Shown here: piece by piece, positions 1-64,000 of the stretch
How positions within the stretch are numbered: the first letter of the stretch is position 1
How the letters are laid out: each line of letters begins with the position of its first letter
Source of the DNA: an uncultured Candidatus Peribacteria bacterium
GTDB taxonomy: Bacteria > Patescibacteriota > Gracilibacteria > UBA4473
Direction of reading: 5' to 3'
Assembly (NCBI GenBank): GCA_964343715.1
Contig: CAYFJZ010000005.1
Coordinates: forward strand, 8,220 to 72,219
DNA: 64,000 nucleotides
Notes under the pieces: model-generated
Seen by the model: only the letters and a program-made list of their open reading frames with translations
What the model was told of the DNA's origin: nothing
The model's database searches: none
Translations under genes and position numbers: made by a program

Positions 1-57
1 AAAACCAGTTAAAAACGCCCTCATTGTACTTTCCACCCCCAAAGGAGCAAGGTTCAT
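1..57 (-). CDS. N-terminus of an unidentified gene running off the left edge (partial)
   Basis: ATG at 55-57 on the minus strand opens MNLAPLGVESTMRAFLTGF... to the window edge. It lies 50 nt downstream of the proB stop. Too short to identify. Confidence 0.25.
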   Translation of the reverse strand, partial: MNLAPLGVESTMRAFLTGF

Positions 58-106
58 GTCAAAATGGAAAATAATCAATATTCGTCATTCGGGATGAAAA
101 ACTATT

Positions 107-1186
107 TTATTTTTTTCTTTCTCCCGAAGAACGAATCAAACATTGATGTTCATCAATCAGCACTAGGTCATTCGCTCTTACCAGCGTGACACCTTTATTT
201 CCTTTTTGTTCTCGTGCCTTATCAATCCCCATTTCCGTACGACCAATCCCCACCAAACAAGGGTTGTCGACTTCAAAAATCTCAACCAAATCTCCTGTTT
301 CAAAAGCCCCCTCACAAGACTGAACCCCCACCAACAACAAACTATTCCTGGATTTCAAAGCTTTTTTGGCCCCCCCATCCACATACACTCGCCCCTTCAG
401 GTTCCCCCCCAAACCAATCCAGCGCTGTCGAGCGTTGAGCGCACAGGTTTTGGGAGAACAAAAAGTCCCGGTCTTTTTTTCGTGCGCCTTCAATATCCCC
501 CCCTTCTGACAAATATCAAAAATCACCACTTCGGTCCCCATTCCCGCCGCCTTCGCCGCACACTCAATTTTAGATTTCATCCCGCCTCTTCCTCCTCGGC
601 TGGTTTCCGAGGAAACATGAGCCAAATCCTCAAAAGAGTCGAGCTCTCGTTGAACGATCCCATCTTTCATCACCCCCTCTACATTCGTTCCCAAAAGGAG
701 CTGGTGCGCCGAAAATCCCATCGCAATCATGGCCGCCAATTCATCATTGTCGCTAAATCGAATCTCGGCATCACTCACCACATCATTTTCATTAACCACA
801 ATCACCACGCCCGACTTCCACAAAGTCGTAAAGGTTTCACACAACTGCAAAAAAAGACCGCGATCGGAAAAATGACGACGCTCACAAAGCGCCTGCGCCA
901 CCGGTCGCTGATCGAATCGATCAAAAGCTTCACGATAAGCCTCAAGTAGTAACGGATTCCCCAAAGCCGCCGCGGCTTTTTGATCGGAAACCGTTCCCGA
1001 ATAGGGTTTAAGCAAATGTCTTCCACACCCTACCGCCCCCGAAGACACCAACAAAACATGAAAATTCTTTTGCAGCACCACCACCTGTCGCACAATCTCA
1101 TCCAAAACCACTCCGTCCAAATCCCCTTCTGTGGTGGTAATGGCCTTGGTCCCAATCTTTACAACAATTAATGGCTTGTGGTTCAT
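107..1186 (-). CDS. proB: glutamate 5-kinase with C-terminal PUA domain
   Basis: 359-aa ORF with ATG at 1184-1186 and a TAA stop. Amino-acid-kinase signatures are IVVKIGTKAIT, VLLVSSGAVGCG and SDNDELAAMIA. A PUA-like C-terminus is present (GRVYVDGGAKKAL...GDLVEI). Confidence 0.85.
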   Translation of the reverse strand: MNHKPLIVVKIGTKAITTTEGDLDGVVLDEIVRQVVVLQKNFHVLLVSSGAVGCGRHLLKPYSGTVSDQKAAAALGNPLLLEAYREAFDRFDQRPVAQALCERRHFSDRGLFLQLCETFTTLWKSGVVIVVNENDVVSDAEIRFSDNDELAAMIAMGFSAHQLLLGTNVEGVMKDGIVQRELDSFEDLAHVSSETSRGGRGGMKSKIECAAKAAGMGTEVVIFDICQKGGILKAHEKKTGTFCSPKTCALNARQRWIGLGGNLKGRVYVDGGAKKALKSRNSLLLVGVQSCEGAFETGDLVEIFEVDNPCLVGIGRTEMGIDKAREQKGNKGVTLVRANDLVLIDEHQCLIRSSGERKK

Positions 1187-1209
1187 GTGATATCAATTTG
1201 ATTATTTTT

Positions 1210-1262
1210 GTAGGGGCAAACACACGGGTTTGCCCCTACAAATATTGTTAATTATTTATTAT
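1210..1262. repeat. GTAG-type palindromic (REP-like) element, copy 1 of 2
   Basis: gtaggggcaaac-acacgg-gtttgcccctac forms a perfect 12-bp stem, followed by aaatattgtta.... A degenerate second copy lies at 50851-50905. Confidence 0.6.
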
Positions 1263-1276
1263 TAACTGATAATTGG

Positions 1277-2293
1277 TTAATATCCTCGCTTCCATCGTCT
1301 GTATTTTTCTACCCCCCAACTCAGCCAATACTTCCCCGTCAGCGGAAAATCCTGACAGTGGATAAAATTTCGTTCTTCCCCTCCAAAACCTCTCTTAAAT
1401 CGAGAAAGCCCCCACCAGGGATGTTTTTTTTGCTCCACATCACACACACCCCAAAAATTAAACTCTCGACACCCTCGACTTTTTCCTTCTTTGATAGCTT
1501 CCCAAAGGGTCGCATGAGCCACTGGGAGTTTTGAGTATCGCGACGCCCCCTGATGATAATACCCCGCCCGATCATCAAACAAGATCACTGAACTACTCAT
1601 GGGCTTTCCTTCTACAAAAGCCGTAAAGATCTGACAATCATCGCCATAAACCTTCAATTCCTTCTCGGTAGATTCCCGAGAAAAAGGCACAAACCCCTGC
1701 CGCGCCACTGTTTCTTCGTGCAATTCCCAAAAACAATCCAAATCTTTCTTCCCATTCCCCATCTTTACCTCAATCCCCATTTTTTCAATCCGACGCACCT
1801 CATAACGCGTAGACTTTTTCATCTGTTTGAGGAGATCTTCTTCCGATGGCGTGATATCCAAGACCCAGGTCTTTTCGGGATTTACTAAATGCACTGGCGC
1901 TGATCTAAATTTTTGTTCAGAAAAGACAAAATCCTCCTTCTCTCCCCACAAAGGAGCCATCCGAACAAAATCCGCACCAACTTCTTTTCCCAAATCTATA
2001 TACGATTCCAAAAAAAACACGGCCAATTGGTTCCAGTTTTTCTCCCCAATTGTCCCGACCAATAATGGCCCATGTGGCACATGCAAATAAGTCCCCCGCC
2101 GAGCCTCTATTTTCTGAATCAACCCCACCCCGATCAAACGATCTCCGTCAAATATCCCCTTCAAAAAAATCCCCTCTCCCATTTCTTTTCGAAACGAACC
2201 GTACTTTACCCCCTGCAAAAAAGTCCGTTCCCCCTCATAAGACCGCACAAAATCATCAAACACCTCCGACCCAATAGTTTCAAATCGCATCAT
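1277..2293 (-). CDS. FemAB-family peptidoglycan interpeptide-bridge aminoacyltransferase
   Basis: The ORF resembles FemX/FemAB (FLQGVKYGSFRKEMG near the N-terminus; YHQGASRY...AHATLWEAIKEGKSRGCREFNFWGV...RFKRGFGG at the C-terminus). I prefer the ATG at 2293 (MMRFETI) over the TTG at 2335. Confidence 0.7.
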   Translation of the reverse strand: MMRFETIGSEVFDDFVRSYEGERTFLQGVKYGSFRKEMGEGIFLKGIFDGDRLIGVGLIQKIEARRGTYLHVPHGPLLVGTIGEKNWNQLAVFFLESYIDLGKEVGADFVRMAPLWGEKEDFVFSEQKFRSAPVHLVNPEKTWVLDITPSEEDLLKQMKKSTRYEVRRIEKMGIEVKMGNGKKDLDCFWELHEETVARQGFVPFSRESTEKELKVYGDDCQIFTAFVEGKPMSSSVILFDDRAGYYHQGASRYSKLPVAHATLWEAIKEGKSRGCREFNFWGVCDVEQKKHPWWGLSRFKRGFGGEERNFIHCQDFPLTGKYWLSWGVEKYRRWKRGY

Positions 2294-2379
2294 CGACGCG
2301 TATTCTAACGACCTTCCCCTCAAAACAAAATCCAAACCCCAAGAACGGTGGACCGTCTCTTCTGAATCACCACTGATAA

Positions 2380-4032
2380 CTACGCATCAATTCGTTCCAA
2401 AACCTGAGTCTGTTTTTTGCCAATCTTTCCATACTGAACCGTCAGCTTAAACTGCTTGTCATCCGGAATGATCGTAATTGTAGCTTTCTGCCCTTCAATT
2501 ACTCCAACAAAGGTCACCGTTTTCCCCGGCTTCTGCAGCCTTTTTTTCGACAGATTAGAAACCGAAAGCACCTTTCGATTTGCCAAATGGAATGTATAAG
2601 TCGATTCTGGTGGGATCCCTCCCTTAATCTTTATCCGTCTTTTCAGCTGTCGAGTCTTGGCTCCAAGTTCTTCAATATTTTGTTGAGACTGATTAAATTC
2701 AACCCCTAGCTTTTTGGAAAATGCATAAAACTTCTGACGCATACCTCCGGTAGAATTCTCTGTAAAAACCTCATCCAGGTCTCCCATCAATTCTTTTTTT
2801 CGCTTCTTATCTAGATCTTTATAGGCATTCCAAACTCGATTGGCTCCAACTTCACTAATCACATCATAATCCACCAATCCTTTTTGCTTTCGACCCACCT
2901 TCGATCGTCCTCCAAACAAAACCTTCTTAAAATGGTTCTTGGTAACAAAATGCCGTTTTCCCTCCTGAGCCTTTCGCACCAATTCTTTCAACCGTCGCTT
3001 TTCATCCTCCGGCATAAATTTTTCCGCCGATGTTCTTTCATTCTCTAAAAGCATCTTTTTCTTTTCGGATCGCTGTTTTATCTTTTCAGCTACTTTTCCT
3101 TTAAGTTTTATTCCAGACATAACCAACCAAAACACTGAATAAGCAAATACCCCCACCTTAATCGTTTGAAAAAGCCCCATATTCTCAATGGGTTTTCGTT
3201 TTGTATACCCCTTTGCCGCCTCATGATCTTTTAGCAATTCCATCGGATCACCTCCTTTTGACAAATAATCATACGATCCAAAAGGATCCCCAAGAGATCC
3301 CAAAAAATTCCAATACCCAACACTTCCTTTTTTAATTCCCGTCCCCACAAAATCAACCGCTTTCTGCATGGTCTCCCGGTCGGAAATCGCCATAAGCACC
3401 GACCCGGTCACCATCCAAATCCAAGACTTATCTTTCAGGGCCGTGGGAGTAATAGGAATCTTTTCATTAATCATCCAGTAAGAAAAACCACCTAAAGCCG
3501 CCCCCGCCAATGATCTTCCAATCAGCTTATCCGAATCAACATTTTTCACCCCATCCACCCCACTTTCATATAATTCATTCATCTTCCCAATAATCCCCTT
3601 ATTATCTTCTAAAACTCCCTGAACCCCAGGGTCTGATGCTACTTTCTCCACCAACTCCTCAGCTTTTTCCTGAGCTAACTGTTCATTTCCCATCTGTTTC
3701 GCTTCTTTCACCTCCTCTACCAAATCATAATTCATTTCAATAGCCCCCTGAGCCTCAATATTAAAAAGCTGAACCACTTCACTCGCTTCTTGTTCAAACT
3801 TCAACAGCTCCAACTCCTCAGCCGTCTTTTTATGAGATTCATGTATCTCCTTATCCTTTAAAACTCCCTTCAACCCCTCTTTCGAATCAGCCAAAACTTC
3901 TCGCCTCTCATTCTGTTGGGCCAAAGCAACCACCTCCTTTCCTTGATTATTCGCGTTCAATTCTACCTTATTCTCATCCCCTCCCCCCGAAGGAGCAGCT
4001 TCATTCCCAGCACCAGATTTTATTTCGGTCAT
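2380..4032 (-). CDS. hypothetical protein (acidic coiled-coil N-half, about 3 TM segments, basic C-half)
   Basis: 550-aa ORF with consistent coding composition and hydrophobic stretches (LAGAALGGFSYWMI, WIWMVTGSVLMAI, VGVFAYSVFWLVMSGI). No motif recognised. Confidence 0.6.
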   Translation of the reverse strand: MTEIKSGAGNEAAPSGGGDENKVELNANNQGKEVVALAQQNERREVLADSKEGLKGVLKDKEIHESHKKTAEELELLKFEQEASEVVQLFNIEAQGAIEMNYDLVEEVKEAKQMGNEQLAQEKAEELVEKVASDPGVQGVLEDNKGIIGKMNELYESGVDGVKNVDSDKLIGRSLAGAALGGFSYWMINEKIPITPTALKDKSWIWMVTGSVLMAISDRETMQKAVDFVGTGIKKGSVGYWNFLGSLGDPFGSYDYLSKGGDPMELLKDHEAAKGYTKRKPIENMGLFQTIKVGVFAYSVFWLVMSGIKLKGKVAEKIKQRSEKKKMLLENERTSAEKFMPEDEKRRLKELVRKAQEGKRHFVTKNHFKKVLFGGRSKVGRKQKGLVDYDVISEVGANRVWNAYKDLDKKRKKELMGDLDEVFTENSTGGMRQKFYAFSKKLGVEFNQSQQNIEELGAKTRQLKRRIKIKGGIPPESTYTFHLANRKVLSVSNLSKKRLQKPGKTVTFVGVIEGQKATITIIPDDKQFKLTVQYGKIGKKQTQVLERIDA

Positions 4033-4072
4033 TACTGATCAATATTCATACAAAGATATTACCTACCCCATA

Positions 4073-4101
4073 ATTCATGATTCATAATTCATAATTCAAT
4101 T
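4073..4101. repeat. degenerate heptamer tandem array (ATTCATG/ATTCATA x4)
   Basis: attcatg attcata attcata attcaat, lying between the stop of 4116-4625 and the start of 2380-4032. Confidence 0.7.
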
Positions 4102-4115
4102 AAAACGACATTCCC

Positions 4116-4625
4116 CTAAAGCTTCAACGCTCTAATCCACAAATCCACCACCCCTTCCTTGTGATCCATCAACTCTTCCAGTCCCACCTGAGCAAAAACC
4201 TCTCGCAGCTGATCGGGGGTACAGTGTCCCATCTGAAGCGGAATTTTTTGATCGCCAGATTTGTCCAGCTGAAGATTGATCACACTTACCTGCTGCATTT
4301 CATCCCACACAAACCAGTACCCAGTAAACTGTTCCCACAGCATAAAGGTCTGATCAATCTGGATGCCTTTGGAATACACTACAATGTGGTGGGTGTCGGG
4401 CCCATGTCGATGAATGTAAAAGTACAGAGCCGCGACCAAAAAGAAGAGAGTCGCAACCACCCATTCCCCATTCCACAACGACCAAGCCGCTCCCCCAAAA
4501 ACAACCAGGCAACACATCACCATCCACAGCCACCCCCGCTGATGAGGATGATAATCATGGGCTTCCCAGGTAAAAATCCCGTTTCCGGGATTAAATCGAT
4601 TTTGTGATTCAGACTTTTGGTCCAT
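4116..4625 (-). CDS. hypothetical membrane protein (two TM helices plus small C-terminal domain)
   Basis: 169-aa ORF with ATG at 4623-4625. TM helices are WLWMVMCCLVVFGGAAWSLW and WVVATLFFLVAALYFYI. Confidence 0.6.
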   Translation of the reverse strand: MDQKSESQNRFNPGNGIFTWEAHDYHPHQRGWLWMVMCCLVVFGGAAWSLWNGEWVVATLFFLVAALYFYIHRHGPDTHHIVVYSKGIQIDQTFMLWEQFTGYWFVWDEMQQVSVINLQLDKSGDQKIPLQMGHCTPDQLREVFAQVGLEELMDHKEGVVDLWIRALKL

Positions 4626-4708
4626 TTTTACATATTAAATCTCTTGATTGTATCATATTTTTGTACAAAAAACAACCCCCATCAGGCTTACCATATCAAC
4701 GTCTAAAT

Positions 4709-4732
4709 GGACGCAAGATTTTGCGTCCCTAC
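4709..4732 (-). repeat. REP-like GTAG hairpin (GTAG-GGACGCAA...TTGCGTCC)
   Basis: The plus strand reads ggacgcaagattttgcgtcc-ctac; read on the minus strand this is GTAG followed by a palindrome. The same element occurs at 34641-34663 and 36852-36876, all in the same orientation. Confidence 0.6.
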
Positions 4733-4749
4733 GGAAAAAATATCCGCAT

Positions 4750-5319
4750 TTACCCCCGACTCAAAAAATACCGCACCAACCCCTCACTATTCATTCCCTC
4801 ATCCTTGACCGGATCCAACACCTTTCGAATCTGATCTGGCGCATAACCAAGCCCCTCAATGGCTTCTACCGCCTCCTCATAATCCGGATTTTTGGGGCCG
4901 GAAGCCGCATCAATCGCCGAAAGATCAATCTTTCCCCGCAACTCAACGATTAACCGTTCTGCCTTTTTCTTTCCCAACCCCGGAATCTGGGTCAAAAAAG
5001 CCACATCGCCTTCTTCTACCGCCTTCAAAAATGCATCCACCGGCACACTAACCATCGCCAAGCCCATTTTGGGGCCCACCCCCGAAATACCGATCAATTT
5101 CTGAAACAAAATCTTCTCTTCCTTCCCTCCAAAACCGTACAGAGAAATATCATTTTCCCGCACAATCATAAGCACTTCGGCTTCTATCACCTCGCCCTGT
5201 TTTACGCTTGCCAAAAGGCTTCCAGCCGGAATAACACTATACCCCACTCCTCCCGAAGTCATCACCAATATCTCTTTTTCCGAAAAATGCTGCACCGTGC
5301 CCTGAAGGTATCCAATCAT
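4750..5319 (-). CDS. ruvA: Holliday junction branch-migration complex subunit RuvA
   Basis: MIGYLQGTV...GGVGYSV N-terminal OB domain, HhH region (LIGISGVGPKMGLAM, IPGLGKKKAERL) and a C-terminal domain III-like tail. ATG at 5317-5319. Confidence 0.85.
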   Translation of the reverse strand: MIGYLQGTVQHFSEKEILVMTSGGVGYSVIPAGSLLASVKQGEVIEAEVLMIVRENDISLYGFGGKEEKILFQKLIGISGVGPKMGLAMVSVPVDAFLKAVEEGDVAFLTQIPGLGKKKAERLIVELRGKIDLSAIDAASGPKNPDYEEAVEAIEGLGYAPDQIRKVLDPVKDEGMNSEGLVRYFLSRG

Positions 5320-5364
5320 AAGCACATACTATCATATTTCCCCAAATTGGTACGGAAATAATTA

Positions 5365-7353
5365 TTAAGAAGAAGGGAAAAGGCGATCATACACCCTTTT
5401 CAAATCATTTACATTGCGCACACCGTTCATCTGGGTCATCAATTTAGAATAAAACCTTACTTTGTTGGCCACCATCCTATCCAGTTCATCATCTCCCTCA
5501 TATTGAGGATTATAACGCTTCAAATAAGCCTCCCTTTGGGCCATCAACTCAAAATAGGCTTTATTATCAATGATTATATTCATCAAACCTTTTAAGTTTT
5601 CAGGATTTTCAATCTTGAGCTCAAAATAATGACGCAAAACCTCAAAATCCACTGCTTCCAAAAAACATCTTGATCCTTTTTCCACACAAGTTCTTAATCG
5701 TACAAGAATCCGATTTAGAACCGGTTTTTTGGATAGTTCAAAAGCTTCATTTTCCTCATTGATCACCTCAAAAATTTTTGCAATTACCTGAGAATTACAA
5801 TACCCAAAAGCATAACAATATTGATACAAATCTAACAAATAAGATTCTTCATAACCATGACCCCACTCAGAAACCGACACATCAAAAATCTTTTCTTCTC
5901 TCCATTCGAGCATAATATCTACAGGAACAAAATATCCCTTATGCGCCCGGGCCAAATCAGTCCCCAACAAAGGCACCAAATAGGCCGCATCCGCTTCTAC
6001 TTTTGAAGATATAGCCTTAAAACGAGCCATTTCCTTCAGCTTCGCTTCATGAACAGAAGCCGGTGAATTCGGTGATAAGATGTAAGAAATTCGATTTTCT
6101 CCCGCCCCCCCTCGTTCATAATAAGCCTTCAAATACCACTCCATTCCCTGCCCCATCAAATCAAGATCTTCCTGAGACAATATTCTCTTTCCCTCGCCCT
6201 TCTTCCCCACCATATCATTATCCTTTTTCTTATTTACAACATCTCGTCCCCAAGTAAGTCGAGGTCTTGGCAATCCCAGCAACCAATCCAAATACAATTC
6301 CTTTTCGGGCAAAGCCAAATTTTCAATATCCCCAAAGAGAGTCACTGATTCATAATTTCCAGCAATTCCATCTGCCTCCAAAACCTGCATCAAACGCTCC
6401 CAATAGGCCTTTTTTTTCGTCGGATTAGGTCCCGTATTCGCCAAACGAGGGACTTTTTTGCCCCCAAATCGCTCCTGGTAATAAGCCACTTTTGCCCGGA
6501 CTTCTGCAATCACAAATTCCAAAGGAACCGCTTTTGGTCTCAGAGGATCAGTAGTACAAAAATCACACCCTCTTCCACATTTTGGAGACACCGAAAAGTG
6601 AAGATTCCAGCTATCGGGGTCAATACCGGTACTAAAAGTAGCCACAACAGGAATTTCCCTCCCTACATGCAAATCTTTCGCTACTACCGAATCCTGAGAA
6701 GGAAAAATCACATTCTCAGGAGGGTTCGAGGCTCGAAATCGTCCGACTTCATCACGAAATGTCGTTTCTTTCCCCTGCGCCAAAGATACCATATAATCCA
6801 CCGCCTCATCTCCCCCCCCCAAACCAATCACATCAACCATCCCTTTCTGAAAAACCCGGTTAACCGCTCCCTCATCGGGTCTTCGAAAAAGAGAACCTCC
6901 CACCCAAGTCACCACCCAAGGAGACTTAGCACGAGCATACTCAATCAGGGGATAAGTAATAATATGATCAATCTTATGTCCCCAGAGCGTAAATCCTAAA
7001 AACAAAAATCTTCTTGCCTGATCCGCTTGTTCAACCGCTTCATCAATACAACGCCTATACAAATCCAATATATTTTCTTCCTCTGTGGAAAGCTGAACCA
7101 AAGAATCAATCCCCTTAAGAGTTCTACTAGGGTCAAGGGTTCGAACTCTTTCATTCAAAAGGTTTGAAACCAGATCAGAAGAAAAACCAAATTTTTGCCC
7201 ATTTTTATCGGTAAATCGATAAGAGAAGTCAAAAAAATGAATCAACCCTTCTCTCCGAGAATGATCAAAAAGCTCAACAACTCTATCAGTAATTCGCTCC
7301 ATCAAAAAAACGAATACCAAAACAACCAAATATGTCAACACACCCTCTTCCAA
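5365..7353 (-). CDS. large radical SAM domain protein of unknown function
   Basis: 662-aa ORF with a CxxxCxxC cluster (CGRGCDFC). It has an N-terminal hydrophobic segment and a Rossmann-like stretch (VIGLGGGDEAVDYMVSL) that may be B12-binding-like. Substrate unknown. Confidence 0.6.
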   Translation of the reverse strand: MEEGVLTYLVVLVFVFLMERITDRVVELFDHSRREGLIHFFDFSYRFTDKNGQKFGFSSDLVSNLLNERVRTLDPSRTLKGIDSLVQLSTEEENILDLYRRCIDEAVEQADQARRFLFLGFTLWGHKIDHIITYPLIEYARAKSPWVVTWVGGSLFRRPDEGAVNRVFQKGMVDVIGLGGGDEAVDYMVSLAQGKETTFRDEVGRFRASNPPENVIFPSQDSVVAKDLHVGREIPVVATFSTGIDPDSWNLHFSVSPKCGRGCDFCTTDPLRPKAVPLEFVIAEVRAKVAYYQERFGGKKVPRLANTGPNPTKKKAYWERLMQVLEADGIAGNYESVTLFGDIENLALPEKELYLDWLLGLPRPRLTWGRDVVNKKKDNDMVGKKGEGKRILSQEDLDLMGQGMEWYLKAYYERGGAGENRISYILSPNSPASVHEAKLKEMARFKAISSKVEADAAYLVPLLGTDLARAHKGYFVPVDIMLEWREEKIFDVSVSEWGHGYEESYLLDLYQYCYAFGYCNSQVIAKIFEVINEENEAFELSKKPVLNRILVRLRTCVEKGSRCFLEAVDFEVLRHYFELKIENPENLKGLMNIIIDNKAYFELMAQREAYLKRYNPQYEGDDELDRMVANKVRFYSKLMTQMNGVRNVNDLKRVYDRLFPSS

Positions 7354-7395
7354 ATATCTACTTTTTACCCCCTACTAGCTCCGAAAATCTGTTAT

Positions 7396-9597
7396 CTACT
7401 CTCGTACCGTATTCACCGTCAACGTACTAATACGACTATAAAAATTTTTCGTCGCATACATTTTGATCTTAATCAGCATCACATCCCCTCGTTCCCATTC
7501 GGTCGTCGGATCCAGGGTAAAATCATCTACCTGCCACATATTTGATTGAAGTCCAAGTCCCGTTCCCAAAAGCTGATCTACTCCCGTTACGCCTCCTTTT
7601 TCGACTGTAATATCCAATTTGGCATCGGTATCTACCCCATCAGACTGGTACATCAACGAAATCGCCGGATCCTGAAAACTCATAAAATCTTGCCCCACAA
7701 TATAGCGCTTGATCACATCATAGCTCTGAATATCGGTCTTCCAGGTCTCCCATCGCACCACATTCTGCTCTACACCCCAATAGTCCTCAATTTCTTCATA
7801 CATGTTTCCCACATTGTCTGTCCCATCAGCTTCAAAAATCGAATTAGGATAAATAGGACTAAAAATCTCAGAATTAGGACGATTTCCAATCGCCACTCCA
7901 TTAATCGTCCCCACCAACGTTCCTGAAACCGTCAAATCTCCTTCTATGTCCAGAGCATCATTCAGAGTAAAACGATCCAAGGCCCCATCCCACGAAAGCA
8001 CCTTCCCCAAGACTCGCCCAAAGATCAAAGACAACACATCCGAATCCGTAGCCTCCCCCGCAGAATCCAATACAAATTCCGTCTGGTCCGTTCCTCCAGG
8101 AATAACCGTTTCTGGGAGGGTTCCTTCTGGATCTCGTACATAAGGAATTTGTCCGATTTCAAATCCCGTATCCATATGATCCAAACGATCAGAATCAAAA
8201 GCATAAGGGACAGGTCGGAACGTAATACGATCAACTTCATCACTGTTAAAATCAGAGTCCAACATCTGAAAATCAGTCAACGGAGATCCAATTCGTCGAA
8301 CTTCAACCTGCATATAAACAATCCCGGTCTCAAAAATCCGAGGATCAAGCCCTCCTCCAGAACCAATCAACAAAGAAAAATCTCCTCTTTCGTCCAAAAC
8401 CGTACTCTGAGTTTCATTCCATCCTAAGTAAGCCGTACTATATTCATTTAGCTGTCCATCAGGCATTAAGTCTGAAAAATCGAAATCCGCCGAATTCCAA
8501 AAGCTAAAACGAAAGATAAATCCTCCCGTCTCAGGTTCGCCCGCATCATTCATGAGAGTCCCCTCATAAATTAATTCATTGGTCATAGTATCAGCCGCCT
8601 GAGCTGTTCCTCCCATAAGAGGGAGCATCAACAATACAAAAGCCGAAAACCAGTGTTTAGCTCCTCTAATTTTTCGATTGATCCAATCTAGAGCCGAACG
8701 AAAAGAAGCAAAATTAAGCCCTATAAAGTAGAGCTGGGCACCAACCACAACCAAAAGCAGCCACAAAGAAGCTCTAATTTTTCCTGAAGTATCAGAAAGG
8801 GTGGCCATCATATGTACTTTTTCTTTTATTTTTCCATCCACAGTACTACAGAGTCCCAGTATCGTTCCCTCTGCATCACTTCCCAACGCCACATTAACCC
8901 CCTGTGAAAAGTCATCGTATGTACTGTATCCAGCAATTATTTTCCCTAATTCACGTAGTTTTTCAAGGAATTCATGATGCTGATTTTGCAGATCTTTGTA
9001 TTCGGCAAGCTTTCTCGCAGAACCATGCATAGTCGCCTCAAGTACATTTTCATATTCATCACTAAATTCGCTGGTCCTATAAATCAATTCATTGTTTACC
9101 ACCGTATATCGTTTGTCATCCTCCAAAGCCTCAATACTACTCCCACTTCCTGCAGAAGATTGTGGAGCTTCTACAACCTTATATCGATAAAAACCATCGG
9201 GAACAGTCGACTCAAAAGGGTATACCGGGGGGGTATAAACTGTTTTCGGAGCACTTGGATAGTATCCACCCCCTCCAGTGCCACTTCCCCCACCTTCGGT
9301 TCCACCGCCACCCCCTTCAGTGCCACCTCCCCCTCCTCCGGTTCCACCACCACCCCCTTCAGTGCCGCCTCCCCCTCCTCCGGTTCCACCGCCACCCCCT
9401 CCAGTAGTGCTAACCACATACTCATCAAGCGAAGTATGATGATGCACTTTTGAAATCAATCGAAAATTCTCAGAGATCGAAATCTTCTGATCTCCTCCAT
9501 AAACTCGAGTCCGAGCTTTGACCATGTACGCCTCCACCGATGTGAAGATCACACCCGTGACAATGCATACAATTCCAATGATTTTTCGAGCCATCAA
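7396..9597 (-). CDS. membrane-anchored/secreted surface protein with Gly-rich repeat; member of the local surface-protein family
   Basis: 733-aa ORF with an N-terminal TM/signal (IIGIVCIVTGVIFTSVEA). It shares the L.FG...L.WD...RF.LN module and a C-terminal domain (YPNSIFEADGTDNVGN...) with 11496-12947 and 13678-15129. Confidence 0.65.
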   Translation of the reverse strand: MMARKIIGIVCIVTGVIFTSVEAYMVKARTRVYGGDQKISISENFRLISKVHHHTSLDEYVVSTTGGGGGGTGGGGGGTEGGGGGTGGGGGGTEGGGGGTEGGGSGTGGGGYYPSAPKTVYTPPVYPFESTVPDGFYRYKVVEAPQSSAGSGSSIEALEDDKRYTVVNNELIYRTSEFSDEYENVLEATMHGSARKLAEYKDLQNQHHEFLEKLRELGKIIAGYSTYDDFSQGVNVALGSDAEGTILGLCSTVDGKIKEKVHMMATLSDTSGKIRASLWLLLVVVGAQLYFIGLNFASFRSALDWINRKIRGAKHWFSAFVLLMLPLMGGTAQAADTMTNELIYEGTLMNDAGEPETGGFIFRFSFWNSADFDFSDLMPDGQLNEYSTAYLGWNETQSTVLDERGDFSLLIGSGGGLDPRIFETGIVYMQVEVRRIGSPLTDFQMLDSDFNSDEVDRITFRPVPYAFDSDRLDHMDTGFEIGQIPYVRDPEGTLPETVIPGGTDQTEFVLDSAGEATDSDVLSLIFGRVLGKVLSWDGALDRFTLNDALDIEGDLTVSGTLVGTINGVAIGNRPNSEIFSPIYPNSIFEADGTDNVGNMYEEIEDYWGVEQNVVRWETWKTDIQSYDVIKRYIVGQDFMSFQDPAISLMYQSDGVDTDAKLDITVEKGGVTGVDQLLGTGLGLQSNMWQVDDFTLDPTTEWERGDVMLIKIKMYATKNFYSRISTLTVNTVRE
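9259..9408 (-). repeat. in-frame Gly-rich tandem repeat (GGGGGT/GGGGGGTE units)
   Basis: Encodes TTGGGGGGTGGGGGGTEGGGGGTGGGGGGTEGGGGGTEGGGSGTGGGG inside 7396-9597. Confidence 0.8.
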
Positions 9598-9781
9598 GTG
9601 ATTTTATCACACCCGAATCAAAAAATCAAATAAAATACTTTGATAGAAAGAGATATCTCAAATTAAGAACTATTACTTTATACAATAAACGATCAATTTC
9701 AGCATTTTAATCGTGTTCAAATATATTGCACGTGTTCTAATTTTGACTACATTTAAACAGAATTATTTTCGGAACAAAAGC

Positions 9782-11236
9782 ATGAAAAAAACAGTACTAA
9801 CCGCCGCACTTTTGCCGCTTGTGACTGGCCTTCAGAGCTCGAAAGCGTTTTCAGACGTGGTCATGACCGACAAGCTCTATCTAGGCCTTTCTTACATGGC
9901 TGAAAAAGGGATTATCGGAGGCTATGACGACGGAACATTTAACACCGAAGGAACCCTCAATCGAGCGGCCGCTATAAAAATAATTCTAACCGCTGCAGAA
10001 GTAGAAATCGAAGATCCTACCGAAGAAATTTTTCCCGATGTACCTCTCGACGCCTGGTTTGCCGGATACGTAAATCAAGCTCAAAAGCTTGGTATCGCCA
10101 AGGGAGATGAGGATACTGGAGAATTTTTTCCCGATCGAGAAGTTAATCGAGCAGAATTTTTGAAGATAATGCTTACTACTTTTGGTATAGATCCAACCAA
10201 ATTTAAACTCGAAGATCTTCCCAACGACGTTCCGGACGAAACGTGGTTTACCCCCTACATTCAATTTGCGATCAAATTTAAACTCATGGATCTAGATGGA
10301 AAAGGAAATGCCTATCCTTCACATGCTGTAACTCGAGGAGAAGCGGCCGATATACTCTATCGAACCATCAAAACCGGAAAAGCCCTCAAGCCTCAAATAC
10401 TACTCAAACTTTCTGAAGACCATCTAGTAAAAACTATTGAACTCCTAGAAGCAAACCTCCTCCCAGGAGCAGGAATTGCCGTAAATATGGCCCAGAGATA
10501 CATCGACGAATCAATAAAGATTGTCCCGGACAACGAAATTATCCAGAGCGCCGACAAAACCGTACGCGCGGTTAAAAATCTTGTTGGAGCCTATACCGCC
10601 GGTGAGCACGGAAGAATCGAGGACGTACTCAAAGCTACGGGAAAAGCCTGGAACCTGGCAAACGAAGCCGGACAGCTCAACCCTTCACAATCGGTAATGA
10701 CCGAAGCCATCAAAAACCTGGCTCATGAGCTAGCCAAGAAAACGCGCTCTGTAAAAGGTGAACTGGCCGATTTCAAGGCCAATCCAGAAGCCGCTTCCTC
10801 AGAACAGAAACCAGAAGCGCCCAAAAAAGAAGTAGCTATTCCCTCAGCAGAACCTGAAGAAGAAATTGAAGAAGCTGAAGAGGTAGAAGAAGCTGAAATA
10901 GAAACTCCAGCAGAAGAAACCGAAGAAGATCTAGAAGCTCGAATTCGAGCCGAAGTAGAAGCCCGAATGAAAGCTGAAATCGCAAAGAAGAAAAAAGCCG
11001 AAGCCGATGCCAAGAAAAAAGCGGCCAAAGAAGCCGCCGCCAAAAAAGCAAAAGCCGAAGCGGAAGCCAAAAAGAAAGCAGAAGAAGAAATGAGAAAGAA
11101 GATCGAAGCCGAAGAAGCGGCCAAAGCTAAAGCCGAGGCCGAAAAGGAAGAACCCGCAGAAGAAGGACCAACAAAAGAAGAACTTATGGCTCAGCTGAAA
11201 GCGCTGCAGGCCATCCTCTCCCAAATGGAAAAATAA
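9782..11236 (+). CDS. SLH-domain (S-layer homology) cell-surface protein with Lys/Ala/Glu-rich coiled-coil tail
   Basis: ATG at 9782 gives a signal peptide MKKTVLTAALLPLVTGLQSSKAFS. Three SLH-like repeats follow (FSDV...YMAEKGIIGGYDDGTF; FPDVPLDAWFAGYVNQAQKLGIAKGD; DVPDETWFTPYIQFA). The C-terminus is a KKAEAEAKKKAEEE low-complexity tail. Confidence 0.75.
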   Translation: MKKTVLTAALLPLVTGLQSSKAFSDVVMTDKLYLGLSYMAEKGIIGGYDDGTFNTEGTLNRAAAIKIILTAAEVEIEDPTEEIFPDVPLDAWFAGYVNQAQKLGIAKGDEDTGEFFPDREVNRAEFLKIMLTTFGIDPTKFKLEDLPNDVPDETWFTPYIQFAIKFKLMDLDGKGNAYPSHAVTRGEAADILYRTIKTGKALKPQILLKLSEDHLVKTIELLEANLLPGAGIAVNMAQRYIDESIKIVPDNEIIQSADKTVRAVKNLVGAYTAGEHGRIEDVLKATGKAWNLANEAGQLNPSQSVMTEAIKNLAHELAKKTRSVKGELADFKANPEAASSEQKPEAPKKEVAIPSAEPEEEIEEAEEVEEAEIETPAEETEEDLEARIRAEVEARMKAEIAKKKKAEADAKKKAAKEAAAKKAKAEAEAKKKAEEEMRKKIEAEEAAKAKAEAEKEEPAEEGPTKEELMAQLKALQAILSQMEK

Positions 11237-11265
11237 AAAGAAATTCTAATAAATAAAACAAAGCG

Positions 11266-11301
11266 GAAAAAGACCGAACCTCCAGGTTCGGTCTTTTTCT
11301 T
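11266..11301 (+). terminator. rho-independent terminator (bidirectional shape)
   Basis: aaaa-agaccgaacc-tcca-ggttcggtct-ttttctt: a perfect 10-bp stem with flanking A and T runs, about 30 nt after the SLH gene stop. Confidence 0.8.
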
Positions 11302-11428
11302 ATGAATCATAAACACCATTCACCTCCCTACTCCCTTATTACCTACCTCTCAGATACAATCTCATCCCAAAACTCACAAGCTCACAAAATCCCAAGTTCA
11401 TAAGTTGATAGAGTTTGTTCCCAAGTTC

Positions 11429-11460
11429 AAAAAAAAGCTCTACCCCCGAAGGGGCAGAGC
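11429..11460 (-). terminator. rho-independent terminator of paralog 1
   Basis: The minus strand reads GCUCUGCCCC-UUCG-GGGGUAGAGC followed by U8. It lies 36 nt downstream of the stop at 11496. Confidence 0.8.
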
Positions 11461-11495
11461 TTTCCGTTAACTGGCACGTCAACTTTTTAGGAGAT

Positions 11496-12947
11496 CTATT
11501 TGGTCAAATAGTTGAACTTAATTTCTCCGATATAAACGGCATTCTGGTTGTCATGAACATTCCCAGTCCATTCTGATTTTGAAGTCATAGTAAACTTCAT
11601 CGTCAAGAATTCTCCAGTAGTCCAATCTCCATCATCTTCCGTTGCAAAAACTAGTCCGTAATCATCTTCCCAGGTTCCAGCAACAGTACTAACCAAGTCA
11701 TCTTCAGATGTTCCCGTTACATCAACCGTAGTCCCAGCAGTATCTTGAACTAAGATATCTAACTGACTGTAATCGGTATCAGTGTTGTCTGTGTTGTAAT
11801 CAACAGAAATTTCTTCATCACAGGCCAAGTCTCCAACCCCATTTGTTGGCTGACAAAAGCCCAGGAATCCATCTGGAATTGGCCACTGAACTACCACCGT
11901 ATAGTCTTGAGCATTCTGAGATCCTCGTCCCTTCATAGTCGACCACTTGTAGTAGTTTCGACCAGAAGTTGGGTTATGATCAGCTTCAAGAGTTCCAATG
12001 TTGTCTGATCCATCTCCGTATAGAGTAAAGTTTGGATATTCAGGGGTAAGAACCGCCGTCTCTAGTCGAGTCTGCAAGTCATCAAGCGTAATAGAGTTAT
12101 CGGCTAATTCAAAAGCCCCTACTCCACCTTCCGCAATCTGAACTTCGTCTCCAATAACCGTCAAACTAGATCCATCTACATTCACATTCAGGTTTCCGCT
12201 TGCATCCTGAACCAATCCTTCTCCAGCCACAGCCGGATCAAGCATCACTCCAGTAACACTATTGTCCTGATTGGTCACCCACTGGTAAGTACCAGGAGTG
12301 TCATCACTCTCAGTACAGAACAAGAGGTTTCCATTGGTCGTGTTGTAGTACATTCGTCCGAGAGAATCCGCATCACAAGGAGGCGCTCCATCAAGAACTA
12401 CCGCATCAGCTGCTAAAGCCGTTACCAAGTCTTTATCAAGAGTGATATCCAAAAGGTTTGCGGCAATCGCTTTTATCTGATACTGCTCATCAGCTCCACC
12501 TGTTCCTCCAGGAAGAGTAATAAAATCACCTACAGCCAATCCATGAGTCGTTCCAGAAAGAGTTACATCTGGAGTCCCCGCAGATCCTGTAGCTGTTTCG
12601 GTCAGAGTGGTACCATCAGCATGATTTTCTACCAAGAAATTCATGAGTTGTTTTCCACTCATATCCAAATCCTGGCTAAAGATAAATTTATCCAGAATTT
12701 TGTCGTAACGCAAGAAAGCATCTTCAAGCGAAGCTGATGACCCGAACTGCAAGTCAATCAGATCGACTGAAGAGTCGTCGTTGTCCAAGGAATAGGTGTC
12801 TGCGTTAACACCATCTCCTTCGGTTGTAAAAATCAGGCGCGCATCTACCGCTCCCGGAAGAGAGAGGGATAGAAACATCCCTAAGGTAAGCCCGACTCCC
12901 AACACCCGTTTGGGTAATGCCCTGTTTTTGTTGGAAGCATGTTTCAT
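11496..12947 (-). CDS. secreted surface protein, paralog 1 (fibre/adhesin-like, unknown family)
   Basis: 483-aa ORF with a signal peptide (LGVGLTLGMFLSLSLPGAVDA). About 80% identical by eye, and identical in length, to 13678-15129. Its N-terminal module is shared with 15663-19445. Confidence 0.8.
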   Translation of the reverse strand: MKHASNKNRALPKRVLGVGLTLGMFLSLSLPGAVDARLIFTTEGDGVNADTYSLDNDDSSVDLIDLQFGSSASLEDAFLRYDKILDKFIFSQDLDMSGKQLMNFLVENHADGTTLTETATGSAGTPDVTLSGTTHGLAVGDFITLPGGTGGADEQYQIKAIAANLLDITLDKDLVTALAADAVVLDGAPPCDADSLGRMYYNTTNGNLLFCTESDDTPGTYQWVTNQDNSVTGVMLDPAVAGEGLVQDASGNLNVNVDGSSLTVIGDEVQIAEGGVGAFELADNSITLDDLQTRLETAVLTPEYPNFTLYGDGSDNIGTLEADHNPTSGRNYYKWSTMKGRGSQNAQDYTVVVQWPIPDGFLGFCQPTNGVGDLACDEEISVDYNTDNTDTDYSQLDILVQDTAGTTVDVTGTSEDDLVSTVAGTWEDDYGLVFATEDDGDWTTGEFLTMKFTMTSKSEWTGNVHDNQNAVYIGEIKFNYLTK

Positions 12948-13616
12948 GAGAACAAAGGGTTAAAAAATAAATAATAAATAAATTTCACACATTTCTCCGC
13001 CGTCGGTAAGAAGTTACAAAACTCACAAACTTTGGAGATCCCATAATCAATTTATTTTCCTTCTCTTTCAACTCATGAAGGTTGAACAAAACCTCAAAAG
13101 AAGGTGCAAAAAAAGTGAACGGACAATGAGATATTGCCCCCTTAAAAACCTCAAATTGCTCACAAAACACATAAGTTATTCGAGGAAAATATATATCTAT
13201 AAGTATTGCGAAAAAAACTGATAGTTATAAAGAAATATTTGTATAAATAATGCATACTCACCATATCTCATGATCAAATATTTTATTCACAAATAAAGCC
13301 TCTCTTCGCTCCCAAAAAATCATCCACAATTATTGCCTCAATAAGAACAAAATTATGAAACAACATTTCACATTAAAAGATAAAAATATTTTATCAAGAA
13401 TAAGCATTTTAAACAGCTACCAACAAGGAATATCTTAATTTTTCAATTCTTATAGATTTTTTACTCTTTCCAGGATCAATCCCCCTCCCCTATTCTACAA
13501 AAAAACTTCTCCCTCATCTTACTTCTTACTTCTTACTTCTTAGATACAATCCCATTCCCAAACTCACAAGTTCAAAAGATCCCAAGTTCATAAGTTGATA
13601 CCGTTTGGTCACAATT

Positions 13617-13645
13617 AAAAAAAAGCTCCACCCAAAGGGGCAGAG
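13617..13645 (-). terminator. rho-independent terminator of paralog 2
   Basis: The minus strand reads GCUCUGCCC-CUUU-GGGUGGAGC (two G-U pairs) followed by U7. It is homologous in position to 11429-11460. Confidence 0.65.
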
Positions 13646-13677
13646 CTTTTTCTATAATGGCACTTCAATCCAGTGTG

Positions 13678-15129
13678 TTACTTCGTCAGGTAGTTGAACT
13701 TAATTTCACCCACCTTTACCGGATTCTGATTATCGTGGATATTTCCACTCCAGTCAGATTTTGAAGTCAGGTTGAGCTTAATAGTCAAGAACTCACCCGT
13801 CGTCCAATCTCCGTCATCTTCGGTCGCAAATTCAAGCGCATAATCGTCTTCCCAATCTCCACCGACCGTACTGACCATAACATCTTCGGTTGATCCAACC
13901 ATATCAACAGTCGTACCAGCCGTATCTTCGACTAACAGGTCAATTCTGCTCAGGTTTCCATCTGTACTTTCGGTTGCATAATCAACCGTCATTTCAGATG
14001 TACAAGCCAGATCTCCTACACCACTTGTTGGCTGACAGAATCCCTGGAATCCATCTGGAATTGGCCACTGAACCACAATCGTGTAATCCTGAGCGGTTTC
14101 ACTTCCTCGTCCCTTCATAGTCGACCACTGATAAAAGTTTCGACCAGAAGTTGGGTCATGATCTGCCTCTAGAGTTCCAATATTATTCGATCCATCTCCA
14201 TAAAGCGTAAAGTTTGGATATTCTGGAGTTAGAACCGCCGTTTCCAGTCGGGTCTGAAGATCATCCTGAGTAATAGAGTTATCAGCCAATTCGTAGGCTC
14301 CTACTCCACCTTCAGCAATCTGAACCTCATCTCCTGCAATAGTCAAACTCGTTCCGTCTACATTCACATCCAGGTTTCCGTTAGCATCCTGAACCAAACC
14401 TTCTCCAGCTACGGCCGGATCTAGCATGACTCCCGTTACACTGTTATCCTGGTTGGTGACCCACTGATAAGTCCCGGGACTATCTGCACTATCAGTACAG
14501 AACAAGAGATTCCCATTGGTCGTATTGTAGTACATTCGACCCAAAGAGTCGGCATTACAGGGAGGAGCCCCATCTACAATCACCGCCGCTCCAGAAAGTG
14601 GTACTTCCAAAGCCTGGTCAATCTCTATAATCAACCCCGTTCCATCAATAGCTTTAATCTGGTACATCTCAAGTTCATGAGCAGGACCTCCCGGAAGCGT
14701 AATAAAATCTCCCACAGATAGTCCATGGCCAGTACCATCTAAAGTTATCGAAGTGGCTCCAAGCAATCCCGTTGCGGTCTCGCTCAGAGTCGTTCCATCG
14801 GCATGATTTTCCACCAAGAAATTAAGAATCTGCTTTCCGCTCATATCCAAGTCCTGGCTAAAGATAAACTTATCCAGAATCTTGTCATAACGTAAGAAAG
14901 CATCCTCAGTCGAAGCGGCACTCCCAAAAGAGAGATTAACCATATCCACGGATGAGTCGTCATTGTCCAAAGAATAGGTGTCAGCATTAACACCATCTCC
15001 TTCGGTCGTAAAAATCAAACGCGCATCTGCAGCCCCCGGCAAAGCCAGAGACATACACATACCCAGAGTCAATCCGACTCCCAACGCCCTCTGGGATAAT
15101 GCCCTACTTCTGTTGGAAGTGTGTTTCAT
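13678..15129 (-). CDS. secreted surface protein, paralog 2
   Basis: 483-aa ORF, a tandem duplicate of 11496-12947 that includes the 3' flank and an upstream motif about 155 nt before the ATG. Confidence 0.8.
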   Translation of the reverse strand: MKHTSNRSRALSQRALGVGLTLGMCMSLALPGAADARLIFTTEGDGVNADTYSLDNDDSSVDMVNLSFGSAASTEDAFLRYDKILDKFIFSQDLDMSGKQILNFLVENHADGTTLSETATGLLGATSITLDGTGHGLSVGDFITLPGGPAHELEMYQIKAIDGTGLIIEIDQALEVPLSGAAVIVDGAPPCNADSLGRMYYNTTNGNLLFCTDSADSPGTYQWVTNQDNSVTGVMLDPAVAGEGLVQDANGNLDVNVDGTSLTIAGDEVQIAEGGVGAYELADNSITQDDLQTRLETAVLTPEYPNFTLYGDGSNNIGTLEADHDPTSGRNFYQWSTMKGRGSETAQDYTIVVQWPIPDGFQGFCQPTSGVGDLACTSEMTVDYATESTDGNLSRIDLLVEDTAGTTVDMVGSTEDVMVSTVGGDWEDDYALEFATEDDGDWTTGEFLTIKLNLTSKSDWSGNIHDNQNPVKVGEIKFNYLTK

Positions 15130-15662
15130 GAGAAAGGGGGTTAAACAGTAATTAAAGAAATTTGTAACTTTTTCTTTTCCACAAGACCGAAGTATTATTT
15201 GCCCTTTCGGACCCGTGGAGTCTGAATCATCGGGTAACCCGATCCAAGAAGCAAGAAATAGGAATTGCCCAAAGATCCAAAAAGAGGTGCAAAAAATTTG
15301 AACATAATTCGAAAAATGTGTTCACCACCCAGGGGAAAAAATCACCCAAATAACAAATTTTGTTATCAATCAAAATAATACTTTTTAGTCCTTTCCAAAA
15401 GCACAAAAACATCTCATAAAGATAATTGCATGTGGCATTGTTGAATAAAAAAACTGGATCAATCCCAGAAGAAAAATAAAAACAAAAACAACTGATCAAA
15501 ATAATTACTCAAAAAACAAAACTGTATCAAAATAATATTCAAGCAAAAACACAACGCAAAATATCCTTCTCCCTCCCCTTTGGGTCAATTTTTTAAAAAA
15601 ATGGCCCCCGCCCAAACCTTGTAAAACCATTCAAAACAGGTAAAAATACAGGGCTATTAAAA

Positions 15663-18600
15663 ATGTATATAAAAAGCTTTAATATAAATCTAAAAAAAAT
15701 TACCAGCCTCCTCCTTGGAGTGGCCGGAATTTTGTGCACAGCCTCAACCGAAGCCCGGCTGGTTTTTCCAACGCTTGAAAACGCCACCAACGCCGACAAC
15801 TACATCCTCGACAACGATGATTCAGCCAGTGAATACATCGATTTAGAATTCGGATCCTCTCTGAGTTCGCGGTTTCGATACGATAAATTAAGTGACAACT
15901 TCAACGTAAATAAAAATCTCGATCTCTCTGGAAACGAGCTTACTTCCTTCCGGGTTGAAAACGTTGATTCAGTTGCCGAAGGAGGACGCCCCACCTGTAC
16001 AGAAGCCCTTCAGGGAAGGGTCTACTACGACTCCAACGACGACAATGCCTATATATGTATCGAAGTCACCTCTGGTTTTTGGGGCTGGTACGACTTCACC
16101 ACCTCGATCTCAAATTTCTCCGCTCGATTAATGACGGTTGGAACAGGTGGAGATTTCCCCAATATCGCCCAAGCCGCCTCATATCTAAATTCACTCAACG
16201 GAGGAATCATCTTTCTTACCCCCGAAACACATACCGTAGACTCAACAGTAGATCTAGAAATGATCAACATCATTGGTTCCAACACCTACGAAAGTATCAT
16301 TAATCTCACGGGAGCCGGACTCATGCAAGCGCAAGAAACTCAATTCAAATCACTCACCATCGAAATTGACAGCGGCATTACATCGGCTTACGGAATAGAT
16401 CTCAAAAGCAATCTCACCTCCAGCTCAATCGTTTTTGAATGGGTAAACTTTAACATTGGCGGCACCAAGATATTACTCGACACCTCCGCCGCTTCTCCCC
16501 CCGAACTTCGAACCCGATTTGTGCATACTTCTGCGACCTCCAACGGGGGTGGAATCGTAAACACCAAAACCAGTTCCAATCTTCTGGCCAGCTCAATATT
16601 TTTTGTTGCCTCTCAGGGGGTAAATACCGGAGGACTCGAATTTCACGACTGGGATGTACAGGTAGCCGGAGACGCAAATGTGCTAACCACCGGAACGATC
16701 AACACCATTCCCAATGACACGATCTACGTTTATCCCGGAATGGACATCGAAGGGGCTTCCAACAGTCTCCCAAACGGAGGCATCTTAACTCTTCTTCCCG
16801 GAACACACGAAATATCCGCCCCCATAAACATCACCAACAACAGCATTGAAATCGTGGGATATGGAGATGCCTCCATCATCCGAGCTTCAGGATTTGCCAG
16901 CACCGGAAGTACCATTGCCGCCATACACATGGGAGCCGAAGACGGAACCGCTCCCGTAAACGATGTCGTACTCAAAGACTTCAAAATTGAAGTCGATGGG
17001 CCCAACATCCACGGAGTTCGAGCTGCCGGAGGAGAAGACCTTCAAATCTACAACGTCACCATCCAGAAAATTTCTGGACAAGCAGGATCAGGATCAAGCG
17101 CACGAATGGGAATCCACTTTTTGGATGGAACCACCGAAATGCTCATGCGCCCCGTGATCAAAAACTGTCGTATTTTTGGAAACGAAGGTACCAATTATTT
17201 TACCGACGGAATACATGTCACGGGAGGCCCCGACTACAGCAACGCAGGTATCTGGACCAACGGCGCAGGAATCAAAAATGCCCTCGTTGACGGAAACAAC
17301 ATCGACTATGTGCGAGAAACCACGGCGGTTTTTGTGGGTGTAAACGACAGTTCTCTCTACAACAATCGACTCACTCGAATGGGAGTGGGATCAAATGGGG
17401 CTTACGGTCTATTTTTGGGAAGTTCAGAACGAACCAACATGAACACCAACGTAGTGAGCCGCTCCCTCACCTCCGACTCTTATGGATTTGTAATTGAAAA
17501 CTTCAACAACGGGTCTCTGAGAACCGTTTCTGATTGTTTAATCAACAACAACACCATCGACGGAACCAATGGGGGGGGCGGCGTAGGTTTCCAGTTTGCC
17601 TTCTTTATCGGGAACTCATCCAATACCGCTGTTCATCGAAATATCTTTCAGAACAACATCATCAAAGGCGCCTCAAATATAACCACCAACGCCTTTGACA
17701 TCAACGGGAACTTCGATGACAACGTAATCTCAAACAATTCCATCTACGGAGGCATTACTGATCCCTGGGATGTCGGAGTCGACATCGGATCTAGTGCAGC
17801 CGAAAGAAATGCCGTGCGAAACAATCAGTTTATCAATGTCACCACCCCCATTACCGATGGAGGAACCAACACCACCTTTGGAACCTTTTATCACAATTCG
17901 AACACTGACCCGACAGTGAACGACGACAACACCGATGGTTTTTATATCGGAACCATCTGGATCAACACCAGCACCGAAGAAGCCTTCATCAGTCTGGATG
18001 ACAGCACCGGAGGAGCCAACTGGGATCCAATCTCCGGAGGCGCAAGTGGCGGAATTACAAACGTCATAGAAGACACCTCCCCCGAACTGGGCGGCAACCT
18101 CGACACCAACAATTATGAGATCATATCAGGCAGCGGAGAAGACATCACTCTTGATCCCGGGACAGGCGGTAATGTGTCACTCTACGCCAATGTAGATGTT
18201 GCCGGTAATACATTTGTCCTCGATTCAAATGATTCTGGGGGCGACATCACCCTTCAGTTCGGAGCCACACTGGGCAATTACCTCCGCTGGTCAGATGTAG
18301 ACTCAAAATTTGTCCTCAATGCTCCACTAGAAGTACAAGGCGACGTGGAAGTCGTCGGACAAGCCTCTATCGCCAACAATCACACCGCCACCGACAGCGA
18401 TGGGACCATCAACCTCGGACGAGAAGGGGGCACCTGGGAAACAGTCGGGTACGATAACGTCGACAACGAAGTCGAAGTCTCGACCAACACCGAAGTCCAG
18501 GGATACCTCGATGTCTTCGGCAACAACATCATAATAGACGCCGACAACTCAGGAGGCGACGTAGCGGTTCAATTCGGTCAAGCCGCCAACAAAACCCTCA

Positions 18601-19445
18601 CCTGGAACGACGCCAACAGTCGGTTCGAATTCAACGATTCGGTTCGAATCAACGGAAACAATGCAATAGAAGGCATCACCTACATTGCCACCGACCAAGA
18701 AGCCACAGCCAGCGACGGCGTACTTTCTTTGGGAAGAAGTGCCGGAGCCTGGGAAACCCTGATCTACAACACTGCCACGGGCCAATTTGAACTGAGTGAC
18801 GATCTCCAAATATTAGGGGCTCTTGATGTAAACAATGTTGACCTCAATCTCAATCAGCTCATCGCCACCCGAGTAGAAAATCTCTCGGCAGCACCCAACT
18901 GCAACGCCGCCTCAACCGGGCGAATCTACTTCAACACCTCAGATCAAAAAACCTACATCTGTAACGGAAGTGCCTGGGTTGACCTTTCTGCCTCTGGAGG
19001 TGGTAGTGGAAGTTCTACCATCGTCGCCCAATACTACGACAGTTCCGGAGGACTCAACATCAACACCACCAGTTCCACCGCCATCCCCTGGAATACCGAA
19101 ACCCGTGAAGACACCGGATTTACCCATACTGGGTCAAGTGCCCTCGTCTATATAGACAATCCAGGGTGGTACGAGATTTCCTATTCCATCGCCTACGACA
19201 CCACAGCAAGCAGTCGAAGAAATATTCTGTGTCAGATAGAACTCAATGGCTCCACTTTGGTCCCCTCCAGATCTTACTCCTACGCCCGAAACAGCACAGA
19301 CGACAAAGGAAGCAACCATGCTAGTTTAATTCTGCAAACCACAACCTCCAACGAATACTACGAAGTTACCTGCCAACAAGAAGGGACCTCAGGAAGTAAT
19401 TCAACCATTCCCAATGAATCCTGGACGGTGATTAAGTCGTTGTAA
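15663..19445 (+). CDS. giant secreted parallel beta-helix / fibre-like surface protein
   Basis: 1260-aa ORF with a signal peptide. Its N-terminal module is homologous to the 483-aa paralogs (LDNDDSASEYIDLEFG...RVENV...C..GRVYYD...YIC). It has PbH1-like beta-helix repeats (NNTIDG..., NNIIKG..., NNSIYGG), three copies of the D.NDSGGD...FG module, a second VEN...C...GRIYFNT...YIC motif and a jelly-roll-like C-terminus. Confidence 0.8.
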   Translation: MYIKSFNINLKKITSLLLGVAGILCTASTEARLVFPTLENATNADNYILDNDDSASEYIDLEFGSSLSSRFRYDKLSDNFNVNKNLDLSGNELTSFRVENVDSVAEGGRPTCTEALQGRVYYDSNDDNAYICIEVTSGFWGWYDFTTSISNFSARLMTVGTGGDFPNIAQAASYLNSLNGGIIFLTPETHTVDSTVDLEMINIIGSNTYESIINLTGAGLMQAQETQFKSLTIEIDSGITSAYGIDLKSNLTSSSIVFEWVNFNIGGTKILLDTSAASPPELRTRFVHTSATSNGGGIVNTKTSSNLLASSIFFVASQGVNTGGLEFHDWDVQVAGDANVLTTGTINTIPNDTIYVYPGMDIEGASNSLPNGGILTLLPGTHEISAPINITNNSIEIVGYGDASIIRASGFASTGSTIAAIHMGAEDGTAPVNDVVLKDFKIEVDGPNIHGVRAAGGEDLQIYNVTIQKISGQAGSGSSARMGIHFLDGTTEMLMRPVIKNCRIFGNEGTNYFTDGIHVTGGPDYSNAGIWTNGAGIKNALVDGNNIDYVRETTAVFVGVNDSSLYNNRLTRMGVGSNGAYGLFLGSSERTNMNTNVVSRSLTSDSYGFVIENFNNGSLRTVSDCLINNNTIDGTNGGGGVGFQFAFFIGNSSNTAVHRNIFQNNIIKGASNITTNAFDINGNFDDNVISNNSIYGGITDPWDVGVDIGSSAAERNAVRNNQFINVTTPITDGGTNTTFGTFYHNSNTDPTVNDDNTDGFYIGTIWINTSTEEAFISLDDSTGGANWDPISGGASGGITNVIEDTSPELGGNLDTNNYEIISGSGEDITLDPGTGGNVSLYANVDVAGNTFVLDSNDSGGDITLQFGATLGNYLRWSDVDSKFVLNAPLEVQGDVEVVGQASIANNHTATDSDGTINLGREGGTWETVGYDNVDNEVEVSTNTEVQGYLDVFGNNIIIDADNSGGDVAVQFGQAANKTLTWNDANSRFEFNDSVRINGNNAIEGITYIATDQEATASDGVLSLGRSAGAWETLIYNTATGQFELSDDLQILGALDVNNVDLNLNQLIATRVENLSAAPNCNAASTGRIYFNTSDQKTYICNGSAWVDLSASGGGSGSSTIVAQYYDSSGGLNINTTSSTAIPWNTETREDTGFTHTGSSALVYIDNPGWYEISYSIAYDTTASSRRNILCQIELNGSTLVPSRSYSYARNSTDDKGSNHASLILQTTTSNEYYEVTCQQEGTSGSNSTIPNESWTVIKSL

Positions 19446-19453
19446 AAGAAGAA

Positions 19454-20578
19454 CTAATCTAAACCATTTATAACTTTCATAACTTCATTCACTTGCTGAG
19501 CCTGAAATCGAAGGTCCCTCACTGCCACCTCAGAGATGAAGGCTAATCCCCCAAGCTGTTTTTTGAATCGAGCCTCTTGAGAAAAAGGGTTCGTCATTTC
19601 CATAACCAAAGCCATCCCCTCGGGAGTGGCCAAACCCAATGGAGAAGCCTCAGAATCAGGAACTCTTGACGCCAGCTGAACCAAGAAAAACAGAATATTC
19701 ATACTCTTATACAACTCCTGAAGTAAATTAGAAAGAGACTCAAGATGAGTCCAAGCAAAGCCCCTTCTTTCATTCGATTCCCAGAAAAAACGAGAAGCCA
19801 ATGTTTCGAAATCACAGGATTCAACATCCGATAGATATTCCCCACGAAGATCCGAAGCAAAATGGTCCCCTCCTCTGACCACATTTTTAATCACCTGATG
19901 AAAAGCCGGCATAATTCGATCTAATTCTTTAAATGCTTTCGTCGCATAATAAATCTCATCAAACTGTTGAACCGCTATATCCCAATATCCAAGAAGCGCT
20001 TCTACAGACTCCAAAACCGTCTCCACTCGAACCTGAAGAGCCCTTTCTAGTTCCTCTTGGGGAAACGAATCAACACACATCATCCCCTTCTCTTTTCCCA
20101 CATAATCCACCACAAAAGAAAGGGGCAAGCCAGAATGGGGCCCCTGGTTTACTGAATAATTATCCCAAACAGCCTGATCAACACTCTGAATTGATTTTCG
20201 AACCATGTGATAAAAAGTCCGAACCGCCCGATCACCTTCAAGCCACAAAGGATCGGTATACTCCCCTTCTGGAATAAAAAAACCAATCGACCTCACCCCC
20301 TCATCCACAGCCATTCGAAGTCGTTCAGCATTTTTAGCGGCTCGATCAAAACGACCAAAATGATGTGCATCGGTCACAATAGACAATATTTGATCCTGAA
20401 CCCTTATTATTTCACATCCTACCGCAAAAGATGGTTCTCCTTCCCCCTCTTTTAATAACCCAAGCTGCTTAAAAAGATCAGGCACCTGCTCAATTCTGGC
20501 TTCAAAACCAGATTCCTCTTCCTCAAAATGAACCTCTTGATTGGATTCGATCATCATCAAAAAACACAGATAATACAA
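19454..20578 (-). CDS. hypothetical protein
   Basis: 374-aa ORF with native composition and no recognised motif. The true start may be MMIESNQ a few codons in. Confidence 0.55.
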   Translation of the reverse strand: MYYLCFLMMIESNQEVHFEEEESGFEARIEQVPDLFKQLGLLKEGEGEPSFAVGCEIIRVQDQILSIVTDAHHFGRFDRAAKNAERLRMAVDEGVRSIGFFIPEGEYTDPLWLEGDRAVRTFYHMVRKSIQSVDQAVWDNYSVNQGPHSGLPLSFVVDYVGKEKGMMCVDSFPQEELERALQVRVETVLESVEALLGYWDIAVQQFDEIYYATKAFKELDRIMPAFHQVIKNVVRGGDHFASDLRGEYLSDVESCDFETLASRFFWESNERRGFAWTHLESLSNLLQELYKSMNILFFLVQLASRVPDSEASPLGLATPEGMALVMEMTNPFSQEARFKKQLGGLAFISEVAVRDLRFQAQQVNEVMKVINGLD

Positions 20579-20766
20579 AAGGCAAAAAAATGCAAGCCAT
20601 CCCCTTACAAAGATTGACTTTTTAATGATTTCAGATGAACTAATAAAAGATGTTTTACATTCCGTCCACTTCTCGAGGTTCTCTGAAGGAAATATGTTTT
20701 GTCGAAAAAAGTTAACTTTTCTCGCGGCTAGTCCTTCGCAGCCGCCTCAATAAGGAGTTTAAGACT

Positions 20767-21042
20767 ATGTCTCTATCCACCGCCATTCCAACAACCTTCA
20801 AAAAGATATCAACCGAAGGATGGATGATCATCGGATTCAGCATTCTGGCCATCGTGCTTTGGGCCTGGATTATTTTTTCGTTCCAAAACGCAGAAGCCAG
20901 TGTCGGTTGGTTCTTCAGCACCTTCGTTGGATCCATCTTTTTTATCATCATCTATATTTACGTGGGCTTCGTAGCACAAAACGTCGAAGTCATCTTTGGC
21001 GGAATCATCGGATCTATTATCTGTGGAGCGGATACGCCCTGA
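20767..21042 (+). CDS. small hypothetical membrane protein (3 TM)
   Basis: 91-aa ORF with clear TM stretches (WMIIGFSILAIVLWAWIIF, WFFSTFVGSIFFIIIYIYVGF). A hairpin gcggtagata...tatctaccgc-ttt lies at 21073-21106 downstream. Confidence 0.45.
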   Translation: MSLSTAIPTTFKKISTEGWMIIGFSILAIVLWAWIIFSFQNAEASVGWFFSTFVGSIFFIIIYIYVGFVAQNVEVIFGGIIGSIICGADTP

Positions 21043-21195
21043 TTCTATAACTCCAACCCCCTGCGGCTGACGGCGGTAGATAATCACAATGAGTATCTAC
21101 CGCTTTCGCCTACCAAAAAAATAGCCCCCCCCCAATAAACATCCCAACAATTAATGGATGCTTTATCGTGGTCTACGACCTAAATCTAAACTTAG

Positions 21196-21272
21196 TGGTG
21201 GGCGATACAGGATTCGAACCTGTGACCTCCTCGGTGTAAACGAGATGCTCTAGCCAGCTGAGCTAATCGCCC
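21196..21272 (-). tRNA. tRNA-Val (anticodon TAC), CCA encoded
   Basis: The reverse complement is gggcgattagctcagctggctagagcatctcgtttacaccgaggaggtcacaggttcgaatcctgtatcgcccacca. It folds as a cloverleaf with anticodon loop tttacac. Confidence 0.9.
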
Positions 21273-21604
21273 TTCGTTGGAGACAGTTAAAGAACGGATC
21301 GATTTTAGGCGGGATCATACGAATGGCAAGTTTTTATATAAATAGTTTTTACAAAACAATATTTATAGAATAAAAAACAAAGATCTTTGAAAAAACAAAC
21401 AGACACCGATCTGCTCTACTCAAACAGATAGCAATACATCTTCACTCCGAATGCACTGGCTTCTGAACGAAGCAAATGTAGATGTTCTATCTGTTGAACC
21501 AATTCTCGAAATACCCTAGGAGATATCACAAAATGAAAGCAATCAAATACTACAAAGAAATTCCTGGTCGCAATGATTCATTCAGTTTTTCATAGATCAA
21601 AAAA

Positions 21605-21633
21605 TTGACAAAAAGACATAAATATGTTAAACT
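21605..21633 (+). promoter_or_regulatory. sigma70-like promoter (TTGACA-N17-TAAACT)
   Basis: ttgaca at 21605-21610, a 17-nt spacer and taaact at 21628-21633, about 125 nt upstream of the ATG at 21758. Confidence 0.4.
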
Positions 21634-21757
21634 AAAAAAGATATTTAACATCCCAACCCACGGCAGGCATTGTTTTGTTCTTTGCATACATTAAGTACTT
21701 TAGAGGACAAGAGTCTTGTCTGTCCGGAAGCACTCGTTAACCTACAGGAGCTACATC

Positions 21758-22144
21758 ATGAGTAACGCTACCACTTTCTATAACTACTACTCATCACTCT
21801 GGCGTCGAAAATATCAACCATCCAGAGTACATATGCATGAATTTTCAGTATGGCAACAGCATGAGGAGAGCTTCAATAACGAAAAATGGGCCCCCCATTT
21901 CGGTTTGGCATCCATATTTCTGAAGGAAGTTACAATCTCTATCAGAGAAATTAACATTTCAAAATCATGGACGTCCGAATGGAGAAGGCTGAAGTACAAA
22001 ACACTCCATAAAATGTGGCAACAATCCTCAGTAGCAGAGCGGATTAATTATGTCAGCCATCTCATTCTCTACGGGGTGCTATTCATTCTCTCCTCTGCCG
22101 TATTTATCCTACTACTTCTGAGGATCATTCAGCAGCTTGGATAA
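21758..22144 (+). CDS. orphan hypothetical protein with C-terminal TM anchor
   Basis: The ATG at 21758 is preceded by AGGAG 7 nt upstream, which is unusual for native genes here. The 128-aa product ends in LILYGVLFILSSAVFILLLLRII. It has its own promoter and terminator in an AT-rich tract next to tRNA-Val. Confidence 0.45.
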   Translation: MSNATTFYNYYSSLWRRKYQPSRVHMHEFSVWQQHEESFNNEKWAPHFGLASIFLKEVTISIREINISKSWTSEWRRLKYKTLHKMWQQSSVAERINYVSHLILYGVLFILSSAVFILLLLRIIQQLG

Positions 22145-22171
22145 GGTCGGCCTCCTTCCAGCAGACAAGAC

Positions 22172-22205
22172 AAAAAGGTGAGTGATGTGTGTCACTCACC
22201 TTTTT
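22172..22205. terminator. bidirectional rho-independent terminator
   Basis: aaaaa-ggtgagtga-tgtgtg-tcactcacc-ttttt: a perfect 9-bp stem flanked by A5 and T5. Confidence 0.75.
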
Positions 22206-22300
22206 GACATCCCCAAATCCAAATAATTTTCGAACAAAAAAACAGTACAAAAAAACATTGCTCCCCTTCCCCAGAACCGTAAAATAGCGTCGAAATAAAA

Positions 22301-23584
22301 ATGAGACGTCTATCCCCTTCCTTCTTTTTTTCATACCTCCTGGCGGGAAGTTTTCTTTGGCTTTCTTTTTTTTCCACTACCAGTGCCTCTCCCCTCTTTT
22401 CCAACCAGGTTCCCAAACCCATAAACCTGCTTTTTGACGATCAGACCATCACGATCAACTTTCGCGCCCAGCCCGAATTGCTCACCTACGAACCCATTCA
22501 TTATTTGGCCTGGGGAAAAGAACTCATCCCAGTGGACCTCAAAGGAGCGCTTCCAGAAAAAAGTGAATACATGGACTTCCAAACCCGGTTTGAACCCAAG
22601 ATTTCGGTCCCTCATTTTTATGAATTTTTGGAATCGGCCTTTGCCACCAGCCAGGTCAAAGAAGACACTCTGCGCATCACCCGGAACGAGCACAAGTGGA
22701 TCACCTTTCATTCCACCCCCAAAAACGGCTACGAAATCGACAAAGACCTCCTGGTAAACCTCATCAACCAGGCCATTACCAACAAAGAAAAAAACGTTCG
22801 AGTGCCGGGAAAAAAGATCTTTTCCAACGTCGAAATCGATCCCACACTCAAAGAAAGAGGGATAAAAGAAGTGCTCTCCATCGGCCAATCTAATTTTGCC
22901 GGAAGCGCCGAAACGCGTATTCAAAACATCCGGGCCGCCGCCAAAAAATTCAACGGATACATCATTCGCAAAGGGCAATCTTTTTCCTTTAATCGGGTGC
23001 TAGGTTCAGTATCAAAAGACGACGGATTCGTCGAAGAACTGGTAATCAAAGGAAATGAACTAAAAAAAGAATTGGGAGGAGGCGTCTGCCAAGTTTCGAC
23101 CACCATGTTTCGCGCCGCTTATCAGGCCGGACTCAAAATCACCGCCCGAAAAAACCACTCCTTTGCCGTCCCCTACTACAAACCCGCCGGAATCGACGCG
23201 GCCATCTATCTCAACGCCCACGATCTCAGATTCGTCAACAACACCAACGGGGACATTCTGATTCACGCATTCATCGAAAGAAACAATCTCTTCATCGCCT
23301 TTTACGGCACGAGAGAAGACCGAAAAGTAGTCCTCGAAGGTCCCTTTATATCGAGCATAATCCCCGCTCCCCTCCCCATGGTCTACGAAACCGAAGAACT
23401 CCCCAAAGGCAAAATCCAATACCTTTCCAAAGGCCACAGCGGATTCCAGTCTAAATGGGTTCGAAAGATCCGCATCAACAACCGATGGTACACCGACATT
23501 CTCACCTCCAACTACCGTCCCTGGCCCGCCCAAATCCGTCGCGGAATCGGAGAAAAAACAGAATTATTGGCCCAAAAGGAGTAA
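22301..23584 (+). CDS. VanW-domain protein
   Basis: 427-aa ORF with an N-terminal signal/TM. The VanW core reads GGGVCQVSTTMFRAAYQAGLKITARKNHSFAVPYYKPAGIDAAIY...DLRFVNNT. Confidence 0.75.
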   Translation: MRRLSPSFFFSYLLAGSFLWLSFFSTTSASPLFSNQVPKPINLLFDDQTITINFRAQPELLTYEPIHYLAWGKELIPVDLKGALPEKSEYMDFQTRFEPKISVPHFYEFLESAFATSQVKEDTLRITRNEHKWITFHSTPKNGYEIDKDLLVNLINQAITNKEKNVRVPGKKIFSNVEIDPTLKERGIKEVLSIGQSNFAGSAETRIQNIRAAAKKFNGYIIRKGQSFSFNRVLGSVSKDDGFVEELVIKGNELKKELGGGVCQVSTTMFRAAYQAGLKITARKNHSFAVPYYKPAGIDAAIYLNAHDLRFVNNTNGDILIHAFIERNNLFIAFYGTREDRKVVLEGPFISSIIPAPLPMVYETEELPKGKIQYLSKGHSGFQSKWVRKIRINNRWYTDILTSNYRPWPAQIRRGIGEKTELLAQKE

Positions 23585-23589
23585 AGAGT

Positions 23590-23826
23590 GTCATCCCGAG
23601 GGCCTTCCTTCTAAATAAAAAATATGATGGTCATCCCTGTGGGAATCGTCAGGGTTCTATGTCAAATCAGGCAACAAATTTGGCTTGTAACACCAACATA
23701 GAGAACGAGAGTTTCACTCCCCATGATGTATACATATCCTTCTTTATCACCCATGCTTTAGATCATAAGGAGGATCCCTCATTTTGTCGACGTTCGTTTC
23801 AAAACGGTCCGTTATTCGGGATGACC
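23590..23826. mobile_element. MITE-like non-coding element bounded by GTCATCCCGA inverted repeats (copy 1)
   Basis: The left end is gtcatcccgagggcc and the right end is ccgttattcgggatgac. Its interior matches 41908-42092 in inverse orientation (gagggatcctc palindrome; acatagaa..ctgacgattc block). No ORF. Confidence 0.55.
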
Positions 23827-23923
23827 ATGATTTATATTCTTTCCTCCCAAATAATGATCAAAACTCCCCCAAAACCTTGTTTTTTCACCAAAATCATGAT
23901 AAAATACACAGAAAACAAAAAAA

Positions 23924-24748
23924 ATGAAAGACCTAAAAGTCTTCGTCAACCAATCTTTTGCTCCTTTTTGTAAAAAAGAGGGAAACGTCGTAACCGCTAC
24001 CGAACACAGTATCGAGACCGAAACCGCGATGAACGTGCTCGAATTTATGGCCCACGTACGAACGTACAAAACCCCCGACTACCTCTGGGACAAGATGAAA
24101 AGCGCTTCTTTTGTTCGACTCCAACAAATCGCTACCGTCATAAATTTTGATCCCACTAGTTATTTCTGTAACTGGCCAATGATGTGCAAGGTCCTCAATC
24201 TCGATGCCGGGATTTTTGGACACGGTGGCGACATCAACTACTACGATGAAGAAAGCGTAAACACGCTTCAAAAGTGGTTTACCGAAGTGGTTAAACTGAC
24301 CCCCGAAAGAATAAAAGAAAAAGAAGTCACCCTCGAAGACGTATTGGCTCAACATCTACAAAAAGCCCCAACCGTCGAAGAGACAAAAGCCGTTCCTGCC
24401 TCTGAAGGCACTCCAGAAGTGGACGAAACAAAAACAATTCGAATGAAAACCGCCCTGAAACAGAAAAAAGAAATCAAAAGTCGAATTACAGCACTTCTAG
24501 CAAGACAAATAAAAACCACCGCCATAAAAGTAGAATCAGGCGACACTTTGGGCGGAATAGTTTTTGCCCTCAAAGACATTTTTTCTTCCTACAACGTCCC
24601 TACTCCGGATTTTGGATGGCACACCCCAGTTAAAATCAAAAACGGACCTCAGGGCGAATTATTGATCGAAAAAGACTTTCCCCTCACAGAAGGACAAACC
24701 GTACGCCTCGAAATTGAAGGGGAAAAAGTTTCTATCGTAGTGGAGTAG
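23924..24748 (+). CDS. hypothetical protein (possible weak LysM-like segment near the C-terminus)
   Basis: 274-aa ORF with ATG at 23924. IKVESGDTLGGIVFAL only loosely resembles LysM. Confidence 0.5.
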   Translation: MKDLKVFVNQSFAPFCKKEGNVVTATEHSIETETAMNVLEFMAHVRTYKTPDYLWDKMKSASFVRLQQIATVINFDPTSYFCNWPMMCKVLNLDAGIFGHGGDINYYDEESVNTLQKWFTEVVKLTPERIKEKEVTLEDVLAQHLQKAPTVEETKAVPASEGTPEVDETKTIRMKTALKQKKEIKSRITALLARQIKTTAIKVESGDTLGGIVFALKDIFSSYNVPTPDFGWHTPVKIKNGPQGELLIEKDFPLTEGQTVRLEIEGEKVSIVVE

Positions 24749-24864
24749 TCCCCTATTTACTACGGTCCTCTACTGATTTTACGCGAGCGATTTTTTTATA
24801 ATGTATCGCTCAATAATCCGTCTTCGCGATTCGCTAAATAACTTTTAATAGCTTCGCCGGATAA

Positions 24865-24901
24865 CTAAAAATTTGGCCTTCCACAATCCATGTGGAAGGC
24901 C
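24865..24901 (-). terminator. rho-independent terminator downstream of the SLT gene
   Basis: ggccttccaca-atcca-tgtggaaggcc forms a perfect 11-bp stem. On the minus strand it is followed by AAAUUUUUAG. Confidence 0.75.
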
Positions 24902-24924
24902 CATTCCTGATTCAACCGAAAGGA

Positions 24925-25881
24925 TCATCGACCGGCCCCTTTTTGGTGAGGAACACCTTGTTCCCAAACCATAAAATGGTGCAGTACACGATTCCCAAAA
25001 TCGGGATCTCCCTTTCCATATTGTCGGGTCAAAGCCGGAGCCAGTTTGTTGAATCCATGCTTGGTCACGAGCTTTTTCAACGCCTTGCCCATTCGGGTAA
25101 TATCTTTGGGACGTTTGAGACGAAGTTCATAGACCAACCCCGCCAAAACACCCACAAAGGTATCGGCTACACAAGCCGCTTCGCTGACATTCGCGACCAT
25201 ACGCACATTCCAGAGTTTGAAATACGCACGATCAACCGACGGATACACCGCACGGTTCATGCACTTCTGCAAGCGACGCCATTCGGCAATATGCCCCATT
25301 ACAAATTGAGCATATTCCCAGGGATGACCATCGGCCCCATAGCGGTTTGAAAGAATTCCGCCTTCTCCGCCATTGTAGCCAGCAAACATCCGATCCCACC
25401 GGCCATCAAATTGGCGATGCATCAGGGCCAAATAACCCACTCCCGCATGAATATTACGTTCGGGGATTACTCGTTCGTCTTGGGCACGTTTGGAACGCGC
25501 CTCAAATGCCCGTAAACCAAAAGCCCGAGCCGCCGGAGCACGCTCCTGCATCAGACCAACAGCCGGATCACGCTTAAGCTGTGATTCGACCTTGGGATTA
25601 TAATCGCTCTCACGCTTCATAACCCCGTTGACCATCTCCACTGTTACCAATCCCCGCACCCGAAGGCGTTGAGGAGGGGCACCGGGAGACGATCGATAGA
25701 TGGTGAATTCCTGACAGACTTCATGCGCGATAAAATCGGCATACGTCTGCCCCCTTTTGAACCGTCCTACATACCAAGCACTTCGTGCCTCTTGGTAGCA
25801 GGTCTCATACGCTGGATCTGTTGCTGCCTGAGCAGAAAAGCTCGGCAACAACATCACCAGCATCAACCAAAAATACCGCAT
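24925..25881 (-). CDS. secreted lytic transglycosylase (SLT domain; VirB1-like in architecture)
   Basis: Signal peptide MRYFWLMLVMLLPSFSAQA. SLT motifs are KRESDYNP...AVGLMQ...AGYNGG. GGAGGGAG lies upstream of the ATG (GGAGG core 8 nt). G+C-rich, G-ending codon usage. Confidence 0.75.
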   Translation of the reverse strand: MRYFWLMLVMLLPSFSAQAATDPAYETCYQEARSAWYVGRFKRGQTYADFIAHEVCQEFTIYRSSPGAPPQRLRVRGLVTVEMVNGVMKRESDYNPKVESQLKRDPAVGLMQERAPAARAFGLRAFEARSKRAQDERVIPERNIHAGVGYLALMHRQFDGRWDRMFAGYNGGEGGILSNRYGADGHPWEYAQFVMGHIAEWRRLQKCMNRAVYPSVDRAYFKLWNVRMVANVSEAACVADTFVGVLAGLVYELRLKRPKDITRMGKALKKLVTKHGFNKLAPALTRQYGKGDPDFGNRVLHHFMVWEQGVPHQKGAGR

Positions 25882-26035
25882 AACCGCTCCCTCCGTTGGG
25901 TTGAACTACTAAATGAATGAAGAAGATCCTCATCTCTTTGAATCAGGAAAAAGAGACAAGGATTTCTCCACTCAGAAAATCAACAATGTTGACAATATGG
26001 ATAATTATATAAAAGATCAATATTTTGTATAGCAT

Positions 26036-26063
26036 ATGACACAAAAATGTCAAACAAAACATT
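26036..26063 (-). promoter_or_regulatory. candidate sigma70-like promoter for the SLT gene (TTGACA-N16-TATACA)
   Basis: On the minus strand, ttgaca (26058-26063), a 16-nt spacer and tataca (26036-26041). Confidence 0.35.
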
Positions 26064-26239
26064 GACTATATTCAATTTTTATGATAGAAAGAGAAAGATC
26101 TTTGACAAAATTCTCTTTGAGGCTGCCTTGGGCTTCTAGAAAATCCCCTTTCTAACCGGGGAAAACCTTTTCTATAAGCTCAGAGCGAACCTCGAAGAGC
26201 CCCAAAACAACCCCCAATACCACATCCCAGGAGGGACCG

Positions 26240-26698
26240 ATGAAACGACGTTTTTTGTACCTTATTTCCGGCCTTTGGCTGCTCACACTCAGCGGATGCG
26301 CCATGTTCGGCGGGGAACCCCCCGAAGCCAACAACAGCGCTCCACAACCAGTACAAGGCGAAGCTCAGGCTCAACAGGTGGTCGATGCACAACCACCATC
26401 CCCAACCAACGCCGCTGCACCTCCCCCCCCTGCTGTAAAGGGCACATGGGAAAAAATGAACATCCCCTATATCCAGAATTCTTCACGAAAACTCTGGGAA
26501 GGGATTTATTTGATCTGCGGCGAATGGGAGCAGTGCACAGTGGTGAGCAACACCATTGCCCGCCTCGTTATCCGCCAAGAAGTCGGCGGCAAAGCCACCG
26601 TCTGGATCGACTCGGAAAAACGGTTGGTCGTCTCCTACGCCATCTTTGGCCGCGGAAAACAGGCCAAACATATGGTCGTGTTGCACCACAAGAAGTAG
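26240..26698 (+). CDS. lipoprotein, unknown function
   Basis: Lipobox LLTLSGC; Pro/Ala/Gln-rich linker. AGGAGGG lies upstream of the ATG (GGAGG core 5 nt). Followed by a strong terminator. Confidence 0.7.
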   Translation: MKRRFLYLISGLWLLTLSGCAMFGGEPPEANNSAPQPVQGEAQAQQVVDAQPPSPTNAAAPPPPAVKGTWEKMNIPYIQNSSRKLWEGIYLICGEWEQCTVVSNTIARLVIRQEVGGKATVWIDSEKRLVVSYAIFGRGKQAKHMVVLHHKK

Positions 26699-26727
26699 TG
26701 CACACAAAATCCGGGGCTCTTCGAAAG

Positions 26728-26762
26728 CGCTTGTCAGCTACAGCTGGCAAGCGTTTTTTTTA
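26728..26762 (+). terminator. rho-independent terminator
   Basis: cgcttgtcagc-taca-gctggcaagcg (11-bp stem with one G-U pair) followed by T9. Confidence 0.85.
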
Positions 26763-26820
26763 CATCTACAGATTATTACTAAACCCCAAAAGTAATACTT
26801 CCCCCCAAAAAATAACTTAA

Positions 26821-26872
26821 AAAAACAAATAGTGAAAACCCCTGGTTAGCAAATCCTTTGCTATACCAGGGG
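26821..26872 (-). terminator. rho-independent terminator for 27004-28005
   Basis: The minus strand reads CCCCUGGUAUAGCAAA-GGA-UUUGCUAACCAGGGG followed by a U-rich tail (uuuucacuauuuguuuuu). Confidence 0.6.
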
Positions 26873-27003
26873 TCGAGAGTGTCCAGAGGGTGAAAGGCCA
26901 AGGGGAGCTATGAAGCGCCCCCCTTCGCCCGTGCCAAGCGGCACCCCCTCCAAAGAGAGGGAGGAGGTAACCGCTGTTGTAGCCCCACTCGGGGAGTGGG
27001 GGC

Positions 27004-28005
27004 TTAGGATTGGGGGCCGGAAACCCGAGCACGGCAGGTGGCCGCACGGTTTTCCTTGGACTCCAGGAGCCCAATGCCGTCCATGCAGTTGTTGAAGGCC
27101 ACGTTGGAGGCAGAAGCACCACCCGCGTTTTTTTGCGAGACGGCCTGCTTCTTCTTCTGCATGGCGCGATACTTGTCAGCCATGGTGTTGCCGCCGACAT
27201 TCAGGCCATTGGCAACGTTGACACGACCAGCGTTCTGCAACCGCATGGAGCGGGCCTTATACAGAGCGCTGGCGCGCTGCTGCAAGCGGGTGGGAGCCGT
27301 GAAGTTCTCATGCTTGAACTTCACAGTACCAGTCCGCTTTTCGACCCAGGTCATGGCCGCAACCGGCGCATGGTCAGCCGCAGCCGGATCAACCTCACCG
27401 ATGTAGGGCATGCCCATGGAGGTGTAGTTGAAGCTGCCATCATTACGCATCAGGACGCACTCGCGATTGTCCTCGGCGATGTTATTGATGGCCGCACCGG
27501 TAGGCTTGACGAAGCAGACCGAGCGCTCTTTGTCGCCCTGCTCATTGCTGAGCGAGGTCAGCCAGACGGTGATGGTGGAGGCGTCGGCATAGGTGTCGGC
27601 GCGATCCACAGCGTTCAACGGCGCCGGAAAGCCATCACTGTCCGCCGACTGAGCTCCGACAGGCGCAGCGCCACCAGTCCCACCGGGGGCCTGACGCGGC
27701 ATGTACTGGGAGTTCAGGTTCTGCAGCTTGCGATCCAGGATCTTGCCCTGGATGGAGCGGGTGTCCTGAATGGACTGAATGGCCCCAGACTGCGCCTGAA
27801 AATCCTTGGCCAAATCCCAGGACTCCTGCGCCTTGGCGTTGAAGTAGGTCTGCTGCGTCTTGGGCACATTGGTGTTGGGCGTCGGCGCATCGCCGAAGCC
27901 ACCGCCAGCAAAGGCGGCACCGGAAATGGTCATGCCCGCAAAGAGCAGACCGGTCATAAGGGTGCGGCTCAGGCCGCGTTTGTGATTCTCAACGTTGTAC
28001 GACAT
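27004..28005 (-). CDS. secreted hypothetical protein (island)
   Basis: 333-aa ORF with signal/TM LMTGLLFAGMTISGAAFA. GAGGAG lies 8 nt upstream of the ATG. The 339-aa antisense ORF (27010-28029 +) is R/G/L/V-rich junk typical of high-GC antisense. Confidence 0.7.
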   Translation of the reverse strand: MSYNVENHKRGLSRTLMTGLLFAGMTISGAAFAGGGFGDAPTPNTNVPKTQQTYFNAKAQESWDLAKDFQAQSGAIQSIQDTRSIQGKILDRKLQNLNSQYMPRQAPGGTGGAAPVGAQSADSDGFPAPLNAVDRADTYADASTITVWLTSLSNEQGDKERSVCFVKPTGAAINNIAEDNRECVLMRNDGSFNYTSMGMPYIGEVDPAAADHAPVAAMTWVEKRTGTVKFKHENFTAPTRLQQRASALYKARSMRLQNAGRVNVANGLNVGGNTMADKYRAMQKKKQAVSQKNAGGASASNVAFNNCMDGIGLLESKENRAATCRARVSGPQS

Positions 28006-28447
28006 AATGGTAACTCCTCATCAAACTGATCAGTTAGAACGTTCACTACATAGGGAGGCTTTCTTTATCGACCCTCTGGACAGAAAGCCCAATCACTTCA
28101 CAATGACATCCTTGCCATCCTTGAAGCTTGTCCTGCTCATCGATCGATGGACAAAACAAGCCCCAAGAAAAAGAAAGTCATCTAAAGCAATATAAAGCTT
28201 TCCATTAAAGGGTCGATAATTTGCGAAATTGTCAAAGAGCCAAACGGAACAGAGGGCGGCTTAAAAGCACCTTCTTTTTCGTTTTTTTATTTTGTATTTT
28301 TTCCTCTATAAAGTTTTCCCAGTAAAAGTCAAGCTTTTTTTCTAAAAAAACCGGAGTGCACTCTAAAAGGACCTCTTAAAAAAAGCAAGCTTTTTTGAAA
28401 TGAATTTTCAAAGTCTCGCTTAACATAGGCTCTAAGCCGATTTTCAT

Positions 28448-28477
28448 AAAAAAAAAGGGACCGCTTGGTGCGGCCCC
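28448..28477 (-). terminator. rho-independent terminator for 28508-29314
   Basis: The minus strand reads GGGGCCGC-ACCAA-GCGGUCCC followed by U9. Confidence 0.8.
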
Positions 28478-28507
28478 TCAAAAAGTGGTGGCAGAAAAGA
28501 TTCACCC

Positions 28508-29314
28508 TTACGGGCAGTTGTGTCGATTCGAACATTTTTGAGAACGAATCCCATTACCACGGGGAACGTTCCGCATATCGATCGGCTTGTTGGGGTTCTT
28601 CAGGTGAATAGACGACGCCTGGGTCGGATCAAAGCCATAGACCTTACGCGACGAGTTCCGGGCATGGAAGTAGCCATCACAGGCAAGATGCGGATACTGA
28701 CGCCCGCCTTTGGAATTGATCGCCTTGTAGAAATAGCCCGGATCGGTGTCGCATACAAAGGTGCCCTCAGGCTCGGCTCCGCCGCGATTTTTCAGGAGGC
28801 TCATCTGCATCCCCGTCTTTCTCACAAACACGCCCGACTTACGAACCATGTTGCGATCCGGATTCTCCGGCCACGGAATATAGACCAGATCATCCCGAGG
28901 ATAATCATCCAACGGCGTCCGAGTATCGGGAATCAGTCCTCCGTCCCCGTTCTCCAAACATTTGCCCGTCTGACCGTTTTTCTTGCAGACATAAACGTCA
29001 AACGGCCAATTGATGGTGATCATCTTCACCAGAGGTCCAGGCAGCTGGGTCTCATCATCGTTTACCGGATTATTCTGGACAACACACTCACCATCGGAGT
29101 TCTTCACTCCCACGCTGCCATTGCCCATCACACAGGGTTCGACTTTGGGCTGTGCGCTCTCCTGCACTACCCCTGGTTGTTGGCCACCAGAAAACATCTT
29201 GGCCGCCAGGTTAAAATGAATGAATCCCCAGGCCATCAGGCCCAAGAGAATCGCCACGAGAATCCAGGCCAGATGGCCCCGGATCCACTGATACATCCTG
29301 TTCAGTTTGTCCAT
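28508..29314 (-). CDS. bitopic Cys-rich hypothetical protein (island)
   Basis: 268-aa ORF with N-terminal TM LAWILVAILLGLMAWGFI and about 10 Cys in the extracytoplasmic part. GAGGAG lies 8 nt upstream of the ATG. Confidence 0.7.
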   Translation of the reverse strand: MDKLNRMYQWIRGHLAWILVAILLGLMAWGFIHFNLAAKMFSGGQQPGVVQESAQPKVEPCVMGNGSVGVKNSDGECVVQNNPVNDDETQLPGPLVKMITINWPFDVYVCKKNGQTGKCLENGDGGLIPDTRTPLDDYPRDDLVYIPWPENPDRNMVRKSGVFVRKTGMQMSLLKNRGGAEPEGTFVCDTDPGYFYKAINSKGGRQYPHLACDGYFHARNSSRKVYGFDPTQASSIHLKNPNKPIDMRNVPRGNGIRSQKCSNRHNCP

Positions 29315-29486
29315 TTCGGTTGCTCCTCACGAGTACGAGATTCGAGAAATGTTTCAATCTTTTCTGTTACATCCACACGAAGCCAGCTTCCGTCCTTTTC
29401 AAAAACAAAGAACGGACCAAAAGCAAAAGCTTCGTTATGGACGCACAATACGAGTTATAAAAGAACGTACTTGTATAAGTATGTAT

Positions 29487-29515
29487 CTTATATAACATTT
29501 TTAACTAAAAGTCAA
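29487..29515 (-). promoter_or_regulatory. sigma70-like promoter (TTGACT-N17-TATAAG)
   Basis: On the minus strand, ttgact (29510-29515), a 17-nt spacer and tataag (29487-29492), upstream of 28508-29314. Confidence 0.45.
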
Positions 29516-29541
29516 GCCAAAAGGCTACCCAAGCACCAATC

Positions 29542-31617
29542 TTACAACTTATCAAGCATGTTTTCTTTCAGCTCCGAATAGTCGTCAAAATAGTACCATT
29601 CCCCTTCTTCGCCCATTCGAGCTCGATAGTCATATTGAATTGCATTCCATCGAGAACTTCCGTCTTCTTCGGCTTTTTCATACGTCGCTTCTTCGACCTG
29701 TACTTTTTGGGCCCCTTTGAGATTCAAAATCTGATCCAATACCTCCAGAGGGAGTTCTTGGGACCTCAGACCTGGAAACGCTCCCAAAGCCCGCAAAAAG
29801 TGCTCTCCGGTCAAAGAGGTCTCAGGATGTTTTTTTATCTGTTCATCATGCCGAGCATAAAAACTAGTCAAAACATCTAAGAATGGTTTTATCACCGCAT
29901 CATCATGAACATCCGACTCCCCACTTCCATCATCCAAAGAATACATTGCGCTTTTAGCTCTTTTTGGTACCTGATAAGCCTGCTCTCCCACTTTGATATG
30001 GAATCCATCCAGACCGATATCCAACCGGTCTTCTGTGTGACGATTCGCCGCCTCTATCCCATCATTATAAGCCTCCACTCTCGTTTTGTAAACTTTAAAT
30101 TGCTCCAAAAATAGTTTGTACCGAGCCAACAAACGAGCATAAGAAGGAATACCCCCTTTCCCATAAATTCCACCTTGCTCCAATATCAAACCAATTTCTT
30201 TAAGGGCATCTCTTTCTTTAACAAAATGACTCTGCCAACGATTCCATATATCATTCCCTTTGTCTGATCGAGCCGTTTCAATAAAAAACACTTCCCGATC
30301 TAAGTGAATCAAATCAGCCGGCAACAACTTCTTTCGCTTTTTTTCGATCAAAGAACGAACATCGTTCTTAAATAGATTGTATTCCTTCAGCAGCTCACGA
30401 TCTACATGAACATTATGTTTCGATACTCGAGCTTCAAGCCGCTTTACATCCTCTTCTGTACGAGCTTTATTAATCTGCTCAATTATAGCCGTTCGCTCCT
30501 TTTTGGCTGATTCAACCTTTCCCTTTACCTCCAAATATTGCTTTCTCAAACTAAGAGGAGTAATTTCTTCTTCTCTGAGCGGAGAGATAGAATCCTCAAC
30601 CAATTCAGGAACCCCCAGCCAGGCCATTTTCATGGTATTTTCCATCTCTTTAATTTTGGGGATGAGATCCGGTGACAAAGGCTGTACCTTTACTGTTTCT
30701 TTTGGTTTTTTTACCGGTTCTGGATTCGGAGCAGGCTTCTTTTCATCAGGATTTTTGACTTTTGGTACCGGTACCTCACCAGGTTTTGGTTTTGTTGAAG
30801 GTGCTGCCACAGAAGGAACCGGAATTTCTATCTGTTTCCTTCCAGGTTTCTCCGTCGGCGTTGAAGTAGACGGTTTTTCTTTTTTAGGAGGTTGATTCAA
30901 AACTGGAGGATGAAGACGAACATAAGTTTGTTTTTTTCCGGCCTTCTGATCGCCTTTATCTGGCACCGCAGGCGTCGGAACCGGAACAACCTGCGGAGGG
31001 GTTGAGGTCTTGGGCTCCGCACTTGGCGCCTTGTAAGGAGTTGGTGCGACAGGTTCAACAGACGGCGCACACTCCCCTGGCCTTTCTTCGACCACCGATT
31101 CCATATGAGGCAGTTCTCCCGGAGCGTACTTATCCGCTACCACAACTTTGTTCCCCTCCAACCACACATACTGTCCCGAATAAATCAAATTCGCCTTGGC
31201 CAAAACTCTCCCAGGATTTCGATCCATCTGCTTCAGAAGCTGATTTATTTTTCGCTTGTCATTGGTAAAGTTTCGATACTCAACCTCCATGCCATAACTA
31301 AATCTCTCACCGGCTTTTTTGGATAACCCCAAAGCAATTGCCCCCAATCCAGAGTAGTCTCGAGGTTTTACCTGATGAAAATCCCCCTCCATTCTCGAAA
31401 TTTGTCTCGCTCGCTCATTGGCCAATCGTCTTCGACGTTCTTTTACCGAGGTTTCTACTTTTTTGAGATCCTTTTTTACGTGAGACTTTACCTCCTGTAC
31501 TTGGCTTTCTGGACCACACAGCGGTACACGTTCTTGTTTTGGTTTTTGTTTTTCCGAAAGAAACAAAAAAGCGCCTAGTCCCCCACTTCCATTCTGATAT
31601 CGAGTGATTTTTTTCAT
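29542..31617 (-). CDS. large hypothetical protein with Pro/Lys-rich central linker
   Basis: The ORF runs to 31722, but a terminator hairpin occupies 31684-31720, so I prefer the ATG at 31617 (MKKITRYQNGSGGLGAFLFL). No SD. Composition is closer to native genes than to its island neighbours. Confidence 0.6.
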   Translation of the reverse strand: MKKITRYQNGSGGLGAFLFLSEKQKPKQERVPLCGPESQVQEVKSHVKKDLKKVETSVKERRRRLANERARQISRMEGDFHQVKPRDYSGLGAIALGLSKKAGERFSYGMEVEYRNFTNDKRKINQLLKQMDRNPGRVLAKANLIYSGQYVWLEGNKVVVADKYAPGELPHMESVVEERPGECAPSVEPVAPTPYKAPSAEPKTSTPPQVVPVPTPAVPDKGDQKAGKKQTYVRLHPPVLNQPPKKEKPSTSTPTEKPGRKQIEIPVPSVAAPSTKPKPGEVPVPKVKNPDEKKPAPNPEPVKKPKETVKVQPLSPDLIPKIKEMENTMKMAWLGVPELVEDSISPLREEEITPLSLRKQYLEVKGKVESAKKERTAIIEQINKARTEEDVKRLEARVSKHNVHVDRELLKEYNLFKNDVRSLIEKKRKKLLPADLIHLDREVFFIETARSDKGNDIWNRWQSHFVKERDALKEIGLILEQGGIYGKGGIPSYARLLARYKLFLEQFKVYKTRVEAYNDGIEAANRHTEDRLDIGLDGFHIKVGEQAYQVPKRAKSAMYSLDDGSGESDVHDDAVIKPFLDVLTSFYARHDEQIKKHPETSLTGEHFLRALGAFPGLRSQELPLEVLDQILNLKGAQKVQVEEATYEKAEEDGSSRWNAIQYDYRARMGEEGEWYYFDDYSELKENMLDKL

Positions 31618-31683
31618 CAGGATTTTTTTAAATTCCAAAATAAATCCCCACATTATATCACATTTCAATGTTTGATACAATAG

Positions 31684-31720
31684 AAAAGAGCGTCGTCTCC
31701 ACAAAGGGAAAACGACGCTC
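31684..31720 (-). terminator. rho-independent terminator for 31795-33060
   Basis: The minus strand reads GAGCGUCGU-(15-nt loop)-ACGACGCUC followed by UUUUCUAUUG. Confidence 0.6.
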
Positions 31721-31794
31721 ATTGGCCAGTATTAGAGATTGGATCGGAGCAAAACCGGAGGGGCTTCCTGCCCCCCCAGTTTCGCATCCGTACA

Positions 31795-33060
31795 TCACCA
31801 GGGCCCCATAAAACGTTCCAAACGCTCCTGGGGCGTCAAAGCCCTACGAGGCGGAGGTGCAGCCTGTTGCTGCACCGGAGGTGCTTCGGCAACCGGATTT
31901 ACCGCCTTTTCGTAGGTATCGACCATGGCGGCATAACGAGGATCGCCATACAGAATTTCGAAGATCCGAACAGGCTTGTCCCCATGCTCATCATAGTAGG
32001 GATCCCGTTTCGGAAAAATCACGCGATACTCAGTTTCAACGGGTCTGCCACCAGGCTTATTGGGGCGAAAGAAAGTTCCATACAAAACGCCGCCCTCTTG
32101 AGGCCCGATATAACGAAAACCGGGCATCTTAGAACCGACATGGCACCCTCCAATTGAACCCGTACAATGTAGATAGAGGCCATACAGAAGCGGGATATCT
32201 ACCCCAAACTCCAGCATGCCTCGTTCTCCAGCAACAATTGGCCGTCTGGAGTCCACACGAGAAACCAGATAAGTCCGTTGCCCCGGACGGGCCAACGAAA
32301 CATTTCGGCGACCAATCATCTTCCACATTTTACCGTCCTCGATATGGCGATTAAAACGACGAAGACGGTGTTTATCCGACCCCAAAACCAAGTTGTAGCC
32401 CTTAGGCCGTTTATCCAAATCCTTCAGGTGGTGGCCTCCGATACTCTTCCAAACTGGCTGTAGGTCTGTGTCAATGACCAGGTATCCACCAGTATCCCCC
32501 AAACCAAGAGAAGCCCTTGGCTGGTAGACGACCTCTTCACCAGTATGGTCGAGAGGGCGAAACCGGAGATCGAAGGGGATGTGACCACCAGGACTGTTTT
32601 GCCCTGCCGGCCCCTGAGCCACCTGTTGGTCTTGACCTTGCTGACCCTGGCCCTGTTGATCCTGAGCCTGTTGGCCTTGACCTTGTGGACCCTGGCCCTG
32701 TTGAGTCTGAGCCTGTTGGCCTTGACCTTGTGGACCCTGGCCCAGTTGAGCCTGATCCTGTTGGCCTTGACCTTGTGGACCCTGGCCCTGTTGAGCCTGA
32801 GCCTGTTGGCCTTGACCTTGCAGCTGCTGAGCCATCTGTCGAGCCTTGTCCTCCTCGGATTGGCTCGGCGGAGGCACGACGTTCTGACCACCAGAGGGAG
32901 ATTCTCCATCATCTTGATCAAAATCGCTGACTTCCGGCGGTTCCTGTTCGTCAGCATATGCGGCTTCGTCCTCCTTAGACCAGCCGCCAGCTTGGGTTGA
33001 AGATAACGGGGCCATCAAAAAGAAAAGCCCCAGACAAAATAATACAAATGCTCGGTTCAT
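31795..33060 (-). CDS. secreted protein with Gln/Gly tandem repeats (island)
   Basis: Signal peptide MNRAFVLFCLGLFFLMAPLSSTQA, then an acidic stretch, (GQGPQGQGQQAQxQQ)n repeats and a globular C-terminal half. GGAGG lies 5 nt upstream of the ATG. Confidence 0.7.
   Translation of the reverse strand: MNRAFVLFCLGLFFLMAPLSSTQAGGWSKEDEAAYADEQEPPEVSDFDQDDGESPSGGQNVVPPPSQSEEDKARQMAQQLQGQGQQAQAQQGQGPQGQGQQDQAQLGQGPQGQGQQAQTQQGQGPQGQGQQAQDQQGQGQQGQDQQVAQGPAGQNSPGGHIPFDLRFRPLDHTGEEVVYQPRASLGLGDTGGYLVIDTDLQPVWKSIGGHHLKDLDKRPKGYNLVLGSDKHRLRRFNRHIEDGKMWKMIGRRNVSLARPGQRTYLVSRVDSRRPIVAGERGMLEFGVDIPLLYGLYLHCTGSIGGCHVGSKMPGFRYIGPQEGGVLYGTFFRPNKPGGRPVETEYRVIFPKRDPYYDEHGDKPVRIFEILYGDPRYAAMVDTYEKAVNPVAEAPPVQQQAAPPPRRALTPQERLERFMGPW
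32620..32829 (-). repeat. in-frame 45-nt tandem repeat (about 4 units) encoding GQGPQGQGQQAQxQQ
   Basis: Near-identical units are visible in the plus-strand sequence, e.g. cctgttggccttgaccttgtggaccctggccc. Confidence 0.8.
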
Positions 33061-33218
33061 CGATTCCTCCTTCCACCCAGATGGGCGGAATTGATAGGTT
33101 GTTTACATATCCAATCTCTTACTGGGGCCATCCCCGATACTGACACCTTCCATGGGTCCAATATCGGAGAACACCCCAATAATAAATCATTTTGTCAAAG
33201 AACACTTCTACGTTTTAT

Positions 33219-33247
33219 TCATATATCAAATTTAAGCAAAAAAGTCA
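33219..33247 (-). promoter_or_regulatory. sigma70-like promoter (TTGACT-N17-TATATG)
   Basis: On the minus strand, ttgact (33242-33247), a 17-nt spacer and tatatg (33219-33224), upstream of 31795-33060. Confidence 0.45.
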
Positions 33248-33362
33248 ATACAATCTTTTTCGAAATTGATCAAAAAAATTACTCACAATAAAAAGATCCG
33301 CCCTTCATCGCACAACAACGTGTGCAACAAAGAGCGGAAAAAAACGACAACGATTTGTTGTA

Positions 33363-34418
33363 TCAGCACAAAAAGGCGGTAAACCCGCGTACCCTCTTCA
33401 GCGCCCGAGCCGCTTCTTCATTGTCCTCGGGCAAATGCCGCTCGACCTCCTGAAGCCAACCTTCCAGTTCATCTTCAGCCAGAGCCAGACGCAACGCCCC
33501 GCCAGTGATCGAAACCATCAACGGATGGCCCTCGGGAAGGGTCGAATAAAGACCATCCTGGACCGTTGGGGCGTACATCTCCAGCCCCTTGTGCAAACCG
33601 ACCAGCTGATAACTCAGGCTCTTCCGAGACTCATCATGGTATTTTCTCAGCCATTCAACCGCCTCTTTCCGAAGCCAGGAAGCCATAATCCGATCAAACT
33701 CCTGCTGGCGAGAAAAACGCCCCAGAAACGGCCACCCAAGACGGGTGTAGAAGACTTCCAAAACCGGGAGATTATTAAACTGGATTTTGGAGTTGCTAAA
33801 GAGCAGCCGAGTAAGCGCTGAAGCAAAAGTATCCTTCTTCCGCGCCTCTATATTCCAGGCATTCTTAAATTCCTTGAGCGCACGACGCTGTGGGGTATTC
33901 AGGCCCAATTTCCAAAGGCGAAAAAAGACCCCCAAAAAACCTACAAACAGCACCAATCCTCCAGCCATCACCGCCTGGTGAATCGGCGGAAAAGCCAGGA
34001 CCCAATCCTGCGCTTCTTTCCAGCTCTGAAAAGCCGGCGGAGAGAGATAGAGGGCGCCCCCCCACAGAGCCAAGGCGACAAAAGACACCACCCAGACCCC
34101 CGCCATAAGACCGCGCATAGAGGCCAAAAGAATGCGCACCAACCACCACAGGCCTCCCCACAAAACCACCGCCGCCCCCCAGATGATCTGTGATGGAACA
34201 TCCAGTCCCATAAAAGTGGTCCCAATTTCTTGGGCCCCCTCCAGAGAGTAGGGATGCTGCCAAAAGGTGGCCGCAATCAGAAAAGCTGTTGAAACCCACG
34301 CCAAGAGCACATAAATCCACAACATCCATCCCCCATAAGAGGACGCGACATCAGGGATTTTACGATTTTCCCAGGCGTACCAATCATCAATCCTCAATAC
34401 TTCATCTTCAATTTTCAC
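33363..34418 (-). CDS. polytopic membrane protein with cytoplasmic C-terminal domain (island)
   Basis: 351-aa ORF with a GTG start and GGAGG 8 nt upstream. At least 5 Trp/Gly/Leu-rich TM segments are followed by a soluble domain of about 170 aa. Confidence 0.65.
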   Translation of the reverse strand: MKIEDEVLRIDDWYAWENRKIPDVASSYGGWMLWIYVLLAWVSTAFLIAATFWQHPYSLEGAQEIGTTFMGLDVPSQIIWGAAVVLWGGLWWLVRILLASMRGLMAGVWVVSFVALALWGGALYLSPPAFQSWKEAQDWVLAFPPIHQAVMAGGLVLFVGFLGVFFRLWKLGLNTPQRRALKEFKNAWNIEARKKDTFASALTRLLFSNSKIQFNNLPVLEVFYTRLGWPFLGRFSRQQEFDRIMASWLRKEAVEWLRKYHDESRKSLSYQLVGLHKGLEMYAPTVQDGLYSTLPEGHPLMVSITGGALRLALAEDELEGWLQEVERHLPEDNEEAARALKRVRGFTAFLC

Positions 34419-34582
34419 GAGAATATCCTCCTATAGATACGTGATTCTTCCTAGTTCATTAATCATTAACAAATCGATACCGCAAAGAGCTGTTTTGTGA
34501 GACGCACAATACGGCATCTAAGAAATGAGTAACGAAAATCATTAAAAATGTCAAGCCCCCCTCTTTTTTATCAAGTAAAAAA

Positions 34583-34617
34583 ATGAAGCATGAATCATGA
34601 ATCATGAAGAATGAATC
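34583..34617. repeat. degenerate heptamer tandem array (CATGAAT x5)
   Basis: atgaagc atgaatc atgaatc atgaaga atgaatc. This is the first native-type repeat to the right of the island. Confidence 0.7.
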
Positions 34618-34640
34618 AAAAACAAAAATTCAGAAAGAAA

Positions 34641-34663
34641 GACGCAATATATTGCGTCCCTAC
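34641..34663 (-). repeat. REP-like GTAG hairpin
   Basis: gacgcaatatattgcgtc-cctac; the same family as 4709-4732 and 36852-36876. Confidence 0.6.
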
Positions 34664-34705
34664 AAGATAACTACTTACTCTTTGTTCTTTGTTATTCACT
34701 CATCC

Positions 34706-35470
34706 CTATCCCTCCATAAGATCAATTTCTGGTTTGATTTCTTCTTCTTGCAAATTGTCTTCCGGCCCACCTTGAACATAAATTTTATTCACATCTTCGA
34801 GCTTCTGATAACGCGAAGCCTCAGGATTATAGGCCTGATACATCAGCTCGATAATCTGCTCGGTCTTAAGCGGATTAACCTTGAGTCCACAGTTTTCAAG
34901 CCCCGTCTGAACCACATTCACACGCACATCAAGTTTATCGCGTAATTGGTGAAATTCCTTCTTACGCTGAATAACATCCAGCACTTTGTCTTCGGGGGTA
35001 ATATACTTCAAAAAGTCAGCAATCATCCCCTTTTTCTTGGAACGCAAAGGGGTATAAGGCACCACCACAAAAAATCGCTTTTCCATAATGTCGGCACTCT
35101 CAACCAGGCGTTGAATAAACTCGATATGCTCCACCATCTGCGCTTTGAGGAGATCGTTTTGCTGACGCTCCTTTTTTTCATTGAGGCTATCGATGTAGGG
35201 ATCAATATCCAACTTTCGAGAGCGCACCATAATCTGAACCGGAAAATCCAAAGCGTTCAGAAAATGCTGAAAAGACATAATCAGCGCGTTTTGCTCCTGT
35301 TCAGACTTCAGATCAAAATTAACCGCCCCCACCTCTAAAATCGCTCGTAGGCCTCCGTCTTTGAGCACCAAAGTATCATCATGAACCCCCGCAAATTGCA
35401 AATAACGCTGAGTAGAAAGCAGCTTATTGGGCTTTTTATTATTTACAGACTTGTTATCGCGGGTACTCAT
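34706..35470 (-). CDS. VirB4/TrbE-like protein, N-terminal domain only (no ATPase domain; truncated or split gene)
   Basis: HDDTLVLKDGGLRAILEVGAVNFDLKSEQEQNALIMSFQHFLNALDFPVQIMVRSR parallels the VirB4 N-terminus as I remember it (IVLLEDGSIMTMARIDGVAFELEE...FNTLLRNI...). The ORF stops after 254 aa with no Walker A. The downstream DNA is repeat-filled and non-coding. Confidence 0.6.
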   Translation of the reverse strand: MSTRDNKSVNNKKPNKLLSTQRYLQFAGVHDDTLVLKDGGLRAILEVGAVNFDLKSEQEQNALIMSFQHFLNALDFPVQIMVRSRKLDIDPYIDSLNEKKERQQNDLLKAQMVEHIEFIQRLVESADIMEKRFFVVVPYTPLRSKKKGMIADFLKYITPEDKVLDVIQRKKEFHQLRDKLDVRVNVVQTGLENCGLKVNPLKTEQIIELMYQAYNPEASRYQKLEDVNKIYVQGGPEDNLQEEEIKPEIDLMEG

Positions 35471-35525
35471 GGAGCAGGATATTTATTTTTAGTATTAGGG
35501 TATCTAGTATTCAGTATATTTTTCT

Positions 35526-35969
35526 CTAGGCATTTGGGGAAGACGCACTCAGGTCTACTTTGCCCACAATATCTTTCAGATGATCATCATCAAGACGTTT
35601 GATCACTATTTTTTGAGGCTTTTTCTTTTTGTTTGGAGAATAATTGGTCGTCAGAGAAACAAACTTTTCTCCGCCCCCCTGAATCCAGTATCGGCGCGGA
35701 GGACGAAAGAAAAAATATTCAATCATCAATAGTATAAACTGAAACAGAGCAATTCCCTTAATCGTTATAAAAGCAAAAGCCACCGAAAGCAATGCCGGCA
35801 ACCAAACAAGGAAATAGTCAAAAAGATTGAGCTCATAGTTTTTGCTCAGGTTTACAAACAACAAATACGAGATCCCTCCCCCCACCAACAAAATAATAAA
35901 CTGCTTAAACGTCAGAAACCACAAGATTCTGTCTTCTCGTTGGACGTTCTGAGGAACTTTATACTGCAT
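35526..35969 (-). CDS. PrgI-family (VirB3-like) membrane protein
   Basis: From the ATG at 35969: MQYKVPQNVQREDRILWFLTFKQFIILLVGGGISYLLF.... This is the PrgI pattern (VP....ED+I...LT..Q) followed by two TM helices, immediately upstream of the VirB4-like gene. Confidence 0.65.
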   Translation of the reverse strand: MQYKVPQNVQREDRILWFLTFKQFIILLVGGGISYLLFVNLSKNYELNLFDYFLVWLPALLSVAFAFITIKGIALFQFILLMIEYFFFRPPRRYWIQGGGEKFVSLTTNYSPNKKKKPQKIVIKRLDDDHLKDIVGKVDLSASSPNA

Positions 35970-36017
35970 AGTTTCAAAAATTCTCAATATTCTACCACAA
36001 AAGGAGGCCGCAAACAA

Positions 36018-36118
36018 GAGGAATAAGGAAGTAGGAATAAGGAATATGGGGTAATGAAACAATTAAATGGTTTACCTCTTGGAGTCCCTTATTCCTTATT
36101 CCTCATACCTAATTCCTC
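36018..36118 (+). repeat. about 100-nt long-hairpin element built from GGAATAA-type heptamers with a 34-nt apical loop (copy 1)
   Basis: Arms are gaggaataaggaagtaggaataaggaatatgggg and cccttattccttattcctcatacctaattcctc. The loop contains gtttacctcttggagt. It is homologous to 38381-38488. Confidence 0.7.
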
Positions 36119-36777
36119 TCACCACTGACTAATTTCCCCGCCACCACCACCCCATAAACCTCCTTAACACCAGCTTTTTTCAATATTTTCGCAGCCGATT
36201 GCATCGTAGCGCCAGTCGTCACCACATCATCCACTAAAACCACAACATTGGGCCATTTTGTGCCTTTCTTTACTTCAAAAACCCCCTGCACATTAATCAA
36301 ACGTTCTTTTTTGGTCAGCTGTGCCTGAACACGAGTTTTTCGTCGTTTTACCAGTCCATCACACACTTTACCCCACCCTCTTTTTTCCATTCCCAAAGCC
36401 AAAATCTGACTCTGATTAAATCCCCTCCACATCAAACGAGTCCGATGAAGCGGAATGGGAACCAAGACCACATGATCAAATTTTTTATTCACAAAAAAAG
36501 GCGTCATGCCTCTCAAAAGATAATCCTCCATCCCCCGCCCCCCACGATACTTAAATATTTCAATTAAGCGCTTCACTCGGTCATCGGCATAATCGGTCCC
36601 CACCCAAACGCTTTCAAGCCCCTCCAAAGATCGTCCCAAATATGATCCTGAAGGAAAATCCCCATGAACCTCACACAACCAACTCCCCTCTCGATCACAG
36701 ACCAAACACTTCGCCGGAAAAACCGCCTCAAAAAACCACCCAAAAGCCCTCCTCATCGCTCTTAAAACACTTTTCAT
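36109..36777 (-). CDS. comF: ComF-family phosphoribosyltransferase-domain protein
   Basis: N-terminal Cys motif (CLVCDREGSWLCEVH) and a PRTase motif (VVLVDDVVTTGATMQSAAKILKKAG). Confidence 0.8.
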   Translation of the reverse strand: MKSVLRAMRRAFGWFFEAVFPAKCLVCDREGSWLCEVHGDFPSGSYLGRSLEGLESVWVGTDYADDRVKRLIEIFKYRGGRGMEDYLLRGMTPFFVNKKFDHVVLVPIPLHRTRLMWRGFNQSQILALGMEKRGWGKVCDGLVKRRKTRVQAQLTKKERLINVQGVFEVKKGTKWPNVVVLVDDVVTTGATMQSAAKILKKAGVKEVYGVVVAGKLVSGERN

Positions 36778-36851
36778 TCCCTCCTTCTAACTCCAACAGA
36801 AAAAGAAATCAAGTGAAGGATTTAAGGTTCGCTTCATATTTATTACAAAAA

Positions 36852-36876
36852 GGACGCAAAATATTGCGTCCCTACT
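36852..36876 (-). repeat. REP-like GTAG hairpin
   Basis: ggacgcaaaatattgcgtcc-ctac. Confidence 0.6.
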
Positions 36877-36904
36877 CGTTTGACTACTGACTATTACACT
36901 ATTT

Positions 36905-37396
36905 CTAACGATAATGCTGGAACCCTCCCGCCCCAGGATTCATATTTCCAGCCTTTTGCTGACCCGTATCTATCAACTGAGTGATCTGAGAGATAATCTG
37001 GTCGTATGAAATATAGTTCATAAAATCAAAACCAAACATCTTTCCGACAATTGAAACCGCGAAAAAACTCATAATCGTCACAATCAACCCCACAATTGCG
37101 TAACGAATGGTGTTTACGGCCTGTTTTACCTTTTCGTCGTTTCCTCCCGAAAGAATAAAACTCATTCCCCCCACAAATACAAAAACGGCCGAAAGAGCGG
37201 CCGCAATAATAAAGGCGTACACCACAAACATCATCACAATCTCCTGAATTCCCCCATCAAGAGCATATTTGGTCTTGGGGACATAAACCGCTTGCTCCTG
37301 TCGATATCCCTGACTCGGAGCAGGATTCGTACGGGTATAAGGGTTGTTGTACGAATCATTATTGTACTGAACTGCCGGTGGGTAGGTATTGGCCAT
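36905..37396 (-). CDS. VirB2/TrbC-like (T4SS pilin-type) membrane protein
   Basis: Two TM helices joined by a short loop (VFVFVGGMSFILSGGNDEKVKQAVNTIRYAIVGLIVTIMSFFAV), the hairpin typical of T4SS pilin-like proteins of CPR genomes. The N-terminus is Asn/Pro/Tyr-rich. Confidence 0.6.
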   Translation of the reverse strand: MANTYPPAVQYNNDSYNNPYTRTNPAPSQGYRQEQAVYVPKTKYALDGGIQEIVMMFVVYAFIIAAALSAVFVFVGGMSFILSGGNDEKVKQAVNTIRYAIVGLIVTIMSFFAVSIVGKMFGFDFMNYISYDQIISQITQLIDTGQQKAGNMNPGAGGFQHYR

Positions 37397-37467
37397 TTTT
37401 ATTAGGTTTTATTTTATGAATAATCAATCTTCTTCTGGAAAGATTTGGGCTACCAATTTCAAAAAAA

Positions 37468-37722
37468 CTAGGCCTGTTCTACAACTTTGACACTAATTTT
37501 CTCGCCTTCCTTTGCGCCCATAACTCGAACCAAAGTTCGAACCGCTGAAATATTTTGACCTCGTTTTCCAATCAGTCGCCCCATATCATCCGAAGCTACT
37601 TGGACCTTAATCATAACGCCTCGATCATCAGAAACGACCTCAACGTTGATCTGGTCTTTTTCTTTACAGACCTGATCCAACACATAACGAACAAAATCTA
37701 CAGCGCTTTCGGTAACACTCAT
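37468..37722 (-). CDS. KH-domain RNA-binding protein (YlqC/UPF0109-like)
   Basis: From the ATG at 37722: ...QINVEVVSDDRGVMIKVQVASDDMGRLIGKRGQNISAVRTLV. Canonical position immediately after rpsP. Confidence 0.8.
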   Translation of the reverse strand: MSVTESAVDFVRYVLDQVCKEKDQINVEVVSDDRGVMIKVQVASDDMGRLIGKRGQNISAVRTLVRVMGAKEGEKISVKVVEQA

Positions 37723-37762
37723 TTCACGCAATATGATAAAGACAAATCCCCCCTCCGACAAA

Positions 37763-38221
37763 TTATTCCTCTTTCTTTTCTTCTTCGGCGGGTTTTTCTT
37801 CTGCTTTGGCTTCAGATTCTTCAGCTGGAGCCTCCGGCGTTTCTTCTTTTGGAGCTTCTTCAGAAGATTCAGCTGCTTCCTCACCAGCGTCTTCGGCAGG
37901 CGCTTCTTCAGCTACTTCTTTTTTGGGTTCTTCTTTTTTGGGCTTCGTAGGTCGTTTTTTAATAAATTTTTCGACCTCGCTCACTCCTTGTTTGAGCAAT
38001 AAACGAGCTACGGTCTGTGAAACCTCCGCTCCGTTAGAAATATACTTCTTCGTCAAATCCATATCAAAAACCAACTCCCCTTTTCCACCATCGCTCAAAG
38101 GGTTCAAATACCCCAGACGAGCCACAATCTTTTTCTGAACGGCCCGGGCCTTCTCGGCCGCGACTAAATCATAAAAAGGTCTCTTTTTTCTTCCCCTTCG
38201 AGCCAAACGAATCGTAAGCAT
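37763..38221 (-). CDS. rpsP: 30S ribosomal protein S16 with Glu/Lys/Ala-rich C-terminal extension
   Basis: From the ATG at 38221: MLTIRLARRGRKKRPFYDLVAAEKARAVQKKIVARLGYLNPL. Confidence 0.9.
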   Translation of the reverse strand: MLTIRLARRGRKKRPFYDLVAAEKARAVQKKIVARLGYLNPLSDGGKGELVFDMDLTKKYISNGAEVSQTVARLLLKQGVSEVEKFIKKRPTKPKKEEPKKEVAEEAPAEDAGEEAAESSEEAPKEETPEAPAEESEAKAEEKPAEEEKKEE

Positions 38222-38380
38222 GATACTAGAACTTAAGCGTATAAACCCCACCCCTCAGCTCGCGCAAGTGTAACTATACAACATACCTTGTCAAATGTTC
38301 CTCCTTTTTCTCCGTTGCAATCTCTCTTTTGTTCCCTAAAATCCGGGTTGAAAACAAAACCAAAGAGTTCTCTCAAAACA

Positions 38381-38488
38381 GGGAATAAGGAATTAGGAAT
38401 AAGGAATTAGGGGTATTTAAACAGCCTTTGCTGTTTACCTCTCGGAGTCCCTAATTCCTAATTCTTTATTCCTTATTCCTTCACTCTT
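38381..38488 (+). repeat. about 100-nt long-hairpin heptamer element (copy 2) in the rpsP/glmS divergent region
   Basis: Arms are gggaataaggaattaggaataaggaattagggg and ccctaattcctaattctttattccttattcc (about 31 bp with 3 mismatches). The 34-nt loop is tatttaaacagcctttgctgtttacctctcggagt. Confidence 0.7.
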
Positions 38489-38515
38489 AATTTATATATT
38501 TCCCTCCCCTTTCTC

Positions 38516-40261
38516 ATGTGTGGAATCTTCGCCATTTCCGGCCCCGATCAAAATGCAGGAGCCACCGTGCTCGAAGGACTCAAAAGACTCGAATATCGCG
38601 GATACGATTCTTGGGGAATCTCTATCCGACACAATGGCCAACCCATACACTTAGAAAAAGACATCGGAAAAATCTCCGAAGTAAAAAAAGAATTCCCAAC
38701 CGGGCACGAAGCCCTCGGCCACTCCCGATGGGCTACCCACGGAGGAGTTACCCAACAAAACGCACACCCTCATCAGGCCGGCAAAGTCACGCTAGTACAC
38801 AACGGTATTTTTGAAAACTATCTCGAAGTAAAAGAAAACCACCCCCACCACAAATTCCAATCCGAAACTGACTCAGAAGTTATTGCCGTCCTCATCAACC
38901 ACTTGATAGACGAAGGTCTTTCGCCTCAAACCGCTATCCGTCAGAGCGCCAAACAAATCGTAGGTCGTTTTGCCATTCTCGTCACCATCGATGGCATTCC
39001 AGGCATTTTTGCCGCCCGAAGAGGATCCCCTCTTATTATTGGACGAGGCGAAGACCGTACTTTTATCGCATCAGATATTCCCGCCTTTTTATCGGAAACC
39101 AACATCGTCAATTATTTAGACGACAACGAAATGGTACACATCCAAAACCAAGAAGTAACTTTTACCGATCTAGAAAGCGGCCAAAAAAAAGAAAAAAGAA
39201 ACGTCGAAGTTCCCTGGAATCTCGAAGAAGCCGAAAAGGGAGACTATCCCCACTTCATGATCAAAGAAATCTTCGATCAAAAAGAAACCATTGCCCGAGC
39301 CATCAACCAAGATCCCGACAAAATCAATGAAGCCATTGATCTATTAGTGCATTCCAACGGAACATACTTCATTGCCTGTGGAACCGCCCACAAAGTCGCC
39401 AAAGCGGCCGAATATTTCTTTTCCGAAATATCAGGACGAAAAATAAACGTAGTCCCAGCCTCTGAAATGGCCTATTTTGAGAATTTTGTAAAAGAAGGCA
39501 CCGCCGTAATCGCCGTTTCTCAGTCGGGGGAAACCGCCGACGTTCTGGAGATCCTCGAAAGAGCCAAGCTCAAAGGCGCCAATATATTGTCGCTCACCAA
39601 CGTCGAAAGCTCGTCGATTGCTCGAATATCAAACGTAGCGCTTCCCATAAACGCCGGCCCCGAAAAAGCCGTCGCTTCAACCAAAGCCGCCACGAGCCAG
39701 ATGGCCTTGCTCTTTCTGCTCGCTCATGCCGACGCCGGAACTCTCGCCCTGGCCCAACAGATTCTTTCCTCCGTCAGCGGAAATATAAACGACATGATCA
39801 ATCCCCGCTACGAAGATCATATCCAGTCTATCGCCCGAACCATTGTCGATCACGAAAATCTTTTTATCATCGGTCGAGGCTCTCTCTATCCCATGGCGCT
39901 GGAAGCCGCCATCAAAATCCAAGAAGTTTCTTACATTCACGCCCAAGGATTTGCCGCCGCCGAACTCAAACACGGCCCTATCGCGCTGATTACCAATGGC
40001 ACTCCCTGTTTGGTACTGGGATCGGACCGAGAAACGGTCTCCAATGCGATCGAACTCAAGTCTCGAGGCGCCCGAATTATCGGTATCGCGCCCGAAAACG
40101 CCGAAGTCTTCGATCAGTGGATCCGAGTTCCCGACGCCAACGGCGCTCAACCTATTGTTTCCATAATTCCCGTACAAATACTGGCCTACCATCTGGCCAT
40201 TCTAAAGGAACTCAATCCCGATACCCCCAGGAATCTGGCAAAATCGGTGACGGTGAAGTAA
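38516..40261 (+). CDS. glmS: glutamine--fructose-6-phosphate aminotransferase (isomerizing)
   Basis: MCGIFAISG N-terminal nucleophile, HSRWATHG, two SIS domains (SQSGETADV) and a C-terminal ...LAKSVTVK. Confidence 0.95.
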   Translation: MCGIFAISGPDQNAGATVLEGLKRLEYRGYDSWGISIRHNGQPIHLEKDIGKISEVKKEFPTGHEALGHSRWATHGGVTQQNAHPHQAGKVTLVHNGIFENYLEVKENHPHHKFQSETDSEVIAVLINHLIDEGLSPQTAIRQSAKQIVGRFAILVTIDGIPGIFAARRGSPLIIGRGEDRTFIASDIPAFLSETNIVNYLDDNEMVHIQNQEVTFTDLESGQKKEKRNVEVPWNLEEAEKGDYPHFMIKEIFDQKETIARAINQDPDKINEAIDLLVHSNGTYFIACGTAHKVAKAAEYFFSEISGRKINVVPASEMAYFENFVKEGTAVIAVSQSGETADVLEILERAKLKGANILSLTNVESSSIARISNVALPINAGPEKAVASTKAATSQMALLFLLAHADAGTLALAQQILSSVSGNINDMINPRYEDHIQSIARTIVDHENLFIIGRGSLYPMALEAAIKIQEVSYIHAQGFAAAELKHGPIALITNGTPCLVLGSDRETVSNAIELKSRGARIIGIAPENAEVFDQWIRVPDANGAQPIVSIIPVQILAYHLAILKELNPDTPRNLAKSVTVK

Positions 40262-40464
40262 ATCAAACGTAGGGGCTTTAAAATTACTCAGGAACGTTTC
40301 ATCTACCCATTCCCCATTCCTTGCCCTCCTTCTCTAAAAAACTACAATCCCCTCCGAAAGCCCCCTTAATTCTTGATACCTACTTCTCGAGTACTGCTAT
40401 TAAGACTTATCAATAAAAAGGATGGGCTTGCACAACATTAGTTTATCTCATAACCCCCAACCAA

Positions 40465-40770
40465 ATGGGACTCTTCGGACAAATGGGCGACATGTATCGC
40501 CTGCAAAAAGAAGCCAAGCGAATTAAAAAAGAGCTGGCCAAAACCCACGTTTTTTCAGAAGTAGACGGATGTAAGGTAACGGTTTCTGGTGAACAAAAAG
40601 TCATTAGCGTCGAATTCACTGACGAAACCATTCTCCAAAACCCCAAAAAAGCATCTTCCGCTCTAGTAGAAGCCACCAACAAAGCCATTACCAAATCACA
40701 GGAAATCGCCGCGGAAAAAATGAAATCCATCATGGGAAATTTCCCCGGACTAGGCGGACCACAACAGTAA
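40465..40770 (+). CDS. ybaB: YbaB/EbfC-family nucleoid-associated protein
   Basis: 101 aa: MGDMYRLQKEAKRIKKELAKTHVFSEVDGCKVTVSGEQKVISVEFTDE. Confidence 0.8.
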   Translation: MGLFGQMGDMYRLQKEAKRIKKELAKTHVFSEVDGCKVTVSGEQKVISVEFTDETILQNPKKASSALVEATNKAITKSQEIAAEKMKSIMGNFPGLGGPQQ

Positions 40771-40935
40771 ACATTTCAGATCAAATACGTGAAAACCCTC
40801 TCTTGTAAAAAATTACTTTTGAATTAATTATAAGAGAGGGTGGCGATGCAAAAATACTCGTTATGATCTTTCTTTCAGAGCCGGGAGAGTTCCCTCCCTC
40901 CAAGACTAAATATCAAAATATCCACAAGACAAATT

Positions 40936-41904
40936 ATGAAAAAATTCCTCTTCCTCGCCCTTCTCTGCCTCGGACTCTATTTTGGAGCTCGTATTCTTTT
41001 GGTCTGGGACAAACCCAACTCTGATTCATCCGACCGGGTAAGTATCACCATTTCCAAGGGGATGGGACTCAATTCGATCGCAAACCTCCTCCACAAAAAG
41101 GATCTCATTCGCGATCCCCTCGTGTTTCGACTCTATGCCCACAAAAACAAAGTCGGCAATCGCCTCCAGGCCGGAGAGTATGTACTCACCAAAGATCTTA
41201 CCTTTCGCGAAGTCGTAGAAGCCCTTCAGCACGGAAAAGGCTCCGAACAAAAAGTAACGATTCCCGAAGGCTCTACCATCAATCAAATCGACCAAATCTT
41301 AGCGAGAAAAAATCTGATATCCCGTGGTGAATTCATCGACTGCACCAATACCTGTGAATTTAATTTTCATCTAGCTAGCATGGAAGGATATCTTTTCCCC
41401 TCTACCTATTACGTAAATCCAGAAACATTTACGATCAAAAAATTTATACAAAGATTGAGATATCAGTTCAACCAACAAATCGACCCCCTTCAGACCAAAA
41501 TCCAAGAATCTGGGCGAACGCTCAACGAAATCATTATCGTTGCCTCGATGATCGAACGAGAAGCCAACACTGATGGCGAAATGGCCACTATTTCTGATGT
41601 GATCTGGAAACGACTCGACGACCGTATGTATCTCGGCATAGATGCCACCACCCGATACGAAAAAAACGACTGGAGATCGCCGCTTCTCGCCGCTGATTTT
41701 GAAAAAGACTCTCCCTACAACACCCGCAAAAGAAAGGGCCTCCCTCCCACGGCCATATCCAACCCCGGACTCGCCGCACTAAAAGCCGCTACCTCTCCCA
41801 AACCAAGTCCCTACTGGTACTATTTGCACGATTCAAAGGGCCAGGTTCATTTTGCAAAAACTCTGGAAGAGCATAATGCGAATAAGAGGAGATACATTTA
41901 TTAA
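40936..41904 (+). CDS. mltG: endolytic murein transglycosylase MltG (YceG-like)
   Basis: N-terminal TM, then EGYLFPSTY, ASMIEREA and SPYNTRKRKGLPPTAISNPG motifs. Confidence 0.85.
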   Translation: MKKFLFLALLCLGLYFGARILLVWDKPNSDSSDRVSITISKGMGLNSIANLLHKKDLIRDPLVFRLYAHKNKVGNRLQAGEYVLTKDLTFREVVEALQHGKGSEQKVTIPEGSTINQIDQILARKNLISRGEFIDCTNTCEFNFHLASMEGYLFPSTYYVNPETFTIKKFIQRLRYQFNQQIDPLQTKIQESGRTLNEIIIVASMIEREANTDGEMATISDVIWKRLDDRMYLGIDATTRYEKNDWRSPLLAADFEKDSPYNTRKRKGLPPTAISNPGLAALKAATSPKPSPYWYYLHDSKGQVHFAKTLEEHNANKRRYIY

Positions 41905-41907
41905 CAC

Positions 41908-42092
41908 GTCATCCCGAATAACGGAATATTTTAAAACTATCTACGATAAAATGAGGGATCCTCGAAATATTAAATGATCAGAGTTTCAAAAAGGATTTTT
42001 TCATACTCAATTAACCTTTTCCTCATTAATAAAAAGGATGATTTCTCATCTTAAGCAGACACTAACATAGAATACTGACGATTCGAAATGAC
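41908..42092. mobile_element. MITE-like element bounded by GTCATCCCGAAT / ATTCGAAATGAC inverted repeats (copy 2)
   Basis: gtcatcccgaataacggaat...aaaatgagggatcctcgaaatattaaa...acatagaatactgacgattcgaaatgac. It lies between the convergent mltG and methylthiotransferase genes. No ORF. Confidence 0.55.
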
Positions 42093-42115
42093 TTATTTTT
42101 ATTACTCACAAAGTT

Positions 42116-43339
42116 TTAATCTTTATTGATAATTGCTAATTGTTCATTGATTAAAACTTCCTCAATCCCCCCTTCCTCCGCTCCCTCCTTCCGAACCCGA
42201 ACAAAATTAGTACTCAACCCAACCCCCTTCCCCTCCCACAAAACCGATTTTGTCTTTCCCAACTGAGATCGATAAAAATCCCGCAACAAATCCTCCCCTA
42301 CCGCTCTCAAATGAGCCGAGCGCTTCTTTTTTTCCTGTTCTGATACTAATCCTTCTTTTAGATGCTCGGCGGCCGTCCCTTGGCGCAGAGAAAAGGGAAA
42401 AACATGCAACTTGGAAAAAGCCAAACGGCGCATCAGATCTTCACTTTCTTTAAATTCACGCTCTCCCTCTCCAGGAAAACCCACAATAATATCACTCGTT
42501 AAAGCCGTATCAGGGCGAACCTTTCGAGCTTTATGAGCCACCTGTTCGATAGACGCCACCCCATGCCCCCGATTCATGAGTTTCAAAACCTTCTCACTCC
42601 CCGACTGCACAGAAACATGAAGATGGTCACAAATTCTTTCATTAGCATACACGTCAAAAAACTCATCACCCAAAAACTCGGGACCCACCGATGATATTCG
42701 AATACGGGGAATGGAAGTTCGCTCTAAAATATATTTGAGCAAGTGTGCAAAACAGTTCTCTTCAGGCTTACGTGTATGAGTTGCCCCCCAAGCAGCAAGA
42801 TTAATACCGGTCAGCACTACTTCTTTCCCCCCCTGTAATTCCAGATTCAAGATTTCTTTCACAATGGCCTCTTTCTCTCGACTTTCACTTTTTCCTCTCG
42901 CAAAAGGAATGATGCAATACGAACAATAAGTATCACATCCATTCTGAATCGCCACATAACGTCGCGTTCGTCCCAAAAACACGGGAAGAGAAGAAGAACT
43001 CATACGAGTGGATTGATCGCTCTCTTTATCTGTGATGATTTTTATCACTTCCTCTATTTGGGGTACCAAAAGAACCTTTGGGAATTGTTGCTTCCAAAAA
43101 TCATGATCAGTACGAGCTCCACAACCCGTTATGATCACATTTTGTGTTCGAGAAAACGCATTTCGAATCTTGATCGCCGATTTCTTATCAGCCGAATGCG
43201 TCACCGTACAGGTATTCACAACAACCCAATCTGGATTATCCTCCTCAATCTGATATCCCCGTTCCCCCAATTCCTTCGCCAAACGCTCAGAATCCACAAA
43301 ATTCATCTTGCAGCCGAGTGTATGGATCTGAATACGCAT
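42116..43339 (-). CDS. radical SAM methylthiotransferase, MiaB/MtaB family
   Basis: UPF0004 N-domain (MRIQIHTLGCKMNFVDSE...VVVNTCTVT), a radical SAM CDTYCSYC motif and a TRAM-like C-terminus. Confidence 0.85.
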   Translation of the reverse strand: MRIQIHTLGCKMNFVDSERLAKELGERGYQIEEDNPDWVVVNTCTVTHSADKKSAIKIRNAFSRTQNVIITGCGARTDHDFWKQQFPKVLLVPQIEEVIKIITDKESDQSTRMSSSSLPVFLGRTRRYVAIQNGCDTYCSYCIIPFARGKSESREKEAIVKEILNLELQGGKEVVLTGINLAAWGATHTRKPEENCFAHLLKYILERTSIPRIRISSVGPEFLGDEFFDVYANERICDHLHVSVQSGSEKVLKLMNRGHGVASIEQVAHKARKVRPDTALTSDIIVGFPGEGEREFKESEDLMRRLAFSKLHVFPFSLRQGTAAEHLKEGLVSEQEKKKRSAHLRAVGEDLLRDFYRSQLGKTKSVLWEGKGVGLSTNFVRVRKEGAEEGGIEEVLINEQLAIINKD

Positions 43340-43358
43340 AAATACCTAAACAGTAATA

Positions 43359-43676
43359 CTAAGCTGACTCAAATTGTTTCAAAATCGCTTTGTATTCTTC
43401 ATCCGAAACAACTTCTCCCTGCAAACAGTTACAATCATTATTCTGCCAATAAGGAAGATTCTTCATGGTTTTTCGACACAATTTCTGAGCCAACGCTTCA
43501 TCTACTCCAGGAACCTCTGCCAAAAAGAAGTGAACACCTCCCTCAAAAATCTCTTCACAGTTTTTCACACTTCCATCTGGATTCGTGCAGTGAACACAAC
43601 TATCACACTGAACATCATGATTTCCAAAATCTTCCACCTCCACCATCGGCATACTACAGGCAATACAGGTCTTCAT
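43359..43676 (-). CDS. zinc-ribbon domain protein
   Basis: 105 aa with Cys pairs MKTCIACSMP...CDSCVHC. Confidence 0.6.
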   Translation of the reverse strand: MKTCIACSMPMVEVEDFGNHDVQCDSCVHCTNPDGSVKNCEEIFEGGVHFFLAEVPGVDEALAQKLCRKTMKNLPYWQNNDCNCLQGEVVSDEEYKAILKQFESA

Positions 43677-43707
43677 AAGACAATAATATTAATACGACCT
43701 CAAACTA

Positions 43708-44004
43708 TTAATCAATAAAAGAAGGGCCTATCTGACAAGGAATTACTTCTATATTTTTCCAAACCTCCCCCACGACATAAGGTTCGATTTTTAACCATTC
43801 ATCCAACTCTTTTCGGGATGCAAAATCCACAATATAGACCGATCCATTCATTTGCCCCTCATCACTCAAAAGAGCCGCCCCATACAAAGCTTTTCCTTCA
43901 GCTTTGAGACGATCTCCCATACGGATATGATCCTCCCGAACCTTTAAACGTCTGTCCAAAGCCTCTTTATCTTTTCCATCCCGAGCGATAACTATGAATG
44001 GCAT
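43708..44004 (-). CDS. YciI-family protein
   Basis: From the ATG at 44004: MPFIVIARDGKDKEALDRRLKVREDHIRMG...GSVYIVDFASRKELDEWLKIEPY. The longer ORF to 44052 runs into tRNA-Lys. Confidence 0.7.
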   Translation of the reverse strand: MPFIVIARDGKDKEALDRRLKVREDHIRMGDRLKAEGKALYGAALLSDEGQMNGSVYIVDFASRKELDEWLKIEPYVVGEVWKNIEVIPCQIGPSFID

Positions 44005-44018
44005 GAGCTCTAAAAAAA

Positions 44019-44094
44019 TGGTGGGTTGGGCGGGATTCGAACCCGCGACCAATAGCTTAAAAGGCTACTGCTCTACCAACTGAGCTACCAACCC
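44019..44094 (-). tRNA. tRNA-Lys (anticodon TTT), CCA encoded
   Basis: The reverse complement is gggttggtagctcagttggtagagcagtagccttttaagctattggtcgcgggttcgaatcccgcccaacccacca, with anticodon loop cttttaa. Confidence 0.9.
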
Positions 44095-44300
44095 GTCGTC
44101 GGACGTGACTGTGCACATTCCGTTTTGTTCCGAATAGCTACACAAAACTACATGTTCTCCGTAACGTTCTCCTCTCCAAAAAGCACTTATGGACTGAACT
44201 TTCTCAATCACTTTTTGGGGAAATTTGGGGGCCCCTTTTGTTGGGGAATATCTCTGTTAAACATCATACAATCCTCATATTTGTGAAAATTCCACTCCCC
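44095..44300 (-). ncRNA. conserved structured 5' leader element abutting tRNA-Lys (copy E1; unclassified)
   Basis: Homologous to 48874-49063, 49234-49380 and 57041-57215. It has nested stems (acgtgac/gtaacgt; acat/atgt; gttttgt/acaaaac), a purine tract and a CCCC-loop-GGGG hairpin on the minus strand. Confidence 0.5.
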
Positions 44301-44371
44301 CCCTTCCAGCAAATACAGAACTGTTTTGCCCCGTTGTTAAAAACAAAAGTTCAACACACAAGACGCGGTGG

Positions 44372-44399
44372 ATTGTAGCTCCCACAACGGGTTTGTCAA
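44372..44399 (-). promoter_or_regulatory. sigma70-like promoter (TTGACA-N16-TACAAT) for leader + tRNA-Lys
   Basis: On the minus strand, ttgaca (44394-44399), a 16-nt spacer and tacaat (44372-44377). The -10 and downstream block CTACAATCCAC is shared with 49438-49465. Confidence 0.65.
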
Positions 44400-44601
44400 A
44401 AAAACAGAACCCGCTCTAAAAATCACACCCAAATCTACCCGTTACCCGACGAAAACTCTCTACGTGATCAGCTTGGGCTCAAACCAAAAATATTTAAAAC
44501 CGACGTTTTATATCATTGGTAGATCCACAATAAAATCTACTATCTTCTTTTTTACTTTGTAATAAATACAAATATCCAGTCATAGTATTATATTAAGTCT
44601 C

Positions 44602-44626
44602 AAAAAAACCTCTTTTGTAAAAGAAG
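44602..44626 (-). terminator. possible terminator after tRNA-Ala(TGC)
   Basis: The minus strand reads CUUCUUUUACAAAAGAGG (short stem) followed by U7. Confidence 0.4.
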
Positions 44627-44641
44627 CGTTTTTGATTTTCT

Positions 44642-44718
44642 TGGTGGAGCTAAAGGGATTCGAACCCTTGACCCCCTGCTTGCAAAGCAGGTGCTCTAGC
44701 CAGCTGAGCTATAGCCCC
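44642..44718 (-). tRNA. tRNA-Ala (anticodon TGC), CCA encoded
   Basis: The reverse complement is ggggctatagctcagctggctagagcacctgctttgcaagcagggggtcaagggttcgaatccctttagctccacca. Confidence 0.9.
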
Positions 44719-44739
44719 GTTATTTCTTTGTTCCTATCT

Positions 44740-44973
44740 CTACCACATGGCAGGCCCGAGAAGACTATAAAAAAATTCTCTGAGACCTCCTCCAATCCAC
44801 AAAAAGGAAAGGATAATCAGGACCACACCAAATAGTTTAATAAAACTATAGGTTCGACCTGGGCCCATGTGACGCTCGGCAAACTCAATCTCGCCAGTAA
44901 AGTCGCCAACCTTTTTGGTATAAACGACCATCAACACCCCCGCGACAATGAGTATCCAAGGAAAGAGGAACAT
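44740..44973 (-). CDS. small hypothetical membrane protein (2 TM)
   Basis: 77 aa: MFLFPWILIVAGVLMVVY...FIKLFGVVLIILSFLWIGGG. Confidence 0.5.
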   Translation of the reverse strand: MFLFPWILIVAGVLMVVYTKKVGDFTGEIEFAERHMGPGRTYSFIKLFGVVLIILSFLWIGGGLREFFYSLLGPAMW

Positions 44974-45095
44974 TTCGACACCTCAAAAGAACAAAGTGAC
45001 GCAATTTTAGTGGAGGACAACCGATTGTCAAAAAAGTTCTCAGACAGGCTTTATTTTTTCGCTTTTTTAAGGTATAATATAAAGATTTTCATAAG

Positions 45096-46040
45096 ATGAT
45101 TCTCAAAAAAATATTAACCCTCGGGAAAAAACAACTCGCTCCCCTTTTGTGTGCGCTTTTCATAACGCTGAGTTTTTCGCCTGTATTGGCAAGCGAAAAC
45201 GGCCGAAACCTAATCCCCTTAGAAGCTACTGGGTTTGACGGAATCATGACCACCAACAAAGTCCAACAAGCCATTGACCCCAATCTAGAAAAAACCCAAG
45301 ACGCACTCAAAGATCTTTTTTCTTCCTCCAACGGGACCCAAGTTATCCTCATTGCCAATCGTATCTTGGGGATCGTTGCCATACTGTGGATCATGATCAT
45401 CGGTACCAAAATGGCCGTGGTTTCACGAGGGAACGACGAAAACATGACCAATTACAAGAAACAACTCGGATGGGCCGTGTTGGGGCTGGGAGTCATATCG
45501 GCAGCCGAATTTGCCGGTTATGCCGTCTTTGATCCGACCAAAGACCTACTCACAGGCTCTGCCAGTGGTGAATTCCGAGCCAAAACCATTCAGATCAAAC
45601 ACTTCGTGCAGTACTTAGCCTTTGGCGTGGCCCTAATAGCCTGTGTGATTTCGGGCTTCAAACTGATGACTGCCGCCACCGATGATGAAACCATTACCAA
45701 CGAAAAACGATTCGTCCAGGCCTTTCTAATTGGTACCGGACTTATCTTTCTCTCAGAAGTAATCACCCGAATTATATCTTTTCAGGAACAGTGGAACCAA
45801 GGAGATGGAACAGCCGCTGCTACCGCGGGAGTAAATGAAGTCATCGGAATCATAAATTTCGCGCTGACTTTTGTTGGTTGGGCGAGTGTCTTTATGCTCG
45901 TACTAGCCAGCTTGTACTACGTCGCCAGTTTCGGATCCGAAGATCAAACTCAACGCGCCAAACGAATTATCATTGCCTGTGTTGTAGCAATCGTGATCAT
46001 TCTCTCCAGCTACGCGATTATTAACTTCTTTGTGCGATAA
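45096..46040 (+). CDS. membrane protein with two tandem VirB2/TrbC-like pilin modules
   Basis: Signal peptide, then two TM-loop-TM hairpins: ...FGVALIACVISGFKLMTAATDDETITNEKRFVQAFLIGTGLIFL and ...WASVFMLVLASLYYVASFGSEDQTQRAKRIIIACVVAIVIIL. Confidence 0.6.
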   Translation: MILKKILTLGKKQLAPLLCALFITLSFSPVLASENGRNLIPLEATGFDGIMTTNKVQQAIDPNLEKTQDALKDLFSSSNGTQVILIANRILGIVAILWIMIIGTKMAVVSRGNDENMTNYKKQLGWAVLGLGVISAAEFAGYAVFDPTKDLLTGSASGEFRAKTIQIKHFVQYLAFGVALIACVISGFKLMTAATDDETITNEKRFVQAFLIGTGLIFLSEVITRIISFQEQWNQGDGTAAATAGVNEVIGIINFALTFVGWASVFMLVLASLYYVASFGSEDQTQRAKRIIIACVVAIVIILSSYAIINFFVR

Positions 46041-46041
46041 G

Positions 46042-47019
46042 ATGATGAATCCCATCAAAAGACTCGGAATGCTAACCGGCCTCTTACTAGGCCTAGGACT
46101 CGCTATAACTACCAGTCTGATCCCCCAAACCAACGCCCAAGGACAAGTCCCAAGCTCCACCGCTGTATTCGGCGAAGGCAACTTTCTCAACCGTTCAACA
46201 GGCTCTGAAGACGATATGGGATCCCTGGTTCGAGACTACACCAAAGGAGGAGCCGAGGGAGAAGTTCAGATTCGAAACACGATTATCAACGCAATTAATT
46301 TCCTCAAAAAACTGCTGATTCCCATTACCTTTGTACTCTTTGCCTGGGCTGGGGTCGAGCTCTATCTCACCCACGGAAACGAAGAAGATCTCAAGAATAA
46401 GAAAAACATGGTCATCGCAGCCTCGATGGGGTTTGCCGTGATTCTTTTGGCCTACACTATGGTCGACAACGTTTTCTTTGGGAAAGAAGGAAAAATCCTA
46501 ATCGGGGACGAATCAGCCTCCAATGCCATGGCCCAGGTCGGAGTGAATGAAATCAAGGGAATAATTGCCTTCCTCACCACCTTTGCCGTCGCTATCGCTG
46601 TCGCCTTTGTGGTTATTGCCGCCATGAAACTGATCATGGGAGGCGAAAACGAAGAAGAAATCGGAAACATCAAAAAACAAGTCATCTACGCCTGTCTGGG
46701 AATCACCGCCATTATGGTCGCCTCCCCCGTCGTAGAATTCATCGCCACCGAAAACGAAATCCGAACCTTCGATCCGGCCAAAATGAATACCTTCTACCCC
46801 ACCCTAGTTCGATACACCAATATCATCCTCGGGTTCATCGGGGTGATTGGCGTGATTTCTCTCATCTATGGTGGAATTCGACTCATCCTGGGATTCGAAG
46901 ACGAACAGGCCACCGAAGACGCCAAAAACATTGTTATCTACTCAGTTATCGCCGTCGTCCTTGCCTTTTCAGCTTTCACTATCACACGGTTTCTCATTAC
47001 GCCTCCGGCGGTGATGTAG
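46042..47019 (+). CDS. membrane protein with three tandem VirB2/TrbC-like pilin modules
   Basis: The ATG at 46042 lies just after the upstream TAA. Three hairpins carry loops LTHGNEEDLKNKKN, IMGGENEEEIGNIKKQ and ILGFEDEQATEDAKN. Confidence 0.6.
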   Translation: MMNPIKRLGMLTGLLLGLGLAITTSLIPQTNAQGQVPSSTAVFGEGNFLNRSTGSEDDMGSLVRDYTKGGAEGEVQIRNTIINAINFLKKLLIPITFVLFAWAGVELYLTHGNEEDLKNKKNMVIAASMGFAVILLAYTMVDNVFFGKEGKILIGDESASNAMAQVGVNEIKGIIAFLTTFAVAIAVAFVVIAAMKLIMGGENEEEIGNIKKQVIYACLGITAIMVASPVVEFIATENEIRTFDPAKMNTFYPTLVRYTNIILGFIGVIGVISLIYGGIRLILGFEDEQATEDAKNIVIYSVIAVVLAFSAFTITRFLITPPAVM

Positions 47020-48025
47020 GGTCTTGCTCCAAAAGCTTCACCCCCAGAGCCTCCAAAGTCCCCTGACCACCAATTTTTTGAGCCACCTCTCCACAGTGCT
47101 CTCTTCTTACCGAACCTCCCACAGCAAGATAATTTTTCATGCGTTCAAGAGCCGCCTTGGCGTCTTCCATTCCTTCTGAAACAAAATAACTCTTATACGT
47201 TAACAAATAACCAATCGCCTTTTGGCAGATTTCACAGATTTCTTCTTCTGAACTTCCTATCTCCTGAGGGGTTATGCCAAGGTTAAGGGGACGCAATAAA
47301 CGATCAAAGAATCTCAAAAAAGTTTGTACATCCCGCCTATCTTCACAGGTATCAACAATTCTGTTAATAATTTCCAAAGCCTTCGCCGAGTAAGCAAAGT
47401 AAGCCTCACGATTCTGACGAAAATAAATCTCAATTTCATCTGGTTGTCCTCCCCAAAGATCCAGATCATGCTGATTAAGGTCTCCTTCCATTAACCCAGA
47501 AGCCAATCTCAGTCCCCTCCTTTGAGGAATCGTCATTCCATAGCGTTCCGCCAATTGCTGCTCCTTCTTATGAATTTCACCTCGCATTTGATCCTGCCTA
47601 ATCACACTAAGGTCCTCTTCTATACTCATCGTACGAGTCAAAGACATTTTCGTTACAAAACAAACCTGTTTAAACCGCTCAAAATTACGCAGAGCTTCTC
47701 TGGAGGCGAGCGGTTGAGGACTTAACTTTTCTCTCACTACTGCCAAAAGGGCTCTTCCTCGAATGATATCCGCCATCTGAGTAATTTTTTCGAGCCGATC
47801 CTGAAGTTTTTCGGCCAAAAGGGACAAGTCTTCCCTTTCCAGATTAAAACGAAAAAGCCACTCAGCGAATTCAAAAATAACTGCTTCTGGGATCTGCCCT
47901 GCCTGGTCGACTTTCTTTGCCATTGCCATTACCTCTCTGGCCGTTTCACTCCCCTCATAAAGTCCTATTTCACGTCGTTCGGTAAAAGGGCCATAAAAAT
48001 CGTTTGTGGGATCAAATCTTTCCAT
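46997..48025 (-). CDS. hypothetical protein
   Basis: 342-aa ORF, helical and acidic, with no recognised motif. It overlaps the convergent 46042-47019 by 23 nt. Confidence 0.55.
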   Translation of the reverse strand: MERFDPTNDFYGPFTERREIGLYEGSETAREVMAMAKKVDQAGQIPEAVIFEFAEWLFRFNLEREDLSLLAEKLQDRLEKITQMADIIRGRALLAVVREKLSPQPLASREALRNFERFKQVCFVTKMSLTRTMSIEEDLSVIRQDQMRGEIHKKEQQLAERYGMTIPQRRGLRLASGLMEGDLNQHDLDLWGGQPDEIEIYFRQNREAYFAYSAKALEIINRIVDTCEDRRDVQTFLRFFDRLLRPLNLGITPQEIGSSEEEICEICQKAIGYLLTYKSYFVSEGMEDAKAALERMKNYLAVGGSVRREHCGEVAQKIGGQGTLEALGVKLLEQDPTSPPEA

Positions 48026-48290
48026 GAAAGTATTAAGAATAACTCTTTTAATAATGTTTGTATTTCAAACAAAATGATAAGTCAAAACAAAGCAATCAAA
48101 AAAGTATTTTTTTAAATTGTCCAATTATCAGGAAGAGAATCCGAGAATCCTGTGCCCTCTCTACTGTACCAAGTGGATTGTGATTTTTATATAGCATGCT
48201 AACGGCTATTTGTTTAACATTTTCGAAATTAACCCCGAAAGCATTCGGCTAATTTCTTCAAAAGAAGCGTGTAGTTCTTGGAAGAGGTCT

Positions 48291-48638
48291 TCACCTCTGG
48301 CTATTAATTAACCCGAGAAGCATTTTTGAAATTTCTTCAAATTGACTGTAAAAATACTGAAATTTTTCTTCCAAAATTTGTTGATCATCATGAATAACAT
48401 CAAATAGAGAAACACACTCGTAAACTGATCCCCTAGCAATCACATAAAAATTTCGTTTATCCGCTTTTGTGAAACGACCACTTCCCTCAGCAATGTTTAT
48501 GACCATGCTGATAGAAGCTCTGCGTAGCTGATCTCTCAGGTAAGTATCAATTTGTTTATTTTCTTTTAAAAATTTTTGAACATCTTTGTTGAGGGCTTTT
48601 GTTTTTTTATATACAGAGAGATTTTCGAAGTCGAACAT
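48291..48638 (-). CDS. four-helix-bundle protein (23S rRNA intervening-sequence protein / Avd-like family)
   Basis: MFDFENLSVYKKTKALNKDV...LRRASISMVINIAEGSGRFTKADKRNFYVIARGSVYE is the typical family signature. Confidence 0.8.
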   Translation of the reverse strand: MFDFENLSVYKKTKALNKDVQKFLKENKQIDTYLRDQLRRASISMVINIAEGSGRFTKADKRNFYVIARGSVYECVSLFDVIHDDQQILEEKFQYFYSQFEEISKMLLGLINSQR

Positions 48639-48664
48639 GGGATAAATATTAAAATTTTCCTTTG

Positions 48665-48760
48665 CTCACACTAATTACTAAATACTCATTACTCAAATTT
48701 TTGCCATGAGGAAACCTCCACCGTTGTAGGGGGGTGAGTGTGAGTAGTTAGTATTTAGGG
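48665..48760. repeat. pair of oppositely oriented heptamer arrays
   Basis: ctcacac taattac taaatac tcattac (48665-48694) faces gtgagtg tgagtag ttagtat ttag (48733-48758). The arms are complementary heptamer by heptamer but not perfectly colinear. Confidence 0.55.
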
Positions 48761-48783
48761 ATAAATTTTTTTGCAAAAATTTA

Positions 48784-48873
48784 TGGCGGAGAGAGAGGGA
48801 TTCGAACCCTCGGTGAGATTGCTCCCACACACGCGTTCCAGGCGTGCCCATTCGACCACTCTGGCATCTCTCC
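48784..48873 (-). tRNA. tRNA-Ser (anticodon GGA), long variable arm, CCA encoded
   Basis: The reverse complement is ggagagatgccagagtggtcgaatgggcacgcctggaacgcgtgtgtgggagcaatctcaccgagggttcgaatccctctctctccgcca. Confidence 0.9.
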
Positions 48874-49063
48874 TCGTCGTCGATGACTGCGTATGTTCCG
48901 CTTTCACTACGCTTTGCTTCGTGAAAACTCCACATACTCCGTCATCTCCTCCTCTCCCCAATAAGTCTCCGCATTCGCTCCGAATTCCCGGGGGCCCCGT
49001 TTTTTCGGGGAATTCTATGTAGAACATCATACAATCTTTTGTTTCATGAAAACTCCATTTCTC
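48874..49063 (-). ncRNA. conserved structured leader element abutting tRNA-Ser (copy E2)
   Basis: Stems are gatgac/gtcatc, gtatgt/acatac and (g)ctttcac/gtgaaa(ac). On the minus strand it carries GGGGAGAGGAGGAG and a CCCCG-A6-CGGGG hairpin. Confidence 0.5.
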
Positions 49064-49156
49064 TTGAGGAGAACAAACACAATTCTAAGTCTTTTCCTTA
49101 AACCTTTCCCTAAGTCTTAGAAATATTCCAAACTATTTCTATTTAAATAAATTTCT

Positions 49157-49233
49157 TGGTGGAGCTACAGGGATTCGAACCCTGGACCTCGCCCATGCCA
49201 TGGGCGCGCTCTAGCCAGCTGAGCTATAGCCCC
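49157..49233 (-). tRNA. tRNA-Ala (anticodon GGC), CCA encoded
   Basis: The reverse complement is ggggctatagctcagctggctagagcgcgcccatggcatgggcgaggtccagggttcgaatccctgtagctccacca, with anticodon loop atggcat. Confidence 0.9.
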
Positions 49234-49380
49234 TCGTCGTTGGTTACTACGTATCTTCCGTTTCCATTTCGCTATCGCTTCTCGAAAACTCCAAATACTT
49301 CGTAACCTCCTCCTCTCCCCAAAAATCCTCCATTTCATTCCGGCTTTCCAGGGGGCCCCTTTTTTTGGGGGGTAGTTTTA
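49234..49380 (-). ncRNA. conserved structured leader element abutting tRNA-Ala(GGC) (copy E3)
   Basis: Stems are ggttac/gtaacc, gtat/atac and tttcg/cgaaa. On the minus strand it carries GGGGAGAGGAGGAGG and a CCCC-A7-GGGG hairpin. Confidence 0.5.
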
Positions 49381-49437
49381 AAGAACTATTACTGTTTACC
49401 GTTTATTGATTGCTGTTCACTGTTTTAACCGCCGTGG

Positions 49438-49465
49438 ATTGTAGGATAAAAATGGAAATGTTCAA
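49438..49465 (-). promoter_or_regulatory. sigma70-like promoter (TTGAAC-N16-TACAAT) for leader + tRNA-Ala(GGC) (and possibly tRNA-Ser)
   Basis: On the minus strand, ttgaac (49460-49465), a 16-nt spacer and tacaat (49438-49443), followed by CCAC as in the 44372 promoter. Confidence 0.6.
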
Positions 49466-49576
49466 ATAATTCTCCTCAGAAAGGAGAAAACAAAAACCAT
49501 CGCCCTCTGTCAACAAATCTTATCAACACATCCTCCTTTCAAAACTCAATCATTCGTTCTACCCTTGGAGTCATAA

Positions 49577-50293
49577 ATGAAAACCATAATTATTTTCATC
49601 ATGACCTTTCTCTCTTCTCTTTCCGCACTCTTCGGTGGTTCTTCTGAAAATCCAGAAGAAAACCAAAAGAAGGCCGAAGCACTCCACCAGAAAGGACGAG
49701 AAGAAGCCGGAAAAGGCAATTATGAAGCGGGTATAAAACTCTTCAAAGAAGCTCAGACCCTAGCCCCCCAATGGCCCTATCCCCCCTACGACCTCGCCTA
49801 TACCTACCTACTCCAAGGCGACCACAAAAACGCCCTCAAATACTATCTCCAGACCGACCAGCTTTCTCCCAACGGTTTCTTCACCTGCAAAACCGCCCTC
49901 TGGAGCCTCGAAAAAGAAGCCAAAGGCATTTATCCAAAAGGTCTTTATCTCCTGTACATCGAAATCGAATGGGCCCCCTCAGCCGAAGAAAAAATTAAAA
50001 TAGCGAAAAAAATCGTCGAATCGCATCCCGACTATGCCCCCGCCTGGAAGGAACTCTTTATTCTGCTCGAAACAAAAGAAGAAAAAATGGAAGCGCTCGA
50101 AAAAGGACTCAAAAATGACCCCGACCCAGAGACCAAAGGTATTCTCCTCGCCAACAAAGCCGCTCAGCTCTATCAGAACCAACAAAAAAAAGAAGCTCGT
50201 GAACTCCTGAATCAAATCATTCAGGACCCACAAGCTTCCTTCGCCTCAAAAGGCATCGCGAAAACCCTGCTAGAGAATTTTGAACTCCAATAG
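49577..50293 (+). CDS. TPR-repeat protein with signal peptide
   Basis: 238 aa with TPR-like helices (AEALHQKGREEAGKGNYEAGIKLFKEAQTL; YDLAYTYLLQGDHKNALKYY). Confidence 0.65.
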   Translation: MKTIIIFIMTFLSSLSALFGGSSENPEENQKKAEALHQKGREEAGKGNYEAGIKLFKEAQTLAPQWPYPPYDLAYTYLLQGDHKNALKYYLQTDQLSPNGFFTCKTALWSLEKEAKGIYPKGLYLLYIEIEWAPSAEEKIKIAKKIVESHPDYAPAWKELFILLETKEEKMEALEKGLKNDPDPETKGILLANKAAQLYQNQQKKEARELLNQIIQDPQASFASKGIAKTLLENFELQ

Positions 50294-50294
50294 A

Positions 50295-50777
50295 TTACTG
50301 CCCCAAATTGCCTCTAAACACCTCAAAATCAACCGGGAAAGCGCCTCCTCTCACCTGAGCCAAAACCTCAAACTCATTGTGAAGTCGTTTTTTTACCTTC
50401 TGAGCAAAGTTTGCTTCATCAATTACCTCCAACGCAATCATAATACGCTCGAGCCGTTGAAAATAACTATTTTCAGTCCACTCTCTCAGCAGTTCATAAG
50501 CCTGAAAAGCGTAATCTTCATTTCCCATATCCGAAAACTGTTTCTTGTACACCGAATACGAAGGAAAGCTATCTACCCCCTGCCTCAAATCCTCCAAAAA
50601 AGTCTCCACATTAACGCGCAGGCGAACCTTTAACTCTTGTTTCATCCGCACCAATGACTGTTCAAGGATCTCAATCTCCTCTTTGGGTTTGAGATCCTCT
50701 GCCGATACTTCTCCCCCACCCCCCATAACCGCGACCAAAAGCATTCCCCCCACAATTTTGTTTTTCGTTTTCAACAT
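50295..50777 (-). CDS. hypothetical secreted protein
   Basis: 160 aa with N-terminal signal-like IVGGMLLVAVMGGGGEVSA. Confidence 0.5.
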   Translation of the reverse strand: MLKTKNKIVGGMLLVAVMGGGGEVSAEDLKPKEEIEILEQSLVRMKQELKVRLRVNVETFLEDLRQGVDSFPSYSVYKKQFSDMGNEDYAFQAYELLREWTENSYFQRLERIMIALEVIDEANFAQKVKKRLHNEFEVLAQVRGGAFPVDFEVFRGNLGQ

Positions 50778-50850
50778 ACGATATAGATTTAGGAATAGAA
50801 AAACTTTTGTTATTATACAATAAAATCAAATAAATGTAAATATCAAAAAA

Positions 50851-50905
50851 TAGGGCAAACACACGGGTATGTCCCCTACGCGGAATATTGTTGGATTATT
50901 AATGA
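50851..50905. repeat. degenerate second copy of the 1210-1262 GTAG palindromic element
   Basis: tagggcaaacacacgggtatgtcccctacgcggaatattgttggatt compared with gtaggggcaaacacacgggtttgcccctacaaatattgttaatt. Confidence 0.55.
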
Positions 50906-50918
50906 AAAATATTCTCGA

Positions 50919-51341
50919 TCATGATTCTTGTTTCTCTTCTGCTTCTTCTTTTACTCCTTCTTGCTTTTTTTCAATGTCTTCAGCTGAAACTCCATAGTCC
51001 GCTACACATTTAGCATATCCTTCTTTGTGTCCCTCTTCTCTCCCCTGCTTGAGACCGTCCACATGTCGATCACTACAAATATAATCAAAATCCTCATTTC
51101 GCACCTGTGCCGGACATTTATGAAGCCCCGGAACTACATACCCCAGACTCAAACATTCCTGACGAACCTCGGTTTCATCTTTTTTGACCGGTTTATCACG
51201 AGTCGCATTAAACATATCGGCCTGAAGTTGGTCATAAGCCTCTTTCCATTCCCGAGCAGATTTCCCCTCATACGCTTCTCCATCAAAATAAGAACACCCC
51301 GTAAACACTAATCCCAGTCCCAGAACAAATATCTTTGCCAT
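50919..51341 (-). CDS. lipoprotein, unknown function
   Basis: From the ATG at 51341: MAKIFVLGLGLVFTGC (lipobox). Confidence 0.6.
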   Translation of the reverse strand: MAKIFVLGLGLVFTGCSYFDGEAYEGKSAREWKEAYDQLQADMFNATRDKPVKKDETEVRQECLSLGYVVPGLHKCPAQVRNEDFDYICSDRHVDGLKQGREEGHKEGYAKCVADYGVSAEDIEKKQEGVKEEAEEKQES

Positions 51342-51517
51342 GCGTCTACAAATACAATAATTTAGCACCAAAGAGTTATACTCAAATAATAGGCCATTTC
51401 AAACCTACAAACTCTTCCTTGTATGGAATTACATTTGAATTAATTATAAAAAAATATCACAGCTTCATTCCCCTTCTAGGGCCAGAAAAACTCGAAGTAA
51501 ACCATAAATCCCAATAA

Positions 51518-52732
51518 ATGAACAATCTTTTTACTCAAAACAGAGAAGCTTTTAGTCCTCTCGCCGACCAACTCCGCCCCAAAACACTCGACGAATACGT
51601 GGGACAAACACACATCATGAGCGAAAAGGGCACCCTGAGAAAAATCATCAATGCCGATTGTTTTACCTGCCTGATTTTCTGGGGCCCCCCGGGGGTAGGA
51701 AAAACCAGTCTAGCCAACGTAATCGCGCATTCTACAAGAAGTAATTTTGTTCCCTTTTCCGCCGTGCTCCAGGGAGTCGCCGACCTGAGAAAAATCGTTG
51801 CCAAAGCCGAAGAAGAACAAGAACTTCGTCAGCGGAAAACCATTGTTTTTGTTGATGAAATTCACCGCCTCAACAAATCCCAGCAAGACGCTTTTCTTCC
51901 ACACACCGAAAAAGGCACCTTTACCCTTATCGGTGCCACGACCGAAAATCCTTCTTTCTCCATAAATTCAGCCCTACTGTCGAGATCTCATGTTTTTTCA
52001 CTCAAGGAACTCCGCCCAAAAGATCTAGAAAAACTCATAGAAAGAACAAAAAAAATACTCAACATAAATTTCACTCCAGAAGCCCAAAAACGACTCATTC
52101 AGTATGCCGATGGAGACGCTAGAAAAGTCATTTCGACCATCGAATTAGTAACGGCCCTCTCCAAAGAAAAAACCATCACCGAAGACCTCCTCACTCAATC
52201 GCTCAAAGACAAAACCCTACTCTACGACCGAAAAGGCGAAAATCACTACAACGTTATATCCGCCTACATAAAATCCATGCGCGGATCCGATCCCAATGCC
52301 GCCATCTACTATCTGGCTCGAATGCTCGATGCAGGAGAAGATCCTCGGTTTATAGCACGTCGTCTGGTCATCTTTGCCTCCGAAGACATCGGACTCGCCG
52401 ACCAACAGGCCCTCCCTCAAGCCATCGCCGTCTACCAAGCCGCCGAAAGACTCGGAATGCCCGAAATTCGTATTCCCCTGGGGCACATAACCGCTTATTG
52501 CGCCCGCGCCCAAAAAGACAACACCGCCTACCGCGCCATCAATCAAGCCCTAGAAACCGTAAAACAAACCGGATCTCTCCCCGTCCCGTTTCACCTACGC
52601 AATGCCCCCACCTCACTCATGAAAGAGATGGGATACGGAAAAGGATATGAATATGCGCACAACCTAGAAAATAAAAAACCAAGTCATGCGCATTTGCCCG
52701 AAGAAATTGAAGGGATGAATTTTTTTTCGTAG
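51518..52732 (+). CDS. rarA: replication-associated recombination protein A (AAA+ ATPase)
   Basis: [15 protein letters not shown]..., Walker [12 protein letters not shown], Walker B VFVDEIHR and MgsA C-terminal motifs ([23 protein letters not shown]). Confidence 0.9.
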
Positions 52733-52751
52733 GGAAACAAAATCTTGTCTC

Positions 52752-53243
52752 CTAGACCGCTTCTCCTTCAACAACGGCTCCTACCCTATCAGAAGCACCA
52801 CTAACTTCTTCAGTAAGAGGTGCTGGATATACCCCATCTTCTCCTTCAACAGCATTAACCAATCGTCCTATAAAATCAGCAGAAAAATTTTCGATTCTTC
52901 CAACAGCAAATCCCAGGGCAATTTCTGCCTGATCTTGTGAAAAAGCCAAGCCAGCCTCATTTTCCGTTCTTGAATCCTTCAAATCAGTATGAGAAAAAAC
53001 CTTCAAATCATTTCCTTCTCGGAAGAGAAAATAGGTATCCCTATGCCCACCTAAAACAAAATACTGTCCTTCGGGAACCTCATTTCGCCCTTCAAAGGCC
53101 TCATCTGGATTAGCTAACTCCAACACCTTCGCCAGAGCTAAAGTTGCTTCTTGTCCCTCCTGCTGTTGATCAACATCCCCATCCAAAAAAACATAACTCT
53201 GCCTTCGCTGTGATCTTCCTCGAAACCGAAATAAAGTCTTCAT
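52752..53243 (-). CDS. hypothetical protein
   Basis: I prefer the ATG at 53243 (MKTLFRF...). Acidic, with no motif recognised. Confidence 0.5.
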   Translation of the reverse strand: MKTLFRFRGRSQRRQSYVFLDGDVDQQQEGQEATLALAKVLELANPDEAFEGRNEVPEGQYFVLGGHRDTYFLFREGNDLKVFSHTDLKDSRTENEAGLAFSQDQAEIALGFAVGRIENFSADFIGRLVNAVEGEDGVYPAPLTEEVSGASDRVGAVVEGEAV

Positions 53244-53400
53244 AATAAGTAACTTAATTAGTATGTTAGGACGCCCAAAATAAGGATGATTCACGTACCT
53301 TCAAATTTTTTTCAAAAAAATCTCATAAAAAGCAAATATTTGTTTCATTTAAAACATTTGTACCATTCATGCCCCCTCGCATAAAAAATAACGCTGGGTA

Positions 53401-53447
53401 TACTCCATCACTCTTTACTCTTTACTCTTCACTCTTTGTTCTTCACT
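53401..53447 (+). repeat. pyrimidine-type heptamer array (ACTCTTT-like x6) immediately 5' of dnaX
   Basis: tactcca tcactct ttactct ttactct tcactct ttgttct tcact ends 8 nt before the dnaX ATG. It is complementary to 55104-55136. Confidence 0.7.
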
Positions 53448-53455
53448 AAAACGTC

Positions 53456-55072
53456 ATGACAACCCTCTTTCTCAAATATCGTCCCAAAACCTTTACCGAC
53501 TTAGTAGGGCAAGAATCCATCGTAAAAACCCTCCAGAACGCGATCAAAAATGATTCCCCCGCCCATGCCTACCTCTTTGCCGGCAGTCGAGGAACGGGCA
53601 AAACTTCTTCAGCTCGGATCTTTGCCAAAGCGCTCAACTGTGACGAAATAAAGAGCGGGAACCCCTGTGGAGGATGTCATACCTGTGATGACATTGCCCA
53701 AGGAAACCTCATCGACATCATCGAAATCGACGCCGCCTCCCACACCGGGGTCGACAATATTCGATCTATCATCGAAAAAATCGATTTTGCCCCCACCTAC
53801 GCCAAAAGAAAAGTCTACATCATCGACGAAGTCCATATGCTGTCAAAAGGCGCCTTTAATGCGCTACTCAAAACACTCGAAGAACCACCCGATCACAGTT
53901 TTTTCCTGCTGGCCACGACCGAAATGCACAAGATTCCCGAAACCATTGTTTCCCGATGTCAGACCTTTCGGTTTAATCGGTTTACGATTCCCCAGCTAGT
54001 CGAACGGCTCCAGTTCATCTGTGAACAAGAAGGATTCAAAGCCGATCCTCAAGCGCTCGAAATCATTGCTCAAAAAGCCGAAGGCGGAATGCGTGACTCA
54101 ATTACTCTCCTCGATCAAGTCGCAGCCGAAACCGAAAACAACATCACTCCCGAAGCCGTACGTACCAGCCTCGGACTAGCGCCCAAAGAGCATCTAGAAC
54201 AAATGTGGGAAGCTCTTACGAACAAAAATAGTGATCAAGGAATAAAGATCCTTCATCAATTAAATGAATCCGGAAGCGACTTCCGACATTTTGGTCATGA
54301 ATTTCTAAAGTTCCTTCGAACCAAGCTTCACGAAAACCTAAACACCCCCGAAAAACTCAGCTTAATACTGCCGGCTATTGAAGCTTTCGAACAAGCCGTG
54401 GGACGTCTCAAATCCTCACCCATTGCCGAACTCCCATTGGAAATCGCCATTATTACCCTCTGTCACCACGATCAAATCGCCTCTTCGGCTCCAGCACCTT
54501 CTTCTCCACCAGCACCAACATCAGTTCCCACAGCTTCCTCAAATCCAGCCCCCACACCTCCTCCCCCTTCAGACCCAAGTCCCACCCCATCTCCACCAGA
54601 ACCAACTCCTCCCCCCGAAAAAAACAAACCCAACGACGGATTTGTTTTTGACGACAATACCTCTTCTCCCTCTACCCCATCCCCAAAAAAGAAAGCCGAT
54701 CAAGCTTCGGCCCCTCCTCTCCCCAACGACGGATCAGTCATTCAGCTATCGGCCAACAATGTAACGGTGAATCTCAAAAACATCGGGGAAAAAGCCGGCA
54801 TCCCCATCTTTGCCAAAAAATCTCTTCTCACCACACAAGTAGAAGTAAACGGCCAAGAAGTCACCTTCAAAACCGATTCAGATTTTCATCTCAACAAACT
54901 CACCGCCAACAATGTTGCCGGGCCCATAAACAAAGCCATAAACGATATTTTCGGCCAAGAAGCCTCCATCAAATTCGTCCGCTCAAACACCCCAAAACCA
55001 CGCCCCCAAACAACAACTTCTGATTCGAAAAGCAATGAATCAGCGAGTATCGAAGACTTTCTCAGTTTTTAA
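53456..55072 (+). CDS. dnaX: DNA polymerase III subunit gamma/tau
   Basis: YRPKTFTDLVGQ, Walker A GSRGTGKTS, Zn module CGGCHTC, DEVHML and SRCQTFRF. A Pro-rich linker precedes the C-terminal domain. Confidence 0.9.
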   Translation: MTTLFLKYRPKTFTDLVGQESIVKTLQNAIKNDSPAHAYLFAGSRGTGKTSSARIFAKALNCDEIKSGNPCGGCHTCDDIAQGNLIDIIEIDAASHTGVDNIRSIIEKIDFAPTYAKRKVYIIDEVHMLSKGAFNALLKTLEEPPDHSFFLLATTEMHKIPETIVSRCQTFRFNRFTIPQLVERLQFICEQEGFKADPQALEIIAQKAEGGMRDSITLLDQVAAETENNITPEAVRTSLGLAPKEHLEQMWEALTNKNSDQGIKILHQLNESGSDFRHFGHEFLKFLRTKLHENLNTPEKLSLILPAIEAFEQAVGRLKSSPIAELPLEIAIITLCHHDQIASSAPAPSSPPAPTSVPTASSNPAPTPPPPSDPSPTPSPPEPTPPPEKNKPNDGFVFDDNTSSPSTPSPKKKADQASAPPLPNDGSVIQLSANNVTVNLKNIGEKAGIPIFAKKSLLTTQVEVNGQEVTFKTDSDFHLNKLTANNVAGPINKAINDIFGQEASIKFVRSNTPKPRPQTTTSDSKSNESASIEDFLSF

Positions 55073-55103
55073 ACAAAACTTTTGAACAAGTAGTTTAAAA
55101 ACA

Positions 55104-55136
55104 GTTAAGAGTAGAAAACAAAGAGTAGAGAGTATT
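55104..55136 (+). repeat. purine-type heptamer array 3' of dnaX; left inverted repeat around the four-helix-bundle gene
   Basis: gttaagagtagaaaacaaagagtagagagtatt. Its reverse complement matches 53423-53447 at 20/25 positions and matches 55521-55552. Confidence 0.7.
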
Positions 55137-55488
55137 ACTTTTTTCTGGCAGTCTTTATAGAAGCACACAATATTCTCTGAAGCTCATCACAGTCTTTCCA
55201 CAAAGATTGGCTCAAAGGTTCTTCAATATAATCTGTTGCGCTTAACAACTTTATCCAATACCCAGTCTCTCGAGCTTCTTTATAAGCGATCGAAAGCTTT
55301 GAAGAAAATTCAGCACTTGAAATCGCTCCATTCGCCTCTTCAATATTTGCCCCAATCGAAGTTCCACTTCTCAATATTTGTTTTGATAAAATATATTCCC
55401 TCTTACTTTGAGAAAGGACTTTGTAAAGATCTACAATTCGAACCGCAAACAAAAAAGACTTATCCAACAAAACACTTTTCTTAATCAT
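55135..55488 (-). CDS. four-helix-bundle protein (23S rRNA IVS protein / Avd-like family)
   Basis: ...LRSGTSIGANIEEANGAISSAEFSSKLSIAYKEARETGYWIKLL is the family signature. Confidence 0.8.
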   Translation of the reverse strand: MIKKSVLLDKSFLFAVRIVDLYKVLSQSKREYILSKQILRSGTSIGANIEEANGAISSAEFSSKLSIAYKEARETGYWIKLLSATDYIEEPLSQSLWKDCDELQRILCASIKTARKK

Positions 55489-55520
55489 TTTGTAAAAATT
55501 TAAGAAATATCCCCCAAATC

Positions 55521-55552
55521 AATACTCTTTACTCTTTGTTCTTTGTTCTCAA
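55521..55552 (+). repeat. pyrimidine-type heptamer array; right inverted repeat around the four-helix-bundle gene / 3' of miaA
   Basis: aatactctttactctttgttctttgttctcaa. Its reverse complement, ttgagaacaaagaacaaagagtaaagagtatt, parallels 55104-55136. Confidence 0.7.
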
Positions 55553-56296
55553 CTAATTCAAAGAAATCCACCGAACATCACTTCTCCCCCTCCACCAGGT
55601 CAATTGTCGCTTGGCATAATTCCGATTTCTCTGTTGATTCAAATTCAGAGCTTCTTCATAGCTTAAATCCCCTTTTAGATAGGATTCAATTTCTTGGTAA
55701 CCAAAACTCGTAAAAGCAGATTGAGTAATATTTTTATACAAAGAAAGAACCTGTTTCGTTTCTTCAATCAATCCCGACTCAAATTGCTGACAAGCTCGTT
55801 TATTTATTCGTTCATATAGCTTTTCTCGATCCCATTCGAGTCCCCATTTGAGAACTGGAAAACGAGGTGGTAATTTCTGAGTCGACTTGGTTCCCTTTTC
55901 AGAAAAAACATAATTCTCACTCACCGCATCCAACCACAGCATCGTCCCTCCACACAGCATTGCTACTTTTTCTCGAGACTGAATATCTTCGATCTTTTCA
56001 AAGGCATACTGCTGAAATTGAAAAACATTGAAATCCTCCTCTGGGCTCACTAAATCGATCCCATGATGTGGCACCCCCTGCATTTCATCCTCGGTAATTT
56101 TCGCCGCCGAAACATCCACCCCCCGATACACCTGCCGTGAATCCACCGAAATAATCTCACTATTCCCCAAAGTCAGAGCCAAACGCACCGAAAAGTCAGT
56201 TTTCCCACTCGCAGTAGGCCCCAAAACTTCCACCACCCCATTGGGATGAGAGGCTAGAAAGTCCTTCGTTTCTTGCAGTACTAATTCAAATTTCAT
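55553..56296 (-). CDS. miaA: tRNA dimethylallyltransferase
   Basis: P-loop GPTASGKT, IISVDSRQVYRGVDVSAAKIT...PHHGIDL. Relatively short (247 aa). Confidence 0.8.
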   Translation of the reverse strand: MKFELVLQETKDFLASHPNGVVEVLGPTASGKTDFSVRLALTLGNSEIISVDSRQVYRGVDVSAAKITEDEMQGVPHHGIDLVSPEEDFNVFQFQQYAFEKIEDIQSREKVAMLCGGTMLWLDAVSENYVFSEKGTKSTQKLPPRFPVLKWGLEWDREKLYERINKRACQQFESGLIEETKQVLSLYKNITQSAFTSFGYQEIESYLKGDLSYEEALNLNQQRNRNYAKRQLTWWRGRSDVRWISLN

Positions 56297-56310
56297 CAAA
56301 AAAACAGACT

Positions 56311-56730
56311 CTAAGAAGTCACCGAATGATGAGCACGAACATGCTGATCTATCTGATACTCAATCTCCCCTCTCCATTCCGATCTCATTCCATAAATCTG
56401 CCCCAAAATTAATTTTTGAGTTTCTTTCAGATCCAAAAGATCATCTCTCACCTGCTGATTATGATCAATCTGTTGATGAACAAAATGCTCCAAAAAATCC
56501 AACCTCGCTCGCGTATTTCGAGACTCCTCATTGAGCCCTCCTACATCTCTTTCCAGTCCCAAAAAACCTGTTTTTAATCCCGAAACATCTTCTTTTAGAA
56601 CTGAAACATCACCTTTCAGTTCCAAAACGTCTTCCTTCAAAACCGATACATCCTCCTTCAGAAAAGAAACATCAGTCGAAAGAGTGTCTAGTTTTTGCAG
56701 GACCAATAACTGAAATTCCTGAGTATTCAT
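56311..56730 (-). CDS. coiled-coil hypothetical protein with 7-aa (21-nt) repeats
   Basis: From the ATG at 56730: MNTQEFQLL.... Repeats read DVSFLKE DVSVLKE DVLELKG DVSVLKE DVSGLKT. Confidence 0.55.
   Translation of the reverse strand: MNTQEFQLLVLQKLDTLSTDVSFLKEDVSVLKEDVLELKGDVSVLKEDVSGLKTGFLGLERDVGGLNEESRNTRARLDFLEHFVHQQIDHNQQVRDDLLDLKETQKLILGQIYGMRSEWRGEIEYQIDQHVRAHHSVTS
56533..56676 (-). repeat. in-frame 21-nt tandem repeat (about 7 units)
   Basis: Encodes (DVSxLKE)n within 56311-56730. Confidence 0.75.
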
Positions 56731-56966
56731 GACCAAAAACCTAACTTCACTTTTCTGGAGAGTCAAAAAATTATTTTCAATTTCTTCATACTAATTTAAG
56801 GTTAGCGAATAAACACAATCTACAAAAGAGATAACACGATTAGTACAAAGTCAGAAAAAAGATTTACAAAACAAAAAACAGTACTAATTAATTAAAATCA
56901 CCAATTGATTTAATTTCCTCAATAAGTAGCTTCAACAAAGCCTAAAATTGTTCTCACCAAATATCA

Positions 56967-57040
56967 GACCTCATAGTTTAATGGAAAAACAACTCCCTCC
57001 TAAGGAGTAGATCCTGGTTCGATCCCAGGTGGGGTCACCA
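56967..57040 (+). tRNA. tRNA-Arg (anticodon CCT), CCA encoded
   Basis: gacctcatagtttaatggaaaaacaactccctcctaaggagtagatcctggttcgatcccaggtggggtcacca, with anticodon loop ctcctaa. Confidence 0.85.
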
Positions 57041-57215
57041 CATCGTCAGCGACTACGGATATTCCGTTGTTTTTTCGCTGCACTTCAAAAAAACTCCAGC
57101 TACTTCATCATCTCTCCTGTCCCGGCAAAGCATAACGATCTTTTCAACATGCAAAGCCAGATCCTCTCCCCAAAAATCCTTCATTTCATTCTGGATTCCC
57201 GGGGGCTCCATTATT
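57041..57215 (-). repeat. degenerate copy (E4) of the tRNA-leader element, antisense and abutting the 3' end of tRNA-Arg
   Basis: It shares the blocks cgtc.gcgactacggatattccg, aaaaactcc and ctctccccaaaaatcc.tcatttcattc.gg with E1-E3. It carries a roughly 50-nt insertion and has lost the outer-stem complementarity. Confidence 0.45.
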
Positions 57216-57229
57216 TAGCTATAAAATAA

Positions 57230-57520
57230 CTACTGCCACCGAGACTGACGTCTGTGACGATCACTATTCTTAGAAGGCACTGGGGCCATTAGCCTTCGAA
57301 ATCGAGCCTGGGAAATCTTTTTTTTCCAGCCACTCCCTTCCTGAATCGCCAACAAAGCAAACTCAGAAAAAGCCAGATGATAAGTTTCAATACCCAAAGC
57401 AGTCGAAGCGTCGTAATCATGGGTTTCCCGCCATAATTTTAAATCAGCATTCATAGCAATATTATGGGCTGCTATTTCTGCATGAATATGTGAATCTTTG
57501 GGAACGTGATGAAGGGGCAT
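57230..57520 (-). CDS. hypothetical protein
   Basis: I prefer the ATG at 57520 (MPLHHVPKDSHIHAE...). Basic C-terminus, no motif recognised. Confidence 0.45.
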   Translation of the reverse strand: MPLHHVPKDSHIHAEIAAHNIAMNADLKLWRETHDYDASTALGIETYHLAFSEFALLAIQEGSGWKKKISQARFRRLMAPVPSKNSDRHRRQSRWQ

Positions 57521-57648
57521 GGAATAAAAAATCAATTAATACAATGGGAAACATAATCAAATCAGGCAATTTGTCAATGTTTTTGATCTAATTTTGTATA
57601 CAAAAATTACATTTTTCCCTCAAAATATGGTAAAATACACACGTAACC

Positions 57649-58575
57649 ATGAATAAAAAAAGCATCAAAATCCGATCTGTGGCCATTTACTGCCACCACA
57701 AGCCGGAAAAAGAAAAGGAAGAAACCGTCTTTATACGGGATTTGTTGCGATTTTTACACAAAAACAAAGTACGACATATCCACGGAGATGTTCGAACGGT
57801 TTCCATGCTCAAAAACACCATCCCCCTGATCAACGACGAGAGCAAATACGACCTCAAAATAGGAATTGGCGGCGACGGAACCATTCTCAAAATGATCCGA
57901 ACGCTGAGAAAAAACGACGGGCTGATTCTGGGGATCAACTTTGGAACCCTGGGATTTTTGTCTGAATTCCATCCCGACAACGCACTGGAAAAACTGAAAC
58001 ATGTTTTCAGAGGAGAATTTCACATCGACGAACGGATGCTGTTGAAATCATTTGTCTATCGTAAAAATCGGAACGGAAAAAAAGAAAAAATATTCCGAGC
58101 CTACGGCCTCAACGAAATCGTCTTCGGTCACGGCGGAATTGCTCGACTCACCAACTTTCACGTCAAAGTAAACAGACGTTTTCTCTCGACCTACCGATCC
58201 GACGGACTGATCTTCTCTACCCCGACCGGATCAACCGCCTACTCACTCTCTGCCGGAGGCCCTATTGTTTCCCCAAATCTACACACCATTCTTCTCACTC
58301 CCGTTTCCCCACACACTCTCACTCACCGCCCCATCCTGCTGCCCGACGACAAAATTATCCATATCACCTTCGACGCACGAGTCGATTCGATCTCTATGAC
58401 TACCGACGGTCAAATCCACTTTTCGATCAAACCCACCGACGAAATATCTCTCCAACGAGCCACCCGAACGGCTCGTTTTATTCGACTCAAAAAATCCCAC
58501 TTCGGTCGGACCCTGCGAAACAAAATGGGCTGGGGAGAACACCACAATGGGGTAAACAAAAGAGGTAAGAGATAG
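57649..58575 (+). CDS. nadK: NAD(+) kinase
   Basis: GGDGTILKMIR, NEIVFGHG and STPTGSTAYSLSAGGPIV motifs. Confidence 0.9.
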   Translation: MNKKSIKIRSVAIYCHHKPEKEKEETVFIRDLLRFLHKNKVRHIHGDVRTVSMLKNTIPLINDESKYDLKIGIGGDGTILKMIRTLRKNDGLILGINFGTLGFLSEFHPDNALEKLKHVFRGEFHIDERMLLKSFVYRKNRNGKKEKIFRAYGLNEIVFGHGGIARLTNFHVKVNRRFLSTYRSDGLIFSTPTGSTAYSLSAGGPIVSPNLHTILLTPVSPHTLTHRPILLPDDKIIHITFDARVDSISMTTDGQIHFSIKPTDEISLQRATRTARFIRLKKSHFGRTLRNKMGWGEHHNGVNKRGKR

Positions 58576-58602
58576 GAGTTGTCAGTAACCAAAGTTCTCA
58601 CA

Positions 58603-59712
58603 CTACCCAACTACAGATTGATAAAACTCCTCAGCAAACCGATCCGTCATTCCCGCAATATAATCACAAACCCGCTGTTCCGGAGCTTCTTCGGGAAAAA
58701 AATCCTCTGGGATCTTGTGGGGATGATCGATTAAATACTCAAAAATATCCGCCACCATTTTTTCGCCCTTATCCGTCACCACTACAACGGGGGGAGCTGA
58801 ATAATATCGATCTATCAAAAAATTCTTCAGCTCCTTAAACTTTGGATAAAAATTCTTCGAAAAATAAACCATTCGTTTCTTTGACTTCTGAACATCTTCC
58901 AGAGACTGAATACAATATTTATTCAGATTTTTTGTGGTATCCAACACTACCTGAGAAAACAAACGACGGACAATAGCCCGAGTAATTGAGGGTCGATGGT
59001 CTTTCCGGTCTTGCGGCAACTGCCGAAGTACTTCTTCACACAGCATAATCGAAGACAAATCATCATAAGTAAAAAATTCTCCCCGAAGCCCATCTTCTAA
59101 ATCCGCCGAAAGATAAGCCACCTCATCGGCCACATCGACCAACTGCGATTCTAAATGAGGCGAAAAAACAGACGGTCCATCCGCTCGATCAAAAAAAGTC
59201 TCGTGTTTTTGGATTCCTTCTAATACTTCAAGCGAAAGATTGAGTCCAGGAAAATCACGATATCGGTTTTCAAAAAGAGTCACGACCCGAAGACTCTGCT
59301 TGTTATGATCAAATTCTTTGTTCATGTTTTTCATGGCTTTATCCAGCGCCCGCTCACCCGAATGGCCAAAAGGAGGGTGTCCCAAGTCATGCGCCAAAGC
59401 CACGGTCTCTGCTAAATCTTCGTTGAGCCTCAATTCCCGAGCCAAGTCCCGAGCAATCTGAGCCACTTCCAAAGTATGCGTAAGCCGATTTCGATAATGA
59501 TCCCCCCCCAAAGGCGAAACCACCTGCATCTTCCCATTCAACCGCCGAAAAGCCGTCGTATGAAGAATTCGATCCCGATCACGTTGAAACGGGAGTCGAT
59601 CAGGATCCGCTACATGCGAATGAGCCCGCCCCCGAGAAGCTGCATTTTTTTGGGCATAAGGGGCCAAGTAGGCATCAAAAGCCGTAGCCAGATTTTTTCC
59701 GTCGAGCACCAT
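58603..59712 (-). CDS. dGTP triphosphohydrolase-like HD-domain protein
   Basis: From the ATG at 59712: FQRDRDRILHTTAFRRLNGKMQV, NRLTHTLEVAQIARDLA, LAHDLGHPPFGH. The longer ORF to 59805 runs into a repeat element. Confidence 0.85.
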   Translation of the reverse strand: MVLDGKNLATAFDAYLAPYAQKNAASRGRAHSHVADPDRLPFQRDRDRILHTTAFRRLNGKMQVVSPLGGDHYRNRLTHTLEVAQIARDLARELRLNEDLAETVALAHDLGHPPFGHSGERALDKAMKNMNKEFDHNKQSLRVVTLFENRYRDFPGLNLSLEVLEGIQKHETFFDRADGPSVFSPHLESQLVDVADEVAYLSADLEDGLRGEFFTYDDLSSIMLCEEVLRQLPQDRKDHRPSITRAIVRRLFSQVVLDTTKNLNKYCIQSLEDVQKSKKRMVYFSKNFYPKFKELKNFLIDRYYSAPPVVVVTDKGEKMVADIFEYLIDHPHKIPEDFFPEEAPEQRVCDYIAGMTDRFAEEFYQSVVG

Positions 59713-59733
59713 TAAAAATATTATTATGAACCT

Positions 59734-59808
59734 GTCATTCCGAGTGTAATGACATTTCGAAGCCCTCAAACAAAAAACGAGGAATCCTCGAAATATTAAA
59801 GGCAAAAA
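59734..59808. mobile_element. partial copy (left end only) of the GTCATCCCGA MITE-like family
   Basis: gtcattccgagtgtaatgac...aaaaacgaggaatcctcgaaatattaaagg matches the left part of 41908-42092. I found no right inverted repeat. Confidence 0.45.
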
Positions 59809-59993
59809 AAGAAAGACTTATCTTTTACTATTTTTCCCAGAATTCATCTCCCTATTAGACATAAAAGAAGATCTCTTCCACTCTCGCTCATTAATTACAA
59901 AAGAATGCCACCTTCAGCCTAAGCTATATAGCTTATACTAACTTGCACCATTAATTGACAAAAAAAACAAAACCAATAAAAAAATAAAGTTCT

Positions 59994-60497
59994 TTGAAAA
60001 AATCAATATTTCTCTGTGCCCCTTTGGGTTTGATGCAATACTCAAATCATGATTTCAACCCGGATTATGAGCCATCGTTCAAATCCAAAGTTCACACAGA
60101 GAAGGACAACACAATGTATACGATTAAAAGAGGAGAAGCCAAAACATTCTCAATGTCCCCTCAAAACAATAACTCTCCCACCTTTCCGCCCAAAGACAAC
60201 ACTGTAAAAATCTCTATCGATCTATCAATTACCCTCACGGCAACATCAAATCCAACATCATCAGATATTACCCTTGAGTTCAAAGAAGGAGAAGAAATTA
60301 TCTATCGCAGCCGTATTCACAAAGGGTATACAGAAGAAAGACACATCAGAGAACTCCATGGCCGCAGGCTCAAAGCCTGCAAGATTCCCCCAAAACCAAT
60401 GGATACAGCAAGCTTCCACGAGGAATTAATTATTCAAGTAAGCCTCATAGATGAACATAGTTTATCTATTATCGGAATCTCCGTATTTAATAGATAA
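59994..60497 (+). CDS. hypothetical protein
   Basis: 167-aa ORF with a TTG start (internal ATGs are possible). No motif recognised. A hairpin ggagcagg...cctgctcc lies at 60531-60557 downstream. Confidence 0.45.
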   Translation: MKKSIFLCAPLGLMQYSNHDFNPDYEPSFKSKVHTEKDNTMYTIKRGEAKTFSMSPQNNNSPTFPPKDNTVKISIDLSITLTATSNPTSSDITLEFKEGEEIIYRSRIHKGYTEERHIRELHGRRLKACKIPPKPMDTASFHEELIIQVSLIDEHSLSIIGISVFNR

Positions 60498-60674
60498 CAA
60501 TCCCCGTCCTTCTCTTCATATCAACAATCGGAGCAGGGTGTAAAAAATCCTGCTCCAAAATAATTTAGAATCTCGCAACTTTCAAATTCAACACCTCCCG
60601 TCTCCAAAAAACAAGCTTCAAGAACATTTCAAAATTAATGCCCTCTCACTCCTTGCTCACAAATTCATAAGTTA

Positions 60675-60712
60675 AAACTCTCCACTCTATACTCTCTACT
60701 CTTCACTCTCAC
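60675..60712 (+). repeat. heptamer array 3' of mraY (purine-type in mRNA sense)
   Basis: aaactct ccactct atactct ctactct tcactct cac on the plus strand. Confidence 0.65.
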
Positions 60713-61788
60713 AAGATCCCCTGATCCCCCATCCCCAACAACCCCACCAAAAGACCAACCACTCCACAGCCCATCCCCAAAATCCAAAACCGCATCACAA
60801 TCTGGGTTTCACTCCAGCCCTTAGCCTCAAAATGATGATGGATCGGCGCGATCAAAAACAGCTTTCGACCAAAGTGCTTCTTCCAGAAAAGCTGTAAAAT
60901 CACCGAAACCGTTTCCAGCACAAAAAGCGCGCCCACAATCGCCAACACAAAAATGGAATTGGTCAGCATCGCAATAACGCCCAAAGTCGACCCCAACGCC
61001 AAAGACCCCGTATCTCCCATGTAAATCCTGGCGGGCGGAATATTAAACCACAAAAACGCCAACAATGCCCCCACCACAATCATACAAAAAGCCGCCAATA
61101 TCGGGAGTCCGTAAAAATACGAAATCACCGCAAAAACCGTATACGCTACACTCAATAGCCCCCCCGCCAATCCATCCAGCCCATCGGTCAAATTTACCGA
61201 ATTAGCCGACCCCACCAGCACAAATATAAAGAGTGGAAAATACCAATATCCAATATCAAAATCTCCCACCCCGGGAATGTGAATAATCGACCACTGCAGT
61301 TTAAACGAAAACCACATCGCTCCTATCACCGCAAAAAGTACCAAACTCCAAAATTTCACCTTGGCCGACAACCCTTTTTGTTTGGAGTTTTCCTGAATAT
61401 TCAAGAAATCATCAATCAACCCCAACACTCCCACCGCCGCCAGGGTGATAATGGGCAAATAGGTCTCTCCGCGGTTCAAAATCGAGTAATCAATCCACCC
61501 CATATAATTGGCCCACCACGATCCCATCACCGTCATCAAGATCGAAATGATTACCACGGCCCCTCCCATGGTCGGTGTCCCCGCTTTGTGAGAATGCAGT
61601 TTTTTAAACAACTTCGCCACTCCTCCGCTCAGCCCGTCTTCTCGGATCTTTTGTGTCAGTTTAAAGGCCTGAACTAAACGAATGAAGAAAGGAAAAACCA
61701 CACAGGCAAAAACAAAAGCAAAAACGGTAAAACAAAAAATTTCAATCAGGTTGGTCACGTGAATCGAATCGAGAATAGAGGAATCCAT
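60709..61788 (-). CDS. mraY: phospho-N-acetylmuramoyl-pentapeptide-transferase
   Basis: HKAGTPTMGG, DDFLNI, NSVNLTDGLDGLAGG, MGDTGSLALG and APIHHHFE motifs. Confidence 0.95.
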   Translation of the reverse strand: MDSSILDSIHVTNLIEIFCFTVFAFVFACVVFPFFIRLVQAFKLTQKIREDGLSGGVAKLFKKLHSHKAGTPTMGGAVVIISILMTVMGSWWANYMGWIDYSILNRGETYLPIITLAAVGVLGLIDDFLNIQENSKQKGLSAKVKFWSLVLFAVIGAMWFSFKLQWSIIHIPGVGDFDIGYWYFPLFIFVLVGSANSVNLTDGLDGLAGGLLSVAYTVFAVISYFYGLPILAAFCMIVVGALLAFLWFNIPPARIYMGDTGSLALGSTLGVIAMLTNSIFVLAIVGALFVLETVSVILQLFWKKHFGRKLFLIAPIHHHFEAKGWSETQIVMRFWILGMGCGVVGLLVGLLGMGDQGIL

Positions 61789-61809
61789 GAAGGAGGTTTA
61801 AATGACTGT

Positions 61810-61850
61810 GGGAGTATAGAGCATTAAGTATGGAGTATTAAGTATTAAAG
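61810..61850 (+). repeat. heptamer array 5' of mraY (pyrimidine-type in mRNA sense)
   Basis: gggagtatagagcattaagtatggagtattaagtattaaag. It contains gagtatagag, which is complementary to ctctatactc in 60675-60712. Confidence 0.6.
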
Positions 61851-61967
61851 TCCAAAAACTAAAAAAGCTCCTCCCATTATTATTAATTGTTAACTTTTAA
61901 TTCCCTCCACTCCTTACTCACAAGTTCAAAAGATAAAAAGTTAAATAACTCTTCACTCTCTACTAAT

Positions 61968-62897
61968 CTAAACCCCTTCCCCCAAATACGTCACCCAGAT
62001 AATCGTCTTCACCAAGATGTAAGAAAAGACAATCAAAGCCAACCCCAAGACTCCATAGACCATCCCATTTTTGGCTCGGGTCAACCGCTCGGTATCTCCT
62101 GCCGTCGTAGCCATATTGACTCCATTAAAAACCACAAAAAACACCGCCACCACCCCCGTAATGCCCACAATAATATCAATCGCCTTCTGAATCACAATCG
62201 TCACATCGCCTGCTTCTCCTTTCTTATCATCTTTGTCCCTACCAGGCATATATATGGGTTTCTTAGCCGCATTTTTTTTCATCGCATCACTCAAAGAATA
62301 AGGGCCCGTTGGCAGAGGCTCTTCTTCAGCCGCTTCTTCTCCTCCAGGAGTAGTAGATTCCGAATCCATTCCTCCATCAGTACCGCCATCGCCGCTCCCC
62401 CCCATATCCCCCGTCGAACTTTCTTCCGACATCCCCGCTCCCCCTCCACCACTTCGTCCACGGCCTCTGGACTTCTTCGGCCCACCTCCAAACAAATGTC
62501 TTACCGAATACCCCACCGACTTGGTCTCCTCATCAACTTCAGAAACCTTAATCTCAATATCTGGTTTTCCATGCCCATCAATATTAACTTCTTTAGAAGA
62601 GCCCTTATCAATTGAATGCTTGTCCCCATTAACGATAAAAACGGCGCCATCTGCAGTTACCGAATCTACAGAAATTGAACACGAAACAGGGCAATTTGGA
62701 GTAGCCGCTGAAGCGCCCCCCCCAGAAGTAGTCGAAGCCGCCTCGGGCGCTGGATTTTCAGCCGCCGTTGGCTCCGCAGGAGGATCATCCGCGGCCCATA
62801 TCTCCCCAAACAAAAAACCGCCTCCCACCAATACACCCAATCCCCAAAAACCAAGACGAGGAAGAAAAAGCGTTTTATTTTGGGGCCCCAACTTCAT
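61968..62897 (-). CDS. secreted Gly/Ser-rich protein ending in a VirB2/TrbC-like pilin module
   Basis: From the ATG at 62897: signal/TM LGFWGLGVLVGGGFLFG. The C-terminal hairpin reads VGITGVVAVFFVVFNGVNMATTAGDTERLTRAKNGMVYGVLGLALIVFSYIL. Confidence 0.6.
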   Translation of the reverse strand: MKLGPQNKTLFLPRLGFWGLGVLVGGGFLFGEIWAADDPPAEPTAAENPAPEAASTTSGGGASAATPNCPVSCSISVDSVTADGAVFIVNGDKHSIDKGSSKEVNIDGHGKPDIEIKVSEVDEETKSVGYSVRHLFGGGPKKSRGRGRSGGGGAGMSEESSTGDMGGSGDGGTDGGMDSESTTPGGEEAAEEEPLPTGPYSLSDAMKKNAAKKPIYMPGRDKDDKKGEAGDVTIVIQKAIDIIVGITGVVAVFFVVFNGVNMATTAGDTERLTRAKNGMVYGVLGLALIVFSYILVKTIIWVTYLGEGV

Positions 62898-63008
62898 TTT
62901 TTCGTATTTCTTTAGTAACCGAAGAATACCTTTCTCCACCAAAAAAGAAAGCCTCCCCCCACCTCTTAGTTCTTTATTCTTAATTCCCATTCATCTACCA
63001 TAAAATTA

Positions 63009-64000
63009 TGAAAAAAACATTGCTCCGTCTTCTTGGTCTCAGTTGGATGATGTGTCCGGTTCTCTCAGAAGCCTTTTTTCCCCAATCCGAATTTGAACGT
63101 CTCGAAAAAAAGGTCCTCATCCAGGTTCACAACGAACAAGCCCACGTAGAAATTCTAGAAAAAATCACCAACATCACCCCCGATCCAAAACACATAGAAC
63201 TCTTTCATTCTCTTCCTCAAGGAGCCAGAGACATCCAGTTTTTTATCGATGCACGAGGAGAAAGCTACGAAACCTTTCAACACGACGAAAAACTCAACCA
63301 CCTTTTTTCAAAAGCGGCCACCTATAAAGACGCTCGCTTCTTTCGATACGCCCTGCCAACAGACGATCAGCTCTTTCAGTCAACTACCCTCGAAATTGGA
63401 GGCGAACAGACCATCCTCTCCAAAGTCACCTACGACTACTCAATTACCCCTTTTGAAGACTTTTTTCATCTCCCCCTTTGGGATCAAGACGACATCATGA
63501 CCCTCAAAGCCGAAATAGTCGTCACCATCAATACCGACGTGCCCATCAAACACTTTTTCTCGACGCTTCCCAGCGAAGAGCTCTTCGATCAAACCGAAAA
63601 ACAAGTCACCCTGCTGTTCCAAAAAGACGCCTTCAACCCCAATACCGACATCAATTTTTTCTGGAGTCACGCGCCTGAACCCATTTTGTCTTTTAATGTC
63701 CATCGCGAAACCTATCTCGGTCACTTCCTCCCCCCCTCCCCGCCCCGAGAAATCGAAGAAATCACTTTTCTGATCGATCAATCAGGATCATTGTATGGAG
63801 CCCCCTGGGAACGAGTTCAAGAATACATTCAGTTCTGGCTCGATCATATCGGATCAGACAAAAGGATTCGCATCATCTTTTTTGATGAAGGAATCGAATT
63901 TCTTCGCGCTGATTTTACCCAAAACACCAAAGAGTTTCGTCAGCTGGTCTTTGATGCCCTCCGAAGCATCAAACCCCACAAAAAAACCGACATCTCAACC
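63009..64000 (+). CDS. VIT-like + von Willebrand factor type A domain protein (3' partial, runs off the window)
   Basis: My own translation from the ATG at 63009: MKKTLLRLLGLSWMMCPVLSEA (signal)... ITFLIDQSGSLYG (MIDAS DxSxS)... The frame is open to 64000. Confidence 0.65.

Follow-up and report, generated by a model that had tools for sequence, protein, structure and literature searches.

RtT RNA is released from the transcript of the tyrT operon. The 3'ETS-leuZ and metZWV spacers of E. coli likewise yield RNAs released from tRNA operon transcripts, according to the account of Lalaouna 2015 given in PMC8383071. In these cases, a non-tRNA segment of a tRNA primary transcript is freed by tRNA-processing enzymes and can then act alone; each occupies a single locus, is 3' of or internal to tRNAs, and is not known as one of a covarying, multi-copy family. 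The element that we describe differs from them: it is repeated, deeply conserved in structure, situated mostly 5' of many tRNAs, and also occurs inverted or alone. In MALAT1/mascRNA, MEN-beta and the plant tRNA-snoRNA dicistrons, a non-coding RNA acquires its 3' end by cleavage at a tRNA, or tRNA-like fold, that lies downstream and serves as the signal. The likeness to our element would lie in tRNA-directed 3'-end formation, although these systems are eukaryotic and resemble it in neither sequence nor structure.

Some intergenic repeats and mobile elements bear comparison, too. REPs are ~35-nt palindromes with a GTAG-type foot that are scattered after genes and mobilised by RAYT enzymes. Like REP/BIME sequences and the palindromes derived from IS200/IS605, the present element is a short, strand-specific, imperfect-hairpin intergenic repeat that occurs in multiple copies and in both orientations, with compensatory changes in its stems. 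It differs from REP/BIME in being a multi-hairpin unit of ~80-150 nt tied to tRNA termini, and in that no RAYT-type enzyme was seen in the ~240 kb analysed. The eukaryotic retrotransposons Ty3 and Dictyostelium TRE5/TRE3, which encode their own enzymes and depend on RNA polymerase III factors, resemble it in occurring at a fixed, short distance from tRNA genes in a defined orientation. We know of nothing comparable to this targeting of tRNA genes in bacteria.

CPR/Patescibacteria account for a large share of bacterial diversity, and their non-coding RNAs are almost unstudied. Here we describe an element from a 64-kb stretch of DNA of this group (the window), and from relatives found by searching two covariance models (R1 and R2) over ~240 kb from six related genomes and one Oscillibacter contig. 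It belongs to an undescribed structured-RNA family that has no counterpart in Rfam. Whichever of the readings discussed below is adopted, the covariance model is ready for use in genome annotation, and the element is a concrete target for metatranscriptomics.

Copies in the window

Three copies, E1, E2 and E3, lie on the minus strand beside tRNA genes of the same strand that are identified by both ARAGORN and Rfam: tRNA-Lys(UUU) (44019-44094), tRNA-Ser(GGA), in which CCA is encoded (48784-48873), and tRNA-Ala(GGC) (49157-49233). The original prediction held that the DNA upstream of these three genes is homologous, and alignment bears this out, with a mean column identity of 66%; the last ~90 nt are much better conserved. 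The homology ends at the tRNA, and the tRNAs themselves are unrelated. On the minus strand, the motif GGGGCCCCC is present in three places, one in each leader; both strands of the window together contain four occurrences, where 0.41 are expected.

E2 illustrates the arrangement. Its core (48874-48961) comprises a purine tract, GGGGAGAGGAGGAG, a rod-shaped hairpin (the 'rod'), and a tail, CGACGACGA, that ends at position +1 of tRNA-Ser, the gene directly 3' of it. The rod has an outer stem (GAUGAC/GUCAUC), a middle stem (GUAUGU/ACAUAC) and an inner stem (GUUUUCAC/GUGAAAGC), with 3x3 loops, GGA/GCA and GGA/GGA. The minimum free energy of this core is -32.8 kcal/mol (z = -7.0), and it scores 96.7 bits with R1 and 83.4 bits with R2. 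The 5' part of E2 (48962-49063), defined by alignment A1, folding and sequence, features the hairpins P2 (48956-48994; CCCCCGG...UUGGGG) and P1 (48995-49010; CCCCG-A6-CGGGG), and a block common to E1 (49011-49063; alignment A1). The core and 5' part together fill the greater part of the stretch from tRNA-Ala(GGC) to tRNA-Ser. The core of E3 (49234-49322) is built in the same way, with a purine tract, a rod and a tail, CAACGACGA, that ends at +1 of tRNA-Ala(GGC); its minimum free energy is -25.4 kcal/mol (z = -6.2) and its R1 score 93.3 bits. Folds and sequence place its P2 at 49317-49355 and its P1 at 49356-49372. In E1, the core (44095-44181; R1 89.2 bits) has GGAGAGGAGAA as its purine tract and CCGACGAC as its tail, which precedes +1 of tRNA-Lys; there are two mismatches in its rod. 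The 5' part of E1 (44176-44300; alignment A1 and folding) includes P2 (44176-44220), P1 (44232-44246), and the block common to E2 (44247-44300; alignment A1).

The purine tract was predicted to be shared, and is identical in E2 and E3. The leader was also said to be joined directly to tRNA position 1, which is exact for these two (CGACGA followed by G+1) and off by one nucleotide for E1, where an extra C intervenes (CGACGAC followed by G+1). The proposed fold of nested stems is likewise that of E2 and E3; the minimum-energy fold of E1 is a different one, yet E1 fits the homologous structure with its two mismatches. One pair in E2 was expected to form in the minus sense only, and it does so, as U.G. 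Both of the proposed promoters were recovered by a promoter scan. They are sigma-70-like and on the minus strand: TTGACA-N16-TACAAT (44372-44399; 11 of 12 positions) for the E1-tRNA-Lys unit, with a predicted leader of ~270 nt, and TTGAAC-N16-TACAAT (49438-49465; 9 of 12) for the unit E3-tRNA-Ala-E2-tRNA-Ser, with one of ~200 nt. The block CTACAATCCAC is common to the two.

The window contains a fourth, decayed copy, E4 (57040-57205, minus strand; R1 38.7 bits, R2 51.1 bits), which retains a P2-like hairpin (57168-57205), most similar to the P2 of E3, and has an insertion of ~35 nt and broken rod stems. The plus-strand gene next to it is tRNA-Arg(CCU) (56967-57040), and the E4 tail, GACGAUG, runs straight into the complement of the CCA end of this gene. 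E4, which thus adjoins the 3' end of its tRNA, was missed in the first reading of the sequence. No such leader precedes tRNA-Val, tRNA-Ala(UGC) or tRNA-Arg in the window, and a further ~8 kb on each side of it (L009 and L011) holds neither additional tRNAs nor additional copies.

Anatomy of the element

From 5' to 3', the element consists of one or two short, G+C-capped hairpins (P1 and P2), a purine tract (UGAGAGGNG), the rod, and a CGACG(A) tail. The rod is ~70-80 nt long and contains two conserved 3x3 internal loops of the form G-N-A/G-N-A; its cap is often a GNNA-type tetraloop, and a GUUUU/AAAAC stem is invariant across copies. The tail pairs back onto the purine tract, forming a basal helix in which G-C pairs are split by tandem G.A pairs; in some copies, this helix is made of plain Watson-Crick pairs instead. 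Two copies from the MAG CAYFOO01, M1 and M2, keep the whole core and are closed by a stem that covaries between them (CCGGGGGGA/UCCCCCCGG in one, UUGGGGGGA/UCCCCCCAA in the other).

Covariation, strand and selection

The element is a conserved, structured one, with real compensatory changes, and it folds on the tRNA-sense strand. Compensatory changes had been proposed from the three leaders of the window, and they held in a larger alignment (A8), a check set beforehand: 87.8% of cells are paired compared with 69.5% after shuffling, and none of 500 shuffles reaches the observed value; slid controls give 35-60%. Double changes affect 19 of 21 pairs in this alignment. RNAalifold, as an independent method, arrives at this rod too, and 15 of its 18 pairs are compensatory. 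The basal helix covaries as well (pairs 10-97 and 13-94), changing from GGAGGAG/CGACGAC in the window to GGCGAAG/CUUCGCC in another genome (L002). Strand preference is equally clear: the element strand is more stable than its complement in 16 of 17 copies, and G.U pairs over these 17 number 27 on the element strand and 3 on the complement. MtaB proteins of the hosts are merely 50-75% identical, and so the sequence of this intergenic element has been kept by selection. Some copies are visibly decaying (E4; L002, 2750-2827; L015, 2517-2595); these are copies that have lost their context.

Distribution and genomic position

The covariance models recover ~19 copies, in six Peregrinibacteria-like genomes (the window's own and five related ones), plus one in the Oscillibacter contig. 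This last copy (L003) was outside the model seed, and scores 46.5 bits (E = 4e-11). Ten copies are in the sense orientation and end 0-2 nt before tRNA +1. The tRNAs behind them are Lys, Ser, Ala-GGC (two), Ala-UGC (two), fMet, Leu and Arg-UCU; the tenth is a decayed pseudo-tRNA-Lys. Five copies are inverted, with their tails fused to the complement of a tRNA 3' CCA end (three in L021, one in L022, and E4), and a sixth inverted copy is separated from the 3' end of a tRNA by 30 nt. M1, M2 and L003 are the three stand-alone copies. In either orientation, the CGACG tail faces the tRNA end; the junction of CGACG with TGG is exact in four cases, and reads GACGA-TG-TGG in E4. Half or more of the tRNA genes examined carry the element. 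The original prediction, which saw it specifically as a tRNA 5' leader, is thus supported in part: it describes the sense copies, and fails for the inverted and the stand-alone ones. A module tied to the ends of tRNA genes, with the leader as one of its configurations, is the more apt description of the element.

Comparison of loci indicates both persistence and change. An inverted copy in the tRNA-Ala/tRNA-Lys spacer is common to two lineages (L021 and L022) whose MtaB proteins are 63% identical, and since it has been kept over this distance, the arrangement is a maintained one, not an accident. At the orthologous Ala-UGC/Lys locus, there is no copy before Ala-UGC in the window, one in L015 and in L017, and an inverted one in L021 and L022; the sequences are too divergent for exact indel boundaries. 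The Oscillibacter copy is a malQ-3' insertion of ~112 nt that is absent from relatives, next to a gene 92% identical in these, and comparison with Dysosmobacter points to a clean insertion or replacement in Oscillibacter. An exact-pattern scan of viral contigs gave one match (L004), which lacks the tail, scores 13 bits with the model, and is taken as chance; a relaxed pattern gave none. Blastn searches of phage and plasmid collections found no relatives, and a search for homologues of a small membrane ORF upstream of tRNA-Ala(UGC) returned only the ORF itself.

Function and origin

Our preferred reading, which we hold tentatively, is that the element is a structured RNA module, autonomous and genetically linked to the ends of tRNA genes, which in the window is co-transcribed with the tRNA and cut off by RNase P. 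E1 and E3 lie downstream of promoters, between these and tRNA +1, and E2 lies between tRNA-Ala and tRNA-Ser, where the leader and spacer RNAs of tRNA operons are found; by position, therefore, E1-E3 are probably transcribed as pre-tRNA leader or spacer. Near-consensus promoters occur 200-270 nt upstream of E1, of E3, and of the tRNA-Leu copy in L002. RNase P would sever E1-E3 at tRNA +1, leaving a by-product RNA of 190-270 nt that terminates, on its 3' side, with the rod base. Such an RNA might act alone, as a stable protein-binding or trans-acting molecule, and its 3'-terminal rod might also shield it from exonucleases. The neighboring tRNA, or a tRNA-shaped antisense RNA, would serve as a built-in processing signal that sets the end of the module, and copies of the module may time and again have been duplicated or lost, turned round, or carried from one tRNA locus to another. 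A precedent for trans action by an RNA cut from a tRNA precursor is 3'ETS-leuZ, in the account in PMC8383071. The stand-alone copies, M1 and M2 with their intact cores and the L003 insertion, count for autonomy. The inverted copies mean that the processing-signal model needs a putative antisense tRNA. No obvious promoter for the element strand was found in the Ala-Lys spacers of L021 and L022, and of the two strands there, it is the complement of the element whose transcription is certain. If the element is a functional RNA, it would represent a new layer of tRNA-linked RNA biology, including end formation by RNase P and a protein partner, and might be connected with the divergence of RNase P in CPR.

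It is also possible, if on the whole unlikely, that the element is a small, non-autonomous mobile element that inserts at tRNA gene termini in the manner of REP, PATE or MITE sequences. Its propagation would need the strand-specific hairpin, through a single-stranded DNA or RNA intermediate, and in the window a copy would merely be carried along within the pre-tRNA transcript. Because the acceptor stem makes the ends of a tRNA gene inverted repeats, the same CGACG end would face the tRNA at its 5' end in sense copies and after its CCA in inverted ones. Copies within a genome are more alike than orthologous copies elsewhere (E2 and E3 are 81% identical, M1 and M2 88%), as mobility predicts, and presence, absence and inversion at the Ala-UGC/Lys locus, tails turned consistently toward the tRNA with exact junctions, decaying copies, and occurrence across phyla all agree with it. 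Indeed, a selfish element fits the gains, losses and inversions, and the insertion in Oscillibacter, at least as well as our preferred reading does, and a transposase, or some other enzyme that acts on DNA or RNA, could equally well recognize the GUUUU/AAAAC stem and G-N-A loops. Neither terminal inverted repeats nor target-site duplications were found, however, and the ~240 kb contain no gene for a transposase, reverse transcriptase or HUH enzyme; the sole recombinases there are of the large serine type and belong to islands that have integrated at the 3' ends of tRNAs. Conservation of the core, moreover, spans hosts with MtaB just 50% identical, compensatory change at orthologous sites (L021 versus L022) is unusual for selfish repeats, and orientation is inconsistent relative to GC skew. 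We know of no bacterial element that homes to tRNA 5' ends; if mobile, this one would be the first in bacteria targeted to tRNA gene ends. A bolder version, which we consider doubtful, is that it is the first bacterial element to home to tRNA gene termini as a structured RNA or single-stranded-DNA module that recognizes the acceptor-stem end and inserts its CGACG tail against the 5' or CCA end. An undescribed enzyme, or tRNA-processing or tRNA-primed chemistry, could mobilise it, and some CPR lineages would later have domesticated it as a pre-tRNA leader.

The exact distance of the element from tRNA +1, or from the CCA end, could reflect a cis-acting hairpin for the processing, insulation or stability of tRNA precursors, an explanation to which we assign a low probability. 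The rod, 2-4 nt from the acceptor stem, would prevent the leader or trailer from pairing with the tRNA, could determine where or when RNase P, RNase III or a 3' processing enzyme cuts, and could protect the upstream fragment; it would be a 5' leader in some lineages and, on the complement strand, a 3' trailer in others. In the lineages with sense copies, leaders that have no hairpin also end in ACGA(C) (e.g. tRNA-Glu of L017, GAUGACGA, and tRNA-Val of the window, CAACGAA), which suggests a local preference of RNase P, and in L021, immediately 3' of tRNA-Pro, the complement of a copy forms a terminator-like hairpin with a U-run. The reported divergence of RNase P RNAs in CPR (PMC8172020) is a further point that we count in favor of this explanation. 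It is at odds with the intact M1, M2 and L003, which have no tRNA to act on, and with the half or so of the tRNAs seen without the element. Inverted copies, furthermore, keep the purine tract and the G-N-A loops on the strand antisense to the tRNA, so that the tRNA-sense RNA differs, with U-N-C loops and no basal helix, and a simple insulator has no need of an invariant GUUUU/AAAAC stem and conserved loops. Orientation is set by the gene end, not by the direction of tRNA transcription, as might be expected of a feature of the DNA itself, such as a cruciform or protein-binding site marking tRNA gene boundaries. We regard this as very improbable, together with the notion that the element is a mere by-product of tRNA gene duplication: the stems vary yet stay complementary, and G.U pairs favor one strand, which indicates a folded single strand, not a duplex site; and simple duplication is excluded, because the tRNAs beside the copies are unrelated and the homology does not extend into them.

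Comparison with known RNA and repeat classes

The element had been thought to match no known family, and this stands. Rfam 15 at the gathering threshold finds nothing but tRNAs in the window, L001-L003, L015, L017, L021 and L022. A permissive search (E<=10) of 43800-49700 and of L003 leaves the element without a match, except for ylbH at 15.9 bits, against a gathering score of 50; weak matches to mascRNA and YrlA in this search fall on the tRNA, not on the element. A T-box leader is rejected, there being no Rfam T-box match, no U-run terminator after the rod, and a tRNA as the downstream gene. A riboswitch or attenuator is rejected similarly: the sense strand lacks a hairpin with a U-run, no ORF lies downstream, and the genome does not use SD motifs. 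This last was part of the original prediction, and agrees with the genes of the window, 3 of 29 of which have such motifs against a background of 0.15. A coding function is rejected on the same lack of SD usage, and on the lack of conservation of the short ORFs in the leaders (E2 has an AUG...UAG of 12 codons; E3 has no AUG). A CsrA sponge is rejected as well: the loops do not conserve GGA, and have GAA or GUA in many copies.

As to repeats, an inverted-repeat search of M1 and M2 gives just the internal stems and the closing stem, and L003 has no flanking direct repeat, so that the element lacks the terminal inverted repeats and target-site duplications of a MITE. For the REP/RAYT or IS200/IS605-derived class, the ~240 kb read from the relevant genomes yielded no gene for a Y1 HUH transposase. 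The idea that the element forms a hairpin in single-stranded DNA, on the template of the lagging strand, is rejected because its strand and GC skew are not correlated across loci, both orientations being present within 4 kb in L017. M1 and M2 resemble a retron msr-msd in having a closing stem, two short hairpins and a rod, but have no adjacent reverse transcriptase; the genes beside them encode a TPR protein, a nucleotidyl transferase, and a 139-aa ORF of no assigned function. When retrons, 5S, SRP, Y-RNA and bridge RNA were compared, the defining partner gene or motif of each was lacking. A sense-strand intrinsic terminator is rejected, too, the U-run being absent. Terminator-like matches are confined to the complement of P1/P2 and that of the L021 copy.

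Anatomy of the element

ARAGORN and Rfam place six tRNA genes in the window, and homologous DNA lies directly 5' of three of them, tRNA-Lys (44094), tRNA-Ser (48873) and tRNA-Ala-GGC (49233), even though the tRNAs are unrelated. We refer to these minus-strand copies as E1, E2 and E3, respectively. The tRNA-Val, tRNA-Ala-UGC and tRNA-Arg-CCU genes of the window have no leader of this type at their 5' sides. The finding is real, it is wider than first described, and the element is a new structured family.

Read 5' to 3' on the minus strand, the element opens with P1, a 4–5-bp stem with an A-rich loop. This is followed by P2, a hairpin that always starts CCCC(C) and ends GGGG but has a variable interior; then by a purine tract; and finally by P3, a rod of ~70 nt with three helices, two 3x3 internal loops (5'-G-N-A/5'-G-N-A) and the 3' tail CGACGA. 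The CCCC-A(n)-GGGG hairpin followed by CCCCC, the purine tract and the three nested stems of the original prediction are all present, as is a U.G pair that exists in the tRNA sense only. GGGGCCCCC occurs once per leader, and four times in the window over the two strands together, versus 0.41 expected. E2 and E3 fold to exactly such a rod (z = -7.0 and -6.2) and, as claimed, abut tRNA position +1; E1 is 1 nt longer, ending CGACGAC before the G at +1. The tail folds back and pairs with the purine tract, forming a basal helix. In the window copies, this helix consists of G-C pairs interspersed with tandem G.A/A.G; copies of other genomes have ordinary Watson-Crick pairs in these columns (GGCGAAG/CUUCGCC), and so the base of the rod extends to 2–4 nt from tRNA +1. 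Both promoters noticed earlier are in place (TTGACA-N16-TACAAT, 44372-44399; TTGAAC-N16-TACAAT, 49438-49465), and the genome indeed lacks SD motifs (3 of 29 genes, versus a background of 0.15).

Copies in other genomes

An exact-pattern scan of one genome collection and one metagenome collection gave three loci, which, with the window, were used to build the covariance model R1; R2 was made later. Homologues of the adjacent MtaB gene led to additional loci, and the R1 and R2 searches covered ~240 kb of DNA. Besides E1–E3, the window holds a decayed fourth copy, E4 (model match at 57040-57126). In MAG CAYFOO01 (L001, L002), copies M1 and M2 stand alone, two others lie immediately 5' of tRNA-fMet and tRNA-Leu, and a decayed one is convergent with tRNA-Leu. 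In MAG CAYFMH01 (L015) the element precedes tRNA-Ala-UGC and tRNA-Ala-GGC, and a decayed copy precedes a degenerate tRNA-Lys pseudogene; in a JGI contig (L017) it precedes tRNA-Ala-UGC and tRNA-Arg-UCU. Locus L021 has three copies and L022 one diverged copy, identified by eye only. A single copy on a contig of 64% G+C (L003), outside the seed, scores 46.5 bits with R1 (E = 4e-11) and 69 bits with R2. MtaB proteins are 75% identical between CAYFOO and CAYFMH, 63% between L021 and L022, and ~50% in every other pair, the window included; at such divergence, neutral intergenic DNA would be unrecognisable.

Structure and strand

The element is a strand-specific, selected, RNA-type structure. The covariation originally reported for its stems is upheld in multi-genome alignments of 15 and 16 copies. 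Standard pairs fill 87.8% of cells in the 15-copy alignment, which was fitted to the model, versus 69.5% after column shuffling (0 of 500 shuffles equalled the observed value), and 19 of its 21 pairs have double-sided changes; sliding the 3' partners by 1–3 columns lowers pairing to 35–60%. RNAalifold alone recovers the same rod from the 16-copy alignment, 15 of its 18 pairs being compensatory. Orthologous copies have almost wholly different stems (e.g. GUAUGU/ACAUAC versus GACGGU/ACGGUC). The more stable fold belongs to the element strand in 16 of 17 copies, and this strand has 27 G.U pairs versus 3 on the complement, which identifies the folded molecule as a single strand of element sense.

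Junctions with tRNA genes

The element is tightly coupled to tRNA gene termini. At every junction tabulated the CGACG tail points toward a tRNA gene end; which end differs. Ten sense copies stop 0–2 nt before +1 (CGACGA, then (C)G). In five others the orientation relative to the tRNA is reversed, and in four of these the tail runs straight into the complement of the CCA end (CGACG, then TGGN). L021 has one inverted copy after tRNA-Pro, one occupying the tRNA-Ala/tRNA-Lys spacer and a third beside a remnant resembling a tRNA 3' end; the L022 copy occupies the Ala-Lys spacer likewise. The fifth is E4 (region 56967-57205), on the minus strand with its tail against the CCA end of the plus-strand tRNA-Arg(CCU); its junction has two additional nucleotides (GACGA-TG-TGG), and ~35 nt of inserted sequence (57127-57161) come between its purine tract and rod. 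One more inverted copy, the sixth, is in L002 (2750-2827); it has decayed, and 30 nt separate it from the 3' end of tRNA-Leu. Since the Ala-Lys spacer copies of L021 and L022 share one orientation despite very different stems, the inverted arrangement is old and maintained.

The element can also exist without a tRNA. Three copies adjoin none (M1, M2 and L003), and M1 and M2 are closed by an additional stem that itself covaries (CCGGGGGGA/UCCCCCCGG versus UUGGGGGGA/UCCCCCCAA). Displaced copies decay, and the element turns over between loci: lineages differ at the orthologous Ala-UGC/Lys locus, where it is variously present, absent, decayed or inverted.

Relation to known systems and possible function

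As predicted, the element lies outside known RNA families: Rfam 15 has no family that matches the element, at gathering thresholds in the window and related loci or at permissive thresholds on part of the window and on L003, and full-text literature searches on Peribacteria, CPR RNase P, pre-tRNA leader hairpins and tRNA-adjacent repeats turned up nothing of the kind. T-boxes, riboswitches, MITEs and retron RNAs were each ruled out by failure of a defining feature. The nearest in working are RNAs freed from tRNA operons or, alternatively, REP-type repeats. We know of no precedent in bacteria for the strict attachment of an element, in either orientation, to the ends of tRNA genes.

We tentatively prefer, at somewhat below an even chance, to regard the element as an autonomous RNA module, protein-binding or trans-acting, that borrows tRNA processing to define its end. 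The window copies would be transcribed from the mapped promoters as leaders of 200–270 nt (E1, E3) or as a spacer (E2), and RNase P cleavage at +1 would leave the rod as the 3' end of the freed RNA. Recognition would fall to the conserved G-N-A loops and the near-invariant GUUUU/AAAAC helix. To this extent the tRNA-leader idea of the original prediction stands, the promoters pointing to cotranscription here; as a leader-only view it is too narrow for the inverted and stand-alone copies. As part of the same tentative reading, release from the pre-tRNA may be likened to that of 3'ETS-leuZ, which is set free from a tRNA precursor in E. coli (PMC8383071). Inverted copies are the weak point of the autonomous-module reading, as they need antisense-tRNA processing or independent transcription: one plausible promoter was found, at the L021 tRNA-Pro copy, and none in the L021 and L022 Ala-Lys spacers.

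The main rival, a mobile element targeting the ends of tRNA genes, would account for the junction symmetry, the copy turnover and the insertion in Oscillibacter (L003, below). We consider it rather unlikely. M1 and M2 have no terminal repeats, L003 has no target duplication, no transposase, reverse transcriptase or HUH enzyme gene appeared in the ~240 kb examined, and conservation over such deep divergence fits uneasily. More improbable still is a purely cis-acting processing or insulating hairpin, which leaves unexplained both the intact stand-alone copies and the motifs that inverted copies keep on the strand antisense to the tRNA, but agrees with the exact spacing and with the ACGA(C) motif that precedes even hairpin-less tRNAs.

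The Oscillibacter copy

L003 comes from Oscillibacter. Its element is a ~112-nt insertion in place of ~22 nt at the malQ 3' end, and it rewrites the malQ C-terminus; Dysosmobacter contigs in which the flanking transporter is 92% identical lack it. In a plus-strand ORF (20-727), an ECF transporter S-component domain is fused to the final ~50 residues of GH77 (malQ), which suggests that this low-coverage contig (1.9x) is rearranged or chimeric.

Flanks and neighbouring genes

The tRNA 5' flanks inspected were window 21273-21280, 44095-44102, 48874-48881 and 49234-49241, and L017 583-590 and 4561-4568. Where a lineage has sense copies, all tRNAs seen have A or C at position -1 and none has U. Leaders there usually finish with ACGA(C), also in hairpin-less tRNAs (tRNA-Val, CAACGAA; L017 tRNA-Glu, GAUGACGA); the motif is missing in the L021 and L022 lineages. 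The pattern may reflect an unusual RNase P preference; protein-only HARP enzymes are reported to prefer A at -1 (PMC12439589).

The complement of P2 and the P1 A-rich loop reads as a G+C hairpin and then a U-run, making plus-strand sites that look terminator-like, antisense to the element (window 48985-49011 and 49342-49372; L002 4050-4081). A further plus-strand site of this type, in L021 (8084-8113), comes from the rod: the complement of its 3' half gives a 9-bp hairpin and UUUUUU directly after tRNA-Pro.

The window sequence is deposited in a 208-kb NCBI contig of metagenome PRJEB17505; it has 44% G+C and is strongly strand-asymmetric (plus-strand GC skew -0.1 to -0.4 over 1-64000), with genes mainly on the minus strand. 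Its gene content, with several T4SS-pilin paralogues, SLH proteins and many ORFs lacking a Pfam match, is typical of the candidate phyla radiation. The T4SS-pilin (PF18895) paralogues, of 314-340 aa, are tandem and dispersed (45096-47019 and 61968-62990). Two genes belong to PF05635 (23S rRNA intervening-sequence protein/Avd-like four-helix bundle; 48291-48638, minus strand, and ~55100-55460); one is directly downstream of tRNA-Ser, and neither has a reverse transcriptase gene nearby.

Three genomes have conserved a short hydrophobic ORF (77-84 aa, without a Pfam match) just upstream of tRNA-Ala(UGC) (window 44740-44973, minus strand; L015 ~1980-2115; L017 4060-4299). Between its stop and the tRNA, the window has only 21 nt; in L015 and L017 the element intervenes. 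The tRNA-Lys-like pseudogene of L015 (2596-2700), which follows the decayed copy, has a D-arm insertion and a hairpin, CCCCGAAAGCGUUCGGGG, in place of the anticodon arm, and the true tRNA-Lys lies 45 nt beyond. Large serine recombinase genes adjoin the 3' ends of tRNA-fMet in L002 (1102-2529), tRNA-Ala(GGC) in L015 (5063-6790) and tRNA-Lys in L021 (212-1993), and mark integrated islands; that of L015 carries YqaJ-like phage genes, and that of L021 DUF3800 and SLFN/AlbA_2 genes.

Follow-up and report, generated by a model that had tools for sequence, protein, structure and literature searches.

Polarised A/T-rich heptamer arrays in the spacers of a Peribacteria-like contig and their recurrence as inverted arms around 23S_rRNA_IVP genes

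Tandem heptanucleotide repeats were reportedly described in cyanobacteria by Mazel et al. in 1990 as STRR sequences, and to our knowledge neither a gene-relative polarity nor a cassette structure is known for STRR or other long SSRs. Mrazek et al. (2007) reportedly found the heptamer to be the commonest long-SSR unit and proposed slippage, with 7 nt as the favoured unit length. An orientation rule relative to genes was documented by Rehm et al. (2015) for the heptameric SSRs GGGAATC of Xanthomonas and GGGGA(C/T)T of Nostoc PCC 7120. Each genome has 70-75 convergent pairs, the plasmids of these strains carry none of the repeats, and the associated genes fit no functional class (PMC4692102). TAACTGA repeats of marine Beggiatoaceae, cyanobacteria and Bacteroidetes consist of 2-6 direct copies, almost all of them intergenic, and point toward the start codon in 147 of 170 cases and toward the stop codon in 12, usually without an RBS and with a sporadic phyletic spread (MacGregor 2015, PMC4679880). 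REP/BIME elements and MITEs are short intergenic imperfect palindromes present in multiple copies. Finally, 23S rRNA can contain intervening sequences (IVS) with an IVP ORF, which RNase III removes (PMC11270868). Such elements have reportedly also been studied in Leptospira.

The window analysed here, a stretch of 64,000 nt, belongs to a Shine-Dalgarno-poor metagenome contig of a CPR (Peribacteria-like) host, in which SD-like motifs occur upstream of native starts at chance level (6/55 vs 12.5%). The window contains neither an RNase III gene nor rRNA. An earlier note on this DNA had reported tandem degenerate heptamers in many spacers, and arrays are present at nearly all of the sites it named. 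Head-to-tail 7-nt units in at least three copies are over-represented relative to other periods, as in the SSRs of Rehm et al. Under a strict definition the window holds 14 period-7 arrays, with 0-2 for most other periods and four for period 12, and under a looser threshold 29, where Markov shuffles give 2.5 and periods 5, 8, 10, and 11 give 3-8. The extended contig of 78.5 kb holds 27 period-7 arrays, with 1-8 for control periods, and 20 of these 27 lie in intergenic DNA, which makes up 19% of the sequence (p = 7e-10). Not a single array was found at 15-34 kb, where 32% of the intergenic DNA is located (p = 4e-4), which is consistent with the earlier note's remark that a foreign island lacks them. 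The heptamer differs between loci, as the note had also stated, with at least six families in 78 kb; the units of the contig include ACTCTTT, CCTTATT, TCTTACT, TTCATAA, and ATTGNTA.

The arrays thus resemble the SSRs of Rehm et al. in the 7-nt unit, about four copies, the strong intergenic bias, the overlap with stop codons, and the many convergent inverted pairs, but differ in having A/T-rich units without G-tracts, several families per genome and a CPR host (PMC4692102). The repeated G3 runs needed for a G-quadruplex are absent from the units, the sole exception on G-tracts being a GGGG at the inner end of both hairpin purine arms at 36.0 and 38.4 kb, so that G-quadruplexes cannot explain the arrays. 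Like TAACTGA repeats, they are short sets of direct intergenic copies; in contrast to them, many heptamers rather than one dominant heptamer occur per genome, most arrays lie at stop rather than start codons, and inverted pairs, of which TAACTGA repeats have one, are not rare (PMC4679880). With STRR and long SSRs they share the dispersal of tandem heptanucleotides through intergenic DNA, whereas those repeats are described as fingerprinting markers or slippage products. The features are listed in Table 1.

Table 1. Arrays, spacer hairpins and IVP genes of the window, in window positions.
Feature	Position	Strand	Description
T-rich array	1243..1267	+	10-11 nt from stop codon of 1277-2335 (minus strand)
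Array	4067..4102	+	TTCATAA units; 14 nt from stop codon of 4116-4625 (minus strand)
Pyrimidine-type array	13510..13547	+	TCTTACT x3.7, 100% match; 131 nt from stop codon of 13678-15129 (minus strand)
Purine-leaning array	34578..34618	+	ATGAATC units; the left of two non-complementary arrays sharing a spacer
Pyrimidine-type array	34670..34704	+	ACTCTTT/GTTCTTT units; adjoins stop codon of minus-strand gene 34706-35470
Weak mixed array	35491..35520	+	AGTATTN units; 20 nt upstream of minus-strand gene 34706-35470
Hairpin copy 1	36018..36118	.	Purine arm 36018-36051 (GGAATAA units), ~35-nt loop, pyrimidine arm 36083-36118; arms are the 'PrgI 5'' and 'comF 3'' arrays of the earlier note
Hairpin copy 2	38376..38488	.	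Purine arm 38376-38414, pyrimidine arm 38446-38488; arms are the 'rpsP 5'' and 'glmS 5'' arrays of the earlier note
Array	42120..42153	+	ATTGNTA units; encodes final codons of MiaB-like gene (minus strand)
Second four-helix-bundle/IVP gene, 115 aa	48291..48638	-	Not enclosed by arms; GTAATGA-type array 30 nt upstream
Inverted pair, opposite order	48664..48758	.	Pyrimidine-leaning 48671-48695, purine 48741-48758; between tRNA-Ser and second IVP gene
Pyrimidine-type array, solo	53401..53447	+	ACTCTTT/GTTCTTC units; ends 8 nt before dnaX ATG
IVP cassette purine arm	55103..55141	+	AAGAGTA units; dnaX 3' array of the earlier note
Four-helix-bundle/23S_rRNA_IVP gene, 117 aa, cassette cargo	55135..55488	-	PF05635; TIGR02436 3.7e-30; PDB 2RLD 1.9e-31
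IVP cassette pyrimidine arm	55516..55554	+	TACTCTT/TGTTCTT units; miaA 3' array of the earlier note
Pyrimidine-type array, solo	60675..60712	+	ACTCTNN units; first unit includes mraY stop codon
Purine-leaning array	61810..61850	+	GAGTATN units; 21 nt upstream of minus-strand mraY ATG
Pyrimidine-type array	61946..61968	+	Adjoins stop codon of T4SS-pilin-like gene 61968-62990 (minus strand)
Pyrimidine-type array	62963..62987	+	20 nt upstream of ATG at 63008, VWA/SLH gene

The diversity of heptamers bears on a possible role of the arrays as operators. Ribbon-helix-helix repressors such as omega of plasmid pSM19035 bind contiguous heptads, and the contiguous 7-bp units near gene boundaries, in direct and inverted orientation, resemble such sites. 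Sequence-specific protein-binding arrays, one of three roles offered in the earlier note, are nevertheless unlikely because of the six or more unrelated families within 78 kb of a small CPR genome, where an omega-type regulon would show one conserved heptad in its promoters. Many arrays lie instead at gene 3' ends or within terminal codons, and the same architecture is formed by different heptamers in five phyla, so that an operator function is scarcely credible.

According to the earlier note, arrays preceding a start codon are of the CT type in mRNA sense and those following a stop codon are of the AG type. An association between array type and gene position, the absence of which was to speak against this rule, is present in the contig. 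Plus-strand pyrimidine-type arrays lie nearer the right-hand gene in all of 10 automatic calls, and in 11 of 12 when the additional arrays of the note are included, mostly at a distance of 0-32 nt and in several cases overlapping the stop codon. A hand tally, with arrays assigned to genes in the manner of the note, gave about 11-12 arrays 3' of genes that are purine-leaning in mRNA sense and 8 arrays 5' of genes that are pyrimidine-leaning; several of all these are of mixed composition. The 5' array proposed at 35491-520 exists as a weak array but has a mixed composition (purine fraction 0.50), and no Pfam match stands behind the name 'VirB4-like' for the adjacent gene 34706-35470. Flanks without arrays have no purine/pyrimidine asymmetry. 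Algebraically, the rule is the same as a fixed order in which every spacer has its purine array on the left and its pyrimidine array on the right, whatever the gene direction, and it is therefore uninformative on mRNA orientation. Plus-strand purine-type arrays do not hug gene boundaries (1/4 to 1/6 are nearer the left gene) and are instead positioned left of a pyrimidine partner. The polarity holds as an order within spacers, with deviations at both 23S_rRNA_IVP genes, where the gene-relative arrangement is reversed, and at the inverted pair 48671-48758, where the pyrimidine array comes first. The polarised heptamer rule itself is already published and is not new.

The earlier note had further raised the possibility that a gene's two arrays pair with each other in its mRNA. 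Such pairing would circularise the message or form a bracketing stem for each host gene. Complementary ends were verified for dnaX (20 of 25 positions) and mraY (a perfect 10-nt complement), and in the relative L009 mraY is likewise bracketed by AACTTGT and ACAAGTT arrays. Same-gene complementarity is, however, no better than that between different genes: scores of 13 for dnaX, 10 for mraY, and 4.5, equal to background, for gene 34706-35470 compare with 15, 11, 11, 10, and 9 for different genes sharing a heptamer family and with 17.5-23.5 for pairs within a spacer. The dnaX 3' array reaches 17.5 with the array across the IVP gene and 15 with the mraY 3' array, but 13 with its own 5' counterpart. 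No more than three genes carry both a 5' and a 3' array, an intrinsic terminator twice separates the stop codon from the supposed 3' array, and the polarity is independent of gene orientation; end pairing is thus highly improbable. The array at 13510-13547 lies farther out than the terminator of its gene, another intrinsic terminator (34643-34665) is located just past the array at 34670-34704, and the array proposed at 11330-55 has no clear periodicity and is positioned past an intrinsic terminator.

Half of the examples in the earlier note belong together in twos, as the arms of a single element within a spacer. Convergent purine-first inverted pairs, as in the SSRs of Rehm et al., are found at 36.0, 38.4, and 55.1-55.5 kb. 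The first two are copies of an ORF-less hairpin of 105 nt, 85% identical including the loop and 2.3 kb apart, with predicted RNA folds of -41 kcal/mol (z = -4.8) for copy 1 and -50.2 kcal/mol (z = -7.9) for copy 2. The window has no third occurrence of the loop motif, and no copy of the hairpin was found in 229 other loci. REP/BIME elements and MITEs are similar in being short intergenic imperfect palindromes; here, in contrast, the arms are internally periodic and only two copies occur in 78 kb. Neither a target-site duplication nor an associated transposase or RAYT was noticed in the 78.5 kb. Hairpins starting with GTAGGG form a separate family and are the better REP candidate in the window.

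The third pair encloses a 23S_rRNA_IVP gene in a cassette between dnaX and miaA. Its arms form an inverted repeat (I1) of 39 nt with 79% complementarity and close a stem in the minimum-free-energy fold. The best homologues of the 117-aa product are 57-66% identical and include MAGs named Chloroherpetonaceae, Bacteroidales, and Ignavibacteriales. IVP proteins are related to Avd, an accessory protein of DGRs. The cassette shares with IVS the cargo family PF05635/TIGR02436, an ORF within inverted repeats that form a long closing stem, and the existence of short ORF-less versions. It differs from them in its location between protein-coding genes rather than in an rRNA helix, and in arms that consist of tandem heptamers.

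Not all arrays have such a partner. The array upstream of dnaX has no complementary partner within its own spacer, the pairs at 34.6 and 61.8 kb are not complementary, and the array at 4067-4102 is complementary to that at 34578-34618, 30 kb away (score 18). The pair of opposite order at 48664-48758 is complementary at 89% over 18 nt; an ORF at 48755-49030 was rejected as spurious, its site being occupied by tRNA-Ser. The array at 42120-42153 matches, over exactly 18 nt, an IVP-cassette arm of an unrelated MAG.

A link to IVP genes was not considered by Rehm et al. (PMC4692102). It was surveyed here in 18 loci, chosen from best matches and a spread list rather than randomly and in many cases with gene boundaries from simple ORF calling. 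Compared with 384 control genes, all from CPR loci, the flanking inverted-repeat score exceeds the 99th percentile (12.2) in 12 of the 18 loci and the 95th percentile in 15. The order purine array, IVP gene, pyrimidine array is found in 12-15 of the 18, and the dominant period in the flanks is 7. The hosts belong to five phyla (CPR, Bacteroidota, Cyanobacteriota, Chloroflexota, and Spirochaetota), and functionally coupled genes border the cassettes. An IVP gene of Euhalothece is flanked by an STRR2-like array of TGGTCAC units. Three paralogous loci of Nostoc flagelliforme are 100% identical over about 570 nt that comprise the gene and both arms, while the flanks diverge by about 5-12% from about 25-30 nt outside the arms. 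To judge from these sequences, this suggests that the heptamer-armed IVP cassette behaves as a unit.

Polarity is also found beyond the contig. The relatives L004 (CTTAGAA), L009 (AACTTGT/ACAAGTT), and L010 have the polarity of the window with other heptamers. Among 111 ACTCTTN arrays from unrelated metagenome contigs with a GC content of 0.33-0.72, 64 point toward a gene and 24 away, and inverted partners are purine-first in 16 of 16 cases, although 88 of 104 arrays have no detectable partner arm in their spacer. Metagenome genes that end inside arrays look genuine, with plausible protein C-termini. Arrays can thus encode C-termini and supply the stop and terminal codons of real genes, which is a warning for annotation.

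Upstream of start codons, pyrimidine arrays without an SD are located 8-160 nt from three plus-strand and about five minus-strand genes of the window and belong to many heptamer families. It has been proposed by MacGregor that TAACTGA repeats have a leader-type role (PMC4679880). In such a role, the present pyrimidine arrays just upstream of start codons would offer an unstructured landing site to the ribosome or to RNA binders of the OB-fold type, such as S1 and cold-shock proteins; the footprint of a cold-shock domain is about 7 nt. Consistent with this, SD-like motifs are at chance level, arrays stop 8-30 nt short of the ATG of dnaX, glmS, mraY, and the gene at 63008, and corresponding distances are 0-12 nt before ribosomal-protein and other genes in L010, L052, L009, and L061 and 2-38 nt in the metagenome set; the Beggiatoa TAACTGA sets, mostly without an RBS, predominantly face start codons as well. 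However, most arrays of the window adjoin stop codons and are present in the mRNA as the purine version, which a leader role leaves uncovered, only about 8 of about 65 genes carry a 5' array, and purine-type arrays precede start codons in the other CPR lineages L028, L061, and L083. The translation role offered in the earlier note therefore may apply to pyrimidine arrays in 5' leaders but is unlikely as an explanation of the arrays as a whole.

The distribution among relatives is sporadic. Arrays are dense in the window, L004, L009, and L010, and none or almost none are found in L005, L008, L090, and L091. Arrays at orthologous mraY flanks are not conserved, and arrays are nearly absent from close relatives, whose MiaA is 66-67% identical, so that they are dispensable. 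This pattern, together with heptamers that vary by locus and genome, would fit neutral slippage products behind an orientation filter, without a dedicated function, in whose spacers IVP cassettes just land. Arrays would arise by replication slippage in prone lineages and persist only where harmless. Near start codons only the purine-poor version, without SD-like motif and AUG/GUG, would be tolerated, while after a stop codon the U-plus-purine version, closing all three frames, would be tolerated or mildly favoured. Accordant with such a filter, 3' arrays close a mean of 2.5 of 3 reading frames in sense and 1.4 in antisense, ATG/GTG occurs in 5' arrays 4 times in sense and 12 times in antisense (summed per-array rows), and arrays can form gene ends; the literature attributes the heptamer excess of many genomes to slippage. 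On the other hand, the excess of stop codons over composition is small (48 vs 39), Xanthomonas GGGAATC is stop-free in both orientations and yet obeys the rule (PMC4692102), and array-free flanks lack the asymmetry. Purine-first order in 16 of 16 pairs, the enclosure of IVP genes, and an identical cassette in diverged flanks are likewise unexpected from independent events. Slippage with a filter is accordingly a possible but rather doubtful explanation.

An explanation with roughly an even chance of being correct is that STRR/long-SSR heptamers take a fixed orientation in spacers and that same-family pairs are the arms of spacer stem-loops, for which RNase III-type processing is proposed. In its pyrimidine-rich reading an array points toward the adjacent gene, and in its purine-rich reading it points away, giving a purine-then-pyrimidine spacer on either strand. 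In a transcript across the spacer, the arms would fold in vivo into a stem of 25-40 bp, a putative RNase III-type substrate by analogy with the IVP-bearing IVS of 23S rRNA. Once cut, the stem would free the IVP message that it encloses and part the messages on either side; the IVP protein may also have a role. The 7-nt periodicity would allow arms to pair in more than one register and to change in length through replication slippage, and the host-gene polarity would be a footprint of element placement in spacers. Among the roles offered in the earlier note, RNase III-type stems fit best, but the stems enclose a spacer or an IVP gene and not each host mRNA. Counting against the stem model, most arrays of the contig and the metagenome set are single and partnerless and yet obey the polarity, two spacer pairs are non-complementary, the order is inverted in the 48.7-kb pair, and no arms enclose the second IVP gene. 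The dispensability of the arrays in close relatives and the lack of RNase III and rRNA in the window also count against it.

More tentatively, and somewhat improbably, a widespread family of IVS-like stem-loop cassettes may lie behind the STRR-type heptamer arrays across bacteria, which would be cassette arms or descendants of such arms. Its autonomous form would carry the four-helix-bundle IVP gene, and its range would extend over cyanobacteria, Xanthomonas-like genomes, Bacteroidota, and CPR. Purine arm, IVP gene and pyrimidine arm would move or convert as a unit and insert even between operon partners, RNA-level processing of the stem would make such insertions tolerable, and the IVP protein would act on arm RNA or DNA. 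If this is true, the gene-relative polarity of heptamer repeats would be a cassette footprint.

Heptamer repeats have served as cyanobacterial strain markers since 1990, and the 2015 record of their strict orientation relative to genes came with no explanation. Together, the contig and the metagenome survey show the rule for A/T-rich units incapable of forming a G-quadruplex, which removes the leading structural idea. The consistent enclosure of IVP genes by purine-first heptamer arms ties the repeats to a very large protein family and thereby connects two orphan features. For cultivable hosts, this provides a concrete hypothesis in which spacer stems may be processed by RNase III-type cleavage and the cassettes may be mobile.

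The heptamer arrays of the window are real. TRF lists some 25 period-7 rows. Among periods of 4 to 15, a strict self-match criterion retains 14 arrays at period 7, 4 at period 12, and 0-2 at most others. With a looser criterion, the number of period-7 arrays rises to 29; Markov shuffles give 2.5, and periods of 5, 8, 10, and 11 give 3-8. When the window was extended to 78.5 kb using overlapping contigs, control periods gave 1-8 arrays and period 7 gave 27, of which 20 are located in the intergenic DNA that makes up 19% of the extended contig (p = 7e-10). The region between 15 and 34 kb has none, although one-third of all intergenic DNA lies there (p = 4e-4). The arrays listed in the earlier note have the sequences described there, except that the one at 11330-55 is barely periodic and the one at 35491-520 is of mixed composition. 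Two source samples showed no variation in copy number, their contigs being identical.

The window belongs to a 100-kb metagenome contig in ENA (ERZ930070 k127_41411). The best match of MraY (76% identity) is encoded in a MAG of an uncultured Candidatus Peribacteria bacterium, followed by matches from MAGs of Gracilibacteria and Peregrinibacteria, which places the host among the CPR bacteria. Shine-Dalgarno-like motifs occur upstream of native start codons at chance level (6/55 vs 12.5%), in agreement with the view of this genome as SD-less. The assignments of dnaX, miaA, mraY, PrgI, S16, glmS, and a ComF-like phosphoribosyltransferase are supported, but a Pfam search gave no match for the gene at 34706-35470, which had been called VirB4-like. 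The ORF at 48755-49030 is spurious as tRNA-Ser occupies that site, and an Rfam scan returned tRNAs only. Plus-strand GC skew is strongly negative throughout the window, with values of -0.1 to -0.44 for all 2-kb bins irrespective of gene strand, which suggests a large replication-strand asymmetry of the kind reported from some other CPR genomes. At 9266-9405, the window contains 126 nt (three 42-nt units) in excess of the ENA record for the same contig. These units belong to a proline-rich coding repeat of a 733-aa ORF and represent either copy-number variation or assembly collapse.

According to the earlier note, arrays read in mRNA sense are of CT-type 5' of a gene and of AG-type 3' of it. 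Algebraically, this equals pyrimidine-type arrays to the left and purine-type arrays to the right of any gene on the plus strand, so that every spacer reads purine and then pyrimidine regardless of gene orientation. In the window, this polarity is borne out. Plus-strand pyrimidine-type arrays are nearer to the right-hand gene in 10/10 automatic calls, and in 11/12 cases with the additional arrays of the note, mostly at a distance of 0-32 nt, and several overlap a stop codon that belongs to a gene on the minus strand. Plus-strand purine-type arrays do not hug gene boundaries (1/4 to 1/6), and in five of six spacers with two arrays the purine-type array lies left of its pyrimidine partner. In a gene-relative tally, which includes several arrays of mixed composition, about 11-12 3' arrays are purine-leaning and eight 5' arrays are pyrimidine-leaning. 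Exceptions are the pair at 48671-48758 and the two small genes for four-helix-bundle 23S rRNA intervening-sequence proteins (IVPs), where the arrangement is reversed. The purine fraction of array-free flanks is 0.50 on both sides of genes; thus, the polarity is a property of the arrays, which do not amplify a general compositional asymmetry. Most arrays are single and obey the polarity yet have no partner arm. An origin as decayed half-hairpins was rejected, as none of nine spacers with single arrays showed a partner arm above shuffles.

The earlier note suggested that the polarity might reflect pairing between the 5' and 3' ends of the same mRNA. When each of 14 pyrimidine arrays was scored against each of 8 purine arrays for the best ungapped complementarity, complementarity within the same gene was not specific, and this interpretation is not supported. 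The two arrays of dnaX score 13 with each other, but the 3' array scores 17.5 with the one on the far side of the IVP gene, 15 with the 3' array of mraY, and 10-11 with three others. For mraY, the two ends give 10, while pairing of its 5' array with an unrelated one gives 11; the ends of gene 34706-35470 give 4.5. At 11.3 and 13.5 kb, an intrinsic terminator is located between the gene and its presumed 3' array. The complementarity reflects the use of few heptamer families, each in both orientations.

Several arrays are parts of larger elements. Those assigned to PrgI, comF, rpsP, and glmS belong to two copies of a strongly folding 105-nt hairpin (Table), which are 85% identical including the loop of about 35 nt; no further copies were found in the other loci examined. 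The arrays assigned to the 3' ends of dnaX and miaA are 39-nt inverted arms with 79% complementarity, which enclose a gene for a 117-aa four-helix-bundle protein of the 23S_rRNA_IVP family (PF05635, TIGR02436, PDB 2RLD). In the predicted minimum-free-energy fold of the 468-nt transcript of this cassette, the arms form the closing stem. The miaA relatives differ in synteny and have almost no arrays.

Table. Positions of repeat elements and heptamer units of IVP arms
Feature	Position or host	Unit or motif	Fold or arm score
Hairpin element, copy 1	36018-36118		-41 kcal/mol, z = -4.8
Hairpin element, copy 2	38376-38488		-50 kcal/mol, z = -7.9
IVP arms	Nostoc flagelliforme	AATTCAA/TTTTGAA	30/30
IVP arms	N. 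punctiforme	GTCGGAG/CGACCTC	
IVP arms	Bernardetia	GATTAGT/ACTAATC	
IVP arms	Euhalothece	ACCAGTG/TGGTCAC	
IVP arms	three unrelated hosts	GTAATGA/TCATTAC	
Exact 18-nt identity	42125-42142; L212 2362-2379	ATTGATAATTGCTAATTG	
Array of ~170-nt units	L132 ~5000-5720 (-)	ACTCTTC, then AAGTGAATAGTGAATAG	
Purine array at tRNA-Ser	48725-48754; L091 ~7180-7205	GTGAGTGTGAGTAGTTAGTA	
GC-rich hairpins	1210-1239, 4722-4732, 34653-34663, 36865-36875, 62232-62242, also ~50855-50880	GTAGGG(A/G)C	
Dispersed repeat	~41905-41985, ~59725-59800, ~23590-23830	GGATCCTCGAAATATTAAA	
Array-adjoining motif	11375-11420, 13560-13600, 60650-60675, 61912-61945; L009 4285-4325	CTCACAAGTTCAAAAG	

Inverted arms are a specific feature of IVP genes. 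Flanks of 110-120 nt on each side were scored for inverted repeats at 18 IVP loci, a non-random sample consisting of two loci from the window, one from a Moranbacteria MAG (L049), five from metagenomes or MAGs, and ten annotated plasmid loci. In a control set of 384 genes, the 99th percentile is 12.2, which 12 of the 18 loci surpass; 15 lie above the 95th percentile. The arms are heptamer-periodic, and all strong ones are purine-first. Cassettes consisting of purine arm, IVP gene, and pyrimidine arm are located between functionally coupled genes, such as those for an ABC ATPase and a MacB permease, two permeases, an RND adaptor and its pump, cas2 and cas1, or a helicase and an N6-methylase, and one IVP gene adjoins carbamoyl-phosphate synthase (loci L212, L226, L232, L235, L238, and L214). 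In N. flagelliforme, arm, gene, and arm are 100% identical over about 570 nt at three paralogous loci, while the flanks differ by about 5-12% from 25-30 nt outside the arms. This identity within diverged flanks argues that the cassette moves or is converted as a unit. An array of the window that encodes the C-terminus of a MiaB-like protein has an exact 18-nt match in an unrelated MAG (GCA_041851675, L212), where the matching stretch belongs to the 3' arm of an IVP cassette. At another locus (L132), a tandem array of two-part units lies upstream of an IVP homologue with 46% identity.

Among relatives, period-7 arrays are patchy, being dense in L004, L009, and L010 and nearly absent in L005, L008, L090, and L091. 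The former three have other heptamers (CTTAGAA, AACTTGT, TCAGAAA) with placement as in the window. Arrays at orthologous mraY flanks are not conserved among L004-L010. The purine array adjoining tRNA-Ser is the only one seen conserved between genomes, with the same sequence and position in L091, the MiaA of which is 67% identical. A universal polarity in CPR was rejected, since only 26 cases were consistent versus 17 inconsistent (76 loci, crude gene calls), and in some CPR lineages purine arrays precede start codons. Scanning JGI metagenome contigs for ACTCTTNACTCTTNACTCTT revealed more than 120 stretches in contigs with a GC content of 0.33-0.72. Of 111 distinct arrays in pyrimidine reading, 64 point toward a gene boundary within 45 nt (21 starts, 43 stops) and 24 point away, with samples being small and gene boundaries in many loci coming from our own ORF caller. 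Genes ending inside these arrays appear genuine, with plausible protein C-termini. A search for partners around 104 arrays left 88 of them single; the remaining 16 have an inverted AAGAGT partner at a distance of up to 300 nt, in every case on the purine-first side.

Three other repeats occur in the window (Table). One is a family of GC-rich hairpins, for which GTAGGGRCRNA has 6 matches versus 0.23 expected; several of these resemble intrinsic terminators of genes on the minus strand. The hallmark of REP elements is a conserved 5' GTAG. Three intergenic regions contain a dispersed repeat whose ends resemble GTCATCCCGA...TCGGGATGAC. The third motif adjoins pyrimidine arrays 3' of pilin-like genes and mraY and may be a decayed array of the ACAAGTT/AACTTGT family, because mraY of the related MAG L009 is flanked by such arrays.

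Rehm et al. (2015, PMC4692102) have already published the polarity rule for the Xanthomonas repeat GGGAATC and the Nostoc repeat GGGGA(C/T)T, together with overlaps of stop codons and 70-75 convergent pairs in each genome; the rule is thus a rediscovery in a new lineage. In contrast to those repeats, the units described here cannot form G-quadruplexes; what is new is that the rule also applies to such non-G4 units, both in CPR and in diverse metagenome contigs. The main rival explanation is neutral slippage combined with an orientation filter, as arrays provide stop codons and, when oriented as leaders, avoid start codons. However, the excess of stop codons over composition is small (48 vs 39). 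A three-frame stop function was rejected on the same count and is inapplicable to GGGAATC. For the subset at start codons, pyrimidine arrays are possible leader elements for SD-independent initiation. TAACTGA sets are directed toward the start codon in 147/170 cases and toward the stop codon in 12 (MacGregor 2015, PMC4679880). Scans for sigma-70 promoters and terminators gave promoter-like matches at chance level, which is uninformative on whether the arrays are transcribed. Further candidate connections are Rho rut sites (Nostoc is not known to have Rho), a resemblance between UUAACUYUU and the T7 'epsilon' enhancer, and the heptamer footprint of Csp.

In the literature searched, no paper linking STRR or heptamer repeats with IVP genes was found, and the connection of heptamer arrays to IVP cassettes is apparently unreported. 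IVP-bearing intervening sequences of 23S rRNA are excised by RNase III (PMC11270868). By analogy, spacer transcripts would fold the arms into a stem of 25-40 bp that may be processed in the same manner, with the 7-nt periodicity allowing several pairing registers as well as slippage. The messages on either side would thereby be cut apart and that of the IVP gene set free.
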